NCBI GenBank assembly: GCA_963526645.1
Contig: CAUROG010000007.1
Coordinates: forward strand, 63,607-127,606
Direction of reading: 5' to 3'
DNA: 64,000 nt
From: an uncultured Pelosinus sp.
GTDB taxonomy: Bacteria; Bacillota; Negativicutes; DSM-13327
Shown: positions 1 through 64,000 of the stretch, piece by piece
How the letters are laid out: each line of letters starts with the position of its first letter
Numbering within the stretch: position 1 is the stretch's first letter
The notes under the pieces: generated by a model
The model's database searches: none
What the model saw: the letters and a program-made list of their open reading frames with translations, nothing else
Told to the model about the DNA's origin: nothing
Position numbers and translations under genes: made by a program

Positions 1-9
1 TGAAATGGA

Positions 10-924
10 TTGGGTATAAGAATAAAAGAAATTTCATTTAAAACCTTTGGAAAGTGTATAGAACTATCTAATGGCAGCATCGATGTAGTCATAACCACAG
101 AGTGTGGTCCTAGAGTGATCCGTGTGGGGTTTATAGGACAGGAAAATGAATTTTGTGATGATAGCCTAGTTTCTAATAGGACGTATGATAATGAAGAGTG
201 GAAGATGAGAGGAGGACATCGATTATGGCACAGTCCTGAGCACTTCCCACGTACTTATATTGCAGATAATGATCCGGTAGAATGGCAGAGTATTGAGAAT
301 GGCGTTATACTTACGCAGAGGAGTGAGCCTTGGGCGCAAATCCAAAAATCCATGCAAATCACATTGGCAGCCGAAGAGAATAAGGTAAAGATACGACATA
401 ATATAATTAATAAAAATGCCTGGGCGGTTGAATTATCGGCTTGGGCTATTAGTGTCATGGCACCAGGGGGAAAAGAAATAGTACCTCAGACAATACGTGA
501 TACCGGACTATTGGGTAACCGGGTGATTGCCTTATGGCCATATGCTAAAATGAATGATCCCAGAGTTTACTGGGGAGACAAATATATAACGGTTAAGCAG
601 GATTCAGCTGCAAAACAAGCTTTCAAATTTGGTATCTCCAACGAAGATGGTTGGGTAGCTTACTTGAATCATGGCAATGCATTTATCAAGAAATATACTC
701 ATGTCATTGGAGCCAAATACCCAGACTTTGGGGTCTCCTATGAGACGTATACGAACGATTTTATGCTGGAATTAGAATCCCTGTCGCCTCTGACTCGCTT
801 AGAGCCAGAAGCTACCTTATCCCATGAGGAAGAGTGGGAGCTCGTTCAAGGAGTGCCTATGCCTGACAATGATGAAGTGAGTATTGATGATATTGTGAGA
901 CAATATCTAAAAAAAGCGAAGTAA
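10..924 (+). CDS. Conserved hypothetical protein, galactose mutarotase-like (DUF4380-like)
   Basis: 304 aa ORF with RGGHRLWHSPE motif and a C-terminal LELESLSP..HEEEW segment; TTG start uncertain at the window edge. Confidence 0.55.
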   Translation: MGIRIKEISFKTFGKCIELSNGSIDVVITTECGPRVIRVGFIGQENEFCDDSLVSNRTYDNEEWKMRGGHRLWHSPEHFPRTYIADNDPVEWQSIENGVILTQRSEPWAQIQKSMQITLAAEENKVKIRHNIINKNAWAVELSAWAISVMAPGGKEIVPQTIRDTGLLGNRVIALWPYAKMNDPRVYWGDKYITVKQDSAAKQAFKFGISNEDGWVAYLNHGNAFIKKYTHVIGAKYPDFGVSYETYTNDFMLELESLSPLTRLEPEATLSHEEEWELVQGVPMPDNDEVSIDDIVRQYLKKAK

Positions 925-960
925 ATATAAACTTTATCAGTGATAGTAGGGATCTAAAAA

Positions 961-1010
961 TAATAAGGAGCTCTAGTAAGGTTGATCAACCCTACTAGAG
1001 CTCCTTATTA
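961..1010. terminator. Bidirectional intrinsic terminator
   Basis: Inverted repeat TAATAAGGAGCTCTAGTA...TACTAGAGCTCCTTATTA between convergent genes. Confidence 0.85.
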
Positions 1011-1030
1011 TCTTTCACTACTTATCACAC

Positions 1031-2614
1031 TCATCGCAGGATCTTTTCAAGCAGTTTATTCGTCACCGTTTGCTTTAGTTCTCCCTTGGAAACTGGAATG
1101 TCCTGCTGTTTTAGTCTTTCTAAGGCTTCCTGGCTAAGTTGTTCGGGGTAGAGGGTCCCGTAAGCGGTTTGAACGGCAATTGCAGAAATATCCGTAGCAG
1201 TTCCTTTTTTTACAAATAAACCGGTCATCTTTTGGAATGCAATTCCGTAGGTTTTTCCATCGTGGATGGAGAAGTTTCCTCTTGTAACTGCCGATTCTCC
1301 CTTGCCGCTGACGTGACTGTTAAAAGCAAGGGGGCCTTGGACATCTTTATCTGTCAGGCGAGAACTATTAAGATTCTGTCCACTTACGTCTAGCTCATAG
1401 CTCTGATCATCTGGCACGACTGACCCGTTAGCTGCTAATGTTCCTTGATATGCTGTACCCTGTACCTGTTGTAATAGTACCTTGTTGTCAGCATAACGAA
1501 AGTTGCCCGTTACGCTATCGACATTCATATCACTAAAACTGATTTGAGCAAGACTAAAATTCCCTCCAATATTTGGTTGAGAAATTGGTCCGGAAATTTG
1601 CACTTGTAGTGCCAATGGTCGTGCAATCGTTATTCCTGATATAAAAGCCGCTGGATCAGCGTCAGGTAACGCGAAAGTAAAATCAAGCATGCCCTGGCCT
1701 GTGTTCCAAGAAATATTTCCATGACCTTGGGCTGGCTGGCCGGAAATTAATAGTTTCAAATCCTCTAAGACGATCCTGGTCCCTTCAGTGCTAAACTTCC
1801 CCTGTCCTTCTTCTACTTTCATCTTCCCATTTATTGTGACACCGGAAAAACTTCCTTCAGCTTGGTAATGAAGCGTTCCTTTGGTATCTTGTTGCACATT
1901 AATCAATAGTTGGTGCACTGTGCCCCCTTCTAAAGAATATTCTGTCCCAGTAAAAAGCTCGTTAAATTTGACTATATTAAGAGCGTCGATTTGAACTTTG
2001 AAGTCACCTGAGAGGTTTTCTCCCCATTGTCCGTTTACATTCACAGTGCCCTGATCAGCCTTACCTTTGATATTGATGGTCATATTCGGGTTATTTTTCC
2101 AGTCAATGACACCCGTTGCATTTTCTAATACCTGGGAAAACAAGGCGGTGTCAATATGTATTTTCCCGTCTTCCAGCTCGACTTTACTGCGAAATGTAGC
2201 TGTTTCATTCTGATCATTCTTGAGTAAGTCATCCCAGTTGAAATGCTTACTCTCCTGTTTGAACCAAAGTTCGCCTCGCTCTAAGATCACCGTTTCAATT
2301 TGTGGCATACCGAGACTCCCACCCGTCAAATCAGACCAACGATATTTCATTTTGATTACCGGGATTTGAGCCAAGAGTGATCCTTGTTGATCATACAGGG
2401 ACACGTCCTGGATTCTAATATGGCCGAATAATGACAAGTTGACCGTTCCTACTGACAATTGTCCATTAATCTGCTGGCTGATTCGCCCGATGAGTGTATC
2501 TTGTACATCTTGCCTAATTTTATCGGCAAACACTTGCCAGAGAACAACCAGCACGCAAATCATACTCAGTAAAATCAATACGACTCGCCTATGCTTTAGT
2601 AACCATTCTTTCAT
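1031..2614 (-). CDS. AsmA/TamB-like envelope-bridging protein
   Basis: 527 aa; single N-terminal TM anchor followed by a repetitive Gly/Asn-rich beta-strand body; GGAGG RBS upstream. Confidence 0.65.
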   Translation of the reverse strand: MKEWLLKHRRVVLILLSMICVLVVLWQVFADKIRQDVQDTLIGRISQQINGQLSVGTVNLSLFGHIRIQDVSLYDQQGSLLAQIPVIKMKYRWSDLTGGSLGMPQIETVILERGELWFKQESKHFNWDDLLKNDQNETATFRSKVELEDGKIHIDTALFSQVLENATGVIDWKNNPNMTINIKGKADQGTVNVNGQWGENLSGDFKVQIDALNIVKFNELFTGTEYSLEGGTVHQLLINVQQDTKGTLHYQAEGSFSGVTINGKMKVEEGQGKFSTEGTRIVLEDLKLLISGQPAQGHGNISWNTGQGMLDFTFALPDADPAAFISGITIARPLALQVQISGPISQPNIGGNFSLAQISFSDMNVDSVTGNFRYADNKVLLQQVQGTAYQGTLAANGSVVPDDQSYELDVSGQNLNSSRLTDKDVQGPLAFNSHVSGKGESAVTRGNFSIHDGKTYGIAFQKMTGLFVKKGTATDISAIAVQTAYGTLYPEQLSQEALERLKQQDIPVSKGELKQTVTNKLLEKILR

Positions 2615-2887
2615 TTGCCCTCCTTCGGCGTTGATGTTGCCTGTTTGATGATATATTGTATTTAATTTCGTGTCTCTTTGCTAGAAATCCTCTTTGCTCC
2701 TAAGCACTAAAGGGCAAGATACAGAGGGAATTTGAAGAACGTGGAAAAATCAAGATATTTAAAAATAACAAGAAAAACGATAAATATAAGGAAATACAGG
2801 CTGTAGACGATATGGCAGAGGCCAGTCATCAAACAAATGAATATCCTCTAATTTCCTGCACAAAAATTAGTCTGGTGTATGCAGGTG

Positions 2888-2931
2888 AAAAAAATAAGCG
2901 AGGAAAATGATGTAACTATTTTCCTCGCTTA
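2888..2931 (-). terminator. Intrinsic terminator of the CI-like gene
   Basis: TAAGCGAGGAAAAT/ATTTTCCTCGCTTA stem with a T7 tract on the minus strand. Confidence 0.8.
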
Positions 2932-2943
2932 ATCCATATGTAC

Positions 2944-3642
2944 TTAATGATTCCTAAATGTCTTTTTTAAGATACCAAAAATGTTAACAAATTTTGCATG
3001 AACTTTTTTTCTAGGATATTTGTTATTGGCAGGTACTAGTTCTAAATACTGTTCATCAACCCTATAGACATATTTCAAAGTTGCGTATAAGTCAGGAGCA
3101 TCTCCTGTGATTCCAACAGCGCAAATTTGTCCATTATCAAAGGTGCGTTGTTTCTGTATCAGCGCTAGGTCACCATCAAAAATTTTGGCACCTTCCATAC
3201 TGTCGCCTTCCACACGCAAAATAAAAAAGTTGCTAGGGTCGCCATTTAACCATTTACTCGGTAGGTCCTCATAATATTCAATGGACTCGCGTACTAAGCA
3301 GGGGGTACCAGCAGGGATATGTCCTAAGACGGGAATGGAATAAATCGATGAAACTTCTACTGCATTTACGGGTAAGGCAATTTTTTTATCAGCATTATAA
3401 TGAATAGGAATATAACCAGATTGCATCATTAAATCTTCAAAAGTGCAGTTGAGATATGGTGCCAGCTTCTCTAGAGTTTGTGGGTTTGCTTTTTGCTCTC
3501 CCGATTCCATTCTAGATATTGTAGTATTGCTTACGCCTGAATGCAAAGAAAGCTGTCGTTGACTTTTATAACCACTATCTTCTCTCATTTTTGAAAACCA
3601 TAATCCAAATTTCTTTAATTGTTTCTCAACATGATCCATCAT
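2944..3642 (-). CDS. CI/LexA-like repressor: XRE helix-turn-helix plus S24 autopeptidase
   Basis: HTH (SQRQLSLHSGVSNTTISRMESG); Ala-Gly cleavage site in IPVLGHIPAGTP; catalytic Ser in VEGDSM and Lys in ATLK; start moved to ATG 3642 behind a GAGGTG RBS (232 aa). Confidence 0.9.
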   Translation of the reverse strand: MMDHVEKQLKKFGLWFSKMREDSGYKSQRQLSLHSGVSNTTISRMESGEQKANPQTLEKLAPYLNCTFEDLMMQSGYIPIHYNADKKIALPVNAVEVSSIYSIPVLGHIPAGTPCLVRESIEYYEDLPSKWLNGDPSNFFILRVEGDSMEGAKIFDGDLALIQKQRTFDNGQICAVGITGDAPDLYATLKYVYRVDEQYLELVPANNKYPRKKVHAKFVNIFGILKKTFRNH

Positions 3643-3674
3643 TGAAAGCACCTCTTGCTTAGTATAAACTCTTT

Positions 3675-3788
3675 TGTTTCGTGTACGCAATGAGAAAAAT
3701 GTTGCGATGACGAAATGTTTTTTTGGGGAAAAATAAATGTTGCGCCATCGATGAGGTGGTGATATTATAGTGTTGCGGTAGCGATACA
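3675..3788. promoter_or_regulatory. Divergent control region with four operator boxes and a sigmaA promoter for the cro-like gene
   Basis: TGTTKCG-N4-CG boxes at 3675, 3700, 3738, 3771; -35 TTGCGC (3740), 17 bp spacer, extended -10 TGA-TATTAT (3763). Confidence 0.75.
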
Positions 3789-3806
3789 AAAAAGGAGGTG
3801 GAAACT

Positions 3807-4049
3807 TTGAAAAAAAGAAAAGACTTAACCGTGAAGCTCAATATAAAGGCATTTGAAGAAAATCAAAATAAATACCAGTTAAAGGAAGCAGGAAAATGTG
3901 CTGAAAGAATGGAGATTAGCCCTTCTCAACTCTGGAAAGTGAAAATGGGTATGCATGATCCAGGTAAGGAATTTATTGCTGGTGCATTAAAAGCGTTCCC
4001 AAATACTTCGTTTGACGAATTATTTTTTTTGCCTGGAGTGTCACGATAA
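3807..4049 (+). CDS. Small Cro-like HTH protein
   Basis: 80 aa; CAERMEISPSQLWKVKMG HTH and C-terminal FDELFF typical of Cro/XRE proteins; AGGAGGTG RBS before TTG 3807. Confidence 0.8.
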   Translation: MKKRKDLTVKLNIKAFEENQNKYQLKEAGKCAERMEISPSQLWKVKMGMHDPGKEFIAGALKAFPNTSFDELFFLPGVSR

Positions 4050-4096
4050 CGAGACAAATTCCCCGGTATAAATCCATATAAGGAGGTGGTAGAGAT

Positions 4097-4699
4097 TTGA
4101 TTGTTTCTTTAACTACGGAGCAAACACGGGAGATGTTTCTTTATGTTGCCAAGCAAATGGTTGAAAATCAATCCTTGTTAACACAATTAGAGAACAATAG
4201 GGGTGGTGGAACCTATGGTATAGAGATGGCAATTGGCTTTGGTGCTGTCTTAGACAAATTATCGGAGCAAAAACCTCTCCATATTAATGATATTTTCAAA
4301 AATAGTGGGATAACTATGCTTACTGCTACAGAAGGATTTTCAGGAGTCATATTTGGGACTCTATTTTTGGGCGGCGTGATAGGTATGCCCATTCTCAAGG
4401 AGTTAAGCGTAAAACAATTGGCTGCTATTTTTGCGAAATCCCTGCAGGCTGTTAAGGCCCGGGGGGGAGTAAAAGTAGGTGGCAAAACAGTAATTGATAC
4501 TTTTGAACCAGCTGTAGTTGCTTTTGGTTACAGTGTCATTGAAGGTGATACTTTTCTGCAAGCATTGCGAGTAGCTGAGTTTGGAGCACAAGAAGGTATG
4601 GCTGGCTGTGCCTTTCAAGATCCCGGAGCTACTTCTGTGTGGTTACTTTTTAAGGCTATGAGAGAATGGGTTGCATCATTGGAAAGTAGGACAATATAA
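4097..4699 (+). CDS. DAK2/DhaL-domain protein with degenerate motifs
   Basis: GFSGVIFGTLF, RGGVKVGGKTVID and QDPGATS motifs of dihydroxyacetone kinase subunit L; AGGAGG RBS. Confidence 0.8.
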   Translation: MIVSLTTEQTREMFLYVAKQMVENQSLLTQLENNRGGGTYGIEMAIGFGAVLDKLSEQKPLHINDIFKNSGITMLTATEGFSGVIFGTLFLGGVIGMPILKELSVKQLAAIFAKSLQAVKARGGVKVGGKTVIDTFEPAVVAFGYSVIEGDTFLQALRVAEFGAQEGMAGCAFQDPGATSVWLLFKAMREWVASLESRTI

Positions 4700-4720
4700 A
4701 AATGAAAAACAGTATAAGTT

Positions 4721-4748
4721 AACCCTCGCATATTCTGCGAGGGTTTTT
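4721..4748 (+). terminator. Intrinsic terminator
   Basis: AACCCTCGCA-TATTC-TGCGAGGGTT followed by Ts. Confidence 0.8.
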
Positions 4749-4769
4749 GCGTACAACTTCTTAGAGATA

Positions 4770-5276
4770 TTATTGTACTGTTACCCAAAGGTCATTGGCC
4801 CTTTCGGTCTCTGTGGTATTAGGGATGATGGTAAGCTTACCTTTACCTTGTTTTATAGCTGTAAATATAACTTTACTGCTGTCAGCTCCACCCGTTTCTT
4901 GTTTCAAAACATCGCCAAAAAAATGTTCGCCTGAAGACGTGAAACGTGTATTTCTTGTAAGGCCTGGTGCTGGTTCAAGGATTAATCGTTGTCCTACTTT
5001 TAACATAATATTATTAGCTGAGAGCTGCACTTTATCTTTATCACTATAATTGTATATGACTTTAACATCCTGCAGATCATTTCCTGGCGGTTTGGTAGGA
5101 ATCGAGGGGGTTGTTGGGGTTGCTGGATTTGTAGGTGTTGATGGTGTTGATGGAGTTGTTGGGGGCGACTGAGGCTCAACTGGGTTAACATTTGTACATC
5201 CGCCCAGAAGAAGCGTTACGAAAAGCAGTAAGCCAATGAAAACGATAATTCTTTTTTGATGGTGCATGTTTTTCAT
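4770..5276 (-). CDS. Lipoprotein with Pro/Thr-rich linker
   Basis: Lipobox LLGGC; PTTPSTPSTPTNPATPTTP linker; small beta-rich C-terminal domain. Confidence 0.8.
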   Translation of the reverse strand: MKNMHHQKRIIVFIGLLLFVTLLLGGCTNVNPVEPQSPPTTPSTPSTPTNPATPTTPSIPTKPPGNDLQDVKVIYNYSDKDKVQLSANNIMLKVGQRLILEPAPGLTRNTRFTSSGEHFFGDVLKQETGGADSSKVIFTAIKQGKGKLTIIPNTTETERANDLWVTVQ

Positions 5277-5760
5277 AAGAACCTCCTATTGTCATTAACA
5301 ATTCATCCTCAAAAAGGTAGTGAAAAGATTCTATATTCCTTAATATATAGATTTTCCTTTTGGCGGTATATTATGCATTTAATTAGGAATACCAATATTC
5401 TAAAAAATGTGAAATGTATGGATGTAAGATCATCATTTCGTTTACGAAATGATTGTTTAAAGTTTTGTTTAACTTATGTATTAAGTAAGCAGGGGATTGG
5501 AAATAGAGGAAGAATGTATAAGAGATATGGGTATAATATGAAATATATTAGGCAAGATTATTCCATAAACACCTAATATGGTGGCTTGCCTGTGAGTCGG
5601 CGTATAGCCGTTTTTTAGAAAATCAGAGAGTATATGACTTTTCATTTTACATAAGCGCAACTAAGGCCTGCACAACTAACTAAGAGATTGCTTCACCTTC
5701 CTTTACAAAAATAAAAAACGCGTGAGCGTTTTTTTATTATTGTAAAGGAGGAGGAAGATT

Positions 5761-5871
5761 ATGGTGCGATTTAGTGTGAAAGGCACCACCTGGATTACAG
5801 ATGACTTTATTCGATGTGCTAGTCTGCATGGTGATGGTTCAATTGAAAATATCCAGAAGGAACAATGTTAA
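5761..5871 (+). CDS. Candidate 36 aa small protein (not in ORF track)
   Basis: AAGGAGGAGG RBS, ATG, MVRFSVKGTTWITDDFIRCASLHGDGSIENIQKEQC, TAA. Confidence 0.45.
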   Translation: MVRFSVKGTTWITDDFIRCASLHGDGSIENIQKEQC

Positions 5872-6324
5872 TGCTCCTATGTAATATGAAGTTGAGGAAT
5901 TTATTCATTTAATAAAAAATAATAAAATGGAATCAAGTATCAATTCCTTGCAGCTATCATTAGATATAATGGAATTTATTGATGATTGCAGAATGCAAAT
6001 AGGCCTTAGATTTCCAGCTGATGCGTAAGAAGTTAGGCTAGTTAGACTGGAAAAAGTGAGGTAATATGTAGCTAAATCGTTGCTGGAATGAACGGGAAAT
6101 TTTAAAAGACATTGGTATTTTACATAGAGGTTGCCTTTACAGTTTTACATATTTCATATATATTATCTTTTATACCCTTGTGTAATTACATACAATTATA
6201 GGAAGAGTATTTTATACTTCGGTCTGTAGTGTGTACGCTTCAGGTCTTTATTTGGGCTTCTGGGTACAATATTGTGGCTCATATAAGGAGTATATAGTAT
6301 GATAGAAGAGAATGATGGAGGTGA

Positions 6325-6516
6325 ATGACATTGGCTATTAAGACAATAGGAAAACATTGTAAAGGCTGTGGAATTTGTGTTACTTTCTGTCCTAAACAAG
6401 TACTAGGCTTAGATGCTCTTGGAAAAATTACTATTTTAGATGAAACAAAATGTATTACCTGTAAGCAATGTGAAATGCGTTGTCCTGATTATGCAATATT
6501 TGTAGAAAAAAAATAG
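6325..6516 (+). CDS. korD: 2-oxoacid:ferredoxin oxidoreductase delta subunit (2x[4Fe-4S])
   Basis: CKGCGICVTFCP and CITCKQCEMRCP motifs; first gene of the operon. Confidence 0.85.
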   Translation: MTLAIKTIGKHCKGCGICVTFCPKQVLGLDALGKITILDETKCITCKQCEMRCPDYAIFVEKK

Positions 6517-6531
6517 AGGAGTGATTTAATA

Positions 6532-7659
6532 GTGGGAAAAGTACTGCTCTTGCAAGGAAATCAAGCATGCGCTGAAGGTGCGATAGCTGCAGGCGTTACG
6601 TTTTTTGCAGGTTATCCGATTACACCATCAACGGAAATTGCTGAAATAATGGCAAAACGTCTACCAGAAGTTGGTGGCAAATTTATTCAAATGGAAGATG
6701 AGATTGCAGGTATTGGAGCTATCATTGGTGCTTCTCTAACTGGTAAAAAAGTATTGACTGCCACAAGTGGTCCTGGCTTTTCTTTAAAACAAGAATTTAT
6801 TGGGTATGCAACCATTGCAGAAGTGCCTCTTGTTATAGCCAATGTGCAACGGGTGGGTCCTAGTACAGGACAACCGACATCTCCTGCACAAGGGGATATG
6901 ATGCAAGCAAGATGGGGAACTCATGGTGATCATCCTGTGATTGCTTTGACGCCAGCAAGTGTACCTGAGTGTTTTACACTAACCATTAAGGCTTATGAAT
7001 TATCTGAGAAATATCGCATGCCAGTTCTCTTGATGCTCGATGAGATTATCGGACATATGCGTGAGAAAATAGAAGTTCCTGATTATGATACGATTACGAA
7101 ACCAGTTCGCAAAGGTCCAAAAGTAGGACCTAGCGAGTTTAAAGCTTACCAGCCGGATAGTGATGGAGTACCGCCTATGGCTGATTTTGGTACAGGCTAT
7201 CGCTATCATGTAACAGGCCTAGTTCATGATGAAACAGGTTTTCCAAATGGGTCACCTGCAGCAACAGAATCCTTAATTAAAAGACTGCATGATAAAGTAG
7301 ATCGTCATATCGATGAAATTACCATGTATGAAGAATATAATCTGGATGATGCAGAAATTGCCATTGTAACCTATGGCGGAACCGCGCGTTCAGCTTATGC
7401 AGCCATTGATATGGCTCGTGAGCAAGGCATTAAAGTAGGTATGTTCCGATTAATTTCCGTATGGCCTTTCCCTGAAAAAGAGATTGCTAAACTGGCTGAA
7501 AAAGTCAAAGTGATTGTTGTTCCAGAACTTAATTATGGTCAGATGGTGGGTGAAGTCAAGAAAGCCGTGGAAGGAAAGGTTCCAGTAAAACCCATGTCTA
7601 AATATGACTCCGAGCCAATCTCACCAAAAGAATTACTAGAATTTGTGAAAAATCTTTAA
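6532..7659 (+). CDS. korA: 2-oxoacid:ferredoxin oxidoreductase alpha subunit
   Basis: YPITPSTE, QMEDE and TATSGPG motifs. Confidence 0.92.
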   Translation: MGKVLLLQGNQACAEGAIAAGVTFFAGYPITPSTEIAEIMAKRLPEVGGKFIQMEDEIAGIGAIIGASLTGKKVLTATSGPGFSLKQEFIGYATIAEVPLVIANVQRVGPSTGQPTSPAQGDMMQARWGTHGDHPVIALTPASVPECFTLTIKAYELSEKYRMPVLLMLDEIIGHMREKIEVPDYDTITKPVRKGPKVGPSEFKAYQPDSDGVPPMADFGTGYRYHVTGLVHDETGFPNGSPAATESLIKRLHDKVDRHIDEITMYEEYNLDDAEIAIVTYGGTARSAYAAIDMAREQGIKVGMFRLISVWPFPEKEIAKLAEKVKVIVVPELNYGQMVGEVKKAVEGKVPVKPMSKYDSEPISPKELLEFVKNL

Positions 7660-7677
7660 TTTAGGGAGGTACAATAG

Positions 7678-8496
7678 ATGGAAAAATTAATTGAAAAATA
7701 TTATCGTCCTCGCCTGCCCCATATTTGGTGTCCAGGATGTGGCAATGGTATTGTTACTAGTTCGATTGTAAAGGCCATTGATAAACTAGGTCTTGATCAA
7801 GATAAAATCGTAATTGTATCCGGTATCGGCTGTTCCTCAAGAGCATCAGGTTATCTTAATTTTGATACGGTTCATTCTCTTCATGGTCGTGCTTTGCCTG
7901 TGGCTACAGGTATTAAATTAGCTGATCCTGATCTGAATGTTATTGTTATTACTGGTGACGGAGATGGTACTGCCATTGGCGGCAACCACTTTATTCATGC
8001 CGCTCGTCGTAATATCAATCTAACTGTTATTTTATTTAATAATAATATATATGGAATGACAGGTGGCCAATTTTCACCTCTAACTCCTACGGATAGTAAG
8101 GCAACAACAGCTCCTTATGGCACATTAGAGCGTGCTTTTGATATTGCTGAATTAGCCAAAGCGGCTGGCGCTACCTATGTAGCACGAGGCACAGCCTTCC
8201 AAAGCAAAATGCTGGTAGATGTGATTGCCGAAGGTATTAGCCATGATGGTTTTTCCTTGGTAGAAGCAGTGACTCAATGCCCAATTTACTTTGGCCGTCA
8301 AAATAAAAAGGGCGATGCTTCTGCAATGATGAAAACACAGCGTGATAATGCTGTTACCATTGAAGCTGCCAAAAGAATGACTCCAGAGCAACTGGAAGGA
8401 AAGTTTACTATTGGCGTATTGCATAAAAGCGAGGCTCCAGAATATACAAAACAATATCAAGGCGTAATCGAAAGAGCGCAGAAAGGAGCTAAATAA
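7678..8496 (+). CDS. korB: 2-oxoacid:ferredoxin oxidoreductase beta subunit
   Basis: WCPGCG, GIGCS, and GDGD...NN TPP-binding motif. Confidence 0.92.
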   Translation: MEKLIEKYYRPRLPHIWCPGCGNGIVTSSIVKAIDKLGLDQDKIVIVSGIGCSSRASGYLNFDTVHSLHGRALPVATGIKLADPDLNVIVITGDGDGTAIGGNHFIHAARRNINLTVILFNNNIYGMTGGQFSPLTPTDSKATTAPYGTLERAFDIAELAKAAGATYVARGTAFQSKMLVDVIAEGISHDGFSLVEAVTQCPIYFGRQNKKGDASAMMKTQRDNAVTIEAAKRMTPEQLEGKFTIGVLHKSEAPEYTKQYQGVIERAQKGAK

Positions 8497-8497
8497 T

Positions 8498-9025
8498 ATG
8501 ATTGAAATGCGGTTATCTGGCTCTGGTGGACAAGGTTTAATTCTAGCAGGCATAATTTTGGCGGAAGCAGCATTACTAGATGGTAAGATGGCGATTCAGT
8601 CTCAATCTTATGGTCCGGAAGCTAGAGGTGGCGCTAGTAAATCGGAAGTTATTATTTCAGAAAAAGCAATTCACTATCCAAAAGTAACAAATCCGAATCT
8701 TGTTCTAGCAATGACCCAAGAGGCTGTAGATAAATATTCTAAGGATTTACCTGCTGATGGAATATTGATGATTGATACTACCTTTGTAAAGACAGTGCCA
8801 CAGCATTTGAAAAATGTGCATCATCTACCGATTACGGAAAGGGTAACAGCAGAACTAGGCAAATCGTTATTTGCTAACATTGTTGCTTTAGGTGCTATTG
8901 TAGCCACAACAAAAGCAGTGAGCGTTGAATCCATTACAACAGCGATTCTTCACAGAGTTCCAAAAGGGACGGAAGAAGTTAATAAACGTGCCCTCGAGCT
9001 TGGTATATCGTTAGCTAATAAGTAA
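8498..9025 (+). CDS. korC: 2-oxoacid:ferredoxin oxidoreductase gamma subunit
   Basis: GSGGQG and YGPEARGG motifs. Confidence 0.9.
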   Translation: MIEMRLSGSGGQGLILAGIILAEAALLDGKMAIQSQSYGPEARGGASKSEVIISEKAIHYPKVTNPNLVLAMTQEAVDKYSKDLPADGILMIDTTFVKTVPQHLKNVHHLPITERVTAELGKSLFANIVALGAIVATTKAVSVESITTAILHRVPKGTEEVNKRALELGISLANK

Positions 9026-9050
9026 CAAATAGAAGATAATGAGTAGAATG

Positions 9051-9100
9051 CATAACAATAAAGGAAGCAGCATGTACATGCTGCTTCCTTTATTGTTATG
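9051..9100. terminator. Perfect 50 bp palindrome, probable terminator
   Basis: CATAACAATAAAGGAAGCAGCATGT followed directly by its exact reverse complement. Confidence 0.75.
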
Positions 9101-9410
9101 GGGATTATAAGGGCTTTTGGTGTAGAAGTTAAGAGTAAATTTACGGGAATGATGATGATTGCCGTAGCGCAAGCGGATAGTATTTGGAATGTAGGTATCA
9201 AGACTGCAGCTGCTCAAAACATGATTGCATTGGGTTTAGATAAGCAACCATGGCAATGAGTGCCATATCACTTAAGAGATTAAAAATTAATTTAAAATCC
9301 ATAAAAGCCTTCATACAATAAAAAATGTGCATCGTAAAAGGGAGGAATCTATCAGCTGCATAAAAGGTATGATTGTGTGTTAAGCTAAAGACATATTTGT
9401 GTTCTCTATC

Positions 9411-10625
9411 CTAAGAACACGAAGGGTTTTTCATATTACTCTTGATGTTAATAAAACTGGTTGAGATAAAGTTAATTACCGCAATTACTGCACCGCCAAG
9501 GAATACATATTTATAGCCCTGAGAACCATTGTTGTACCAAATCAGCCCGCCAATAATAGGAAGAAACATGGTTACAATGTGATCAATGCTAGTTCCTAAA
9601 GAAAGGGTTGGTGAAACATCGGATTCAACAATAGCAATTTTTCGAAGGTAGGTTGCTCTCGCCATACTGACAGAACTTAAGGTTTGATCTAGAATATAGC
9701 AAGCATTCACGCAGAGGAAGGCATAAGATGGGCTAAAAAGATCCTCGGCAAAGGCATAGCCAAGGCATATGAAAAAAAAGGCGATGGCTTCACTATTTAA
9801 AATAATTTTTTCGCCGACTTTGTCAATTAAATGTCCAATAAAGGGTTTAACAAAAACACCTGTTACTGAGATGATAAAAAATAATAGAGCCATTGTTGCT
9901 ACTTCTTCTTTAAAAATATCTACAAGAACCCAAGGGCCAAAGGTAATAAAAATCTGCTTTCTGGCACCATATAGAATGCATAACCAATAATATAGACCAT
10001 ACTCTTTTCGGAAGATAAAACGAGTTGTACTTTTTACAGTTTGAGTAGATTTAATCTTACTGAGAAGCAGTGCTGCAATGACAAAGGACACAGCACCAAT
10101 ACTAAACGACATGGTATAACTAATATGCAAGAATTTAAATAACGCCCATAAAACAGCGCTGCTTACTACAAGGGCAGCAGTATTTGCGGCACTAAGTTGC
10201 CCCAGCTTTTTTCCGAACTCTTTGCTAGTGGCAAAACTCATTCCAATGCTATTGGATAAAGGCATGTAGATGTGCTGCCCCATACTGTAGATAAAGATAG
10301 CCACCACTAAGAAAGAGTATTCGGGGGGAATCAAGCCTAAGGAAAACATACCCAAAGCAGCCAGTAAGTTGGCAATAACTGCAATTTTTATATCGCCAAG
10401 GGCGTAAAGGGACCCTATGACTAGAACTACGAGTAATCCAGGAAGTTCCCTGGGAAATTCAAGGGCTGAGCGCTGAACAATCAGCATTTGGAAATTTTCT
10501 TTTAAGTAGTTGGTGAGTGTTGCTCCATCCACACTTTGACCAATTCCAAGGAATACACTTGCCAAGAGAAAAAGCAGGTAATTTCGATCTGTTTCTCGTA
10601 GCCAAGTTTTACATAGTGTTATCAT
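9411..10625 (-). CDS. MFS transporter, substrate unknown
   Basis: 404 aa, about 12 hydrophobic segments, GHLIDKVGEK motif A. Confidence 0.85.
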   Translation of the reverse strand: MITLCKTWLRETDRNYLLFLLASVFLGIGQSVDGATLTNYLKENFQMLIVQRSALEFPRELPGLLVVLVIGSLYALGDIKIAVIANLLAALGMFSLGLIPPEYSFLVVAIFIYSMGQHIYMPLSNSIGMSFATSKEFGKKLGQLSAANTAALVVSSAVLWALFKFLHISYTMSFSIGAVSFVIAALLLSKIKSTQTVKSTTRFIFRKEYGLYYWLCILYGARKQIFITFGPWVLVDIFKEEVATMALLFFIISVTGVFVKPFIGHLIDKVGEKIILNSEAIAFFFICLGYAFAEDLFSPSYAFLCVNACYILDQTLSSVSMARATYLRKIAIVESDVSPTLSLGTSIDHIVTMFLPIIGGLIWYNNGSQGYKYVFLGGAVIAVINFISTSFINIKSNMKNPSCS

Positions 10626-10837
10626 GTATGCCTCCTTACTAAATAGGATAGTTGTTACATCTTATATTGAATGTTACAATAATAAAAATATACCTCTAAT
10701 TTATTACGCGATGAATGGTTGCTTTTCCTTTTTAGATAAAAGGATGGGAATGGGATTATGAAAAAAATTATATAATAAGAATATTCATGAATATGAGGGG
10801 AGTGAAACGTAGTGGTTTCTATCTCGCTTGATAGAAA

Positions 10838-12082
10838 TTGGCTAGGGAAAAAATGGATGATAAAATGTTGGAAAAATATGCCAGACTAATTGTAAAAACG
10901 GGGGTTAATATTCAGAAAGGGCAAACTCTGGTAATTGCTTCTCCTATTGAATGTGCCTCTTTTACTAGGATGGTAGCCCAATATGCTTATGAAGAGGGAG
11001 CAAGAGATGTTGTTGTAACCTGGAAAGATGAACTGTTATCAAAAATTCGTTTCTTGCAGGCACCAGAAGAAGTTTTTGAAGAATTTCCTGAGTGGCAAAA
11101 GGAATTTTATTTATCCTATGTAAAACAGGGAGCTGCCTTTGTTAGTATTGCAGCGTCTGATCCTGAACTTTTAAAGGATGTAAATCCTGGAAGACTTGTA
11201 AAAGTGCAAAAAGCCAGCAATACAGCTCTCAAGGAATATAGAGAAAGACTCATGAGTAATAAAAATTCTTGGTGTGTTGTGTCCATTCCTACAAAATCCT
11301 GGGCTAAAAAAGTTTTCCCTGACATGCCTGAAGAGGAAGCTGTTAAAAAATTGTGGGAGGCTATACTTAAGACTGTAAGAGTTGATGCGGAAGATCCAGT
11401 GGCTGCATGGGAAGAACATAAGAAACATCTGAAAAAAAGCGCAGATTTTTTAAATTCCAATCAATTTCAGTATTTGCAGTATAAAAATTCCCAAGGTACT
11501 GATTTGAAAGTTGAGCTTCCCGAACATCATATATGGCTTGGTGGTTCAGAATATACCCCTGAAGGGTTGGAGTTTATTGCCAATATGCCAACGGAAGAAG
11601 TATTTACTCTGCCCAAAAAGACGGGCATTCATGGCAAGGTCGTTAGTTCGAAACCTTTAAATTATAATGGGAATGTAATCGATGAATTCTCTTTAACTTT
11701 TAAAGATGGAAAAATTGTTGATTTTGCTGCTAAGCAAGGCTATGAAGTATTAAAGGGGCTTATTGAAACGGATGAGGGGTCTTACTACCTGGGTGAGGTG
11801 GCCCTAGTGCCTTTCAATTCACCAATTTCTAATTCAAATATATTATATTTCAACACTCTATTTGATGAAAATGCCTCTTGCCATTTGGCAATCGGCAAGG
11901 CTTATCCCGTATGCATCAAAGATGGTGAGAATATGGCTAAAGAACAATTGGATGCATTAGGTGTCAATGATTCTCTGGTACACGTGGATTTCATGATCGG
12001 AACAAAAGATCTTGAAATCATAGGAACGACAGCAGCAGGCAAAGAAATACCTGTATTTAAAAATGGAGATTTCGCATTTTAA
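10838..12082 (+). CDS. pepS: Aminopeptidase, M29 family (PepS/AmpS/AmpT)
   Basis: NMPTEEVFT, GEVALV, DENASCHLAIGKAY and HVDFMIG motifs. Confidence 0.9.
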   Translation: MAREKMDDKMLEKYARLIVKTGVNIQKGQTLVIASPIECASFTRMVAQYAYEEGARDVVVTWKDELLSKIRFLQAPEEVFEEFPEWQKEFYLSYVKQGAAFVSIAASDPELLKDVNPGRLVKVQKASNTALKEYRERLMSNKNSWCVVSIPTKSWAKKVFPDMPEEEAVKKLWEAILKTVRVDAEDPVAAWEEHKKHLKKSADFLNSNQFQYLQYKNSQGTDLKVELPEHHIWLGGSEYTPEGLEFIANMPTEEVFTLPKKTGIHGKVVSSKPLNYNGNVIDEFSLTFKDGKIVDFAAKQGYEVLKGLIETDEGSYYLGEVALVPFNSPISNSNILYFNTLFDENASCHLAIGKAYPVCIKDGENMAKEQLDALGVNDSLVHVDFMIGTKDLEIIGTTAAGKEIPVFKNGDFAF

Positions 12083-12095
12083 AGAAACTCTTCAC

Positions 12096-12131
12096 GTGAA
12101 TGACCGTTCTCTGGTAGGGAACGGTCATTTA
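12096..12131 (+). terminator. Probable intrinsic terminator
   Basis: AATGACCGTTC...GAACGGTCATT stem. Confidence 0.7.
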
Positions 12132-12322
12132 ATTATAAGAATCTGATTCTCTGGCTAATTCTTTGTCAAATGACAACATCCTGCAGATATTATTCTTGAT
12201 CTTGAATAGGCCTATGAAGTAAGATAGGAAAATAAGAATAGTAGAAGCAGTGTGAAGTTAGTTTACATTCTATTGCTAACTTTTACTATAAAGAACTAGA
12301 TGCAGTAGGAGGAAACTAATAG

Positions 12323-12949
12323 ATGATAAGAAGAATTATTTTCTTACTTTGGGGGTTATTTCTTTTCGGTATTGGAATTGTAATGACAATTAAGAGTAAT
12401 TTGGGAACCGCACCATGGGATGCTCTTCACTTAGGCCTCATTAATTATCTTCCATTGACCTTGGGGCAAGTATCCCAGTTAACAGGAATCCTGGTTATTC
12501 TCATTAGCTTCTGTTTAGGAATTAAACCAGGCTGGGGCACCATTGCTAATATGTATCTTATTGGTGTATTTATTGATCTTATTGTGGATGGCAAATGGAT
12601 TCCTGATCCTACACATTGGGTATCTCAAGTGGGATTGTTATTGGCAGGTATTTTGATTATTGGCTGGGGAAGTTTTTTTTATCTTTCTGCTGCATTAGGC
12701 GCTGGTCCTAGAGATAGCTTTATGGTAGGTGCCATTGCAAAAACAGGCTGGTCTGTGTGGAAAGTGAGAACTGTCATTGAAAGCAGTGTAGGAATTCTGG
12801 GATACTTTCTGGGAGGGCCAATAGGCATTGGTACAGTACTTATCGCTTTAACTTTAGGACCGTCTATTCAATGGGCCTTTTCTCTTATGGGGAAAAAAGC
12901 CCAAGATATAAAGCATGATTCTTTGGTGATTCAAGTTAGAGAACAATGA
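12323..12949 (+). CDS. YczE/YyaS/YitT family membrane protein
   Basis: LGTAPWDAL, LGAGPRD and GGPIGIGT motifs. Confidence 0.85.
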   Translation: MIRRIIFLLWGLFLFGIGIVMTIKSNLGTAPWDALHLGLINYLPLTLGQVSQLTGILVILISFCLGIKPGWGTIANMYLIGVFIDLIVDGKWIPDPTHWVSQVGLLLAGILIIGWGSFFYLSAALGAGPRDSFMVGAIAKTGWSVWKVRTVIESSVGILGYFLGGPIGIGTVLIALTLGPSIQWAFSLMGKKAQDIKHDSLVIQVREQ

Positions 12950-13055
12950 GGAAAAAAAGAAATTGTAAAAATGGAAATTTATAGAAGGACTATTTTGATT
13001 TTTGTAAAATAGTCTTCTATATAGATATGGAGTGCATTAGTAATGGAGGATAAAA

Positions 13056-13814
13056 ATGAAAATTGTTAGATTTACTCATGATGGAAAGAGTAAGTTTGGA
13101 GAATTGCGGGGAAAAACAATTCAAGTAATCATAGGTGATATCTTTGGTGAATATAGATTTTCAGAAGAGAGTATTCCCTTAGAGGATGTACAGCTCTTAA
13201 GTCCTTGTTCGATAACGAAAGCTGTTTGTGTAGGACTGAATTATCACAGTCATGCTCAGGAAATGAGTTTACAACTTCCTAGCAGACCGTTACTCTTTTT
13301 AAAGCCATCTTCTACATTAAATCATCCAGGAGAAATGATTGAGTATCCGAAAAGCAGCAATAATCTGCATTATGAAGCTGAACTTGCTGTAGTTATCAAA
13401 AAGGAAGCTAAAAATATAAAAGAACAAGATGCGGCAGAATATATTTTGGGTTATACTTGTGCTAATGATGTTACTGCCAGAGATATTCAATTAAGTGATG
13501 GTCAATGGACTAGAGGGAAATCCTTTGATACCTTTTTGCCTTTAGGACCTTGTATTGAAACAGATATTGATGCGAGTAATATTAATATCAAGCTGTATCT
13601 TAATGACCAGTTAAAACAAAGTTCCAATACTAATGATCTTATCTTTAAAATACCAGAACTAGTGGCTTTTATTACGGAAGTAATGACCTTGTATCCAGGG
13701 GATGTTATTCTAACAGGTACCCCTTCTGGAGTGGGACCCATGGAAGTAGGAGATGTTGTTACGGTTGAACTTGACGGTATTGGTTCCTTGACGAACCATA
13801 TTTCTAGACGATAA
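13056..13814 (+). CDS. Fumarylacetoacetate hydrolase family protein
   Basis: CVGLNY, HYEAEL, NDVTARD, KSFDTF and GDVILTGTP motifs. Confidence 0.92.
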   Translation: MKIVRFTHDGKSKFGELRGKTIQVIIGDIFGEYRFSEESIPLEDVQLLSPCSITKAVCVGLNYHSHAQEMSLQLPSRPLLFLKPSSTLNHPGEMIEYPKSSNNLHYEAELAVVIKKEAKNIKEQDAAEYILGYTCANDVTARDIQLSDGQWTRGKSFDTFLPLGPCIETDIDASNINIKLYLNDQLKQSSNTNDLIFKIPELVAFITEVMTLYPGDVILTGTPSGVGPMEVGDVVTVELDGIGSLTNHISRR

Positions 13815-13839
13815 GAACAGTACTTTTTAGGAGGTAACG

Positions 13840-14484
13840 GTGAGGAGATCTTATGTTAGAAAAATAGGTATTTCAGTAATATTTCTTTACATGTGGGGAT
13901 TGTCTAGCGCCTTGGCTTTTGGCAATGTACAAGATACATTTGTCAATAAAAAATATTTAAAAAGGGACGTCGTATTTGACTTTACAATTATGGGATCGTC
14001 TATTGCGACGAAAGATCAATGTATAAAGTACCTTTTAAGGCGTAATCCCTTGCCCTTAATTACGACCACTCCTAAGCAGTTGGTTGATTATTACTATCTA
14101 GAGGCTGGGCTTGAGGGTATAAGGCCAGATATAGCTTTTGCTCAGGCTTTACATGAAACAGGTAACTTTCGTTACGGTGGTGATGTGATACCATTTCAAA
14201 ATAATTACTGTGGATTAGGGACAACAGGCAATGGTGTCAAGGGCGCATGGTTTGATTCAGCGGAAATTGGCGTTAGGGCACAGATTCAACATTTGTTGGC
14301 TTATACTACCAAACGCCTGCCTATAATGTCTATCGTTGATCCACGATATAACTTAGTAAAGAGTACAGACAAATTCGGACAATCTTCTACTTGGACAGAT
14401 TTAAATGGTAAATGGGCTGTACCTGGAAAAACCTATGGACAGATGATATTAAAGATTCACGAGAAAATTCTAATGGAAAAATAA
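13840..14484 (+). CDS. Secreted glucosaminidase-domain (GH73-like) peptidoglycan hydrolase
   Basis: Signal peptide; AFAQALHETG, NNYCGLG and LNGKWA motifs. Confidence 0.8.
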   Translation: MRRSYVRKIGISVIFLYMWGLSSALAFGNVQDTFVNKKYLKRDVVFDFTIMGSSIATKDQCIKYLLRRNPLPLITTTPKQLVDYYYLEAGLEGIRPDIAFAQALHETGNFRYGGDVIPFQNNYCGLGTTGNGVKGAWFDSAEIGVRAQIQHLLAYTTKRLPIMSIVDPRYNLVKSTDKFGQSSTWTDLNGKWAVPGKTYGQMILKIHEKILMEK

Positions 14485-14487
14485 TGT

Positions 14488-14530
14488 AAAGGATTGCAAT
14501 TCATTAATACTATGACTGGCAATCCTTTTT
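14488..14530 (+). terminator. Intrinsic terminator
   Basis: AAAGGATTGC...GCAATCCTTT stem plus T tract. Confidence 0.7.
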
Positions 14531-14652
14531 ATATCCCGTTTGTGTCTTAAAAAAACTTTTTACAGTAGAGAAGGAAAAATAAAATTTTTCTAAGGAATAG
14601 AAGTTCTGTTTAAGTTTTTAATGTGAAAATGTTAGAATTTCTAATATTAGAG

Positions 14653-14704
14653 GAAGGATTTGTAACAATTTCGTCGAATAAAAGCAAGAGTGACTGAATA
14701 GTCA
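14653..14704 (+). promoter_or_regulatory. SigmaH-like promoter followed by a TetR-type palindromic operator
   Basis: AGGA (14655)-N17-GAAT (14676); TGACT-GAAT-AGTCA at 14691-14704. Confidence 0.5.
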
Positions 14705-14858
14705 TTTAAAAAGGAGTGATTTGGATAAACAGGTGAAAATGTTCTACCTTATACGAGGTATGTTCCATAAAGGTGTTTGTGACAGGAGGATACAGTAGTT
14801 ATGTGGGAACAAGTACAGCAAAAAAAAAGTTTTTTAGCGGATTAAGGAGGTAAAGGAA

Positions 14859-16016
14859 TTGGTTCATGTAAGTTCAAAGGTAAGATGGCGCAATTATATT
14901 GCATTAGTAATTCTTAGTATGGTGCTTGTAAGTGGTTGCAGCAAGCAAGCAGCACCTGCACCACAGGCTGTGGAAGTAAAGGTTATGCAGGTAGTTCGGA
15001 AAGATACTCCGATTACATATGAATTTGTTGGTACAATAGAGGCCAAAAATGAAGTTCAAATAAGGGCTAAAGTTTCTGGTAATATTGTTGCTAAGATGGT
15101 AACAGGTGGTGCTGAGGTTTCGGAAGGGCAGCCTCTATTCCGAATTGACAGCCGTCAGTATAATTCCGCATTACTGACAAACCAAGCAACTGCAGCACAG
15201 TCAGAAGCTTTGTTAGCCAAGGCACGTAAGGATGTTGGAAGATACAATCAACTTGCATCCCAAGGGGCCATTGCACAGCAGACCTTAGATAATGCAATGG
15301 CAGAAGAGCAGCAAAGTGCGGCTGCTGCGAATGCAAATTGGGCTAAGGTACAGCAGGCTCAGGAAGATATTGAAGATACAACGATTCTTTCTCCATTAAA
15401 TGGCAGAATTGCCATAAATGATTTAAGTGTTGGTAGCTTTGTATCGGCTGGATCGACAATTATGGCTACCATTTCTTCTGTTGACCCAGTGATGGTAAAG
15501 TTTAGTATGAGTGAAAATGAATATTTGCATTTTGCTAAGAATAATAAAGGTGCGTCTCCGACAGAGTGGGGACGGGATTTGAAGTTAATTCTCAGCGATG
15601 GATCCACGTATCCAATCACTGGGCAAATAGAACAGGTAGATAAAGGGTTAACGACTGGCACAGGAACACTAAGTTTTAAAGCGTCCTTTGCGAATCCTAA
15701 CAAGCTTCTAGTTCCTGGTATGTTTGCTCGTGTTGCCGTACAAAGTGAAGTGCGTTCGGGGGCCTTCTTAATTCCACAAAGAGCTGTCCAGCAGATGCTG
15801 GATAAAACCCTTATCACTGTTGTGGGGGAAGGTGACAAAACAGAAACACGGGTAGTTAAAATGGGTACCAAAATTGGAAATATGTGGGTTGTCGATGAAG
15901 GTGTTACAGAAAATGACCGTATTGTTGTAGAAGGCTTTTTGAAAACTCCGCCAGGAACACCTGTATCTGTAAAAATGATTGGCCCGGATGATTTACAAAC
16001 TCCGGCGAAGCAATAG
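14859..16016 (+). CDS. RND efflux periplasmic adaptor (AcrA-like) lipoprotein
   Basis: Lipobox VSGC; biotinyl-like, alpha-hairpin and beta-barrel pattern; LLVPGMFARV. Confidence 0.92.
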   Translation: MVHVSSKVRWRNYIALVILSMVLVSGCSKQAAPAPQAVEVKVMQVVRKDTPITYEFVGTIEAKNEVQIRAKVSGNIVAKMVTGGAEVSEGQPLFRIDSRQYNSALLTNQATAAQSEALLAKARKDVGRYNQLASQGAIAQQTLDNAMAEEQQSAAAANANWAKVQQAQEDIEDTTILSPLNGRIAINDLSVGSFVSAGSTIMATISSVDPVMVKFSMSENEYLHFAKNNKGASPTEWGRDLKLILSDGSTYPITGQIEQVDKGLTTGTGTLSFKASFANPNKLLVPGMFARVAVQSEVRSGAFLIPQRAVQQMLDKTLITVVGEGDKTETRVVKMGTKIGNMWVVDEGVTENDRIVVEGFLKTPPGTPVSVKMIGPDDLQTPAKQ

Positions 16017-16027
16017 GAGGTAATCTG

Positions 16028-19000
16028 GTGGCTAAGTTTTTTATTGATCGTCCCATTTTTGCGATCGTATTATCGATCCTTATTACGTTAGTTGGTTTAA
16101 TCTCAGCATTTAATCTACCCGTTGCCCAATATCCGCAGATTACGCCGCCACAAGTTAGCGTAAGTGGTAGCTATGTAGGCGCAAATGCTGAAGTTGTGGA
16201 ACAGACTATGGCCCAATTGATAGAACTGCAAGTCAATGGGACAGAAGATATGGTTTCCATGCAGTCAACTAGTTCTGATTCAGGTTCCTATTCTCTAACT
16301 GCAAAGTTTGATTTGAGTAAGAATGCTGATATGGCAACAGTACAAACCCAAAACCGGGTAGCTCAAGCGAATGCGTCTCTTCCTGCCGAGGTAACCATGG
16401 CAGGTATTACGACTCGTAAGGTTTCTCCCGATAATTCTCTAATTTTTTCATTATGGTCCCCTAAGGGAAGTTATGATAGTACTTTCTTAAAGAACTTTGG
16501 TAGTATTAATCTCGTCGAAGATTTGAAAAGAATCAAGGGCGTAGGTAATATTATGGAATATGGTGCTGATTATGGTATGAGAATTTGGCTGCAGCCAGAT
16601 AAAATGGCTCAGTTAGGACTCACAGGGAGTGACATCTCTGCCGCTATTGCTACACAGAATGTGCAGGCTCCGGCAGGAACCATTGGCCAAAGGCCGTCCT
16701 CTTCACAGCAAGAATTTCAATATACGGCACGCGTACAAGGTCGCTTGACCGAGACCAAGGAATTTGAAAATATTATTATTAGCTCTAAAGATGGTAACGT
16801 TATTCATCTAAAAGACGTAGCCAAGGTGGAAATGGGAAGCAAGGATTATGGCTTCCAGAGTTTCCTAAATGGTCAGCAATCGGTAGCCTTTGCAGTTCAG
16901 CTTACTACGGATGCGAACGCACTAGAAACGATTACTAAGGTTCAAGAAACGTTAGAAGCAGCATCGAAGAAGTTTCCCTCTGACATTGCTTATTATTCTG
17001 TCGTTGATAATACGAAATATGTACGCGAGTCAATGAAAGAAGTTGCCAAAACTTTTGCAGAAGCTCTTGTTTTAGTTCTGCTGGTAGTATTTCTCTTCTT
17101 ACAAAGCTGGCGTGCAACCCTGATTCCTATGCTTGCAATTCCAGTTTCATTAATTGGAACCTTTGGTGCCTTTATGGTGATGGGATTCTCGATCAACACC
17201 CTGACCCTTTTTGCCATGGTGTTGGCCATTGGATTAGTAGTAGATGATGCGATTATTGTAATTGAAGCAGTGGAATATCATATGCGCTATAATGGACTAA
17301 GTCCCAAAGAGGCAACGAAATTGGCTATGAGTGAAGTGTCTGGTCCCGTTGTTGCTATTGCCTTTGTGTTGGCATCTGTATTTATTCCTGTCGCTTTCTT
17401 TGGCGGAACAACAGGTGTTTTATACAAACAGTTTGCTCTGACTATTGCCGTGTCTATGGCGTTATCTGCCATTGTGGCTTTGTCTTTAACACCAGCCCTT
17501 TGTGCATTAGTATTGAAACCTCATGATCCTAATGCCCACTCAGGCATGCTGGAACGGTTTTTTAGTAAATTCAATAATGCCTTTGAGGCTACCGTAGAAA
17601 AATATGGTAGTGGCTTAGGAAAGTTGATTAAAAGATCTGCTTTAGGTGTTGTATTCTTGGTGGTGCTATTACTAATAACTGGTAAATTGTTTCAACTAGT
17701 GCCGTCTTCCTTTGTTCCTAGTGAAGACCAAGGTTTCTATATTTCGAGTGTTACGCTGCCAGAAGCAGCAAGTGCGAGTCGTACAGCTGCCGTAGCGAAT
17801 AAAGTAGCGGAGGATATGCGTGCTCAACCAGGTGTATCCGATGCAATTGTCATTCAAGGATTTGATATTTTAGCTGGTGCTCAAAAAGCAAATTCAGCGA
17901 TTATTTTTACCAAGCTTGCAGATTGGAATGAACGGACTGGGCCAGGTCTAGGGGTTCAGGACCAAGTTATGAAAGTACTGGCTAATAGTGCTCATGTTCC
18001 TGAGGCCAGGATCGTTTCCTTTAATGCTCCTTCATTGCCGGGTATTGGTACCGTAGGTGGCTTTACCATGATGATCGAAGATAAAGGCGGCAATACCATT
18101 GAGGAAATGGATAGGGTCTCCAAGGAATTTATGGCTGCGGCTCGTAAACGGCCAGAGATTGGCATGATTTACTCTACCTTTGGGATTGATACTCCTGGTT
18201 ATCGTTTTGATGTAGATCGGGAGAAGGCAGAACAGTTAGGCGTTCCAGTAAAGGATGTGTTTACTGCGTTGCAGACCTTCCTTGGTGGAGTACAGGTTAA
18301 TGATTTTAACCGTTTTGGTCGATCCTATAAAGTAATAATGCAGGCGGAGGAAAAGTTCCGTAATGATGTAGAAGGTACTCGTTTCTTCTTTGTTCGTAGT
18401 TCATCTGGGGTCATGGTACCGCTCAATACCTTATTGAAACCGCAAACCATTACTGCTCCACCTGTAATCAAAAGATTTAATGGATTTAGAGCGATTCAAG
18501 TTGGTGGTAATCCAGCAGCAGGCTATAGTTCCGGGCAAGCGTTAACCGCTCTGGAAGAAGTAGCTTCTCAGACGTTGCCTAGCGGCTTTAGTTATGAATG
18601 GGCTGATCAGAGTCGTGAGGAAAAAATATCAGGTGGCCGTGCTCCTTATGTCTTTGGCTTTGCATTGCTATTTGTATTCTTATGCTTGGCGGCTCTTTAC
18701 GAAAGCTTCGGTATCCCATTTGCGGTTCTCTTATCGGTACCCACAGGTATTTTCGGTGCATTTTTCTTCCAATATGTACGTAATTTACAAAATGATGTTT
18801 ACATGCAAATTGGGATGGTTATGCTCATTGGATTAGCAGCTAAGAATGCGATTCTAATTGTAGAATATGCTAAAGTTAGGGTTGATAAAGGGATGGATCC
18901 TGTTACAGCAGCCATCGAAGCGGCTAAATTACGGCTACGTCCAATCATCATGACCTCATTAGCTTTTATTATTGGATGTTTGCCTCTTGTAGTTGCTACT

Positions 19001-19195
19001 GGAGCCGGTGCTGGAGCAAGAAATTCTATGGGCACAGCAGTTGTAGGCGGTATGTTGTCAGCGACAATCCTTGGAATCTTTTTAATCCCTGTACTCTTTG
19101 TTCTGATTGAGCAAGGTGTGAATAAAATTAAAAAAAATAAAGCACATAAAAAAGAAGTAATTATTTCTCCTAGTGGTGAAAATATTACTAAATAG
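16028..19195 (+). CDS. RND efflux permease, HAE1 family (AcrB-like)
   Basis: MAKFFIDRPIFA start; GLVVDDAI, KNAILIVE and RLRPIIMTSLAF motifs. Confidence 0.95.
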   Translation: MAKFFIDRPIFAIVLSILITLVGLISAFNLPVAQYPQITPPQVSVSGSYVGANAEVVEQTMAQLIELQVNGTEDMVSMQSTSSDSGSYSLTAKFDLSKNADMATVQTQNRVAQANASLPAEVTMAGITTRKVSPDNSLIFSLWSPKGSYDSTFLKNFGSINLVEDLKRIKGVGNIMEYGADYGMRIWLQPDKMAQLGLTGSDISAAIATQNVQAPAGTIGQRPSSSQQEFQYTARVQGRLTETKEFENIIISSKDGNVIHLKDVAKVEMGSKDYGFQSFLNGQQSVAFAVQLTTDANALETITKVQETLEAASKKFPSDIAYYSVVDNTKYVRESMKEVAKTFAEALVLVLLVVFLFLQSWRATLIPMLAIPVSLIGTFGAFMVMGFSINTLTLFAMVLAIGLVVDDAIIVIEAVEYHMRYNGLSPKEATKLAMSEVSGPVVAIAFVLASVFIPVAFFGGTTGVLYKQFALTIAVSMALSAIVALSLTPALCALVLKPHDPNAHSGMLERFFSKFNNAFEATVEKYGSGLGKLIKRSALGVVFLVVLLLITGKLFQLVPSSFVPSEDQGFYISSVTLPEAASASRTAAVANKVAEDMRAQPGVSDAIVIQGFDILAGAQKANSAIIFTKLADWNERTGPGLGVQDQVMKVLANSAHVPEARIVSFNAPSLPGIGTVGGFTMMIEDKGGNTIEEMDRVSKEFMAAARKRPEIGMIYSTFGIDTPGYRFDVDREKAEQLGVPVKDVFTALQTFLGGVQVNDFNRFGRSYKVIMQAEEKFRNDVEGTRFFFVRSSSGVMVPLNTLLKPQTITAPPVIKRFNGFRAIQVGGNPAAGYSSGQALTALEEVASQTLPSGFSYEWADQSREEKISGGRAPYVFGFALLFVFLCLAALYESFGIPFAVLLSVPTGIFGAFFFQYVRNLQNDVYMQIGMVMLIGLAAKNAILIVEYAKVRVDKGMDPVTAAIEAAKLRLRPIIMTSLAFIIGCLPLVVATGAGAGARNSMGTAVVGGMLSATILGIFLIPVLFVLIEQGVNKIKKNKAHKKEVIISPSGENITK

Positions 19196-19201
19196 GTAGT
19201 A

Positions 19202-19243
19202 AAGAAAATAAACCCGCTTTTTAAAAAGTGGGTTTATTTTCTT
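19202..19243 (+). terminator. Intrinsic terminator
   Basis: AAGAAAATAAACCCGC...GTGGGTTTATTTTCTT stem. Confidence 0.8.
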
Positions 19244-19300
19244 ACTAAATCAAAAAAATAAATAATAAAAGGAAGATCACGATTAAAGTAGGAGGTCTTT

Positions 19301-20464
19301 ATGATACGAGGATCGGCATCATTGCTCGGAACGATGAACTACGCTCAGAGGCATTCAGATATTTCTTATCAGATTCTTCCTCATGTTGGATATCATATTA
19401 GCGGTGCTGGTTTCGGTTGTTATCGGGTCGATGTATCTGTGTTAGAACATCAACAAGCCCTGGAGAAGGCATTAGTATCAGGGATTAATGTAATTGATAC
19501 CAGTGCCAATTATGCAGATGGTGGATCGGAAGAATTAGTAGGAAAGGTTCTTCATCAATTAGTAGTAAGAGATCAATTGCAGCGGGAAGAGGTTATAGTA
19601 ATTTCTAAGGTTGGGTACTTGCAAGGGAAAAATTATAAGCTGAGCCAAGAACGAAAAGAGGTGGGACATCCTTTCTCTGATCTTGTCTTATATGATGAGG
19701 GACTGGAACATTGCATCCATCCAGAGTTTTTAGCGGATCAACTAACCAAAAGCCTAGAGAGATTAGGCTTGGAAACCATTGATTGTTATCTGCTGCATAA
19801 CCCAGAGTACTATTTAAGTTGGGCAAAAATCCAGAGCCTATCAAAAGAAGAAGCAAGAAGAGAATATCTACGACGCATCAAAGCTGCCTTTATTCATTTG
19901 GAGTCAGAGGTGGCGAAGGGACGTATTTCTTACTATGGGATCAGTTCTAATACCTTTGTACGTCCTAAAAAACATTTTGAATTTACTTCTTTAGCAGAGG
20001 TTTGGCAAATTGCTGAGGCTATATCACCACAACATCATTTTAGAATAATTGAATTCCCTTGCAATCTTTTTGAAACAGGTGCTATAACGGAACGAAATCA
20101 ACCGGAGGATAAAAGCTTACTAGAATTTGCGGTGGATAAGGAATTAGGGGTATTAATTAATAGACCTTTAAATGCCATTCAAGAAGGTCGATTGATTCGT
20201 CTTTCGGAGAAGGTTTATCAAGGAGAGGCTGCTCAGCAAGCAATTGAATTTAAAAATAAAGTAGAGTCGCTGGAAGCAACGTGGAGCAATATACCTACAT
20301 TAAGCCAGTTGGCTGTGCGAGTTTTACGGTCTACTAGAGGAATTTCTTCAGTATTGGTTGGTATGCGCCGCGACGTATATGTGGAAGAGGTTCTTCATGA
20401 ATTAAGGCAAGCTACTAAATCTTCAGATAGAGCAAGTACTTGGCAGCAAATTTGTGAATTATAA
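19301..20464 (+). CDS. Aldo/keto reductase family protein
   Basis: GFGCYR, IDTSANYADG, SKVG and IDCYLLHNP motifs. Confidence 0.85.
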   Translation: MIRGSASLLGTMNYAQRHSDISYQILPHVGYHISGAGFGCYRVDVSVLEHQQALEKALVSGINVIDTSANYADGGSEELVGKVLHQLVVRDQLQREEVIVISKVGYLQGKNYKLSQERKEVGHPFSDLVLYDEGLEHCIHPEFLADQLTKSLERLGLETIDCYLLHNPEYYLSWAKIQSLSKEEARREYLRRIKAAFIHLESEVAKGRISYYGISSNTFVRPKKHFEFTSLAEVWQIAEAISPQHHFRIIEFPCNLFETGAITERNQPEDKSLLEFAVDKELGVLINRPLNAIQEGRLIRLSEKVYQGEAAQQAIEFKNKVESLEATWSNIPTLSQLAVRVLRSTRGISSVLVGMRRDVYVEEVLHELRQATKSSDRASTWQQICEL

Positions 20465-20487
20465 GAGAACCTGTAAAAATCCTTTAG

Positions 20488-20516
20488 TTGAAAAGATAGG
20501 TAAGATATGTTACGAT
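20488..20516 (+). promoter_or_regulatory. SigmaA promoter of the thi operon
   Basis: TTGAAA-N17-TACGAT with extended TG. Confidence 0.7.
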
Positions 20517-20534
20517 GAGCCTGAAAAGAATATT

Positions 20535-20677
20535 TGATGTCAAGGGGAGCTGGAAAGGCTGGCTGAGAGATAGATCTGAAATCTATGACCCTTTAACCTG
20601 ATCTGGGTAATGCCAGCGGAGGGATAGCGATAGAGTCTTTATATATATTAAGCGCATCCTTTGGGATGTGCTTTTTT
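20535..20677 (+). ncRNA. TPP riboswitch with terminator
   Basis: GGGGAGC...GCTGAGA...ACCCTTTAACCTGATCTGGGTAATGCCAGCGGAGGGA core; terminator AAGCGCATCC/GGATGTGCTT plus Ts; lies upstream of thi genes. Confidence 0.95.
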
Positions 20678-20861
20678 ATAGTAGTTGCATTTATAAGTTT
20701 TGAGATAATCTTCTTGCTTTGAGGCGCGCCAAGTTCATATTATTAACTTGCCCCCATTAGCATTTAACCTCTGCTTGTAATAACATGAACCTGTCGCTCG
20801 GGCCATAGGGCAACAAAAGGACACAAAGCATTTTTCTTATCAATATTGAGGGGGAATTTAT

Positions 20862-21668
20862 ATGAAAAAGGTACTAACAATTGCTGGTTCTGATTCCAGT
20901 GGTGGAGCTGGTATTCAAGCAGATTTAAAAGCCTTCTCTGCCCATGGAGTATTTGGTATGAGTGTGATTACGGCAGTGACGGCTCAGAATACCCAAGGGG
21001 TATTTGCAGTACAGGATATTGATATGGCCGTAATTGATAAGCAAATAGAAGCCATTTTTGACGACATAACAGTAGATGCTGTAAAAATTGGCATGGTTTC
21101 CCGAAGTGAGACCATTCAGGCGATAGCAAGTGGACTGAAAAAATATAATGCGCAGAATGTGGTTATCGATCCTGTTATGATATCCAAAAGCGGATATTAT
21201 TTGTTACAGCCAGATGCAGTAGAAGCATTAGTGTCTTGCCTGTTGCCTCTAGCGACTATTTTGACGCCCAACATCCCGGAGGCAGAAGAGATTAGTGGTA
21301 TGAAGATTCATAGCTTAGAAGATATGGAACAAGCAGCTCGTGCTATCCATAAGATGGGCCCTAAATATGTACTCTTAAAAGGAGGACATCGGGAAGAAGA
21401 TGCTACTGATATCTTCTTCGATGGAGAAACATGCCGGCATTTAAGTACACCGCGAATTGCCACAACAAATACCCATGGCACAGGCTGTACCTTGTCAGCT
21501 GCTATTGCAGCTAATTTGGCGAGAGGTTATTTGGACCAAGAGGCAGTTACAAGAGCAAAAGAGTATATTCACACGGCTATAGATCATTCTTTTGCTATTG
21601 GAAAAGGAGTTGGCCCAGTCCATCATTTCTATAATTTATATAAAAGTGCAGGTATGTTAGATGAATGA
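20862..21668 (+). CDS. thiD: Hydroxymethylpyrimidine/phosphomethylpyrimidine kinase
   Basis: IAGSDSSGGAGIQAD and THGTGCT motifs. Confidence 0.95.
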   Translation: MKKVLTIAGSDSSGGAGIQADLKAFSAHGVFGMSVITAVTAQNTQGVFAVQDIDMAVIDKQIEAIFDDITVDAVKIGMVSRSETIQAIASGLKKYNAQNVVIDPVMISKSGYYLLQPDAVEALVSCLLPLATILTPNIPEAEEISGMKIHSLEDMEQAARAIHKMGPKYVLLKGGHREEDATDIFFDGETCRHLSTPRIATTNTHGTGCTLSAAIAANLARGYLDQEAVTRAKEYIHTAIDHSFAIGKGVGPVHHFYNLYKSAGMLDE

Positions 21669-22890
21669 AGCAAGTAATACATTAGGTTTTAATCACTTTT
21701 TATTTTTGTGGTTTGGTGCTGCTGTATCCATTGCGGAGATTTTAACAGGCGGGCTTTTAGCGCCCCTTGGATTTCAAAGTGGGATAGTAGCCATTGTGAT
21801 TGGTCATATCGTCGGTACGACAATTCTAGTGTTAGGTGGTATCATTGGCACCCAGGAAAGAATACCAGCTATTGTTTCTACTCGAATCTCTTTCGGCGTG
21901 TATGGATCTTATTTATTTTCTGTGCTCAATGTTCTGCAGCTTGTAGGCTGGACTGCAGTTATGATTATTGCGGCTGCTCGATCAGCTAATGAGATTAGTA
22001 AGATGCTGTGGGGAATGGATCAGCTCTCTCTATGGAGTATGGGGATTGGTGCCTTAGTCTTAGCATGGATTGCTCTTGGTAGAGAGGGTGGCTTGAAAAA
22101 GGTTAATATGTTGGCTGTATTTCTCTTGTTTGGGATTACTGTGGTATTAAGTACTGTGGTATTTAAAGATAGTACCGCCTTAAGTGCGCCTCCAGTTGGA
22201 GGAATGTCCTTTGGTGAAGCCTTGGAGCTAAGTGTTATTATGCCATTGTCTTGGTTGCCACTCATTGCTGATTATACTCGCTTTGCCAAAAGTAAAAAAA
22301 GTGCAGCTTTAGGGAGTGGACTAGGTTATTTTATCGGTAGTTGTTGGATGTATATCATTGGACTAGGCGCTGCTATCATTGCTGGTAATCCAGAGCCTTC
22401 CGCTATGATGTTGGCTGCTAATTTAGGCTTGTCAGCCTTAGGTATTGTAGTATTAGCAACCATCACTACTACGTTTCTGGATGCCTATTCAGCAGGTGTT
22501 AGTTTTTCCAATATATTCCCAGAATTAGATGAAAAAAAGATAGCTTTAGTTATGACTGTAATTGGCACAGGCGTAGCGTTATGGCTAGATATAGAGCAGT
22601 ATGAAAATTTCCTAATTGCCATTGGCTCTGTTTTTGCTCCATTGTTCGCAGTGCTATTGACAGAATATTTTATTCTAAAAAATAGGCAGCTGAGTCCAGA
22701 ACTCCTTGTGAATTGGAGTGCTCTGGGAGTGTGGGCCTTTGGGGTATTCCTGTATCATCAGTTTATTACTATGGAGTTTGTATTGGGAGCAACCATACCT
22801 GTTCTCGTGATTACATCATTGATCTATAAAATAATTTGGGGGTATACGAAAGAATGGAAATCCTGCAAGAAGTATCTGAAAGTCTCTTAG
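21661..22890 (+). CDS. cytX: Hydroxymethylpyrimidine transporter (NCS1 family)
   Basis: LWFGAAVSIAE and MPLSWLPLIADY motifs; thi operon context. Confidence 0.88.
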   Translation: MNEASNTLGFNHFLFLWFGAAVSIAEILTGGLLAPLGFQSGIVAIVIGHIVGTTILVLGGIIGTQERIPAIVSTRISFGVYGSYLFSVLNVLQLVGWTAVMIIAAARSANEISKMLWGMDQLSLWSMGIGALVLAWIALGREGGLKKVNMLAVFLLFGITVVLSTVVFKDSTALSAPPVGGMSFGEALELSVIMPLSWLPLIADYTRFAKSKKSAALGSGLGYFIGSCWMYIIGLGAAIIAGNPEPSAMMLAANLGLSALGIVVLATITTTFLDAYSAGVSFSNIFPELDEKKIALVMTVIGTGVALWLDIEQYENFLIAIGSVFAPLFAVLLTEYFILKNRQLSPELLVNWSALGVWAFGVFLYHQFITMEFVLGATIPVLVITSLIYKIIWGYTKEWKSCKKYLKVS

Positions 22891-23666
22891 TTTTAAAAAA
22901 TAAAAAGCCTTTGGTGCATCATATTACCAACTATGTGACTGTAAACGATTGTGCAAATATAACATTGGCAATTGGCGCGTCCCCAGTTATGGCAGATGAT
23001 ATAGGAGAAGTAGAAGAAATGGTTTCTTTTGCATCTTCCTTAGTGTTAAACATAGGCACTTTGAATTCGCGGAGTATTGAATCTATGGTAGCGGTTGGTA
23101 AAAAGGCGAAAAAAAGAGGTATTCCCATTGTTTTTGATCCTGTGGGGGTAGGGGCAACGAGTCTTCGCACTACTACTGCTAAAAAAATTATTGAAGAACT
23201 TCGCCCGTCTGTTATTCGTGGTAACATGTCAGAAATGAAAATTCTGGCTGGCTTTGATGCAGATATTAAGGGTGTCGATTCTATCGCTGATGAGGTAGAT
23301 GGAGAAAAAGTAGCTAGGCAGCTTTCTCAAAAGCTGGGCTGTATAATTGCCATTACTGGTAAGCAGGATGTCATTGCCCAGGGAGATCGAGTTTGCTTAA
23401 TTGATAATGGTCATCCTATTTTATCCCAAGTTACAGGTACAGGATGTATGGCTACGTCATTGATTGCTTGTTTCTGCGGGGCTGCAGAAGATTGGTTTGT
23501 AGGAGCGGTAGCCGGAGTCATGACTATGGGGCTAGCAGGAGAGTTGGCACAACAATCTTTGCAGACAGGAGAAGGTATTGGAACCTTTCGTGCTAGACTA
23601 TTTGATGCCGTGTGGTCTATGACGCCAGAGCTTATGAGGAAAGGTGGCAGCATCACTAATGGATAA
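22854..23666 (+). CDS. thiM: Hydroxyethylthiazole kinase
   Basis: PLVHHITNYVT, DPVGVGA and VTGTGC motifs; ATG 22854 preferred. Confidence 0.95.
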   Translation: MEILQEVSESLLVLKNKKPLVHHITNYVTVNDCANITLAIGASPVMADDIGEVEEMVSFASSLVLNIGTLNSRSIESMVAVGKKAKKRGIPIVFDPVGVGATSLRTTTAKKIIEELRPSVIRGNMSEMKILAGFDADIKGVDSIADEVDGEKVARQLSQKLGCIIAITGKQDVIAQGDRVCLIDNGHPILSQVTGTGCMATSLIACFCGAAEDWFVGAVAGVMTMGLAGELAQQSLQTGEGIGTFRARLFDAVWSMTPELMRKGGSITNG

Positions 23667-24288
23667 AGAAGCGATTGATTATTTGTTGTATTTAGTAACC
23701 GATCGGGATTTACTAGGGAATAAGGATCTTGCGGTAACCGTTGAAGAGGCCATTAAAGGTGGCGTTACCTTGGTGCAAATTCGTGAGAAAAATGTATCTA
23801 CTTTGGATTTTTTTCAACTGGCCCTAGGGATAAAAGAGATTACGACAAAACATGGTGTTCCTTTTATCGTAAACGATCGGATAGATATAGCATTAGCGGT
23901 AGATGCTGATGGTGTCCATATTGGACAAGAGGATATACCTTTAACTGTGGCCAGAAAAATATTAGGGCCTGATAAAATCATTGGTGTATCTGTCTCAACA
24001 TTAGAACAAGCCTTGGCAGCACAACGTGAGGGCGCGGATTACCTGGGAATCGGTGCAGTGTTTCCTACCACGACAAAAGGTGATGCGAATAGCGTAAGCT
24101 TAGAAGACTTGCAGAAAATAAAAGCAGAAATTACTATTCCAGTTGTCGCCATTGGCGGAATTAATAAAAACAACATTCATAATGTGATGGAGACAGGAGT
24201 GAGTGGGGCAGCAGTTGTATCGGCTATTATTGCTTGTTCAGATCCCTATGAAGCAGCCTTACACCTTCGTCGTGTAATGAAAGTATAG
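23659..24288 (+). CDS. thiE: Thiamine-phosphate synthase
   Basis: QIREK, NDRID, HIGQED and FPTTTK motifs. Confidence 0.95.
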   Translation: MDKEAIDYLLYLVTDRDLLGNKDLAVTVEEAIKGGVTLVQIREKNVSTLDFFQLALGIKEITTKHGVPFIVNDRIDIALAVDADGVHIGQEDIPLTVARKILGPDKIIGVSVSTLEQALAAQREGADYLGIGAVFPTTTKGDANSVSLEDLQKIKAEITIPVVAIGGINKNNIHNVMETGVSGAAVVSAIIACSDPYEAALHLRRVMKV

Positions 24289-24300
24289 AATATCGCAGAA

Positions 24301-24346
24301 TCCTGCAAAGTTTACCGTGAAAATTTTGCAGGAGTTTTTCTTTTTT
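24301..24346 (+). terminator. Intrinsic terminator
   Basis: TCCTGCAAA...TTTGCAGGA stem plus T tract. Confidence 0.7.
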
Positions 24347-24455
24347 AAGCCGAAGTTGTAAAGTTGCATCGAATATGGTATAAAGGACATAGGTTAATCT
24401 CATTTAATAGAGGCAATAAGCGTAATGAAGTGTGAAAAGATAGGAGTGTTATGGA

Positions 24456-24893
24456 ATGAAAGACCAGAATGAACTCAAGAAGAAACTAACTGCGATTCAA
24501 TATGAAGTAACACAGAATAAGGGAACAGAACCTGCTTTTCAAAATGAATATTGGAATCATAAACAGGCTGGTATTTATGTAGATGTTGTGTCAGGAGAGC
24601 CTTTGTTTACGTCTTTAGATAAATTTGATTCTGGTTGTGGATGGCCAAGTTTTACAAAGCCTATAGAGGAAAGAGTTATTAAGGAAAAAGCAGATTATAG
24701 CCATTTGATGATTCGCACAGAAGTTCGCAGTAAAGAAGGAGATTCTCATTTGGGACATGTATTTAATGATGGTCCTGCTCCCACTAGATTGCGTTATTGT
24801 ATTAATTCGTCTGCTTTACGTTTTATCCCTAAAGAGGATTTAGAAAAATCAGGATATGGACAATATGCTCAATTATTTGATAAGGAGAAATAA
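24456..24893 (+). CDS. msrB: Peptide-methionine (R)-S-oxide reductase, zinc-free type
   Basis: GCGWPSF, HLGHVF and RYCINS motifs; no CxxC zinc pairs. Confidence 0.95.
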
Positions 24894-24906
24894 ATGGTAG
24901 GCTTTC

Positions 24907-25593
24907 ATGAAATATAATCATATAATACAGGGTATTTTTATAAAACGTATGAATCGATTTGTTGCCCATGTATGGATAGATGGCATAGAAGAAGTGGTTC
25001 ATGTGAAAAATACGGGCAGGTGCCGAGAGCTATTTATTGCAGGGGCTACAGTGATTCTGGAAAGATCACAAAATCCGCAGAGGAAAACAAGATTTTCTGT
25101 AATTGGTATTTATAAAGGAAGCCAATTGATCAATATCGACTCTCAAGTGCCTAATCATGTTGTTTTTGAAGCATTGCAAATTGGCCGTATTGCAGAAATA
25201 GCAGAGATAGATATGGTGAAAAAAGAAGTAACCTATGGAAATTCTAGGTTCGATCTTTATTTCCAAGCCGATGGTTATAGAGGATTCATTGAAGTTAAAG
25301 GTGTAACCCTTGAAGAAGACGGTCTGGTAATGTTTCCCGATGCTCCAACTGTGAGAGGGACTAAGCATGTTCATGAAATGATCAAAGCCGTTGAGAATGG
25401 CTATAAGGGATACATCTTTTTTCTGATCCAGATGAAAGGTGTAAAAAGTTTTAGTCCTAATAGTAAAACAGATTCGAATTTTGCAGCAGCATTAAAGCTT
25501 GCCGTCCAAAAAGGTGTTATACTGTTAGCATATGACTCTTTGGTCAGAGAAGATGAAATTATAATCGGAGATAGAGTGGAGATAGTACTGTGA
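24907..25593 (+). CDS. sfsA: DNA/RNA nuclease SfsA
   Basis: RMNRF, HVKNTGR, SRFD, EVKGVTL and FPDAPTVRG motifs. Confidence 0.93.
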   Translation: MKYNHIIQGIFIKRMNRFVAHVWIDGIEEVVHVKNTGRCRELFIAGATVILERSQNPQRKTRFSVIGIYKGSQLINIDSQVPNHVVFEALQIGRIAEIAEIDMVKKEVTYGNSRFDLYFQADGYRGFIEVKGVTLEEDGLVMFPDAPTVRGTKHVHEMIKAVENGYKGYIFFLIQMKGVKSFSPNSKTDSNFAAALKLAVQKGVILLAYDSLVREDEIIIGDRVEIVL

Positions 25594-25642
25594 TCTTTTG
25601 AGAAACATCTATGTTTTTGTGGAGTGCTAGGAAAGTATGATT

Positions 25643-25713
25643 AACCACAGAGGCACAGAGTATGCAGGGGGATTTTTAAACCCTGTTTATCTTTTCTCTG
25701 CGTCTTTGTGGTT
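25643..25713. repeat. REP-like inverted repeat
   Basis: AACCACAGAGGCACAGAG ... CTCTGCGTCTTTGTGGTT (15/18 complementary). Confidence 0.6.
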
Positions 25714-25756
25714 CAAAAAGATATGTTAGAATTTTTATTAATAGGGAGGATAATTT

Positions 25757-26653
25757 ATGTATTTTGACACTGCTGAAGGGCCAGTATTTCGACCGCCCAG
25801 TGAAGCGGAAAGTTTTATTTTGCGAGTAACCATAGGATGTTCTCATAATCGCTGTACCTATTGTAATATGTATAGGACGGTTGATTTTCGTATGCGGACT
25901 ATGGATGAAATCATGGCACAAATTAACCATGCCAAAGGATACAAGGATTTTATTCGCCGTATCTTTTTGGCGGACGGTAATGCTCTGGTGTTGCCAACGG
26001 ATAAACTATTGGAAATTTTAAGAGTACTGCAAGAGAATTTTCCCAAACTTACCAGAGTCTCCTGTTATGCTGGTCCTAATGATATTTTACGTAAGACGCC
26101 AAAAGAACTGCGGAGCTTGGCAGAAGCAGGCTTAAAATTAGTGTATTATGGTATGGAGTCAGGGGATGATGAAGTACTGCTTCATGTGAATAAGGGTGTT
26201 ACGGCCCAACAATCCATTGAGGCAGGGCAGAAGATCGTAGCTGCTGGCATAAAACTGTCTATAATGGTGATTATCGGTCTTGGTGGAAAGGCAGGTTCTA
26301 AGAGGCATGCTTACCATACTGCTCAGGCTGTAAATGCCATTCGTCCGACGATGCTTAGTGCTTTAACTTTAATGATGTATCGGGGAAGTGAACTGCGGGC
26401 TGAATATGAACGTGGTGAATTTGAGATACTATCGCCAACTGAGATCATGGGCGAATTATATGAATTGATTCATGCCATTGATTTGCCGAGTGAAGCTCAT
26501 TGTTTATTCCGTAGTAATCACATTTCCAATTATGTGGCCTTAGCAGGTACATTGCCTCATGATAAAGAAAAACTACTGGATGACAGTAAGAAGGCAATGG
26601 AACATTTGGCTACTATGACGGATTGGGACCCTTATAATAATACAGAAATATAG
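25757..26653 (+). CDS. Radical SAM protein of unknown function
   Basis: CSHNRCTYC motif; FLADGNAL, GMESG and FRSNHISNY. Confidence 0.9.
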   Translation: MYFDTAEGPVFRPPSEAESFILRVTIGCSHNRCTYCNMYRTVDFRMRTMDEIMAQINHAKGYKDFIRRIFLADGNALVLPTDKLLEILRVLQENFPKLTRVSCYAGPNDILRKTPKELRSLAEAGLKLVYYGMESGDDEVLLHVNKGVTAQQSIEAGQKIVAAGIKLSIMVIIGLGGKAGSKRHAYHTAQAVNAIRPTMLSALTLMMYRGSELRAEYERGEFEILSPTEIMGELYELIHAIDLPSEAHCLFRSNHISNYVALAGTLPHDKEKLLDDSKKAMEHLATMTDWDPYNNTEI

Positions 26654-26696
26654 CAAGAGCCGTGATCCGAGATACCCTCTTGTTAAAAGAAAATAG

Positions 26697-28073
26697 TTGC
26701 TAAGAGCAGGAGATGGTATTTTGAAAACGATAATAAGACATATACGTATAATCAGTATTGTGTTGCTCTTCTTGCAGCCAATGACTGGCTATGCGGGAGC
26801 ATTAGAAGAATATGAAGAAGCCCGTACCATATATTTAGCTGCGATTGCTTGTACGGCTGCATATAACGATCGAGTAGGAAGTATTGCCCGGGATGCATTG
26901 GAGGAAAATGGCTGGGATATACAGTCTTATGTAGAGAAAAGTACTCAAGCAGATGCAAGGTTTTTAGTGGCTAAAAAAAATCAGCCAGGGAGTACAGCAC
27001 CTTCTTATTTACTTTCTGCAGTGGGAACAGAGAATATAAAGGATGTAAAAGTCGATTTACGAGTGGGCAAGGTTTATTTCTCTGGAAAAAGCCCAGAAGA
27101 ATTTTCTGCTAATACTCTGCGTAAAGATATGCCTGATAGTGTTCCCAAGGTGCACAAGGGCTTTAATCAATATGTTCAGGCTGGATTAGCAAGAGAAATA
27201 GGTGAGGAACATTCTACCTCTGAAAAGTCTTTGCTGAAAATGCTGTTAGAAAATAAGGATCAAAAAGTATATTTAGTCGGCCATAGCTTAGGCGGAGCTG
27301 GTGTTACTTTAGGAGGAGCCAGACTTTTAGATATGGGAGTTAGGCCAGAGCAGATTGAGGTGATTACCTTTGGCGCACCAGCAGTCGGTAATAAGGCGTT
27401 TCGTGATAAGTTTGAGCCTATTTTACATCTCACTCGCGTAGTGACTTCTGGTGATCCTGTGACTGGGGCTTTGCAAAAGCTGGTGGGTGGATATGAACAG
27501 TTTGGGCGGGAGATGCGTTGGAAGACATCAGGAGTTGAAAATGCTGACCCTCATCAAATTATTTTATATTTAGATTTGGCCACTAAAAATTACTATCAAA
27601 AAAGACAACAGGCTGTGTTGTCAGGAGAATTGTCAATACCTAATGAGGCAGGTGCTATAGGTTCGCCTCGAGTGTATGTTGCACCCATAAAAAATAAATT
27701 ACCCGAGGAGCTGCGCAAAGAATTTATTTATATGAAGGAAGCCCTTCAAGATGAATATCGAAGCACTTTACCAGGATATGTATTAGATATGGAAGACGAA
27801 GATAAAGATGTATTTAAGAAAGCCGCTGCCGCTAACTGTGAGTGGGTAGTGATGTCTGAAATACAGGCCCAAAAGGTTAAAAATGAGGAAAATACGCGTT
27901 ATATTACCCTGGAACAGCGCGTATATCAGGTAAAAGATGGCTCTATTGTTACTGCTGCAAGTTATGGAAGCAGTACGCGAAATCTTACATCTCTTGAGGC
28001 TCTCATTCATAATGCTAAAGAAATGAGTGAAAGCAGGCAAGATTGGTTAGGATCGCTTGACAAAACAAACTGA
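26697..28073 (+). CDS. Secreted class 3 lipase with extra C-terminal domain
   Basis: VHKGF, GHSLGG, TFGAP and DPV motifs; signal peptide; true start probably slightly downstream. Confidence 0.85.
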   Translation: MLRAGDGILKTIIRHIRIISIVLLFLQPMTGYAGALEEYEEARTIYLAAIACTAAYNDRVGSIARDALEENGWDIQSYVEKSTQADARFLVAKKNQPGSTAPSYLLSAVGTENIKDVKVDLRVGKVYFSGKSPEEFSANTLRKDMPDSVPKVHKGFNQYVQAGLAREIGEEHSTSEKSLLKMLLENKDQKVYLVGHSLGGAGVTLGGARLLDMGVRPEQIEVITFGAPAVGNKAFRDKFEPILHLTRVVTSGDPVTGALQKLVGGYEQFGREMRWKTSGVENADPHQIILYLDLATKNYYQKRQQAVLSGELSIPNEAGAIGSPRVYVAPIKNKLPEELRKEFIYMKEALQDEYRSTLPGYVLDMEDEDKDVFKKAAAANCEWVVMSEIQAQKVKNEENTRYITLEQRVYQVKDGSIVTAASYGSSTRNLTSLEALIHNAKEMSESRQDWLGSLDKTN

Positions 28074-28095
28074 AAATATAATTTAAATATTATTA

Positions 28096-28130
28096 GTAAT
28101 AAAGTAGGAGCAATGCTCCTGCTTTATTAC
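28096..28130 (+). terminator. Probable intrinsic terminator
   Basis: GTAATAAAGTAGGAGC-AAT-GCTCCTGCTTTATTAC. Confidence 0.75.
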
Positions 28131-28223
28131 GGAATCAAGATAGTATAGCGCCTTTTTGATTCCAAGTATGACGAGGCTTCTGCCTGTGTATCCAGGACTT
28201 GGCACAAGCCAAGTCTTTTCTTA
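28131..28223. repeat. Two-hairpin palindromic element, possibly a dispersed repeat
   Basis: GGAATCAAGA..TTTTGATTCC and GACTTGGC-ACAA-GCCAAGTC. Confidence 0.45.
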
Positions 28224-28387
28224 TACTCTTATCGCGTTGTAACAGATTAGTTTTGTACTAATTTAAGATGAGGTAATAGTCAAATGATTTTAAAATAGAG
28301 TTATAATTTATGATAAAAAGAAAATATTGGAAAATAGATACAGGAGAAAACAGTAGAACTCCTAATATATATAATAGTACTTTTTAA

Positions 28388-30295
28388 ATGAAGGAGAATT
28401 TCTTTATGTTTAAGCAGCCTCATCTTTTCCCCTTTGCTCTTAGTCTAATGTTACTTTCAACCTCTAGTGCTATGGGAGCAGCAGCGGAAAAATCTCAAAT
28501 TCCTAGCCGTGAAGAGATCGCGGCAGAATATAAATGGCATCTTGAAGATTTGTATACCGATGATGAAGCCTGGCAGGCAGATTATGACAAGGTAAAAACA
28601 ATGCTGCCTATGGTTGCTGATTATAAAGGCAAGCTAGATCTTTCAGGGAAAAACTTATTAACTTGCTTACAGCTTCGGGATGAAATTACCATAATTACGG
28701 GTAAGTTATATCCATTTGCTCGTATGCATCAAGATGAAAATATGATGGATAATAAATATCAGGCTTTAACGGGTAAGGCGCAGTCTTTAAATATTGAAGT
28801 AAATGCTGTTATTTCTTTTATTGAACCAGAAATTGTGGCAATACCAGCAGAGAAACTAGAAGAGATGAAAACAGAGGAGAAAGGACTAGACATTTATAAC
28901 TTTTATTTAACAAGTTTGATGCAGCAAAAACATCATGTGCTATCACCTAGAGAAGAGGCGTTGCTGTCTCGGGCAGGAGAAGTGGCAACCACTCCAGCGA
29001 CTGTTTTTAATGTATTAGCCAATGCAGAAGTGAAGTTTCCCAACATTAAGGATGAGAGTGGTCAGGAGGTTCCATTAAGTGAGGGACGATATAATAATTA
29101 TCTTCGTTCCTCTGATCGTCGTGTACGCCAAGATGCATTTGTTGGTATATTAGGTTCGTATCATCAATATCGCAATACATTGGCGGCAACGCTGAATGGG
29201 CATGTAAAACAGCATGTATTTTTTGCCCAAGCCCATAATTATAATTCAGCACAAGAGGCTGCCCTTGTACCGAATCACATTCCTATAGCGGTATATGACA
29301 ATCTTATTACAACTGTGAATCACAACTTAGCTCCTCTACATCGTTATGTAGCACTAAAGAAAAAAGCGTTAGGCGTAGAGGACATACATATGTATGATTT
29401 ATATGCGCCAATGGTGAAAGATGTAGAAATTCAATTATCCTATTCAGAAGCTATGGATCTTGTACGAAAAGCATTGGCTCCTCTTGGTAAGGATTATATA
29501 GAGAACTTTAACAAAGGAATTTCATCTCATTGGATTGATGTATACGAAAATCGGGGCAAGCGCTCAGGGGCTTACTCTTGGGGTGTATATGGTGTCCATC
29601 CTTTTGTATTTTTAAATTATAATGGACAATATAGTGATGCTTCTACTCTCGCCCATGAGATGGGGCATGCTCTACACAGCTTTTACAGTGCAGAACATCA
29701 GCCCTATCCCACTTCGGATTATGTAATTTTTACAGCGGAAACAGCTTCAACGACAAATGAAATACTGCTCATTGATTATATGCTCAAGAAAACAACAGAT
29801 AAAAAAGTAAAGATGTTTCTGTTGAATCAATATTTAGAAAATATTCGTACGACCTTATATCGCCAGACTATGTTTGCTGAATTCGAAAAAGAGATTCATG
29901 AAAAGAGCGAAAAGGGTGAGACTCTAACTGCTGATACAATGGAAGAAATTTACCACAATCTTAATGTAAAGTATTTTGGCCCGAACATGATCGTGGATAA
30001 GGAAATTGATATTGAATGGGCTCGGATTCCTCACTTCTATCGTAATTTCTATGTCTATCAATATTCTACAGGATATTCCGCAGCAACGGCTTTTGCTAAG
30101 AAACTTCAAACAGAAGGCAAAGCAGCCCAAGAACAATATATTAACAATTTTCTAAAAGCAGGTGGCTCTGATACACCAATTCATATTTTAAAAAATGCTG
30201 GTGTTGATATGTCTACTCCTCAGCCGATTGAAATTACCTTAGCTAAATTCAATCAATTATTAGATGAATTAGAAGCCTTATTGGCAGAAGGATAA
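28388..30295 (+). CDS. pepF: Oligoendopeptidase F (M3B) with signal peptide
   Basis: GKRSGAYS, HEMGH, EWARIPHFY and YVYQYSTG motifs; hydrophobic N-terminal leader. Confidence 0.93.
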   Translation: MKENFFMFKQPHLFPFALSLMLLSTSSAMGAAAEKSQIPSREEIAAEYKWHLEDLYTDDEAWQADYDKVKTMLPMVADYKGKLDLSGKNLLTCLQLRDEITIITGKLYPFARMHQDENMMDNKYQALTGKAQSLNIEVNAVISFIEPEIVAIPAEKLEEMKTEEKGLDIYNFYLTSLMQQKHHVLSPREEALLSRAGEVATTPATVFNVLANAEVKFPNIKDESGQEVPLSEGRYNNYLRSSDRRVRQDAFVGILGSYHQYRNTLAATLNGHVKQHVFFAQAHNYNSAQEAALVPNHIPIAVYDNLITTVNHNLAPLHRYVALKKKALGVEDIHMYDLYAPMVKDVEIQLSYSEAMDLVRKALAPLGKDYIENFNKGISSHWIDVYENRGKRSGAYSWGVYGVHPFVFLNYNGQYSDASTLAHEMGHALHSFYSAEHQPYPTSDYVIFTAETASTTNEILLIDYMLKKTTDKKVKMFLLNQYLENIRTTLYRQTMFAEFEKEIHEKSEKGETLTADTMEEIYHNLNVKYFGPNMIVDKEIDIEWARIPHFYRNFYVYQYSTGYSAATAFAKKLQTEGKAAQEQYINNFLKAGGSDTPIHILKNAGVDMSTPQPIEITLAKFNQLLDELEALLAEG

Positions 30296-30346
30296 TTGTT
30301 AGCGTTAAATATATTTATGGTTGGTTTTGTTAGAGGAGGAATTGTC

Positions 30347-30604
30347 ATGCCTGAAGAGAAAAGAGAAACTCCAGAAGCAAGATCTGGCTGTAAATTAGTA
30401 TGTTTGATAGGCTACATTGGTTTTGGAATTATAGCTGGTCCATTTGTGATGTTTATCTTTATTATGTCTCTTGACTCTCCGATAAATCACGAGAGTTTGC
30501 AAGTTGGTGTGATTCTCCTTTTCTTTTTTCTTAGTGCTTTATATTTTTGGGGGCTTGGAAAACTCACAGGCATAAAATTGAAGAATCCCTATAATGACGA
30601 TTGA
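30347..30604 (+). CDS. Small two-TM membrane protein
   Basis: GAGGAGG RBS before ATG 30347; two hydrophobic segments. Confidence 0.65.
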   Translation: MPEEKRETPEARSGCKLVCLIGYIGFGIIAGPFVMFIFIMSLDSPINHESLQVGVILLFFFLSALYFWGLGKLTGIKLKNPYNDD

Positions 30605-30729
30605 CACAATGATAATATTTCAACACTTTTCTTGCAACCAAAGAAATACATTCTGATATTGCTATTGTAAGTATTTCATGATATAGTAATGAAAAATGTT
30701 GGCTTTACAACGTTACAATTAAATTAATG

Positions 30730-30879
30730 AACTCTTATCCAGAGTGGTCGAGGGACTGGCCCGATGACACCCGGCAACCGGCAGCAATGCAGTGGTGCTA
30801 ATTCCAGCAGGAGTAATCCTGGGAGATAAGAGGGTTTGTTATATCATTTAAAAACCCTTCTTATTAGAAGGGTTTTTTT
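30730..30879 (+). ncRNA. SAM-I (S-box) riboswitch with terminator
   Basis: CTTATCCAGAG-TGGTCGAGGGACTGGCCCGATGACACCCGGCAACC...GGTGCTAATTCC...GATAAGAG; terminator AAAAACCCTTCT/AGAAGGGTTTTT. Confidence 0.97.
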
Positions 30880-30909
30880 ATATTTTATGATATAAGGGAG
30901 AGGATATGG

Positions 30910-32049
30910 ATGCTGTTAGAAGACAGCTGTACTTTGGAGACAATAATAACACATTTCTCAGGATTTAAGTGGAGGCCTTATTTGAAATTAGCTAGGGTAG
31001 CCGATAAAGAGCATCCTCTGCACCTTAGTCTTGGCAGAAGTTTAAATGAAGTTGTTGTGGCATATGAAACATATGGTCGTTTATCAGAACGTGGCGATAA
31101 TGTTATCCTATTGAACCATACATTAACGGGTGACAGCCATCCTGCTGCTCATAATCAACATGATGAAAAAGGCTGGTGGGAGCCTTTGGTTGGCCCAGGA
31201 CGTCCCTTGGATACGGAAAAGTTCTTTATTATTTGTGCAAATGTACTTGGCGGTTGTCAGGGAACAACGGGTCCTGCATCTCCAAACCCGGACACTGGTT
31301 TGCCCTATGGTATGAATTTTCCGGAAATTACTTTGCTTGATACGGTTCATGTACAAAAGAGGCTATTAGATGTATTAGGGGTTCATCATGTAAAGTTAAT
31401 CATTGGTGGGTCTATGGGAGGAATGCAATCTTTGGAATGGTCCGTAGCCTATCCTGATTTTATGGATGGAGTTATGGTGATTGCCGCTCCTGGATATGCC
31501 TCTTCTCAGTCGATTGCTTACAATAAGGTAGGGCGACAGGCTATTACTCTTGATCCAGAGTGGCAAGAGGGAAACTACTATGGCGGGAGTGGTCCCGAGA
31601 AGGGATTAGCAATTGCTAGGGCTGTTGGTATGATTACCTATCAGACTGAAATGTCTATGGAAGGAAAATTTGGACGAAAGCGTCGTAATGGTTGTTTTGA
31701 AATTGAAAATTATTTAGAATACCAAGGAAATAGCTTAGCGCGTCGTTTTGATGCTAACTCCTACTTATATCTTTTACGAGCCCTCGATTATTATAATTTG
31801 TCGGAAGCTTGTAAAAGCTATGAAGATGCTTTATCTCAGATTAGAGCAAAAGTCATGGTTGTGGGAGTAAGTTCTGATATTCTATATCCCCCCTATCAAC
31901 AGGAAGAGCTTGTAGAAGCGATATGTGGTAGTGGAGCAGATGCTCAGTATGCTTTGCTTGAAAGTCCTCATGGTCATGATGGTTTTTTAATTGATTTTCA
32001 TTTATTGAGACCTGTGATTAATGACTTTATCAATCATTTAGCAATATAA
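30910..32049 (+). CDS. metX: Homoserine O-acetyltransferase
   Basis: HTLTGDSH, GGSMGG, RFDANSY and HGHDGFL motifs; SAM riboswitch upstream. Confidence 0.93.
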   Translation: MLLEDSCTLETIITHFSGFKWRPYLKLARVADKEHPLHLSLGRSLNEVVVAYETYGRLSERGDNVILLNHTLTGDSHPAAHNQHDEKGWWEPLVGPGRPLDTEKFFIICANVLGGCQGTTGPASPNPDTGLPYGMNFPEITLLDTVHVQKRLLDVLGVHHVKLIIGGSMGGMQSLEWSVAYPDFMDGVMVIAAPGYASSQSIAYNKVGRQAITLDPEWQEGNYYGGSGPEKGLAIARAVGMITYQTEMSMEGKFGRKRRNGCFEIENYLEYQGNSLARRFDANSYLYLLRALDYYNLSEACKSYEDALSQIRAKVMVVGVSSDILYPPYQQEELVEAICGSGADAQYALLESPHGHDGFLIDFHLLRPVINDFINHLAI

Positions 32050-32126
32050 TAAAAACACAAAAGTATTTACAGAAAGAATGTCAAAAATATAACATTACAA
32101 AATTAATAAAAAATGACGAAACTATA

Positions 32127-32156
32127 TTGACATTAGTAAAGATTAAATGGTAAAAT
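32127..32156 (+). promoter_or_regulatory. SigmaA promoter
   Basis: TTGACA-N18-TAAAAT with extended TG. Confidence 0.75.
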
Positions 32157-32180
32157 TCATTTCAAAGCATAATGAAGAAT

Positions 32181-32427
32181 AGTAATGACGGAGTAAGTAG
32201 ACCACTTGCGAATTCTCAGAGAGTCGGCACATGGTGGAAGTCGACAATGAGCGGTGGAGGAAGATCCCTCCGGAACTGTGTTTCTGAACATTAGTAAGAA
32301 ATGCCGGGTTAGCCACGTTATTGGGCTTAGGTTTGATAGAACTGAAGAGGCATTGTTATGCAATTAAGGTGGTAACGCGGGTAGTAACTCGTCCTTGGAT
32401 ATATTCAAGGACGAGTTTTTTTATTTT
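32181..32427 (+). ncRNA. T-box leader with Ile (ATC) specifier
   Basis: AGTA, AGAGA and GGTGGAA stem I motifs; GAAG-ATC specifier at 32264; T-box AAGGTGGTAACGCG at 32366; terminator AACTCGTCCTTG/CAAGGACGAGTT plus Ts. Confidence 0.92.
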
Positions 32428-32446
32428 AAATTATTGGAGGTAACTT

Positions 32447-33691
32447 ATGTCAAATCAAAATAGCAAAACTTTTCATGTAGAAAACTCTTATGTGTCTATT
32501 GAAGATATTTATGCTGCTGAGAAAAAGCTGCAGAGTGTAATAAAAAAGACAGAACTTATTGAAAGCCCAGTTTTCAGTAATGAATGTGGTAACACTGTAT
32601 TCATTAAAGCGGAAAATCTTCAAGTGACAGGTGCGTTTAAAATTCGCGGAGCTTTTAATAAATTGAGTAAGTTAAGTGATATGGAAAAAAATAGGGGGGT
32701 TATAGCTTCGTCAGCGGGAAATCATGCCCAGGGGATTGGTTATGCAGCTCAATTACTAGGTATTAAGGCTACTGTTGTTATGCCTGCCACCACGCCGATC
32801 ATTAAAGTGGAAGCCACAAGGAATTATGGGGCAAATGTTGTATTATATGGTGATAGTTATGATGAGGCCTATAAAAAAGCTAGAGAGCTTGAGGCTGAAC
32901 ATAATTATGTCTTTGTTCATCCCTTTGACGATTTGGATGTAATTCTTGGACAAGGTACAGTAGCTTTAGAAATTTTGAATGAATTAGAGGATGTTGATGA
33001 AATCTTAGTTCCTATAGGTGGAGGCGGTTTAGCTAGCGGTATTGCATTTGCGGCAAAAATGCTAAAGCCAAGTATCAGAATCATCGGAGTTGAACCGGAA
33101 GGCGCATGCTGTATCAAAGAATCTTTGGCGAATAATAAAGTAACAGAGCTAGAAAAGGTGGACACCATAGCAGATGGTGCCGCTGTTAAAAGGCCAGGCA
33201 CATTGACCTTTGAATTTATCAGAGAATTTGTTGATGAGGTCATTACTGTATCTGATTTTGATATTGCAGAGGCAATACTACTTTTAATAGAGAAGCATAA
33301 GCTGATCACAGAAGGGGCAGGGGCATTATCCTTAGCTGGTCTGAAAAAATTGTCCTCCAAAAATAAAAAAGTAGTTTGTTTAGTTAGTGGTGGAAATATT
33401 GATATTTTAACGATTTCTGCTATCATAAATAAAGCCCTGGTATTTAGAGGCAGGTTGTTCTGTTTTACTATCAATTTACCGGATAAACCAGGCGAATTAT
33501 TGCATGTTGCAAAAATTATCTCTGAGCTGAATGCCAATGTTATAAAACTGGATCATAATCAATCCAAAGTGATGGATAGCTTTAAACAGGTTCAATTAGA
33601 AGTGACTGTGGAAACCAATGGACATAGTCATGTAGAGGAAATTGAAGCTGCCTTTCAGCGAAATGGTATTGATATTCAAAAGATTTACTAA
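32447..33691 (+). CDS. ilvA: Threonine ammonia-lyase with C-terminal ACT domain
   Basis: GAFKIRGA (PLP Lys), SAGNHAQG, PIGGGGL and SGGNID motifs; LPDKPG ACT domain. Confidence 0.93.
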   Translation: MSNQNSKTFHVENSYVSIEDIYAAEKKLQSVIKKTELIESPVFSNECGNTVFIKAENLQVTGAFKIRGAFNKLSKLSDMEKNRGVIASSAGNHAQGIGYAAQLLGIKATVVMPATTPIIKVEATRNYGANVVLYGDSYDEAYKKARELEAEHNYVFVHPFDDLDVILGQGTVALEILNELEDVDEILVPIGGGGLASGIAFAAKMLKPSIRIIGVEPEGACCIKESLANNKVTELEKVDTIADGAAVKRPGTLTFEFIREFVDEVITVSDFDIAEAILLLIEKHKLITEGAGALSLAGLKKLSSKNKKVVCLVSGGNIDILTISAIINKALVFRGRLFCFTINLPDKPGELLHVAKIISELNANVIKLDHNQSKVMDSFKQVQLEVTVETNGHSHVEEIEAAFQRNGIDIQKIY

Positions 33692-33738
33692 TACACTACA
33701 ATTTTTGACTGCTTAAGAATATGAAATTAGGTGAATGT

Positions 33739-34383
33739 ATGACTGTGAAAAAGTTATTTTGGGAAGATCCTTATTTAAAACAGTGTATTGCAACGGTAAT
33801 GAGTGTTGATGGTAATTGCATTACTCTTGATGAGACAATCATATTTGCGTTTTCTGGTGGTCAGGCATCGGATTCTGGAACAATTCAGGGTTACCCTGTG
33901 CTAACAGCCCGGAAAGTTGAGAAAGAAATCGTTTATGAGATTGATGCAGCCCATGATTTGCAAACGGGCCAGCAAGTGGAAGTGGCTATTGATTGGGATA
34001 AACGATATAAAATTATGAAACTACATTTTGCCGCGGAGATTGTGCTGGAGCTTATGGTTCAGAATTTTAATAATCCTAAAAAAATTGGTGCGAACATAAC
34101 AGAAGAAAAGGCGAGAGTGGACTTTGAGTGGGGAGGGAATATTTCTGAGGTTTTTCCCTTGCTTCAAAAAAAGATTGTGAAAATTATTGATTCTAATTCT
34201 CCCATCCTAAGTCGTTTTAGTAATGAAGAACAGGAAATCAGGTGTTGGGAAATCGATGGCTTCGGCAAAGTTCCTTGTGGAGGAACTCACATAAAGAATA
34301 CTGGTGAAATTGGCACTATCTTGCTAAAAAGAGGAAAGCGTTTAGGTGCTAAAAAAGAAAGAATCGAAATATATCTAAGTTAA
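33739..34383 (+). CDS. AlaX-type free-standing tRNA editing protein (HxxxE variant)
   Basis: LFWEDPY, SGGQASDSG, LHFAAE and PCGGTH motifs. Confidence 0.85.
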   Translation: MTVKKLFWEDPYLKQCIATVMSVDGNCITLDETIIFAFSGGQASDSGTIQGYPVLTARKVEKEIVYEIDAAHDLQTGQQVEVAIDWDKRYKIMKLHFAAEIVLELMVQNFNNPKKIGANITEEKARVDFEWGGNISEVFPLLQKKIVKIIDSNSPILSRFSNEEQEIRCWEIDGFGKVPCGGTHIKNTGEIGTILLKRGKRLGAKKERIEIYLS

Positions 34384-34408
34384 ATCATATAGAGATTAAA
34401 ATTAGGTA

Positions 34409-34521
34409 TTGCCTATTATAATTCCTTACTTTATAATGAAAGAAAAAAGTGTCAATTAACTGACGCAAGCAAAGACGCTTGTACAGGGACTAATTTTAGT
34501 CCTGTATGAAGCGTCTTTTTT
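34409..34521 (+). promoter_or_regulatory. SigmaA promoter, palindromic operator and leader terminator upstream of the sigma54 activator gene
   Basis: TTGCCT-N17-TATAAT; GTGTCA-N6-TGACGC at 34449; hairpin 34471-34521 with T tract. Confidence 0.65.
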
Positions 34522-34594
34522 ATTTAGCAAAGCAATTAGTTGCTATTCTAATTCTTGAGGATGAGAAGCGTTATTATAAGGGAGGCGTGCTTTC

Positions 34595-36067
34595 ATGAAT
34601 TCTCATTGTCCCTTACCTATTGAGGAATTCCACAGGTATCTTGAAACGGAGCAATCGGATAAAGTAATAGAGAGTTTTCAGCAGCTTTTAACCTTATACC
34701 AATTACAGCAGGCTAGGTTAGAAGCTTTGTTAGATACAGTTAATGAAGCAGTATGTATTATTGATGAATCGGATAAAGTAGTGGTGTGGAATCATCATGC
34801 TGAACTTTTATATGGAATTGCTATTAATGAAATCATTGGACGTCCTATCGAAGGTTTCTTTTCTAATCTGATGTTGACCAAGGTGATGAAAGAGCGGCGC
34901 ACTGTGCATGAACAATACCACACTCCATGTCCTGACACCCATGTATTAATTAATGCAAGGCCCGTAAAATTATCTGGTCAGGTGATTGGCGGAGTTTGCG
35001 CGGAGCGAGATATCACTGAAGTGGTGCAGTTAAATCAAAAACTATCCCAAACCCATCAGGAAGTACAAACGTTAAAGCAAGAAATTGACAAAATTTATTC
35101 TCAATCGGATTCCTTTTCTTCTATTTATGGGCATGGCCCAGCGATTCGAGAAGCTGTTAGTGTTGCCAGACGTGTTGCAGCAACGTCGGTTCCAGTATTG
35201 CTGCGAGGGGAAAGTGGTACGGGGAAAGAATTGTTTGCCCGTGCTATTCATGATGCTAGTCAATTTAGCGGTCCTTTTATTGCTATAAACTGTGGCGCCA
35301 TTTCGCCTAATTTGTTTGAAAGTGAACTATTTGGCTATCAGCCAGGAGCTTTTACGGGAGCGGATCGCAAAGGGAAAATAGGACTATTGGAACAGGCAAA
35401 TGGAGGAACGCTCTTGCTTGATGAGTTGGGGGATATGCCGAAGGATATGCAGGTAAAATTACTGCGGGTTTTACAGGATAAAAGCTTTTATCGTGTGGGT
35501 GGTAATAAAGCAATTCATATTGATGTACGAATTATTGCAGCAACTCATCGTAATTTGGAAGAAATGATTAAGAGGGGTGAATTTCGTGAAGATCTATATT
35601 ATCGTTTAAATGTAGTAGCAGTATCTTTGCCATCATTGCGTGAAAGGTTAGATGATATTCCAGAATTAGTTCATAAAGGTATTCAACATTATGGTACTAT
35701 TCATAACAAGAAAATCAGTAAGGTGAATCCGGCACTCATGGCAGCTTTTATCCAGTATCCTTGGCTGGGAAACATTAGAGAGTTATTTAATGTATTAGAG
35801 CGTTTAGTCATTCTAGCAGATAGTGATCATTTAGGTGTAGAGAATTTACCTGCTAACTTCTATCAATTACTATATCCGATAGAGAACCTAGAAGCCTGTG
35901 CCGTGGATGGCAGCTTACTGGCAAAAACCATAAGCTTGGAAAAAGAAGTAATAGGAAAAGTTTTGGCGGAGCATCATTTCAACAAGGCTGCTGCTGCCAA
36001 GAAACTAGGGATTCCTCGGAGTACGCTATATTATAAAATGCAAAAGCTAGGATTGGAGTGTCAATAA
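34595..36067 (+). CDS. Sigma54-dependent activator (PAS, AAA+, Fis-type HTH)
   Basis: GESGTGKE, GAFTGA, LLDE, FREDLYYRL and LGIPRSTLYYK motifs. Confidence 0.95.
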   Translation: MNSHCPLPIEEFHRYLETEQSDKVIESFQQLLTLYQLQQARLEALLDTVNEAVCIIDESDKVVVWNHHAELLYGIAINEIIGRPIEGFFSNLMLTKVMKERRTVHEQYHTPCPDTHVLINARPVKLSGQVIGGVCAERDITEVVQLNQKLSQTHQEVQTLKQEIDKIYSQSDSFSSIYGHGPAIREAVSVARRVAATSVPVLLRGESGTGKELFARAIHDASQFSGPFIAINCGAISPNLFESELFGYQPGAFTGADRKGKIGLLEQANGGTLLLDELGDMPKDMQVKLLRVLQDKSFYRVGGNKAIHIDVRIIAATHRNLEEMIKRGEFREDLYYRLNVVAVSLPSLRERLDDIPELVHKGIQHYGTIHNKKISKVNPALMAAFIQYPWLGNIRELFNVLERLVILADSDHLGVENLPANFYQLLYPIENLEACAVDGSLLAKTISLEKEVIGKVLAEHHFNKAAAAKKLGIPRSTLYYKMQKLGLECQ

Positions 36068-36075
36068 ACTGACAC
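36058..36075. promoter_or_regulatory. Candidate upstream activator sequence
   Basis: Perfect GTGTCA-N6-TGACAC about 255 bp upstream of the -24 box; near-identical copy at 34449. Confidence 0.65.
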
Positions 36076-36135
36076 TGTCGTCAAAATGTAGATAAATAGT
36101 ATACGAAAAAAGATTCTATTTACTATGATTATATG

Positions 36136-36177
36136 AAAAAGATTCCGTACCAACATAAGGTACGGATTCTTTTTTTA
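36136..36177 (+). terminator. Intrinsic terminator
   Basis: TCCGTACC/GGTACGGA stem flanked by A and T tracts. Confidence 0.75.
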
Positions 36178-36192
36178 TAAGAGACTTTAGAT

Positions 36193-36240
36193 GTCATTGC
36201 GAGCGTTAGCAAAGCAATCTCTGGCTTTCTAAAAGATTGC
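36193..36240. repeat. Degenerate REP-like element
   Basis: GTCATTGCGAGCG...GCAATCT...AGATTGC. Confidence 0.45.
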
Positions 36241-36329
36241 CCCTCTGCTGATAACAATGTGCGATTTCCTCATGGGAATAGAGGTCTTCTTTGAAGTTTT
36301 TATCTCTTTATGGGGTAATTAATTTATAG

Positions 36330-36346
36330 TTGGCACGGTTATTGCA
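36330..36346 (+). promoter_or_regulatory. Sigma54 -24/-12 promoter
   Basis: TTGGCACGGTTATTGCA matches the TGGCAC-N5-TTGC consensus. Confidence 0.92.
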
Positions 36347-36375
36347 TTAAGAATAGGGCAGGAGGTGGTTAAGCT

Positions 36376-36681
36376 ATGAGAATTGTCAACCATCCAATAT
36401 TGACATTTTCACGCCAAGAAATGGTGACCTTCACATTGAATGGTCAAAGGATAGAGGGAGTAGCGGGAGAGCCGATTGCAGCTGCATTGCATGCAGCTGA
36501 TATAAAGGTGTTGCGTCATAGTCATGAGCTTCACCGTCCGCGAGGTTTGTTTTGTGCCATTGGAAATTGTTCCTCCTGTCTAATGACAGTAGATGGAATT
36601 CCCAATGTACGGGTATGTGTTGAACCCCTTCGTGCTGGCATGGCAGTAAAAACCCAAGAAGGGAAGGGGAAAATCATATGA
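36376..36681 (+). CDS. [2Fe-2S] protein (proline dehydrogenase/sarcosine oxidase alpha N-terminal-like)
   Basis: RPRGLFCAIGNCSSC...C motif. Confidence 0.88.
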   Translation: MRIVNHPILTFSRQEMVTFTLNGQRIEGVAGEPIAAALHAADIKVLRHSHELHRPRGLFCAIGNCSSCLMTVDGIPNVRVCVEPLRAGMAVKTQEGKGKII

Positions 36682-37766
36682 TTGCAACAGAGATTTTAGT
36701 AATCGGAGCTGGTCCTGCTGGCTTAATGGCAGCCATTCATGCGGCAGAGGCGGGTGCCAAGGTATTGCTTGTAGAGCGAGCTGATCGTTTGGGCGGGCAG
36801 TTAATTAAACAAACTCATAAATTTTTTGGCTCAAAAGCAGAATTTGCTGGCGAGCGTGGAATGGATATAGCTGAGAAACTAATCAATTGGAGTTCGGATA
36901 TTTCAGGTATCACCATTTGGAAAAATGCAGTAGTACTAGGAATCTATCCAGATAATGTAGTGACTATTTCCCATGAAGGTGCTTTTTGTACCGTAGAGCC
37001 TAAAAAGATTATTATTGCAACGGGTGCCTCAGAAAAAACAATGGCCTTCCCTAATAATGACTTGCCGGGTATTTATGGTGCTGGTGCAGTCCAAACGTTA
37101 ATGAATGTTCACGGAGTATTACCAGCAAAAAGGATACTCATGATTGGTGCTGGCAATATTGGTGTGATTGTAGCTTATCAATTATTACAAGCTGGTGTTG
37201 AAGTAGCTGGTATTGTAGAAGCTGCCGCGCAAGTTGGCGGTTATCATGTCCATGCTGCCAAGTTACAGCGTCATGGTATACCGATTTATACCTCTCATAC
37301 CATACAATCAGCCCATGGTGATTATTGTTTGGAAGGTGTTACTATTTCTAAATTAGATGACAAGTGGCAACCGATAGCAGGAAGTGAACAATATATTCCT
37401 GTAGATGGTCTTTGCTTGGCAGTCGGATTAAGTCCCTTGACAGAACTATTGTGGCAGGCGGGCTGTGAAATGAAGTTTGTTGGAGAATTAGGTGGCTATG
37501 TGCCATTACGTGATGCCAATATGAAAACAACCCATGAAAATATCTATGTTGCAGGAGATGTTTCAGGGGTGGAAGAAGCTTCGGCTGCTATGGTAGAAGG
37601 AAAATTGGCAGGCTTATATGTTGCCTCCGTCTTGGGTTATCAGAAAGAATCGTTTACTAGAGATTTTCAAATTGCAAAATCCCAACTGGCTGCCCTGCGC
37701 TCTGGTCCCGCAAGTGGGAAGATTTGTACAGGACTTAGCAAAGTTGTTTTAGAGGAGGTTGGATAA
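36678..37766 (+). CDS. FAD/NAD(P)-dependent oxidoreductase (alpha-like subunit)
   Basis: GAGPAG, GGQLIKQTHKFFG, IATGA, GAGNIG and YVAGD motifs. Confidence 0.88.
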   Translation: MIATEILVIGAGPAGLMAAIHAAEAGAKVLLVERADRLGGQLIKQTHKFFGSKAEFAGERGMDIAEKLINWSSDISGITIWKNAVVLGIYPDNVVTISHEGAFCTVEPKKIIIATGASEKTMAFPNNDLPGIYGAGAVQTLMNVHGVLPAKRILMIGAGNIGVIVAYQLLQAGVEVAGIVEAAAQVGGYHVHAAKLQRHGIPIYTSHTIQSAHGDYCLEGVTISKLDDKWQPIAGSEQYIPVDGLCLAVGLSPLTELLWQAGCEMKFVGELGGYVPLRDANMKTTHENIYVAGDVSGVEEASAAMVEGKLAGLYVASVLGYQKESFTRDFQIAKSQLAALRSGPASGKICTGLSKVVLEEVG

Positions 37767-37767
37767 A

Positions 37768-38217
37768 ATGCCATCACAAGAGCGCTTTGCAAAAGGGCCT
37801 ATCGCGTTGTTTGAATGTATGCAGCAAATTCCCTGTAATCCTTGTGCAGATGCCTGTCCGCGGGGTGCTATTACTGTAAAAGAAATTAATGATTGTCCTT
37901 CTTTAAATGAAGAACTTTGTAATGGCTGTGGTCTGTGTATGACTCACTGTCCAGGATTGTCCATCTTTGTTATTGATTATACTTACGGAAAGGATATGGC
38001 CTTAGTTAAAATTCCTTATGAATTTTCTCCATTGCCTGAGGCTGAGGCTGTAGTTGATGCTTTAAATCGACAAGGTCAATGTGTAGGAAAGGCCCAGGTT
38101 GTTCGTGTACAGAAGTCGCCGAACAAGACAAATATTATTTGGTTATCTGTACTGCAGGAATTAGCGATGGAGGTTCGTGACATTGCCTTCAGAAAGGAGG
38201 AACATCATGGATCATAA
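37768..38217 (+). CDS. [4Fe-4S] ferredoxin-like subunit
   Basis: ECMQQIPCNPCADACP and CNGCGLCMTHCPG; ATG 37768 after GAGGAGG. Confidence 0.85.
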   Translation: MPSQERFAKGPIALFECMQQIPCNPCADACPRGAITVKEINDCPSLNEELCNGCGLCMTHCPGLSIFVIDYTYGKDMALVKIPYEFSPLPEAEAVVDALNRQGQCVGKAQVVRVQKSPNKTNIIWLSVLQELAMEVRDIAFRKEEHHGS

Positions 38218-38485
38218 TGACATTATTATCTGTCGTTGTGAAGATATAACATTGGGAGAGATTAGAGAGCAGATTGCACAAGGAAAACATACTCTGGAAG
38301 AAATAAAAAGAGCCTGTCGCTCTGGTATGGGTCCTTGCCAAGGAAGAACGTGTGCTCCTCTTATTATTAATGAAATTGCCAAGGCTACAGGAAAACCTAT
38401 TCCAGAGATTCCTTTGCCTACATTTCGTCCTTCTACCTCTCCCATTAAGATGGCTTCTTTGTTAGGAGGAGATAAACATGATTAA
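38207..38485 (+). CDS. BFD-like [2Fe-2S] subunit
   Basis: ICRCED and GMGPCQGRTC motifs; ATG 38207 after AGGAGG. Confidence 0.85.
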   Translation: MDHNDIIICRCEDITLGEIREQIAQGKHTLEEIKRACRSGMGPCQGRTCAPLIINEIAKATGKPIPEIPLPTFRPSTSPIKMASLLGGDKHD

Positions 38486-39626
38486 GACTGCAGATATTGT
38501 AGTAATTGGCGGTGGAGTCATCGGTTGCTCTACTGCGTATAACTTAGCTAAATTAGGTGCAGGTAAAGTAGTCGTATTAGAGAAAAAATATTTAGCCAGT
38601 GGTGCCACGGGTCGCTGTGGTGCAGGTATGAGAATGCAGTGGGGAACGGAGACTAATTGTCTTCTGTCCCGTGAAAGTATCAAGATGCTCTCCCACTTAC
38701 CAGAACTGCTAGATGTAAATGTAGATATTGAATTTACCCAAAATGGCTATTTAATGCCAGCTTATTCAAAAAAAATGGCAGAGCAGTTTAAAAAGAATTT
38801 GGTACTGCAAAATTCCCTTAGCATTCCCGCACGTTGGGTAACGCCAGAGGAATCTTTAGAAATCGTTCCTTTCCTGAATACAAAAGGAATGTTTGGTGCT
38901 ACCTATTGTGCAGAAGATGGTCACTCCAATCCGTTTAAAGTAACAGAAGCCTATGCGCAAGCTGCTAAAAATTTAAATGTTGAGATTTATACAGATACTG
39001 AAGTGCAAGGTATAGTGACGAAGAATGGCAAGATTATCTCTGTTCGTACCAACCGAGGGGATATTCTGGCAGATACGGTGGTGAATGCAGCTGGAGGGTA
39101 TGCAAAGACAATCGGCCGTATGGTTGGTGTTGAGCTTCCGATCTTCCCAGAACGTCATGAAATTTTGGTAACGGAGCCTGTGGAACCTACTATGGGACCA
39201 ATGGTAATGAGCTTCTATCACAACTTATATTGTCAGCAAAGCCCTCATGGTAGTTTCATTATGGGAATTGGCCATCCAAATGAACCGGAGAGTTATAATA
39301 TAAAATCCAGTTGGCAGTTCTTGCGTGATATGGCGCAGCGACTTGTAGAAATCTTGCCGCCTTTGGCAGGTTTAAACGTAGTTCGTCAATGGGCTGGCCT
39401 ATATGACATGTGTCCTGATCGTACGCCTATACTAGGCAATAGTCCTGCTCTTAATCGGTTCTTTACTGCTGCAGGCTTTAGTGGTCATGGCTTCATGATT
39501 TCGCCGATTACAGGTCAATTAATGGCGGAGATGGTGTTGGGAAAACCCACAGCCTTTCCTATCCAAATGTTTGATGCTGGACGGTTTGATCGTGGTGAGT
39601 TATTTGTAGAACCATCCGTTGTGTAA
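38478..39626 (+). CDS. DAO-family FAD oxidoreductase (probable proline dehydrogenase catalytic subunit)
   Basis: GGGVIG, GATGRCGAGMRMQWG, RQWAGLYD and GFSGHGFM motifs. Confidence 0.85.
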   Translation: MIKTADIVVIGGGVIGCSTAYNLAKLGAGKVVVLEKKYLASGATGRCGAGMRMQWGTETNCLLSRESIKMLSHLPELLDVNVDIEFTQNGYLMPAYSKKMAEQFKKNLVLQNSLSIPARWVTPEESLEIVPFLNTKGMFGATYCAEDGHSNPFKVTEAYAQAAKNLNVEIYTDTEVQGIVTKNGKIISVRTNRGDILADTVVNAAGGYAKTIGRMVGVELPIFPERHEILVTEPVEPTMGPMVMSFYHNLYCQQSPHGSFIMGIGHPNEPESYNIKSSWQFLRDMAQRLVEILPPLAGLNVVRQWAGLYDMCPDRTPILGNSPALNRFFTAAGFSGHGFMISPITGQLMAEMVLGKPTAFPIQMFDAGRFDRGELFVEPSVV

Positions 39627-39677
39627 GGGGAAGCATGTATCATATACATTTAAAATAGGAAAGCGAGGAAAATTAAG

Positions 39678-41225
39678 ATGATTACAGAATACAAAAATGA
39701 ACCATTTACTAACTTTGGTCTTCCTGAGAACAAAGCTGCTATGGAGAAAGCATTGGCAGCAGTACAACTAGAAAAAGCTGCTCATTATCCACTCATCATT
39801 GGTGGGGAAACTGTGGATACAGAAGCACGTATTACGTCTATTAACCCCTCTAACACAGTTGATATTGTTGGAACAGTTGCCCGGGCCAATATAGATTTAG
39901 CTGAGAAAGCGGTGCAAGCAGCTAATAAAGCCTTTGCTTCATGGCAATATGTAGATCCAGCAGAAAGATCCGTATATTTATTTAAAGCTTCTGCTGTTTT
40001 ACGCCGACGCAAATTTGAGTTTTCTGCTTGGTTGGTGGAAGAAGCTGGAAAAACATGGACCGAGGCAGATGCAGATACCGCAGAAGCAATTGATTTTATG
40101 GAGTACTATGCTCGGCAAATGGATAAGTATGCAAAAGGGATGGAAGTAACTCCTTATCCTGGAGAGCAAAATGAATGTGCTTATATTCCTCTTGGTGTGG
40201 GTGTTGTAATTCCACCATGGAATTTTCCATTAGCCATTTTAGCAGGGATGACAGCAGCCGCTATCGTAGCTGGTAATACTGTTATTATGAAGCCTGCAAG
40301 CTCAACACCTGTAATTGCTGCTAAGTTTATGCAGCTGTGGGAAGAAGTCTCCTTGCCAGCTGGTGTTGTTAATTATCTTCCAGGCAGTGGTGGGACCATC
40401 GGGGATTATTTGGTATCCCATGCCCAAGTTCGTTTTATCAATTTTACAGGCTCTAAAGAAGTAGGGCTTCGTATTAATAAGCTAGCTGCCGATTTATCTC
40501 CTGGGCAGAAATGGATCAAAAGAGTTGTGGCTGAAATGGGCGGTAAAGATTCTATTGTTGTGGACAGTGAGGCTGATCTCGATGAAGCTGCTGCTGGAAT
40601 TGTTGCGTCTGCCTTTGGTTTTCAAGGGCAAAAATGCTCTGCCTGCTCTCGTGCTATTATCGTAAGAGACGTATATGATGCAGTACTTGCAAAAGTAGTT
40701 GAAAAGACTAAGGCTCTTAAGATTGGCGCTGCTAGCAGTCCTGATAGCAATATAGGTCCAGTGATTGATGAAAGTTCTTATAAAAAGATTTTAAGCTATA
40801 TCGAAATTGGAAAAACAGAAGGAAAACTAGAGTGCGGCGGGTCTACGGTTGGAGAACAAGGGTACTTTATTGAGCCAACTGTATTTTCAGGTATTTCTCC
40901 TGAGGCTCGCATTTCTCAGGAAGAGATATTTGGACCTGTGCTAGCGGTAATTCCTGCCGATGATTTTGATCATGCTCTTGCTATTGCTAATGGTACTGAA
41001 TATGGTCTTACTGGCGCTGTATATTCAAAGAGTCGTGCCAAATTAGAGAAAGCTCGCCGAGAGTTTCATGTAGGTAATCTATATTTTAACCGTAAGTGTA
41101 CAGGTGCTTTAGTAGGCGTTCATCCTTTTGGGGGTTTTAACTTATCTGGTACCGACTCTAAAGCTGGCGGTGCGGATTATTTATTGCTATTTTTACAGGC
41201 AAAATCCATTTGTGAAAAACTATAA
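39678..41225 (+). CDS. pruA: L-glutamate gamma-semialdehyde (P5C) dehydrogenase
   Basis: YKNEPFTNF N-terminus; EMGGKD, FQGQKCSACS and SGTDSKAGG motifs (RocA/PruA type). Confidence 0.93.
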   Translation: MITEYKNEPFTNFGLPENKAAMEKALAAVQLEKAAHYPLIIGGETVDTEARITSINPSNTVDIVGTVARANIDLAEKAVQAANKAFASWQYVDPAERSVYLFKASAVLRRRKFEFSAWLVEEAGKTWTEADADTAEAIDFMEYYARQMDKYAKGMEVTPYPGEQNECAYIPLGVGVVIPPWNFPLAILAGMTAAAIVAGNTVIMKPASSTPVIAAKFMQLWEEVSLPAGVVNYLPGSGGTIGDYLVSHAQVRFINFTGSKEVGLRINKLAADLSPGQKWIKRVVAEMGGKDSIVVDSEADLDEAAAGIVASAFGFQGQKCSACSRAIIVRDVYDAVLAKVVEKTKALKIGAASSPDSNIGPVIDESSYKKILSYIEIGKTEGKLECGGSTVGEQGYFIEPTVFSGISPEARISQEEIFGPVLAVIPADDFDHALAIANGTEYGLTGAVYSKSRAKLEKARREFHVGNLYFNRKCTGALVGVHPFGGFNLSGTDSKAGGADYLLLFLQAKSICEKL

Positions 41226-41357
41226 GTAAAAGGTAATTTATCAGCGTATCAGCTTACAAGAGAATCAAAAAAAAATGTTACTGTTTTCGCTGATGGATTA
41301 GCGTGGAAGTGCTTAAAATGTTAAATAAAATAAAGAATGTTTTTTTAGAAAAAACAC

Positions 41358-41459
41358 TTGTCAAGTTGATAAACGCACGATATAATAAAAAACAAATATT
41401 AGATTAAAGCAATGGCGCTTTAAACAGGGATAACTATCTCTTGTTTAAAGCGCCTTTTT
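41358..41459 (+). promoter_or_regulatory. SigmaA promoter followed by a terminator-like leader hairpin
   Basis: TTGTCA-N17-TATAAT; GGCGCTTTAAACAGG/CTTGTTTAAAGCGCC followed by Ts. Confidence 0.6.
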
Positions 41460-41540
41460 GATATTTTTTTGGGGGTGGTAGGGAAGAAGGTAAGGTAGAA
41501 GATTATTTTTGAAATAATAGTAATAATAAGGGGGATTATT

Positions 41541-42710
41541 GTGTTTAAGAAAATGAATGCAAAATGGTTATCTCTATTTGTTGGTACTAGTTTAGTAGCT
41601 GGGTTGTTAACTGGGTGTGGTTCAAGTGCTAGTAAAGATATCAAAATTGGTGTTGTATATGAATTGACAGGAAGCACAGCATCCTTTGGTACAGCTGCTG
41701 CGAATGGTGCTAAATTAGCATTTAAAGAAATTAATGCCAATGGTGGTGTCCTAGGCAAACAAATTCAAATTGCTGTTGCCGATAACAAAGGCGAACCATC
41801 CGAATCCTCTAATGCAATGACAAAAGTTATTTCTCAAGATAAAGTAGTTGCCGTTACTGGTTTTACTACCAGTTCTAATGGTATCGCAGGTTCAACAGTT
41901 GCCGAAGCCAATAAAATTCCTTTTGTTGCTGCTGCAACGACTAACCCTAAGGTAACTTTGGATGAAAATACTGGAAAAGTGAAGAACTATACTTTCCGTG
42001 TCTGTTTCATTGATCCTTTCCAAGGAACTGTGGGAGCGAACTTCGTACTTAATTCCTTAAAAGCTAAGAATGCCGCTGTTATGATTGATAATTCTAGTGA
42101 CTATAGTAAAGGCTTATCTAAATTCTTTAAAGATGCTTTTACTAAGGGTGGCGGTAGCATAGCTATCGAAGAAGCTTATTTGCAAAATGACCAAGATTTC
42201 AAAACGCTTTTAACCAAAATTAAAGCTACTAACCCAGATGTAATTTATGTACCTGGCTATTATGGTGAAGTAGGAAAAATCATTAAACAGGCTCGCGAGA
42301 TTGGCATTACCGTACCATTTGTTGGTGGTGATGGCTGGGATTCTCCTAAATTAGCAGAGATTGGTGGCCCAGATGCTCTTAATAATACTTTCTTTACCAA
42401 TCACTATTCCGTAGAAGACAATAGCCCAAAATCCAAAACATTCCTTGATGCTTTCCAAAAAGAATATGGTCAAGTGCCAGATGCTATGGCTGTTCTAGGT
42501 TATGATGCAGCTTATGCTTTGGTAGATGCCATTAAACGTGCTAACAGCACTGATTCTGAAAAAATTCGTGAAGCCATTGCTAGTACAAAAGACTTCCAAG
42601 GTGTAACGGGTGCCTTGACACTAAATGATACTCACGATGCAATAAAAAGTGCTGTAATCATTGAAATGAAAAATGGCAAGCAAGTTTATAAAGAAACTGT
42701 AAAACCTTAA
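41541..42710 (+). CDS. LivJ/LivK-type amino acid ABC substrate-binding lipoprotein (orphan)
   Basis: Lipobox LTGC; INANGGVLG, FRVCFIDPFQG and GGDGWDS motifs; no permease or ATPase adjacent. Confidence 0.9.
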   Translation: MFKKMNAKWLSLFVGTSLVAGLLTGCGSSASKDIKIGVVYELTGSTASFGTAAANGAKLAFKEINANGGVLGKQIQIAVADNKGEPSESSNAMTKVISQDKVVAVTGFTTSSNGIAGSTVAEANKIPFVAAATTNPKVTLDENTGKVKNYTFRVCFIDPFQGTVGANFVLNSLKAKNAAVMIDNSSDYSKGLSKFFKDAFTKGGGSIAIEEAYLQNDQDFKTLLTKIKATNPDVIYVPGYYGEVGKIIKQAREIGITVPFVGGDGWDSPKLAEIGGPDALNNTFFTNHYSVEDNSPKSKTFLDAFQKEYGQVPDAMAVLGYDAAYALVDAIKRANSTDSEKIREAIASTKDFQGVTGALTLNDTHDAIKSAVIIEMKNGKQVYKETVKP

Positions 42711-42747
42711 AGAGTAGAAATAATAAAGAAGACTTCTTTATCTATGG

Positions 42748-42805
42748 ACTAAGTGGATATTAACTCCCGCTTGTAGAAGATGGGAGTCTTATAGACCACA
42801 TTAGT
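42748..42805. repeat. Imperfect palindromic element, possibly a mobile-element scar
   Basis: ACTAAGTGG..AACTCCC...GGGAGTCTT..CCACATTAGT long hairpin separate from the terminator. Confidence 0.4.
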
Positions 42806-42811
42806 TATCAG

Positions 42812-42858
42812 AAAAAAGACTCTGCAGGGCTCAAATGCCTTGGCAGAGTCTTTTTTTT
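42812..42858. terminator. Bidirectional terminator
   Basis: AAAAAAGACTCTGC...GCAGAGTCTTTTTTTT between convergent genes. Confidence 0.85.
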
Positions 42859-42875
42859 CTTTTTTAGCAAGAAAT

Positions 42876-43634
42876 TCACTGGGGAGTGAGCAATTTAATA
42901 TCATAGCTGTTGAAGAACTCCACATATTCTTGAGCAGGCTCTTCGTTAGTTACGAAAACTTGTATGTCTTTTAATTCATAATAGGTTATTAGTGAGACTC
43001 GACCTAATTTCGTATTATCTGCTAAAAGTATAATTTTATCACAATGTTCTACTATATATTTTTTAATATCATATTCTAAAGAAGAGGAATTTGTTATTCC
43101 TTTTGAAATAGAAACTCCAGTGGTAGCAAGAAAAGCCTTGGAGATATTATATTTTTTTAAAGATTTTATGGCTTCGCTATCGACGAAAGAATTAGTTCTT
43201 CTAAAGAAAGTTCCTCCTGTAGAAATTACATTGAGATTTGGATAAGGAAGTGAGTTGAGGATCGCATTAAGATTGTTTGTAATGATAGTCAGATTATTGA
43301 ATTCGGATAAATAAGGTATCATGTGCATCGTAGTGGTGCCCGAGTCTATATATATGATATCCCCGTCTTCAATTAGTGTGCTAGCTAAGTTGGCAATGAT
43401 TAACTTTGCATCTTGATTTTTGACTTCTCTAGATTCAAAAGGTTCTGTGGTTTTCTTGTCGGTTAAAACAATTCCACCATAGACTTTCTTAATTTTCCCT
43501 TGCTCTTCCAATTGATTGATATCTCTTCTTATGGTATTTTTTGAAACATTAAATATATTACAAAGATCTTCTATAGATGCCCTCTCTTTTTCGAGAATAT
43601 AGTCTTCCAATTCTTTAATTCTGTCTTCTTTCAC
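42876..43634 (-). CDS. iolR: DeoR-family repressor of the inositol genes
   Basis: VSKNTIRRD HTH; IDSGTT and ITNN motifs; divergent from iolA. Confidence 0.85.
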   Translation of the reverse strand: MKEDRIKELEDYILEKERASIEDLCNIFNVSKNTIRRDINQLEEQGKIKKVYGGIVLTDKKTTEPFESREVKNQDAKLIIANLASTLIEDGDIIYIDSGTTTMHMIPYLSEFNNLTIITNNLNAILNSLPYPNLNVISTGGTFFRRTNSFVDSEAIKSLKKYNISKAFLATTGVSISKGITNSSSLEYDIKKYIVEHCDKIILLADNTKLGRVSLITYYELKDIQVFVTNEEPAQEYVEFFNSYDIKLLTPQ

Positions 43635-43689
43635 CTTGTAAACTCCATTTCTTATTAATATAAAACAGACATGATAAACGATGTTGCTG

Positions 43690-43868
43690 ATATTACCAAA
43701 ATGATATTACTATAATACCATAATATAACCACAAATGTAACTGAATATTTATTGAAATAAAAACTTGCACTATTATTCAATGATATATTATAATATTACC
43801 AAAATGTGATGAAAATATAACAGATATAACCAAGAAGATATCACAATATGCTACAAAAATTACCAATT
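43690..43868. promoter_or_regulatory. iolA promoter with IolR-like direct repeats
   Basis: TTGCAC-N18-TATAAT; exact 14-mer ATATTACCAAAATG at 43690 and 43793; TAACCAAGAAG at 43827. Confidence 0.6.
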
Positions 43869-44014
43869 AAAGTAAGAAGAGGAGGAGATTATCAGAGTTG
43901 CATAAAGTATTTGAGTACTATTGGCTCTCATGATGGTCTCAGATAGGAATAAGTATACTCAAATGTTGCTTATATGATAGACAGTATAAAATGTTATGAA
44001 TAGGGGAGATTTAC

Positions 44015-45532
44015 ATGACAGTAAAAAGATTGAAGTATAGCGTAAATGGAGAATGGAAAGATTCAGCTACAAATAAGTATATGCCGATTACTGATTCGAA
44101 TACAGGAAAAGTGACTGCAGAGGCACCATGTTGTACTGTTGATGAAGTAAATGATGCAGTTGCTGCAGCAACTGCTGCTTTCTCATCTTGGTCGAAAACT
44201 CCTGTGTCTGCAAGAGCTCAGATTATGTTTAAGTATAAAGTGATTTTGGATGACCATTTGGAAGAATTGGCTTTGCTGGTAGCTACTGAATTAGGAAAAA
44301 ATTTGAATGAGGCTCGCGGTGATGTCTTAAAAGCTATTGAAGTAGTAGAGTTATCATGTTCGGCTCCTGTCTTGATGCAAGGTGATTCACTGATGAATGT
44401 TTCCCATGGTCATGATACCGTCATGTATAGAGAAGCTTTGGGGGTATTTGCTGGTATAGTGCCTTATAATTTTCCAGCGATGATTCCTTTTGGTTGGATG
44501 ATTCCTCTCTGTATCGCTACAGGCAATACCTTTGTGCTTAAGGCAGCCAGTCATGTTCCTCAAACTGCTATAAGAATGTTAGAATTGCTAATTGAAGCAG
44601 GGATACCTAAAGGTGTTGTTAACTTGGTTACTTGCAGTCGGACTGAAGCAGAAATCTTGTTAAAGCATCCAGATGTTGCGGGTATTTGTTATGTAGGTTC
44701 TACATCAGTCGGTCTTCATATTTATTCTACTGCAGCAGCCCACGGTAAAAGGGTTCAGGCTCTATGTGAAGCAAAAAATCATGCATTAGTCCTAAAAGAT
44801 GCTGCTCTGGAACTGGCAGCAGCAAGAGTGATTAATTCAGGTTTTGGTTGTGCGGGACAACGTTGTATGGCCTTGCCAGTGGTTTGTGTAGAAGAAGAAG
44901 TGGCTGATGAGTTTGTTGCTCATTTGGTGAAGCTTGCTAAGGAGCTTAAGGTTGGCCCGGCCTATGATTCCCAATATGATTTAGGACCAGTTGTATCAGC
45001 AGAGCAAAAACAAAGTATTGTAAGTTGGATTGACAAAGGTGTGGAAGAAGGCGCTGAACTTATCCTAGATGGCAGGGATATTGTTATTGAGGGTTATGAA
45101 GAAGGCTTCTTCCTTGCGCCAACCATTTTTGATCACGTAAAACCGGGAATGAGTATTGGAGATAAAGAAATTTTTGGACCTGTTGTATGTATTAAGCGAG
45201 TAAAGAATTTTGAAGAGGGCTTAGCAGTAATGAATGCGAATCCTTTTGCTAATGGTTCTTGTATATTTACCCAAAGCGGTTACTATGCAAGAGAATTTGC
45301 TGCAAGAACACATGGTGGTATGGTTGGTATTAACGTGGGTATTCCTGTTCCTCTTTCAGTATTTCCTTTTGCTGGACATAAAAAATCCTTCTTCGGTGAT
45401 CTGCATTGCATGGGTAAGGATGGCGTGGCTTTCTTTACAGAAGCTAAGTGCGTGACTAGTAGATGGTTTAACGAAGAAGACCTAAAACAGGTTAAAGTAG
45501 ATACTTGGGAAGGCACAATGACTCGCAAATAA
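44015..45532 (+). CDS. iolA: Malonate-semialdehyde dehydrogenase (CoA-acylating, decarboxylating)
   Basis: PYNFPAM, AKNHA, GCAGQRCMA and GMVGINVGIPVP motifs. Confidence 0.93.
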   Translation: MTVKRLKYSVNGEWKDSATNKYMPITDSNTGKVTAEAPCCTVDEVNDAVAAATAAFSSWSKTPVSARAQIMFKYKVILDDHLEELALLVATELGKNLNEARGDVLKAIEVVELSCSAPVLMQGDSLMNVSHGHDTVMYREALGVFAGIVPYNFPAMIPFGWMIPLCIATGNTFVLKAASHVPQTAIRMLELLIEAGIPKGVVNLVTCSRTEAEILLKHPDVAGICYVGSTSVGLHIYSTAAAHGKRVQALCEAKNHALVLKDAALELAAARVINSGFGCAGQRCMALPVVCVEEEVADEFVAHLVKLAKELKVGPAYDSQYDLGPVVSAEQKQSIVSWIDKGVEEGAELILDGRDIVIEGYEEGFFLAPTIFDHVKPGMSIGDKEIFGPVVCIKRVKNFEEGLAVMNANPFANGSCIFTQSGYYAREFAARTHGGMVGINVGIPVPLSVFPFAGHKKSFFGDLHCMGKDGVAFFTEAKCVTSRWFNEEDLKQVKVDTWEGTMTRK

Positions 45533-45606
45533 GACGAAAAATGGGAGGCCTTGAACAATATAATGTTCAAGGCTACCGAAATATATAGTAATGAAAGGAG
45601 ACGGTT

Positions 45607-46449
45607 ATGTCTTTAGTTACACTAGAAAATGTATTAAAAGGTATTGGTAAGGAAGCGTATGGCATTGGAGCTTTTAATATAGCTAATATGGAAATGGTTA
45701 TGGGAGCTATAAAGGCAGGAGAAGAGTTGCATTCCCCAATTATCCTTCAAGTGGCGGAAGGAAGATTGCGATATTCTCCATTGCATTTAATTGGACCAGC
45801 GATGATAGCGGCAGCTGAGGCGGCTACGATTCCCGTTGTTGTACATCTTGATCATGGTTCTAGTATGGAGGTCATTGCTCAAGCATTGCAATTAGGATTT
45901 AGTTCGGTAATGTTTGATGGGTCTGCTTATCCTTTGGAAAAAAATATTGCTATGACAAATGAAGTAAAAAAGATGGCAAAACACTATGGGGCTTCTGTAG
46001 AAGCAGAGATCGGTAAGGTTGGTGGAAGTGAAGGGGATTATGCCGATGTAGAAATTCTTATTACTTCTGTATTAGAAGCAAAACGGTTTTATGAAGAAAC
46101 GCAAGTGGATGCTCTAGCGGTGGCAATTGGTACTGCTCATGGACATTATAAAGAAAAACCTAATTTACAATTTGGACGATTAGCAGAGATTGCCAAGGAT
46201 ATTGATTGTCCTTTGGTGTTGCATGGCGGTTCGGGACTTACTGCCGATGATTTTCAAAAATGTATACAACACAAAATAAAAAAAGTAAACATTGCTACGG
46301 CTTCATTCGAAAGTGTGGCTCAAAAGGTTAGTGGACTAGCAAAAGAATCGGATATTACCTTTTTTCAATATTTGGATGCAGTACAGGAAGCAACCTATGA
46401 AAATGTGAAAGATCATATTTCAATTTTTGGAAGTCAGAATAAAGCATAG
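45607..46449 (+). CDS. iolJ: Class II aldolase, probable 6-phospho-5-dehydro-2-deoxy-D-gluconate aldolase
   Basis: HLDHG, MFDGS, GTAHG and LHGGSG motifs; iol context. Confidence 0.82.
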   Translation: MSLVTLENVLKGIGKEAYGIGAFNIANMEMVMGAIKAGEELHSPIILQVAEGRLRYSPLHLIGPAMIAAAEAATIPVVVHLDHGSSMEVIAQALQLGFSSVMFDGSAYPLEKNIAMTNEVKKMAKHYGASVEAEIGKVGGSEGDYADVEILITSVLEAKRFYEETQVDALAVAIGTAHGHYKEKPNLQFGRLAEIAKDIDCPLVLHGGSGLTADDFQKCIQHKIKKVNIATASFESVAQKVSGLAKESDITFFQYLDAVQEATYENVKDHISIFGSQNKA

Positions 46450-46517
46450 AAGTCGCAATTAAGGTTTTTGATTTGATGATAAAAATCCAAAAAAACATGA
46501 GATAAGGAGGAGTTTGA

Positions 46518-47921
46518 ATGGATAAGCAATGCAATTTAACTGTTGAGCAACACATTACTAACCTCGTTGAAAGATCAAGAAAAGCCCAAGCTGTTGCCGA
46601 GCACTATAGCCAAGAAAAAGTAGATGAATTGGTGACTGCCATTGTATGGAATATTGTTAAAGATGGGCCAGCTCAAATTATTTCTCAAATGGCTGTTGAT
46701 GAATCCCAAATGGGAAATTATGAATCTAAATATGCAAAATTGATGACAAAATGCAAAGGTACACTTCGGGATATGTTAGGTGAAAAATCAGTTGGTGTTA
46801 TTGAGAAAGATGAAAAAAAGGGAATCTTCAAGGTTGCCAAACCTGTAGGCGTAGTAGCTGGAATATTACCTTGCACCAATCCAGAAGCTACACCCGTAAT
46901 CAAAGCGATCATGGCAATCAAGACGAGAAATGCCATTATACTCGCGCCGCACCCCAGGACGAAAAAGACGAATACTTACATTGTAAATTTAATAAGAGAT
47001 ACGCTGAAAAAATATAATGCACCAGAGGATTTGGTCATTGGAATTGAAGAGCCTTCTCTTGATTTAACCAATGAACTGATGAAGCAATGTGATTTAGTTG
47101 TTGCGACAGGTGGTGGAGCTTTAGTAAAGTCGGCATATTCATCGGGAACTCCCGCCTACGGCGTCGGACAAGGAAACTCAGTCGTTGTGGTAGACGAAAC
47201 TGCGGATTTGAAGGATGCGGGGAATAAGGTAATGCGTAGTAAAACCTTTGATTTCGCCACAAGTTGTTCCACTGAAAATTCACTGGTTATTCAGAAGAGT
47301 GTTTATGCTGAATTTATACAATGTCTTAAAGACGAAGGCGGTTATTTGCTTAGCCCTGAAGAAAAAGCAAAATTACAGCAAGCCATGTGGGTAGATAATC
47401 ATTTGAATGCTAGGATTATTGCGCAGTCAGTGCAAACAATTGCTAAAGTAGCTGGGATTAGTATACCAGAGGATCGTAAATTTATTATGGTGGAAGAAAC
47501 GGGAATTGGCCCTGATGCTCCTTTTTCTGGTGAAAAATTATCCATGGTAGTCGCCTTATATCAATACGATGATTTTCAAGAAGCAATCGACCATGTTAAT
47601 ATGATTACCAACTATCATGGTAGAGGGCATTCCTGTGGAATTCATTCTTTTAATGAAGAACATATCAGTCAACTGGCACTAGCTACAAAGACCAGTAGAA
47701 TTATGGTTCGTCAGCCTCAATGCCTAGCTAATAGCGGCGCATGGACAAATGGTATGCCAATGACTTTGACATTAGGTTGCGGAACTTGGGGAGGAAATGC
47801 CTCTTCTAGCAACATAACATGGAAAAACTTATTGAATATAACATGGGTTTCTTCCCCAATAGAGCATAGTATGCCAACTGATGAAGAGTTATTTGGCGAG
47901 ATTATGCTTGAAAATAACTAG
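46518..47921 (+). CDS. CoA-acylating aldehyde dehydrogenase (AdhE-N/EutE/SauS-like)
   Basis: PCTNP, ATGG, GVGQGN, SKTFDFATSCSTEN, EKLS and LGCGTWGGN motifs. Confidence 0.85.
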   Translation: MDKQCNLTVEQHITNLVERSRKAQAVAEHYSQEKVDELVTAIVWNIVKDGPAQIISQMAVDESQMGNYESKYAKLMTKCKGTLRDMLGEKSVGVIEKDEKKGIFKVAKPVGVVAGILPCTNPEATPVIKAIMAIKTRNAIILAPHPRTKKTNTYIVNLIRDTLKKYNAPEDLVIGIEEPSLDLTNELMKQCDLVVATGGGALVKSAYSSGTPAYGVGQGNSVVVVDETADLKDAGNKVMRSKTFDFATSCSTENSLVIQKSVYAEFIQCLKDEGGYLLSPEEKAKLQQAMWVDNHLNARIIAQSVQTIAKVAGISIPEDRKFIMVEETGIGPDAPFSGEKLSMVVALYQYDDFQEAIDHVNMITNYHGRGHSCGIHSFNEEHISQLALATKTSRIMVRQPQCLANSGAWTNGMPMTLTLGCGTWGGNASSSNITWKNLLNITWVSSPIEHSMPTDEELFGEIMLENN

Positions 47922-47982
47922 CGTTTATTATTTTATTTATATTTTAGGCCTAGATTTACCATAGGGAAGAGAGGGGTGTGTT

Positions 47983-49554
47983 ATGGTCAAGATAATTACT
48001 GCGGCAGAAGCGGCTAGCCTCATTAAAGATGCTGCCACAATTGCTACGAGTGGTTTTGTTGGTAGTGCAAATCCCGAGGCACTAACCGTTGCATTGGAAG
48101 AGAGATTTCTTAGAGAAAGCAGACCACGTAATTTAACACTTGTTTATTGTGCAGGTCAAGGTGATGGTAAAAACTGTGGAGCCAATCACTTTGGCCACGA
48201 GAATATGGTGAAAAGAGTAATTGGTGGACATTTTAAGACAGCTCCGAAATTGACTAATTTAGTAGTAGATGAAAAAATTGAGGCTTATAATTTTCCTCAG
48301 GGAACCCTTACTCATTGGTTTCGAAATGTTGCTGGAAAAAAACCGGGTGTTATTACGAAAGTTGGCTTGAATACTTTTGTTGACCCAAGGGTTGAGGGTG
48401 GGAAAATTAACAAAAAGACCACTGAGGATCTTGTAGAAGTCATTCAATTAGGGGGGGAAGAATGGCTTTGGTATAAGCCTTTTCCAGTAGATGTAGCTTT
48501 AATTCGTGGGACTTCTGCAGATGAGATTGGCAATATCTCGATTGAAAAAGAGGCTGTTTCACTAGAAATTCTTTCAATCGCACAGGCTGTCAAAAATTCT
48601 GGCGGTATTGTTATTGTGCAGGTAGAGCGTATCGTTAAACCTGGTAGCTTACATCCGATGAATGTAAAAGTTCCGGGAATGATAGTTGACTATATTGTTG
48701 TATCTGAACCAGTCAATCATATGCAGACCTATTCGGAACAGTATAATCCTGCATATTCAGGAGAAATAAAACTATCATCCTTGTCAAATAATTGTGTCAT
48801 GTCTTTAGATGAACGCAAGATTATTGCTCGCCGTGCTGCGATGGAGTTGATTCCCGATGCGATTGTAAACCTTGGTATTGGTGTCCCTGAAGGGGTAGCA
48901 ATGGTAGCCAATGAAGAAGGTATGGGGCACATTATGACTCTTACCGTTGAAGCTGGCCCCGTGGGGGGGATTCCTGCCGGCAATCTAAGCTTTGGGGCTT
49001 CCAGTAATGCAGAGGCCATATTAGATCAACCTTATCAATTTGACTTTTATGATGGTGGCGGTCTTGATCTGGCTTTTCTGGGGTTAGCTGAGACCGATAA
49101 ACATGGCAACATAAATGTAAGTAAGTTTAAAGGCTATGTGGCTGGCTGTGGTGGTTTTATTAACATTACACAGAATACAAAAGATGTTATTTTTCTTGGT
49201 ACCTTTATGGCTGGTGGCTTGAAAGTAAAGATAACTGATGGTCAATTGCATATCATCACAGAAGGGCGCAATAAGAAATTTATTGATCATGTTGAACAAA
49301 TTACTTTTAGTGGCAAGTATGCCCAACAAAGCAATCAATCGGTTATGTATATTACCGAACGTGCTGTATTCCACCTAACACCCGAGGGCATGGTTTTGAC
49401 AGAAATCGCTCCGGGGATCGATCTAGAAAAAGATATATTAGCACTTATGGATTTTAAGCCAATTATAGCTCCAGACCTTAAATTAATGGACGCTCGCATT
49501 TTTAGAAAAGAAAAAATGGGATTAAGCGAGATGTTGTTAAGGTGTGGAAAGTAA
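47983..49554 (+). CDS. pct: Propionate CoA-transferase type (family I, fused subunits)
   Basis: KVGLNTFVDPR, NLGIGVPE, VEAGPVGG, QFDFYDGGGLD and GCGGFINI motifs. Confidence 0.88.
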   Translation: MVKIITAAEAASLIKDAATIATSGFVGSANPEALTVALEERFLRESRPRNLTLVYCAGQGDGKNCGANHFGHENMVKRVIGGHFKTAPKLTNLVVDEKIEAYNFPQGTLTHWFRNVAGKKPGVITKVGLNTFVDPRVEGGKINKKTTEDLVEVIQLGGEEWLWYKPFPVDVALIRGTSADEIGNISIEKEAVSLEILSIAQAVKNSGGIVIVQVERIVKPGSLHPMNVKVPGMIVDYIVVSEPVNHMQTYSEQYNPAYSGEIKLSSLSNNCVMSLDERKIIARRAAMELIPDAIVNLGIGVPEGVAMVANEEGMGHIMTLTVEAGPVGGIPAGNLSFGASSNAEAILDQPYQFDFYDGGGLDLAFLGLAETDKHGNINVSKFKGYVAGCGGFINITQNTKDVIFLGTFMAGGLKVKITDGQLHIITEGRNKKFIDHVEQITFSGKYAQQSNQSVMYITERAVFHLTPEGMVLTEIAPGIDLEKDILALMDFKPIIAPDLKLMDARIFRKEKMGLSEMLLRCGK

Positions 49555-49599
49555 TAAAAAAATTGCCCTACGGGGTTAGAGAATTAGGAGGAATTATTT

Positions 49600-50739
49600 A
49601 TGAATTTTGTATTGACACAAGAACAAGAGGATATTCGCAAAATGGTAAGGGAATTTGCCGAAAAATCGGTGGCCCCAACTGCAGCAGAAAGAGATGAAAA
49701 GGAATACTTTCCTCGTGAAATTTTTGATCAAATGGGTGAACTAGGAATTTTAGGTTTACCTTATCCTGAAGAATATGGCGGAGCAGGTAGTGATTTTTTA
49801 AGTTACGCGATTGCGGTAGAAGAAATCTCTCGAGTATGTGCATCAACTGGTATTGGAACTTCCGTTCACATATCCCTTGCTTCTTGGCCAATATTTAAGT
49901 ATGGAACTGAAGAACAAAAACAAAAGTATTTAAGACCACTGGCTGAGGGTACAAAATTAGGAGCATTTGGCTTAACGGAGCCAAATGCAGGTACTGATGC
50001 TTCGGCGGCAACTACAGTGGCAGTTAGAGATGGAGATAGTTATATTCTTAATGGATCTAAGGTTTTTAATACTAATGGTGGAGAAGCGGAAATTGAAGTT
50101 GTTTTTGCTTCTACCGACAAAGCGGCTGGGTTAAAAGGCTTGAGTGCTTTTATTGTAGAAAAAGGTACTCCTGGACTTAGCTTTGGGAAAAAAGAAGTTA
50201 AAATGGGTATTCGCTCTTCCGTGCAACGGGAAGTTATTATGGAAAATTGTCGTATTCCAGCAGAAAATCTGCTTGGTAAAGAGGGAGCTGGCTTTAAAAT
50301 TGCTATGACTGCTTTGGATGGCGGCCGAATTGGTGTTGCAGCGCAAGCAGTTGGTATTGCTCAGGGGGCTCTAGAAGAAGCAATAAAATACTCTAAAGCA
50401 CGCGTACAATTTGGGAAGCCGATTGCTAGTAATCAAGCAATAGCCTTTAAACTCGCTGATATGGCAACTAAAGTGGAAGCGGCAAGGTTGTTGACTTATA
50501 AGGCAGCATATCATAAATCACATAATCTACCTTATTCCAAGGAAGCTGCTATGGCAAAAATGGTTGCTTCTGATGCTGCTATGTCAGTAACGACAGATGC
50601 TGTGCAAGTCTTTGGAGGTTACGGTTACTCCCGTGAATATCCTGTTGAGCGCATGATGCGGGATGCCAAAATCACGCAGATATATGAAGGAACAAATGAA
50701 GTGCAACGTATGGTTATCTCTGGGGCTATTTTACGATAA
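49600..50739 (+). CDS. Short-chain acyl-CoA dehydrogenase (Bcd/AcrC-like), probable acrylyl-CoA reductase
   Basis: [19 protein letters not shown] and IYEGTNEVQ motifs. Confidence 0.9.
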
Positions 50740-50956
50740 TTTTAATCTGTCTCATAAAGCGTACGATGTCAATTAGATAGAGAACATTATTATGAGTAAA
50801 TGGTTGTAGCAGTATGTATAGGTCGCGCTGGATCCCTGTTATTAACGATTTTCTCATAATAGCAGAGATCCCGCGATTGGACTTAATCTCCAAGAAAAAA
50901 ATGGCGAAATTCTTTAAAATATCCTACACTATCTATAATTTAGGAGGCAGTAAAAA

Positions 50957-51742
50957 ATGGAAATCATTGTTTGTATCAAGCAAGTGCCTGATACTACCGA
51001 AGTAAAGATTGATCCAGTCACAAATACCTTGATTCGTCAAGGTGTGCCCAGTATTGTAAACCCTTTCGATAAAAATGCTGTAGAAGCAGCTTTGCAGTTA
51101 AAAGAGAAGCATGGCGGTAAGGTTACTGTTATTTCCATGGGACCACCACAAGCTAAAGATGCACTAAAAGAGTGTCTTGCAATGGGGGCTGATAGCGCAA
51201 TTCTTATTAGTGATCGTGCCTTTGGCGGATCTGATACCTTGGCTACTAGCTATACATTAGCGGCAGCTGTGCGCAAACTTGGTACTTATGATATTATTTT
51301 CTGCGGTAAACAAGCGATTGATGGCGATACTGCTCAAGTTGGGCCAGAAATGGCAGAGCATTTAGGTATTTCCCAAATTACGTATGCTGCTAAGATTGAT
51401 GTTGATGGTAATACTGTTCGTGTGGAACGTGAACAGGAAGAGGGCTACGAAATTATTGATGTGGAGTTCCCAGTAGTTATCTCGGTAGTAAAAGCGATGA
51501 ATGAACCACGTTTTCCTAGCATCAGAGGTACAATGAAAGCCAACCGTGCAGAAATTCTTGTATGGACGGCAGCCGATCTTGATGTGAATGAACAACAACT
51601 TGGATTAAAGGGATCACCGACTCAGGTTCGTAAAATATTTACTCCACCCCAGCGTACTAATGGTGTATTGATTCATAAAGATACAGCACGGGAAGCGGTG
51701 GCTGAATTGATAAAAAATCTGTCTGATGCAAAAATTGTGTAA
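50957..51742 (+). CDS. etfB: Electron transfer flavoprotein beta subunit
   Basis: CIKQVPDT, SDRAFGGSDTLATS and GKQAIDGDTAQVG motifs. Confidence 0.95.
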   Translation: MEIIVCIKQVPDTTEVKIDPVTNTLIRQGVPSIVNPFDKNAVEAALQLKEKHGGKVTVISMGPPQAKDALKECLAMGADSAILISDRAFGGSDTLATSYTLAAAVRKLGTYDIIFCGKQAIDGDTAQVGPEMAEHLGISQITYAAKIDVDGNTVRVEREQEEGYEIIDVEFPVVISVVKAMNEPRFPSIRGTMKANRAEILVWTAADLDVNEQQLGLKGSPTQVRKIFTPPQRTNGVLIHKDTAREAVAELIKNLSDAKIV

Positions 51743-51761
51743 AAGGGGAGAAAATTGAGTA

Positions 51762-52958
51762 ATGGCGGTAAAAGTAATAAAAGAATCATGTATTTCCTGT
51801 AGTGCCTGCGTTTCTGCATGTCCATTTGGTGCTATTGTGATGCAAGATGATAAAGCGTTTATAACAGAAGCCTGTACCGTTTGTGGTGTGTGCGTTGACA
51901 CTTGCCCTGTTGAGGCAATTGAGAAAGAAGTAGAAGTTAAAGAGGTCACTGTAGATATAAATGAATACAAAGATGTTTGGGTTTATCTAGAGACTGTAGA
52001 TGGTAAGTTGCGCAACGTTAGTCTCGAATTACTTGGTGAAGGTCGTAAATTAGCTGATACTATGGGGCAAAAGTTGTCAGGTGTTCTGATTGGCAACAAT
52101 GTAAAAGATTTAGCAAAAGATGTTTTCGCTTCTGGTGCTGATCAAGTGTACTTAGTGGAAGCGGTAGAATTAGAACATTACAGTACGGATGGTTATACTG
52201 CTACTTTAGTTGATTTAATTCAACAATATAAACCATCAGTTATCCTTGTGGGTGCAACTAATAACGGTAGGGATCTTGGACCGCGTGTAGCTTGTCGAGT
52301 TGGCACGGGATTAACAGCAGATTGTACCGACCTTGGCATTGACGAAGCGACAGGACTTGTTTCTTGGACTCGCCCGGCTTTTGGCGGCAATATTATGGCA
52401 ACGATTCTATGCCCTGAACATAGGCCCCAGATGGGTACCGTTCGTCCATCTGTATTTAAAAAGCCAGAATTAGATACGAATAGAAGCGGAGAAATTATCC
52501 ACGTAGCCAGTAAGGTGAAAGCAGAAGATATTCGTACTAGGCTTGTTGATATTATTCGTGTTGCTGCTGTTTCTTGTAATTTAGAAGAAGCGGAGATCAT
52601 TGTATCTGGCGGTCGAGGATTATGTAAGCCTGAAAATTTCTCCCTAGTAGAGGAATTGGCTAATGTCCTTGGTGGATCTGTAGGAGCATCTCGTGCTGCT
52701 GTAGATGCTGGCTGGAAGCCTTCATTGCATCAAGTAGGACAGACGGGAAAAACTGTAGGACCGAAAATTTATTTTGCTTGTGGAATTTCTGGTGCCATTC
52801 AACATTTAGCAGGAATGTCATCTTCGGATCTCATCATTGCGATCAATAAAGACCCTGATGCACCAATCTTTAAAATGGCTGATTATGGTATTGTTGGTGA
52901 TGTTATGGAAGTGCTTCCTATTTTGACTGCGGAATTTAAAAAACTAAAAGCATGTTAA
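51762..52958 (+). CDS. etfA: Electron transfer flavoprotein alpha subunit with N-terminal 2x[4Fe-4S] domain
   Basis: CISCSACVSACP and CTVCGVCVDTCP; TRPAFGGN, QVGQTGK and GISGAIQH motifs. Confidence 0.95.
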   Translation: MAVKVIKESCISCSACVSACPFGAIVMQDDKAFITEACTVCGVCVDTCPVEAIEKEVEVKEVTVDINEYKDVWVYLETVDGKLRNVSLELLGEGRKLADTMGQKLSGVLIGNNVKDLAKDVFASGADQVYLVEAVELEHYSTDGYTATLVDLIQQYKPSVILVGATNNGRDLGPRVACRVGTGLTADCTDLGIDEATGLVSWTRPAFGGNIMATILCPEHRPQMGTVRPSVFKKPELDTNRSGEIIHVASKVKAEDIRTRLVDIIRVAAVSCNLEEAEIIVSGGRGLCKPENFSLVEELANVLGGSVGASRAAVDAGWKPSLHQVGQTGKTVGPKIYFACGISGAIQHLAGMSSSDLIIAINKDPDAPIFKMADYGIVGDVMEVLPILTAEFKKLKAC

Positions 52959-53011
52959 GGTTTTAGTAACAAGTTCTAGGAACGTCATAAAGAAAAACAG
53001 AGGTGAATATT

Positions 53012-53797
53012 TTGAGTGAGTATGAGAATTTATTACTTGAAATTGAAGATGGTATTGGATTTGTAACGATTAACCGTCCGAAAGCATTAAATGCACTGAA
53101 TGCTGCTACTATACGTGACTTGGATTGTATCTTTGATGTATTAGCCCAGGATAATGAAGTGAAAGTAGTTGTTATTACTGGCAGCGGTGAGAAATCCTTT
53201 GTGGCTGGCGCAGATATTACTGAAATGCAATCAATGTCTGCTGTCCAAGGGAGAACTTGGGCAAAGATGGCGCAAGCTGTATTCAACAAAATTGAGAATT
53301 TACCAAAACCAGTTATTGCTGCCGTGAATGGCTTTGCACTCGGTGGTGGCTGCGAATTAGCTATGGCTTGTGATATTCGTATCCTTTCTGAAAAAGCCAA
53401 GCTTGGCCAACCAGAAGTGTCATTAGGTATACCACCTGGATTTGGTGGAACCCAGCGTTTAGCAAGACTAGTGGGCAAAGGACGAGCGAAAGAATTGCTC
53501 TTTACGGGTGAAATGATTGATGCAGCTGAAGCCTATCGTATTGGGTTGGGGAATAAAGTAGTGGCTCCTGAGGAGCTTATAAATGTCACTAAGGCTATGG
53601 CACAGAAAATCATGTCTAGAGCGCCTATTGCTGTTCAGGTTTCTAAAGCAGCAGTCAATGAAGGCCTTGATGTTGATCTTAAGTCGGGTGTAGCCTATGA
53701 AGCAGAGGTATTTGGCCTGTGTTTTGCAACAGATGACCAAAAAGAGGGAATGACTGCTTTTGTAGAAAAACGCAAACCTAATTTTATTGGTAAATAG
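53012..53797 (+). CDS. crt: Short-chain enoyl-CoA hydratase (crotonase), probable 3-hydroxypropionyl-CoA dehydratase
   Basis: FVAGADI, LGGGCE and GQPEVSLGIPPGFGGTQRL motifs; TTG 53012 after GAGGTG. Confidence 0.9.
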   Translation: MSEYENLLLEIEDGIGFVTINRPKALNALNAATIRDLDCIFDVLAQDNEVKVVVITGSGEKSFVAGADITEMQSMSAVQGRTWAKMAQAVFNKIENLPKPVIAAVNGFALGGGCELAMACDIRILSEKAKLGQPEVSLGIPPGFGGTQRLARLVGKGRAKELLFTGEMIDAAEAYRIGLGNKVVAPEELINVTKAMAQKIMSRAPIAVQVSKAAVNEGLDVDLKSGVAYEAEVFGLCFATDDQKEGMTAFVEKRKPNFIGK

Positions 53798-53839
53798 GCT
53801 GATTTGTATCGCTAATTCCGATAACTTGGAAGATTAGTT

Positions 53840-53890
53840 GTAAGACGAAAAGTCATATCCTATTTTTAGGATATGACTTTTCTGTCTTAC
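53840..53890 (+). terminator. Long hairpin/terminator closing the first iol operon
   Basis: GTAAGACGAAAAGTCATATCCTA/TAGGATATGACTTTTCTGTCTTAC. Confidence 0.75.
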
Positions 53891-54103
53891 ATAAATGCAA
53901 CTAAAGTTCTCATGTTTTTAATGATGATCAGCCATAATTGAAATTTGATAGGAATAATATGTAAATGTGAGAAAACAAGTCATTAAAATAAACAAAGAAT
54001 TTTGTTTATTTTTGTAGAGGGATAAAGCTAAAAAGTAGTAACTTATAGATCTATCAACATAGAAAAAGGGATAAAAGTTTCGAGATAAAAGACAATTTTA
54101 ATA

Positions 54104-54198
54104 TTGCAATTATTCTCTGCATGAATTAGAATATAACTATGAAGTGATAAAAACGAATCAACATATAACCAATACATAACCAATATAAAACAAATAAT
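54104..54198 (+). promoter_or_regulatory. Promoter of the second iol operon with four tandem 11-bp repeats
   Basis: TTGCAA-N17-TAGAAT; GAATCAACATA TAACCAATACA TAACCAATATA AAACAAATAAT at 54155-54198. Confidence 0.7.
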
Positions 54199-54229
54199 TA
54201 ATAATTAAGTATTAAATGTAAAGAGAAGG

Positions 54230-55393
54230 ATGATAATTGTGGCACATGTATTTTTAATCCCTCGGACCATTATTGCAGGGAAAGAGGCATTAACAAAAGC
54301 GGGTTCATACTTAAAGGGCTCTGGAAAAAAAGCACTTATTGTTACAGATAAAATCATGGTTACGATTGGAAACGTTCAAAAATTGATTAACATATTGGAT
54401 GAACAGGATATCAAGTATGAATTATATGCAGATATCAATAGTGAGCCTACTGATAAAATGGTCTATCAGGGAGTCAAAATTTATAAAGAAACCAATTGTG
54501 ATTTTCTGATAGCGATAGGTGGAGGCAGTCCGATTGATACGATGAAAGCAATTGGAGCAATGCTGACAAATCCAGGAACATTAGCCGATTATATGGGAAA
54601 AGAAATTACTGCTCTACCGCCTGCATTAATTGCCATACCAACAACGGCTGGAACTGGCTCCGAGGCAACCCAGTACACAATCATATCTGATACACAGACC
54701 GACGTAAAAATGCTTTTAAAAGGGGCGCCCTTATTACCTGCATTGGCAATTGTAGATCCAGATTTAACGCTTACCTCACCGCCAATGGTTACAGCAGCGA
54801 CTGGCATTGATGCTTTAACTCATGCTATAGAAGCATATACGTCTAAAAAATCACAACCTATGTCAGATACCTTTGCGATTTCAGCAGTTAAGAGAGTCTT
54901 TAAGAGTCTTTTAAAAGCTTATAAAGATGGAACTGACATTGAAGCAAGAGAAGAAATGTCGATAGCTGCACTGGAGGCTGGCATCGCTTTTAATAATTCT
55001 TCTGTGACCTTAGTTCATGGGATGAGTAGACCAATAGGAGCACTTTTCCATGTACCACATGGATTGTCTAATGCAATACTGCTCTATCATTGTTTGGGAT
55101 TTGCTTTGCAAGGAACTCCAGAAAAATTTTGTGAGCTAGCCAAGGCAATCGGTGTTTATGAAAACGGTATGAGTGATATGCAAGCTGGACAGACATTTAT
55201 AAATGAAGTTGAGAGATTATGTTGCATGTTAAATATTCAAACCTTAGCAGAATTTGGTGTAGATAAAAAAAGGTTCTTTGAAAATCTAGACAAAATGGCA
55301 GAAGATGCTTTAGCTAGTGGTAGTCCGCAAAATACAATAAAAAGTATAAATAAAGAAGAGATCATGAACATTTACAAAGCTTTATGGAATTAA
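54230..55393 (+). CDS. Iron-containing alcohol dehydrogenase, probable malonate-semialdehyde reductase
   Basis: GGGSPID, PTTAGTGSE, DALTHAIE and VHGMSRPIGALFHVPHG motifs; start may be GTG 54239. Confidence 0.88.
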   Translation: MIIVAHVFLIPRTIIAGKEALTKAGSYLKGSGKKALIVTDKIMVTIGNVQKLINILDEQDIKYELYADINSEPTDKMVYQGVKIYKETNCDFLIAIGGGSPIDTMKAIGAMLTNPGTLADYMGKEITALPPALIAIPTTAGTGSEATQYTIISDTQTDVKMLLKGAPLLPALAIVDPDLTLTSPPMVTAATGIDALTHAIEAYTSKKSQPMSDTFAISAVKRVFKSLLKAYKDGTDIEAREEMSIAALEAGIAFNNSSVTLVHGMSRPIGALFHVPHGLSNAILLYHCLGFALQGTPEKFCELAKAIGVYENGMSDMQAGQTFINEVERLCCMLNIQTLAEFGVDKKRFFENLDKMAEDALASGSPQNTIKSINKEEIMNIYKALWN

Positions 55394-55466
55394 CTAAAAT
55401 TAAAGGAATTAGGGAATAAACGTAAAAGCATATTTGCTAGAGAAGATAATTGTAAGGAGAATAAGA

Positions 55467-56483
55467 ATGAAATATATTAGCATTGATAATAGTAGAAAGT
55501 TAGATGTTGTGCCTATTGGTAGAGTTGCAATTGATTTTAATCCTGTGGATATCAATAAAACCCTTGCGGAAAGTACAACCTTTAAAAAATATGTGGGTGG
55601 ATCTCCAGCGAATATCGCAGTAGGTCTTGCTAGATTAGGTAAAAAAGTAGGATTTGTTGGAAAAATATCGAAAGATAGATTTGGTGAATTTGTTACTGAT
55701 TATTTTACAAAAGAAGGCATTGATACTTCTCAAATTTATGAAGCGAAAAATGGAGAATCTTTAGGTCTTACTTTTACTGAAATACTTAGTCCTACAGAAA
55801 GCAGCATTCTCATGTATAGAAATGACATTGCTGACTTAAGTTTGGAAGTAAGTGAAATTGATGAAGAATATATTAAAAATACAAAAGCAATTGTGATCTC
55901 TGGAACAGCATTAGCCAAAAGTCCTTCTAGAGAGGCTACTCTAAAAGCATTGGAATATGCAAAAAAACACAATACAATTGTTATTTTTGATATTGATTAT
56001 CGGGAATATACTTGGCTTAATAAAGATGAAATTGCAATTTATTATTCTATTGTTGGTAGGAATAGTGATTTGGTAATTGGATCTCGAGAAGAATTTGACT
56101 TAATGCAAGGTTTAATGACCCAAGATAACAGTGATGAAGCAATTGCACAAAGATGGCTTTCCTATGGAAATAAAATAGTGGTTATTAAACATGGGAAAGA
56201 TGGTTCTACAGCATATACTGAAGATGGAAAAAATTATAATATTAAGCCGTTTCCAGTTAAACTTCTTAAGTCTTTTGGAGGTGGGGATGCTTATGGATCA
56301 GCCTTTATTTATGGTCTTTTAGAAGGTTGGGATGTAATAGACTGCCTAGAATTTGGCAGTGCTTCAGCTGCTATGTTAGTTGCTAGTCATAGTTGTTCAG
56401 AAGCAATGCCGACTGTTGAAGAAGTAAAAGAATTTATAAGAAAAAGCAAAGCAGAACATGGGGATATGGTAGCAAGAATGTAG
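55467..56483 (+). CDS. iolC: 5-dehydro-2-deoxygluconokinase
   Basis: GRVAIDF, YVGGSPANIA, DIDYR and FGGGDAY motifs. Confidence 0.93.
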   Translation: MKYISIDNSRKLDVVPIGRVAIDFNPVDINKTLAESTTFKKYVGGSPANIAVGLARLGKKVGFVGKISKDRFGEFVTDYFTKEGIDTSQIYEAKNGESLGLTFTEILSPTESSILMYRNDIADLSLEVSEIDEEYIKNTKAIVISGTALAKSPSREATLKALEYAKKHNTIVIFDIDYREYTWLNKDEIAIYYSIVGRNSDLVIGSREEFDLMQGLMTQDNSDEAIAQRWLSYGNKIVVIKHGKDGSTAYTEDGKNYNIKPFPVKLLKSFGGGDAYGSAFIYGLLEGWDVIDCLEFGSASAAMLVASHSCSEAMPTVEEVKEFIRKSKAEHGDMVARM

Positions 56484-56494
56484 GAGGATTGATT

Positions 56495-57283
56495 ATGATC
56501 CATAATATAGGTGAATTAAAACAAGGTTTAAATTCATTGTGTGAAATTAATGGAAAAAATAAAGAAATGCTAATGGATATCAGCATTATAAAGCTGGATA
56601 AAGAAGTCAATGAATTGTATTATCAGCAAGATAAAGAAATGGCTATCTTACTGCTAGAGGGCAAGGTAAAAATCAAATGGTCAGCTAGAGAAGAAGTAAT
56701 TGAAAGAAGATCTGTATTTGATGAGAATCCTTGGTGTTTGCATGTTCCAAAAGAAACAGAGGTTACTGTTGAATTTTTAGAAGCAAGTGAAATCCTCATT
56801 CAATGTACTGAAAATAAGAATAACTTTGAAGATAAGCTATATGGCCCTAATGACTGTAAAAGTGATATTTTTGGCGAAGGCGTTTGGAATGATGTTGCTA
56901 GACGGGTAGTGAGGACAGTATTTGATTACAAGAATGCTCCTTATTCGAATATGGTTATGGGTGAGGTAATTACGTATCCAGGTAAATGGTCAAGTTACCC
57001 GCCGCATCATCATCCACAGCCTGAAGTATATTATTATAAATTTAATAAACCCCAAGGTTTTGGATTGTGTTTGGTTGGTGAAGATGCTTATAAAATTAAA
57101 GATAATAGCTTTTTAGCAATACCAGGAGGATTAGTTCATCCACAGACATCTGCTCCTGGGTATGCAATGTATTACTGCTGGATGATAAGGCACTTGGATA
57201 ATAATCCATGGACAGATCGGATTGATGATGAAGATCATACGTGGTTGTTGGATAAAGATGTAAAAATATGGCCTGCTAGATAA
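56495..57283 (+). CDS. iolB: 5-deoxy-glucuronate isomerase
   Basis: GKWSSYPPHHH..PEVYYY motif. Confidence 0.92.
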   Translation: MIHNIGELKQGLNSLCEINGKNKEMLMDISIIKLDKEVNELYYQQDKEMAILLLEGKVKIKWSAREEVIERRSVFDENPWCLHVPKETEVTVEFLEASEILIQCTENKNNFEDKLYGPNDCKSDIFGEGVWNDVARRVVRTVFDYKNAPYSNMVMGEVITYPGKWSSYPPHHHPQPEVYYYKFNKPQGFGLCLVGEDAYKIKDNSFLAIPGGLVHPQTSAPGYAMYYCWMIRHLDNNPWTDRIDDEDHTWLLDKDVKIWPAR

Positions 57284-57357
57284 GAAATTTCGAAAATATA
57301 ATGATAACAAATTATTCGCAATTCTTATAATTATTACTTATTTTGGAGGGTGTTTGT

Positions 57358-59295
57358 ATGGCTACAACGAAAATGACTGTGGCACAAGCGTTAATTAAAT
57401 TTCTAAATCAACAGTATATTGAGGTTGATGGGAAAAAGAGCAAATTTGTACGAGGTATTTTTACCATTTTTGGACATGGTAACGTGGTTGGTATTGGACA
57501 GGCATTGGAAGAAGTCAATGATGGTCTGGAAGTATATCAAGGCAGAAATGAGCAGGGGATGGCACATGCTGCTGCGGCTTATGCAAAACAGAAAAATAGA
57601 AAACAAATTTATGCCTGTACCACATCTGTAGGACCTGGTGCTGCTAATATGCTTACTGCAGCAGCAACAGCCACTGCAAATAACATTCCTCTATTGTTAC
57701 TACCTGGTGATGTCTTCGCAACAAGACAGCCTAACCCTGTATTACAACAAATAGAGCAGACCTATAATTTATCGATTTCAACGAATGATGCTTTTAAGGC
57801 TGTGAGTAAGTATTGGGATCGTGTCGACCGACCTGAACAACTTATGACAGCTATGATTAATGCGATGAGGGTGTTGACAAATCCGGCAGAGACAGGCACT
57901 GTAACCATTGCTTTACCCCAAGATGTTCAGGGAGAGGCATATGAATTTCCTGATTATTTCTTCAAAGAACGGATTCACAGAATTGATAGATGCTATCCTT
58001 CACAGGCTGCAATCAAAGATGCTGTTGATATCATAACGCGAAAGAAAAAACCACTTATTATTTGTGGTGGCGGGGTTCGATATTCAGAAGCCGGCATCGC
58101 TTTAAAAGCATTTGCTGAAAAATTTAATATTCCCTTTGCTGAAACTCAAGCAGGGAAAAGTGCTGTTGAAGACAGTCATTCATTGAATTTAGGTGGTGTT
58201 GGAGTAACTGGGAATTCCGCAGCTAATGAAATTGCAGGTGAGGCTGACCTCGTAATTGGCATAGGAACAAGGTTTACTGATTTCACTACAGGATCAAAAA
58301 GCGTATTTAAAAATGAGAATGTTGAGTTTTTAAATATTAATGTATCCGAGTTTCATGCTGAGAAATTAGATGCTGTTAAGATGGTTGCTGATGCAAAGGT
58401 TGCCTTGGAGTGCTTGAATGAACAATTGGAACAATTAGGATATAAATCGGCGTATACAACAGAAATACGCCATGCAAAGACTGATTGGGATCAAGAATTG
58501 GAACGGTTGTATAATATTGAATATCAAAAAGAGGGATTCGTTCCCGAAAATCCAGGTTGTTTTAGTGAACAAGAAATAAATGAATATAGTGCTGCACTGC
58601 AATCATGCTTAACGCAAACAGCCGTAATTGGTGAGCTTAATAAAATGTTGTCTAAAAATGCAGTTATTATAGGGGCAGCGGGAAGCTTGCCAGGGGATTT
58701 ACAACGTATGTGGAAAGCTGAAGAAATAGGTGCTTACCATATGGAATACGGATATTCATGCATGGGATATGAGGTTTCAGGGGCGTTGGGTGTTAAACTG
58801 GCGGAACCGGAAAAAGAAGTGTTTGCCATGGTGGGTGATGGAAGTTATTTGATGTTGCATTCCGAACTTGTAACAAGTATGCAGGAAGGCATAAAAATAA
58901 ATGTATTATTGTTTGATAATATTGGCTTTGGTTGTATTAATAATTTGCAAATGGGCAATGGTATGGGAAGTTTTTGTACAGAGTTTAGAAAACGCAATGA
59001 GAAAAGCGGTAAATTAGATGGCGAACTTATGAAAATAAATTTTGCCAAGCAGGCTGAAGGATATGGGGTAAAAACATATTCAGTATCCACGTTAGAAGAG
59101 TTAAAAGTCGCAGTTGAAGATGCCAAGAAACAGCAAATATCAACATTAATTGATATTAAAGTGTTACCAAAGACTATGACTCATGGCTATGGAGCAGGAT
59201 GGCATGTTGGCATCGCTGAGTTGTCGTCAAATCCTAAAATTAATGCTGCTTATGAGCAGAAAGAAGAGCTTTTAGCAAATGCAAGAAAGTATTGA
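57358..59295 (+). CDS. iolD: 3D-(3,5/4)-trihydroxycyclohexane-1,2-dione acylhydrolase
   Basis: [24 protein letters not shown] and GDGSYLM motifs. Confidence 0.95.
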
Positions 59296-59334
59296 GAAAC
59301 ATTTAATACGAAATGATGGGAAGGTGGAGAAATT

Positions 59335-60360
59335 ATGTTGAAAATTGGTATTATTGGTGCTGGTAGAATTGGAAAAGTACATGCGGAAAGTATTAGTAAC
59401 TTTGTTAAGGGAGCGGAAGTAAAAGCAATTGCTGATCCGTTTTTAAATGAAGATACAAAAGAGTGGGCTAAGACAATGGGGATAGAGCACGTATATACTG
59501 ACTATCAGAAGATTATAAATGACTCTGAGATCGATGCAGTATTAATTTGCTCCTCAACAGATACACATTCACCGATTTCCATTGAGGCAATCAATGCGGG
59601 TAAACATGTATTCTGTGAGAAACCCATTGATCATGATGTAGAAAAAATTAAAGAAGTAATAAAAGCAGTTGAGGCCTCTAAATGCAAATATCAGGTTGGC
59701 TTTAACCGCCGATTTGATCACAATTTTAGATCAGCTAAGGAAGCTGTAGCAGCAGGCAAAATTGGAACACAGCATGTAATTAAAATTACCTCCCGTGATC
59801 CAGAAGCGCCGCCTATTAGTTATGTTAAAGTATCAGGCGGAATGTTTCTTGACATGACGATTCACGATTTTGATATGGTTCGCTATTTGTCAGGTAGTGA
59901 AGTGGTAGAAGTCTATGCTGTAGGTGGAGTATTAGTGGATTCTGCTATCGGTGAAGCTGGCGATATTGATACGGCAATCATCACAATGAAACTAGAAAAT
60001 GGTGCTATGGCAGTAATTGATAATTGTAGACGTGCTTCTTATGGTTATGACCAGCGAGCAGAAGTCTTTGGATCTAAAGGAGCGGTAGAAATTGGCAATG
60101 ATACTTCTTCTACTGCCGTATTAAGTACTACTGATGGTGTTGTTGCTGAAAAGCCACTACATTTCTTCCTTGAAAGATATATGCAGGCTTATGCTAATGA
60201 AATCAAAGAATTCATTGAAGCTATCGTAGAAAATAAAGATGTTCCAGTTACAGTGATAGATGGCTTAGAACCTGTAATTATTGGACTTGCAGCAAAAAAA
60301 TCCATAGCTGAAAATAGGCCAGTAAAAACTGCAGAAATCAAAAGAACTTTTGGTTTGTAA
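59335..60360 (+). CDS. iolG: Inositol 2-dehydrogenase
   Basis: GAGRIG, CEKP, GFNRRFD, DMTIHDFD and YGYDQR motifs. Confidence 0.93.
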   Translation: MLKIGIIGAGRIGKVHAESISNFVKGAEVKAIADPFLNEDTKEWAKTMGIEHVYTDYQKIINDSEIDAVLICSSTDTHSPISIEAINAGKHVFCEKPIDHDVEKIKEVIKAVEASKCKYQVGFNRRFDHNFRSAKEAVAAGKIGTQHVIKITSRDPEAPPISYVKVSGGMFLDMTIHDFDMVRYLSGSEVVEVYAVGGVLVDSAIGEAGDIDTAIITMKLENGAMAVIDNCRRASYGYDQRAEVFGSKGAVEIGNDTSSTAVLSTTDGVVAEKPLHFFLERYMQAYANEIKEFIEAIVENKDVPVTVIDGLEPVIIGLAAKKSIAENRPVKTAEIKRTFGL

Positions 60361-60497
60361 TACATTTACAGATCAAAAAGATTAAATAAGTTTTAAATTT
60401 TGGCGCAATTTATGCAATCTTTCTTCTCTTCTTTCTCTTGACTGATTGCATATTTTGCGCCAGACATAATATGAATGCCACATAAGGGGATGGAAAA

Positions 60498-61394
60498 ATG
60501 TTTGATACAACAAAAGTTAAGCTAGGCATTGCTCCTATTGCATGGACGAATGATGACATGCCAGATTTAGGCAAAGAAAATACTTTTGAACAGTGTGTAA
60601 GTGAAATGGCGTTAGCTGGCTTTAGAGGCAGTGAAGTGGGGAATAAGTATCCTAAAAATACTGAAATTTTAAAAAAATCACTACAACTTCGTGGAATTGA
60701 AATAGCTAGTGCTTGGTTCAGTTCTTTTCTAACGGTAAAGCCATTTGAAGAAGTTGCATTAGCATTTAAAGAACATCGTGATTTTTTATATGAAATGGGC
60801 GCAAAGGTAATTGTTGTCTCAGAACAGGGGCATAGCATTCAAGGTCAATTGGATATGCCGATTTTTGCGAAGAAACCCCATTTCAATGAAGCAGAATGGA
60901 AAAAGCTCGCTGAAGGATTAAATAAATTAGGTGAGTTAGCACAAGAAAAAGATATGAAAGTCGTATACCATCATCACATGGGTACAGGTGTTCAAACAGC
61001 GAATGAAATTGAAAAATTAATGACTATGACGGATGATAAATTAGTATACTTGCTGTTTGATACAGGTCATTTAGTATTTTCCGGTGAGGACCATTTAATG
61101 GTTCTAAATAAACATATTAATAGAATTAAGCATGTGCATTTGAAAGATATTAGGTATGAATTAATTGATACAATTAAGACTTCAAACATTAGTTTCTTGG
61201 ACTCTGTAAGACTAGGTGTGTTTACTGTTCCAGGAGATGGATGTATTGATTTTGTACCAGTATTCAAAGCACTTGCAGAGCATAACTATGAAGGTTGGTT
61301 TATTGTGGAAGCCGAGCAAGATCCTGAGAAAGCTAATCCACTTGAGTATGCATTAAAAGCAAGAGCTTATATACAAGAAAAGGCTGGCCTTTAA
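60498..61394 (+). CDS. iolE: Myo-inosose-2 dehydratase
   Basis: [24 protein letters not shown] and VEAEQDP motifs. Confidence 0.95.
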
Positions 61395-61564
61395 AAATAT
61401 AATCTCCTTGGTTCGTGTAAGAACTATATTCATTTGCATAGAGTTAAGAAGAGAATGATATTGATATAGTGGAAATTAGGCGGATTTAGTACATATATAG
61501 TTAATCAGAGAATTATCAAGGGAATAACTGTATATGTACTAATACTTAAAAAGGAGTGGAAAAA

Positions 61565-62938
61565 ATGAACTTATTTAAATGGTTTCTAACTGGTGAAGAC
61601 AAGCCACGAATTCAAGATCCTACAGTAGTGGATAAAATGTTCACTAAGGCTCGATTCCAGGGCGTTACTGCGATGATTATTGGTTATGGTATGTATTATG
61701 TAACGCGAATGACTCTTGGTGTTGTCAAAAAGCCTATGATGACTGAAGCTGGATTTACTGGAACTGAATTAGGAATTATTGGATCAGCTATGCTTATAGC
61801 GATAGCTTTTGGCAAATGTTTTAACGGATTTATTGCTGATCGATGTAATGTAAAAAAGATCGTGCCACTTGGTTTACTTGGAGCTGCTGTTGTTAACATT
61901 ATATTAGGATTTACGCCTTGGTTTTGGGCATTTGCAATTCTTTGGTTTTTAAATGGTTGGTTTCAATCCATGGGTTCTGCACCTTGTATAGTTTCCTTGA
62001 CCCAGTGGTTTTCAAAGCGTGAAGTCGCAACACAATATGGTGTATTTAGTATTGCGCATTATATTGGTGAGGGTGCAACCTTTGTCGGTACAGCATTGTT
62101 AATAGTTCATTTTGGCTGGAAATCAGCATTTTATATTCCTGGGTTAGTATGCCTGTTTCTTGCTTTTGCTATGTATAAATTTATGTATGATCGTCCACAG
62201 GCATATGGTTTACCTTCAGCAAATGAGTATAAAGGTGAAGTCACCGAAGTGAAGAAAGAAAAGAGCAAAACAACCAAAGAAGCACAAATGGAAGTAATCA
62301 AGAATCCGTATGTGTGGTTGATTGCTTTTAGCGCTACTTTTATGGGGATTGCTCGCTACTCAATGAATAGTTGGGGAGTCGTTTTTCTACAAGAATGTAA
62401 AGCCTATGATTTAGTATCAGCGGGCAGCGTGCTGGCAATGGTACCTCTTATGGGTGGCGTAGGATCGTTCCTTTCTGGCTACATTTCTGACAAAATATTT
62501 AAATCAAATCATGCACTAACAACGATCGTTTTTGGATTGGTAATGCTAGGGGGTATTGTAGGATTTTGCTACACTCCACCTGGACATCAAATGTTAGACA
62601 CCGTGTATGCATCTATCTTTGGCTTTGGGTTAGGTGTTATATTATGTTTTATCGGCGGTATGCTTGCAGTAGATCTTTGTTCCCAAAAAGCAGCTGGTGC
62701 TGCAATGGGAACCGTTGGGTTATTGGCTTATGGTGGCGCAGCTCTGCAGGATGTCCTTAACGGTGTGATGATGGATGCAAGTAAACTTGTTGTGAATGGT
62801 AAAGTTACTTATAACTTTGATAATCTTATTATGTTTTGGATGGGTTCTGTCGCAATCATGGTACTGATGATAGTACCAGTATTGTGGGCAAAGAAAAAGG
62901 ATAAGACGATAGACGAATCTTTAAACTGCAATAGTTAA
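61565..62938 (+). CDS. MFS organophosphate:Pi antiporter family (GlpT/UhpT/UhpC-like)
   Basis: GYGMYYVTR, NGWFQSMG, WFSKRE, DRPQAYGLP and GIARY motifs. Confidence 0.85.
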   Translation: MNLFKWFLTGEDKPRIQDPTVVDKMFTKARFQGVTAMIIGYGMYYVTRMTLGVVKKPMMTEAGFTGTELGIIGSAMLIAIAFGKCFNGFIADRCNVKKIVPLGLLGAAVVNIILGFTPWFWAFAILWFLNGWFQSMGSAPCIVSLTQWFSKREVATQYGVFSIAHYIGEGATFVGTALLIVHFGWKSAFYIPGLVCLFLAFAMYKFMYDRPQAYGLPSANEYKGEVTEVKKEKSKTTKEAQMEVIKNPYVWLIAFSATFMGIARYSMNSWGVVFLQECKAYDLVSAGSVLAMVPLMGGVGSFLSGYISDKIFKSNHALTTIVFGLVMLGGIVGFCYTPPGHQMLDTVYASIFGFGLGVILCFIGGMLAVDLCSQKAAGAAMGTVGLLAYGGAALQDVLNGVMMDASKLVVNGKVTYNFDNLIMFWMGSVAIMVLMIVPVLWAKKKDKTIDESLNCNS

Positions 62939-62954
62939 TTTGAGGTAAACATTA

Positions 62955-63662
62955 ATGAAATTAATTGCTGATTTGCATACCCATACCCTTGCTTGCAGAC
63001 ATGGATTTAGTACAGTTACCGAAGTAATTCGTGCTGCGGCTAATTGTAAGCTGCAAGCAGTGGCTTTGACAGAACATGGCCCAGGTTATCCTGGAAGCGT
63101 TGGTCACGCTTACTTTAATACGTATCGTGATATTCCTTCAGAAATGTTTGGAATCTCTGTATTGAAGGGGTGCGAGGCCAATATCATGAATTTTGCTGGG
63201 GAATTGGATTTTGATGAGAAACCGTTGTCTCAATTGGATATAGTGATTGCCAGTTGTCACAAAGAGGTAACACCGATAGGTACGATTGAGCAAAATACTG
63301 CAATGTACATTGCAGCAATTCAAAACCCTTATGTGGATATTATCGGTCATCCGGATTTCCCTCTGTATCCTATTGATATAGAAGCGGTAGTTAAAGCTGC
63401 TGCTGTAAGTGGTGTTGCTTTAGAAGTTAATAATAGCTCACCAGCAGCTCGTCCAGGTAGTGAAGAGATGTGTGCCGAAATTATTTGCACTGCTAAACGT
63501 CTAGGTGCTAAATTAGCAGTTGGCTCGGATGCGCATTATCATCTTGTGGTAGGGAACTTTGATTATGCATATGAAATGCTTGGTAAATATGATTACCCGC
63601 TAGAGCAAGTAATCAACTCTTCAATGGATAAGCTTCTTTCTCATCTTAAACGCAATCGATAA
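62955..63662 (+). CDS. PHP-family phosphatase (YcdX-like)
   Basis: DLHTHT, LTEHGP, GCEAN, IIGHP, EVNNSS and GSDAH motifs. Confidence 0.88.
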   Translation: MKLIADLHTHTLACRHGFSTVTEVIRAAANCKLQAVALTEHGPGYPGSVGHAYFNTYRDIPSEMFGISVLKGCEANIMNFAGELDFDEKPLSQLDIVIASCHKEVTPIGTIEQNTAMYIAAIQNPYVDIIGHPDFPLYPIDIEAVVKAAAVSGVALEVNNSSPAARPGSEEMCAEIICTAKRLGAKLAVGSDAHYHLVVGNFDYAYEMLGKYDYPLEQVINSSMDKLLSHLKRNR

Positions 63663-63715
63663 GTCTAATTAGGTAAACTCTTAAAAAGACTAAAACGGTA
63701 AAGGTTGTTTACATG

Positions 63716-63754
63716 ATAATTCACAAGATGCAGAGCTCTGTATCTTGTGAATTA
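63716..63754 (+). terminator. Hairpin/terminator after the PHP gene
   Basis: TAATTCACAAGATGCAG/CTGTATCTTGTGAATTA. Confidence 0.65.
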
Positions 63755-63966
63755 CTAAAAAAGACTGACTAATGGATACGTAAAATAAATTACTTTACAG
63801 TCAGCTATATTAATAAATTTACTTTTTACGCAGAACTATTTAAAAATTTCCTCACAAGGTTATTAGATAGCCTGTGTTATTTTATATATGTCTATAATTC
63901 TATATCTAAAATAGCATTGAGAATATCTTTTAGAAATGTGGGGGAACGACGACAAGGGGGCAAAGG

Positions 63967-64000
63967 ATGAGCTATTTAGCTAGCATTTTGAATGGTCCTT
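63967..64000 (+). CDS. Possible start of a gene cut by the window edge
   Basis: AAGGGGG RBS-like sequence, ATG, open to the end (MSYLASILNGP...). Confidence 0.3.
   Translation, partial: MSYLASILNGP

Follow-up and report, generated by a model that had tools for sequence, protein, structure and literature searches.

The locus studied here raises the question of which substrate enters the cell through a carrier of the OPA type encoded directly after a set of myo-inositol (iol) genes, and what becomes of it inside. The window, i.e. the whole stretch of 64,000 nucleotides from an uncultured Pelosinus sp. that was analysed, carries on its plus strand iolC, an iolB-like gene and iolD (55434..59295; TIGR04382 417.9 bits, cut-off 300; TIGR04378 110.6, below its cut-off of 205; TIGR04377 963.5, cut-off 715), the inositol 2-dehydrogenase gene iolG (59335..60360; TIGR04380 490.9, cut-off 355) and the myo-inosose-2 dehydratase gene iolE (60498..61394; TIGR04379 434.8 bits, cut-off 290). 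They are preceded, on the same strand (44015..55393), by genes for an iolA-type MMSDH, a class II aldolase (IolJ-like), an acylating aldehyde dehydrogenase, a CoA-transferase, an acyl-CoA dehydrogenase with two subunits that we take to be Etf-like, a crotonase and an Fe-alcohol dehydrogenase, which probably convert the C3 fragment of inositol to propionate. A DeoR/GlpR-family regulator (IolR-like; 42876..43634, minus strand) is divergent from iolA.

The window cuts the locus, and the cluster extends about 15 kb beyond the window end, up to C7:143154, where the island ends. This part contains two PTP-like phytases, an MCP and a Hyi-like isomerase, followed by a second IolG-like dehydrogenase, another TIM-barrel isomerase-like protein and a probable porin, and finally by a third PTP-like phytase, a beta-propeller phytase and a secreted metallophosphoesterase. 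The four phytases and the metallophosphoesterase, five genes in all, have signal peptides, called here and throughout by simple hydropathy of N-termini and not by SignalP. All three PTP-like phytases (PF14566, 91.8, 90.9 and 93.7 bits, cut-off 27) have the HCxxGxGRT loop and a hydrophobic N-terminus, and the solved structure nearest to the first is that of the tandem phytase 3f41. The classical iol clusters of B. subtilis and Salmonella, which have IolT-type carriers, resemble this locus in their iolG, E, D, C and A-type genes, which score above cut-off here, but differ in that here the iol genes are combined with phytases and an OPA carrier, and the island is devoid of sugar-porter genes.

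The carrier P0001 (61565..62938, +; 457 aa) starts at an ATG 3' of an AAGGAG ribosome site. As the earlier note had stated, it is the only transporter of the cluster within the window and retains the two Arg-containing motifs of OPA-family MFS proteins. Beyond the window, too, the ORFs between iolR and the last phosphoesterase of the island revealed no other inner-membrane carrier. YYVTR occupies residues 44-48 and GIARY residues 261-265, and R48 and R264 align with R45 and R269 of GlpT. The closest solved structure by sequence is E. coli GlpT (1pw4, E 6.6e-54), which is also the first-ranked Foldseek match of the predicted fold, and GlpT and G6PT make up all ten best fold matches. P0001 shares the MFS fold (TM 0.80 to GlpT) and relay residues with GlpT, UhpT, UhpC, PgtP and human G6PT/SLC37A4; it differs from GlpT and its OPA relatives in its identity of about 28-30% and in its position in an iol/phytase island, not beside glpQ or uhpAB. 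The only Pfam match is MFS_1, and scores stay under the curated cut-offs of all OPA models: 247.8 bits with TIGR00881 (cut-off 407.75), short of the OPA subfamily threshold, 239.4 with UhpC (564), the best named NCBIfam match, 231.7 with GlpT (632.55), 165.5 with PgtP (750) and 136.9 with UhpT (497). P0001 is OPA-related and probably operates as such a carrier, yet it falls outside the modelled OPA set. It is absent from the PF00083 and PF00474 matches of this genome and has no sugar-porter, SSS or ABC signature.

In GlpT, K80-R45-R269 form a cationic relay conserved in OPA, according to the passages of PMC12552596 that deal with it. P0001 keeps this relay as R48, K84, H165 and R264, and the ortholog alignment reveals the same residues, with Arg or Lys at position 48, clade-wide. 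Equivalents of GlpT Y38, Y42, R45, K80, H165, R269 and Y393 are retained in P0001, while the pocket is changed relative to GlpT across the clade (W161F, N162S, N166Y, G169E, Y266G, E299P and Y362G), P0001 having S/F/G/P/G at W138/W161/Y266/E299/Y362. Because E299 is lost and the R45 position is occupied by Lys in 6/25 orthologs of the carrier clade, coupling may differ from that in GlpT.

Downstream of the carrier, after a gap of 16 nt (62939-62954), lies the gene of the YcdX-like PHP phosphatase P0002 (62955..63662, +; 235 aa), whose N-terminus is not hydrophobic; the spacing and the missing signal given in the earlier note are thus confirmed. P0002 matches YcdX (1m65) with E 7e-45 and the PHP domain PF02811 with 44.5 bits (cut-off 26.4), and reaches 261.5 bits with PRK09248, narrowly under the cut-off of 264. 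At the positions that we take to be the PHP metal ligands, the alignment shows all nine His/Asp/Glu residues (H8, H10, H16, H41, E74, H102, H132, D192 and H194). These residues and its length are shared with E. coli YcdX, but the carrier-linked PHPs form a subclade of their own, separate from YcdX and from a YcdX-like paralog on contig C24 of this genome, on long branches. No YcdX substrate surfaced in the literature search listing.

A further gene enters the window with its first 34 nt (63967..64000, +). In full (genome G000, C7:127573-130494) it encodes P0123, a metallophosphoesterase of 973 aa that has the purple acid phosphatase fold (PAP-like) and FN3-like, MPP, Ig-like and LamG domains (PF00149, 56.3 bits, cut-off 21.5). 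The calcineurin-like motifs DxH, GD, GNH, H and GHxH are present, and D113, GD139-140, GNHD174-177, HH269-270 and GHxH296-299 are invariant across 42 PAP-like sequences. The N-terminal half, FN3-like plus metallophosphoesterase, resembles plant purple acid phosphatases/phytases (wheat 6gja, kidney bean 4dsy; Foldseek E 5e-17, profile E 8.5e-13), from which P0123 differs by having no signal peptide, about 580 additional Ig-like/LamG residues and an identity of 15-18%. Since the iron-binding Tyr of GDxxY is missing (GDISL in P0123, GDISF in the consensus), the enzyme is not “purple”. Carrier-adjacent PAP-like proteins begin 7-11 residues ahead of a conserved GPYL motif when upstream starts are discounted; relatives of 1005-1200 aa bear signal peptides, as does a paralog in the same genome (C7:43381-46296).

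The PAP-like family is small (123 clusters at E 1e-30) and occurs in 27/301 Negativicutes genomes, 26 of which belong to the carrier clade. It accompanies the carrier in all 26 clade genomes, at most four genes downstream in 25/25 others than ours, and likewise in 66 of 74 metagenome loci (a redundant set, with 6 loci ending at the carrier). On metagenome contig L112, the single contig from which the context of Clostridium/actinomycete members is taken, the carrier is also followed by the PAP-like gene. The PHP gene adjoins the carrier in 8/26 clade genomes, and its carrier-linked subclade is present in 11/26. Because the PAP-like gene stands beside the carrier in every clade genome and the PHP in only these eight, the constant module is composed of the carrier and the PAP-like enzyme; the PHP, taken in the earlier note as the partner, is adjacent here and is an old partner of the carrier that has often been lost. 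The inositol monophosphatase family PF00459 was considered as a discriminator and rejected, being missing from most Negativicutes genomes irrespective of the carrier (present in 3/25 with and 1/28 without it); it was not found in this genome and was found in 14/14 control genomes.

Distribution of the carrier was assessed in 301 Negativicutes genomes, where it forms a monophyletic clade (SH-aLRT 100 in a quick tree of 79 rows, those <400 aa or >93% identical being dropped) present in 26 genomes of 13 genera. Clade members have at least 64% identity and >670 bits, and the next full-length matches at most 43% and <390 bits, a contig-edge fragment in G022 with 56% identity being excluded from this set. 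The clade was found in 25 of the 36 genomes having both iolE and a PTP-like phytase, in 1/18 with iolE but no such phytase, in 0/56 with the phytase only and in 0/191 with neither (Fisher p 7e-6, an overstated value since related genomes are not independent). The co-occurrence with iol genes proposed as a check in the earlier note was accordingly observed: iolE is present in 26/26 clade genomes against 54/301 overall, and none of the 247 genomes lacking iolE has the clade. All 13 genomes with at least three PTP-like phytase domain matches possess the carrier, which is located next to PTP-like phytases in 16/25 loci. iolE and a PTP-like phytase can also occur together without the carrier, since 11/28 iolE-positive genomes lacking the clade have such a phytase. 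A search of plasmids gave 39 records, all <60% identical (best about 38-40%), and a phylum sample of 401 genomes gave five matches, all of them Negativicutes seen before. Around 14 control paralogs of 35-40% identity, no PAP-like, adjacent PHP, phytase or iol genes were detected.

Combining these results, we consider it likely that the carrier, as a member of a separate OPA subfamily, takes up an inositol monophosphate, probably Ins(2)P, in return for Pi, and that the phosphate group is removed in the cytoplasm. Phytate would enter the periplasm, perhaps through the porin of the island, and the three secreted PTP-like phytases and the beta-propeller phytase, assigned to families by scans, would trim it to lower inositol phosphates; according to published work, acid and cysteine phytases stop at Ins(2)P. 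The carrier, in which scaffold and cationic relay are observed, would then move the inositol phosphate in and Pi out, and the signal-less 970-aa PAP-like enzyme, assisted by the PHP in some lineages, would remove the last phosphate, releasing free myo-inositol for IolG/E/D/B/C and fermentation. Within this reading, Ins(2)P has overall slightly better than an even chance of being the main substrate, with InsP2/InsP3 or other isomers covering the rest. As the main internal phosphatase we lean modestly towards the PAP-like enzyme, this role being rather unlikely for the PHP. The proposal of import and internal dephosphorylation in the earlier note is thus strengthened, by the five signal-bearing phytase/phosphoesterase genes and by the near-confinement of the carrier clade to genomes that have iolE together with a PTP-like phytase, with its enzymatic partner corrected. 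Of the sources named there, phytate is favoured over phosphatidylinositol and glycerophosphoinositol.

The latter two would apply if Ins(1)P, cyclic Ins(1,2)P or glycerophosphoinositol were imported, the PAP-like enzyme acting as a phosphodiesterase, as calcineurin-like enzymes often do. Such a role is suggested by a second module in G255, G279, G300 and G118, in which the PAP-like family is joined by an unrelated MFS plus a PI-PLC-X-like protein, and in G255 also by the carrier-linked PHP subclade; moreover, G300 is the one genome of the clade in which no PTP-like phytase was matched. We regard this origin of the substrate as improbable, given that the second module has its own carrier, that our genome was found to contain neither its MFS nor its PI-PLC-like protein, that the island has no PI-PLC-like or GDPD gene, and that the clade tracks PTP-like phytases in 25/26 genomes.

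Still less probable is reuse of the OPA scaffold for free myo-inositol or another inositol isomer, dephosphorylation being completed in the periplasm. The loss of E299 is consistent with it, and secreted phosphoesterases (the PAP-like paralog at C7:43381-46296 and the last gene of the island) could complete dephosphorylation outside, which counts against import of an inositol phosphate. In addition, no second inner-membrane carrier accompanies the OPA-type one in this island or in the retrieved stretches of G168, G176, G216 and G200, and free myo-inositol was detected in culture samples of Mitsuokella jalaludinii, for which complete periplasmic dephosphorylation was modelled, as given in sections of PMC7618129. 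Against free inositol are the membrane-embedded R/K48, K84, H165 and R264 retained across the clade, the single occurrence among the 18 iolE-positive, phytase-negative genomes, and the predicted cytoplasmic phosphatase that always follows the carrier. Sugar carriers also coexist with it: ABC or GPH carriers in the retrieved surroundings of the clade gene or iol genes of 12/25 other clade genomes, and an iol-linked sugar ABC system, a candidate inositol importer, on contig C5 here. The view of the earlier note that the carrier stands in place of an inositol permease therefore holds within the island but not for the genome, and mostly the carrier adds to such a permease.

Very improbable, in our estimate, is a carrier of ordinary GlpT/UhpT/PgtP type that has glycerol-3-phosphate, hexose-6-phosphate or phosphoglycerate as substrate, is located in the cluster by chance and has the PHP as its phosphatase. 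In the parts of PMC9306846 that list OPA substrates, all characterised members carry these compounds and no inositol phosphate appears. A sister clade pairs its carrier with a PHP among GH4, GH65, PfkB and sugar ABC genes, without iol, phytase or PAP-like genes, in three loci, which also speaks against inositol phosphate import. The gene after the island is presumably glycerate-kinase-like. Conversely, all family cut-offs are missed, GlpT W138, W161, Y266 and Y362 are all altered, and iolE is universal in the clade. Glycerol-3-phosphate is probably covered by a separate, glpQ-linked 38% paralog on contig C23 that has a GDPD remnant ahead of it; among the control paralogs, 5/14 have a GDPD homolog no more than three genes away. 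Least probable of all is a UhpC-like sensor of external inositol phosphate or a plain Pi exporter for phytate-derived phosphate, since the UhpC match, although the best named one and accompanied by the JGI label “UhpC-like” on members, lies far under its cut-off, UhpAB-like two-component genes are absent beside the clade, where an AraC protein or IolR-like repressor is the usual regulator, and neither role accounts for the constant cytoplasmic phosphatase.

Import of an inositol phosphate can be compared with the phytate pathway of M. jalaludinii, described in sections of PMC7618129 (De Vos et al. 2024). Both include a periplasmic PTP-like phytase and iol genes; there, Ins(2)P is an accumulating intermediate and an “inositol transporter” is up eight-fold on phytate vs inositol. 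These sections differ in naming no OPA carrier or cytoplasmic phosphatase, and our locus adds a beta-propeller phytase and a probable propionate branch of its own. Mitsuokella-named proteins fall within the sequence clusters of P0001, which may or may not include the transporter of that study (MJ_0380); GPH and other carriers in the g27 clusters are alternative candidates for it, which counts against the comparison. A 2025 review (PMC12482443) presents M. jalaludinii as the only human gut isolate fully dephosphorylating phytate, in two steps via Ins(2)P, and its section 7 mentions neither an enzyme nor a carrier that is specific for the second step. Part of PMC12552596 describes G6PT as coupled in function to a phosphatase, and P0001 is likewise paired with a phosphoester hydrolase. 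Our literature search yielded no description of a carrier of this kind.

On sequence grounds, these results suggest that gut, rumen and soil anaerobes may import the last phytate-derived inositol phosphate and strip its phosphate inside the cell. A broader proposal, which we hold tentatively and place somewhat below an even chance, is that the clade is the first inositol-phosphate:Pi antiporter, its 970-aa partner a new cytoplasmic inositol-2-phosphatase family and the pair the missing last step of phytate degradation. Mitsuokella, Megamonas, Megasphaera, Selenomonas, Anaerovibrio, Pectinatus and Pelosinus relatives could then ferment phytate to completion and would secure Ins(2)P before its inositol becomes available to neighbours, and the phosphatase would also have been recruited to a PI-PLC-fed module. 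If true, the OPA family gains a new substrate class, with bearing on whether, in gut and rumen, phytate inositol is captured or becomes available to others. The carrier and the PAP-like enzyme offer two expressible candidates for the second phytate step, and their genes a marker set predicting which Negativicutes should ferment phytate fully. They could also yield an Ins(2)P phosphatase for the step where acid phytases are reported to stop, in the portion of PMC12406696 on these enzymes.

Searching sequencing runs with locus L078 yielded 21, of which 15 are recorded as RNA. In four (X1-X4; one study, one organism) contigs span 30/30 bins and one assembled contig per run crosses the carrier/PAP-like junction, in libraries that may contain DNA, whose depth cannot rank genes and which come from unstated growth conditions; we therefore set these contigs aside as evidence. 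No terminator-like or sigma70-like site was found between iolE and the carrier; the promoter and terminator scan of 53500-64000 gave 37 and 6 sites, without signal over shuffles (39.0 and 6.4), and 16-mers shared across 18 intergenic regions were A/T-rich noise only. Between iolE and the ribosome site of the carrier, an 18 bp stem-loop (61486..61542, +; z -6.06, 0/200 shuffles as stable), with no U-tract after it, carries in its loop a tandem WWAYCA-N5-WWAYCA (61502-61518), which resembles what we take to be the IolR box. This motif, defined after the sites were seen, has 6 of its 25 intergenic matches within 3,732 of 724,225 bases and is not evident by eye upstream of carrier orthologs; it serves as a regulatory lead only. 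A second stem-loop of 17 bp (63717..63754, +; z -5.45, 0/200 shuffles as stable), also with no U-tract after it, is situated between the PHP and PAP-like genes.

The earlier note described an OPA-type MFS carrier followed by a PHP phosphatase, and both open reading frames are present: the carrier P0001 (61565-62938, 457 aa) and the PHP protein P0002 (62955-63662, 235 aa), 16 nt apart. The GlpT-like nature proposed for the carrier is borne out by sequence (E 6.6e-54) and by the predicted fold (pLDDT 87.6; best fold match 1pw4); in a profile scan it scores below the cut-off of every OPA model. The closest named ortholog, from Pelosinus propionicus, is 97% identical. A 973-aa metallophosphoesterase of the purple-acid-phosphatase (PAP) fold (P0123) is encoded on the same strand from position 63967. 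Neither P0002, as the note had stated, nor P0123 bears a signal peptide, and the N-termini of both are not hydrophobic.

Among 301 Negativicutes genomes, 26 orthologs of P0001 were found at identities of at least 64%, followed by a gap down to 43% and below; a contig-edge fragment of 56% identity in genome G022 was excluded from ortholog counts. In a quick tree the orthologs form one clade (SH-aLRT 100), which includes proteins named Mitsuokella, Megasphaera, Megamonas, Anaerovibrio, Selenomonas and Pectinatus, and also Clostridium and Scrofimicrobium. The clade genomes are spread patchily over 13 genera, kin among them not being independent, and a 401-genome sample of the phylum disclosed no member beyond Negativicutes. 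Co-occurrence with iol genes, named as a check in the note, was observed in combination with phytases: iolE is present in 54 and PTP-like phytase in 92 of the 301 genomes, and the clade in 25 of the 36 that have both, in one of 18 with iolE only, in none of 56 with phytase only and in none of 191 with neither. One of the 11 genomes with iolE and phytase that are devoid of the clade is G022.

In the 25 other clade genomes, a PAP-like gene lies at most four genes from the carrier without exception; the gene directly after the carrier is PAP-like in 18 and PHP in seven. The stretches fetched from these genomes contain iol genes in 19 cases and PTP-like phytases in 16. Metagenome loci, many of them near-duplicates, exceed 55% identity in 74 of 80 cases; among the 74, the PAP-like gene is at most four genes away in 66, PHP at most two genes away in 15, and six end at the carrier. 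PAP-like, carrier-adjacent PHP, phytase and iol genes are absent from all 14 control loci, which carry paralogs of 35-40% identity. The carrier and phosphatase module is real and conserved, and apparently an undescribed OPA variant. The carrier's partner would be a new, apparently undescribed phosphatase family, present in 27 of the 301 genomes, including all 26 of the clade.

The PHP protein is YcdX-like, with all nine metal-site residues conserved. Carrier-linked PHPs branch separately from E. coli YcdX and from the second PHP of the source genome (contig C24), and their sister group is found in the same loci as the sister group of the carrier, which argues that the pair is old. Since the PHP tree mirrors that of the carrier, the pair would also predate the phytate island. 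The PHP subclade (defined by >270 bits) was detected in only 11 of the 26 clade genomes, adjacent to the carrier in eight and relocated to unrelated places in three. The protein is an accessory enzyme that perhaps acts on a different isomer, or else duplicates the role of the PAP-like one. In the sister clade of the carrier (L167, L175, L176; ~49% identity), whose relatives bear the name Victivallales, carrier and PHP are retained without iol genes, next to GH4, GH65 and PfkB genes.

Upstream of the carrier are iolE, iolG, iolD, iolC and an iolA-type dehydrogenase gene, all over the cut-off, an iolB-like gene under it, and a divergent DeoR-type regulator. The window corresponds to C7:63607-127606 of the source genome, and the island runs past its end, with all downstream genes on the carrier's strand. 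P0123 precedes two genes for PTP-like phytases and one for a chemoreceptor; then come three genes for iol-type dehydrogenases or isomerases and one for a probable porin. The last three genes encode the third PTP-like phytase, a beta-propeller phytase (PF02333, 484.5 bits) and a metallophosphoesterase that is secreted. Because hydrophobic N-termini are found on the island phytases and not on P0002 or P0123, the carrier is placed between periplasmic phytate and cytoplasmic inositol breakdown.

Dephosphorylation of phytate is described as proceeding in two steps via Ins(2)P (PMC12482443), the end product of acid phytases, including cysteine phytases; that of beta-propeller phytases is given as Ins(2,4,6)P3 (PMC12406696). 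Periplasmic phytases would degrade phytate as far as a low inositol phosphate, Ins(2)P or another, which the carrier would bring in against Pi; the PAP-like enzyme, with PHP where present, would release inositol to the iol pathway. We consider this reading, as a whole, probable. No such module appears in the accessible parts of PMC12838507, PMC9430895, PMC10982552, PMC3981807 and PMC13311982, nor was an inositol-phosphate antiporter found described in the literature covered, most subscription journals lying outside it. With this module, the final step in the complete fermentation of phytate, so far unassigned, becomes open to direct testing. Evidence against includes secreted phosphoesterases encoded in the source genome. 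PF00459 (inositol monophosphatase/SuhB, near-universal) occurs in only 4 of 53 iolE-positive Negativicutes genomes, and this absence, being general in the class, does not discriminate, a further point against the reading.

A substrate derived from phosphatidylinositol is an unlikely alternative. In G255, the sole PAP-like holder outside the clade, the gene belongs to a second module, together with a PI-PLC-X-like gene; the clade itself is confined to iolE-positive genomes, nearly all with phytase. That module (G255 C51, L184:1588-8559; also L192, L193, L194, L123, L127) comprises an AraC regulator, an unrelated 462-aa MFS protein, the PI-PLC-X-like protein, PHP (G255 only) and a PAP-like member, and may import a phosphatidylinositol breakdown product.

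The presence of free inositol in cultures counts against import of an inositol phosphate; transport of free inositol itself is somewhat less likely still than a phosphatidylinositol-derived substrate. The note's view that the carrier stands in place of an inositol permease holds within the island, but not for the genome, where C5:3852-9668 encodes another iolD plus a sugar ABC system that shares 60-86% identity with those of four other iol clusters and is, by its position, likely the free-inositol importer. An iolE-like remnant was identified by eye on C5. In 12 of the 25 other genomes, the 14-40 kb retrieved from the surroundings of the clade gene or of iol genes include ABC or GPH carriers, putatively assigned to inositol by position. 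An OPA paralog on C23 (38% identity), located after a GDPD remnant, probably serves glycerol-3-phosphate. Coexistence with these carriers favours a distinct, phosphorylated substrate for P0001.

The C23 paralog also weighs against an ordinary glycerol-3-phosphate or hexose-phosphate carrier, which we regard as improbable, even with known OPA substrates listed as G3P, hexose-6-phosphates, phosphoglycerates and PEP (PMC9306846) and the sister clade working outside iol contexts, which speaks against inositol phosphate import. Alignment with GlpT shows R45, K80, H165, R269, Y38, Y42 and Y393 conserved in the clade, with Lys at the R45 position in 6 of 25 orthologs, and clade-wide replacements W161F, N162S, N166Y, G169E, Y266G, E299P and Y362G; the 35-40% paralogs retain W161, N166 and Y266. 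The phosphate relay K80-R45-R269 is described as conserved and the sugar subsite as variable (PMC12552596). A retained relay with a remodelled second subsite would fit a monophosphate with a different ring; loss of E299 counts against inositol phosphate import. A sensor or Pi exporter is the least credible, given the constant phosphatase neighbour. In all aligned Negativicutes clade rows, R48 of P0001 pairs with I80 and K48 with Y80, possibly a compensated pair within the phosphate site.

The PAP-like family comprises cytoplasmic, secreted and S-layer-anchored forms. In the source genome, a paralog of 54% identity with a signal peptide (C7:43381-46296; L183:11277-16514) adjoins another protein with a PAP domain, as well as genes for an SBF carrier and a LarA-like protein. 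A 389-aa protein for which the Tat signal and the match to an HD domain are both weak (L060:15532-16698 and seven relatives) comes after the PAP-like gene in several loci and is a candidate periplasmic phosphohydrolase. In 9 of 25 genomes, iolE or the PAP-like gene is followed by a 471-aa membrane protein (L179:7562-8974 and relatives) that matches nothing in Pfam or NCBIfam and may be an acid exporter or another carrier.

The porin-like protein (C7:138552-139634; nearest Atlas neighbours Porin_4/Porin_5), a candidate phytate channel, and the dCache protein (C7:133081-135078), a candidate inositol(-phosphate) chemoreceptor, both recur alongside phytases in related loci. Within the iol cluster, window positions 46518-55393 encode an acylating aldehyde dehydrogenase, a CoA-transferase, an Etf-like pair, a crotonase, an Fe-ADH and an acryloyl-CoA-reductase-like Acd (536.7/640 bits). 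A single cell may convert phytate all the way to propionate, a task reportedly divided between Mitsuokella and Anaerostipes; the aldehyde dehydrogenase, CoA-transferase and crotonase did not turn up in the regions retrieved from the 25 other clade genomes. Long stem-loops, several without a U-tract, occupy the intergenic segments 50740-50956, 53798-54229, 60361-60497, 61395-61564 and 63663-63966, and may tune transcript stability.
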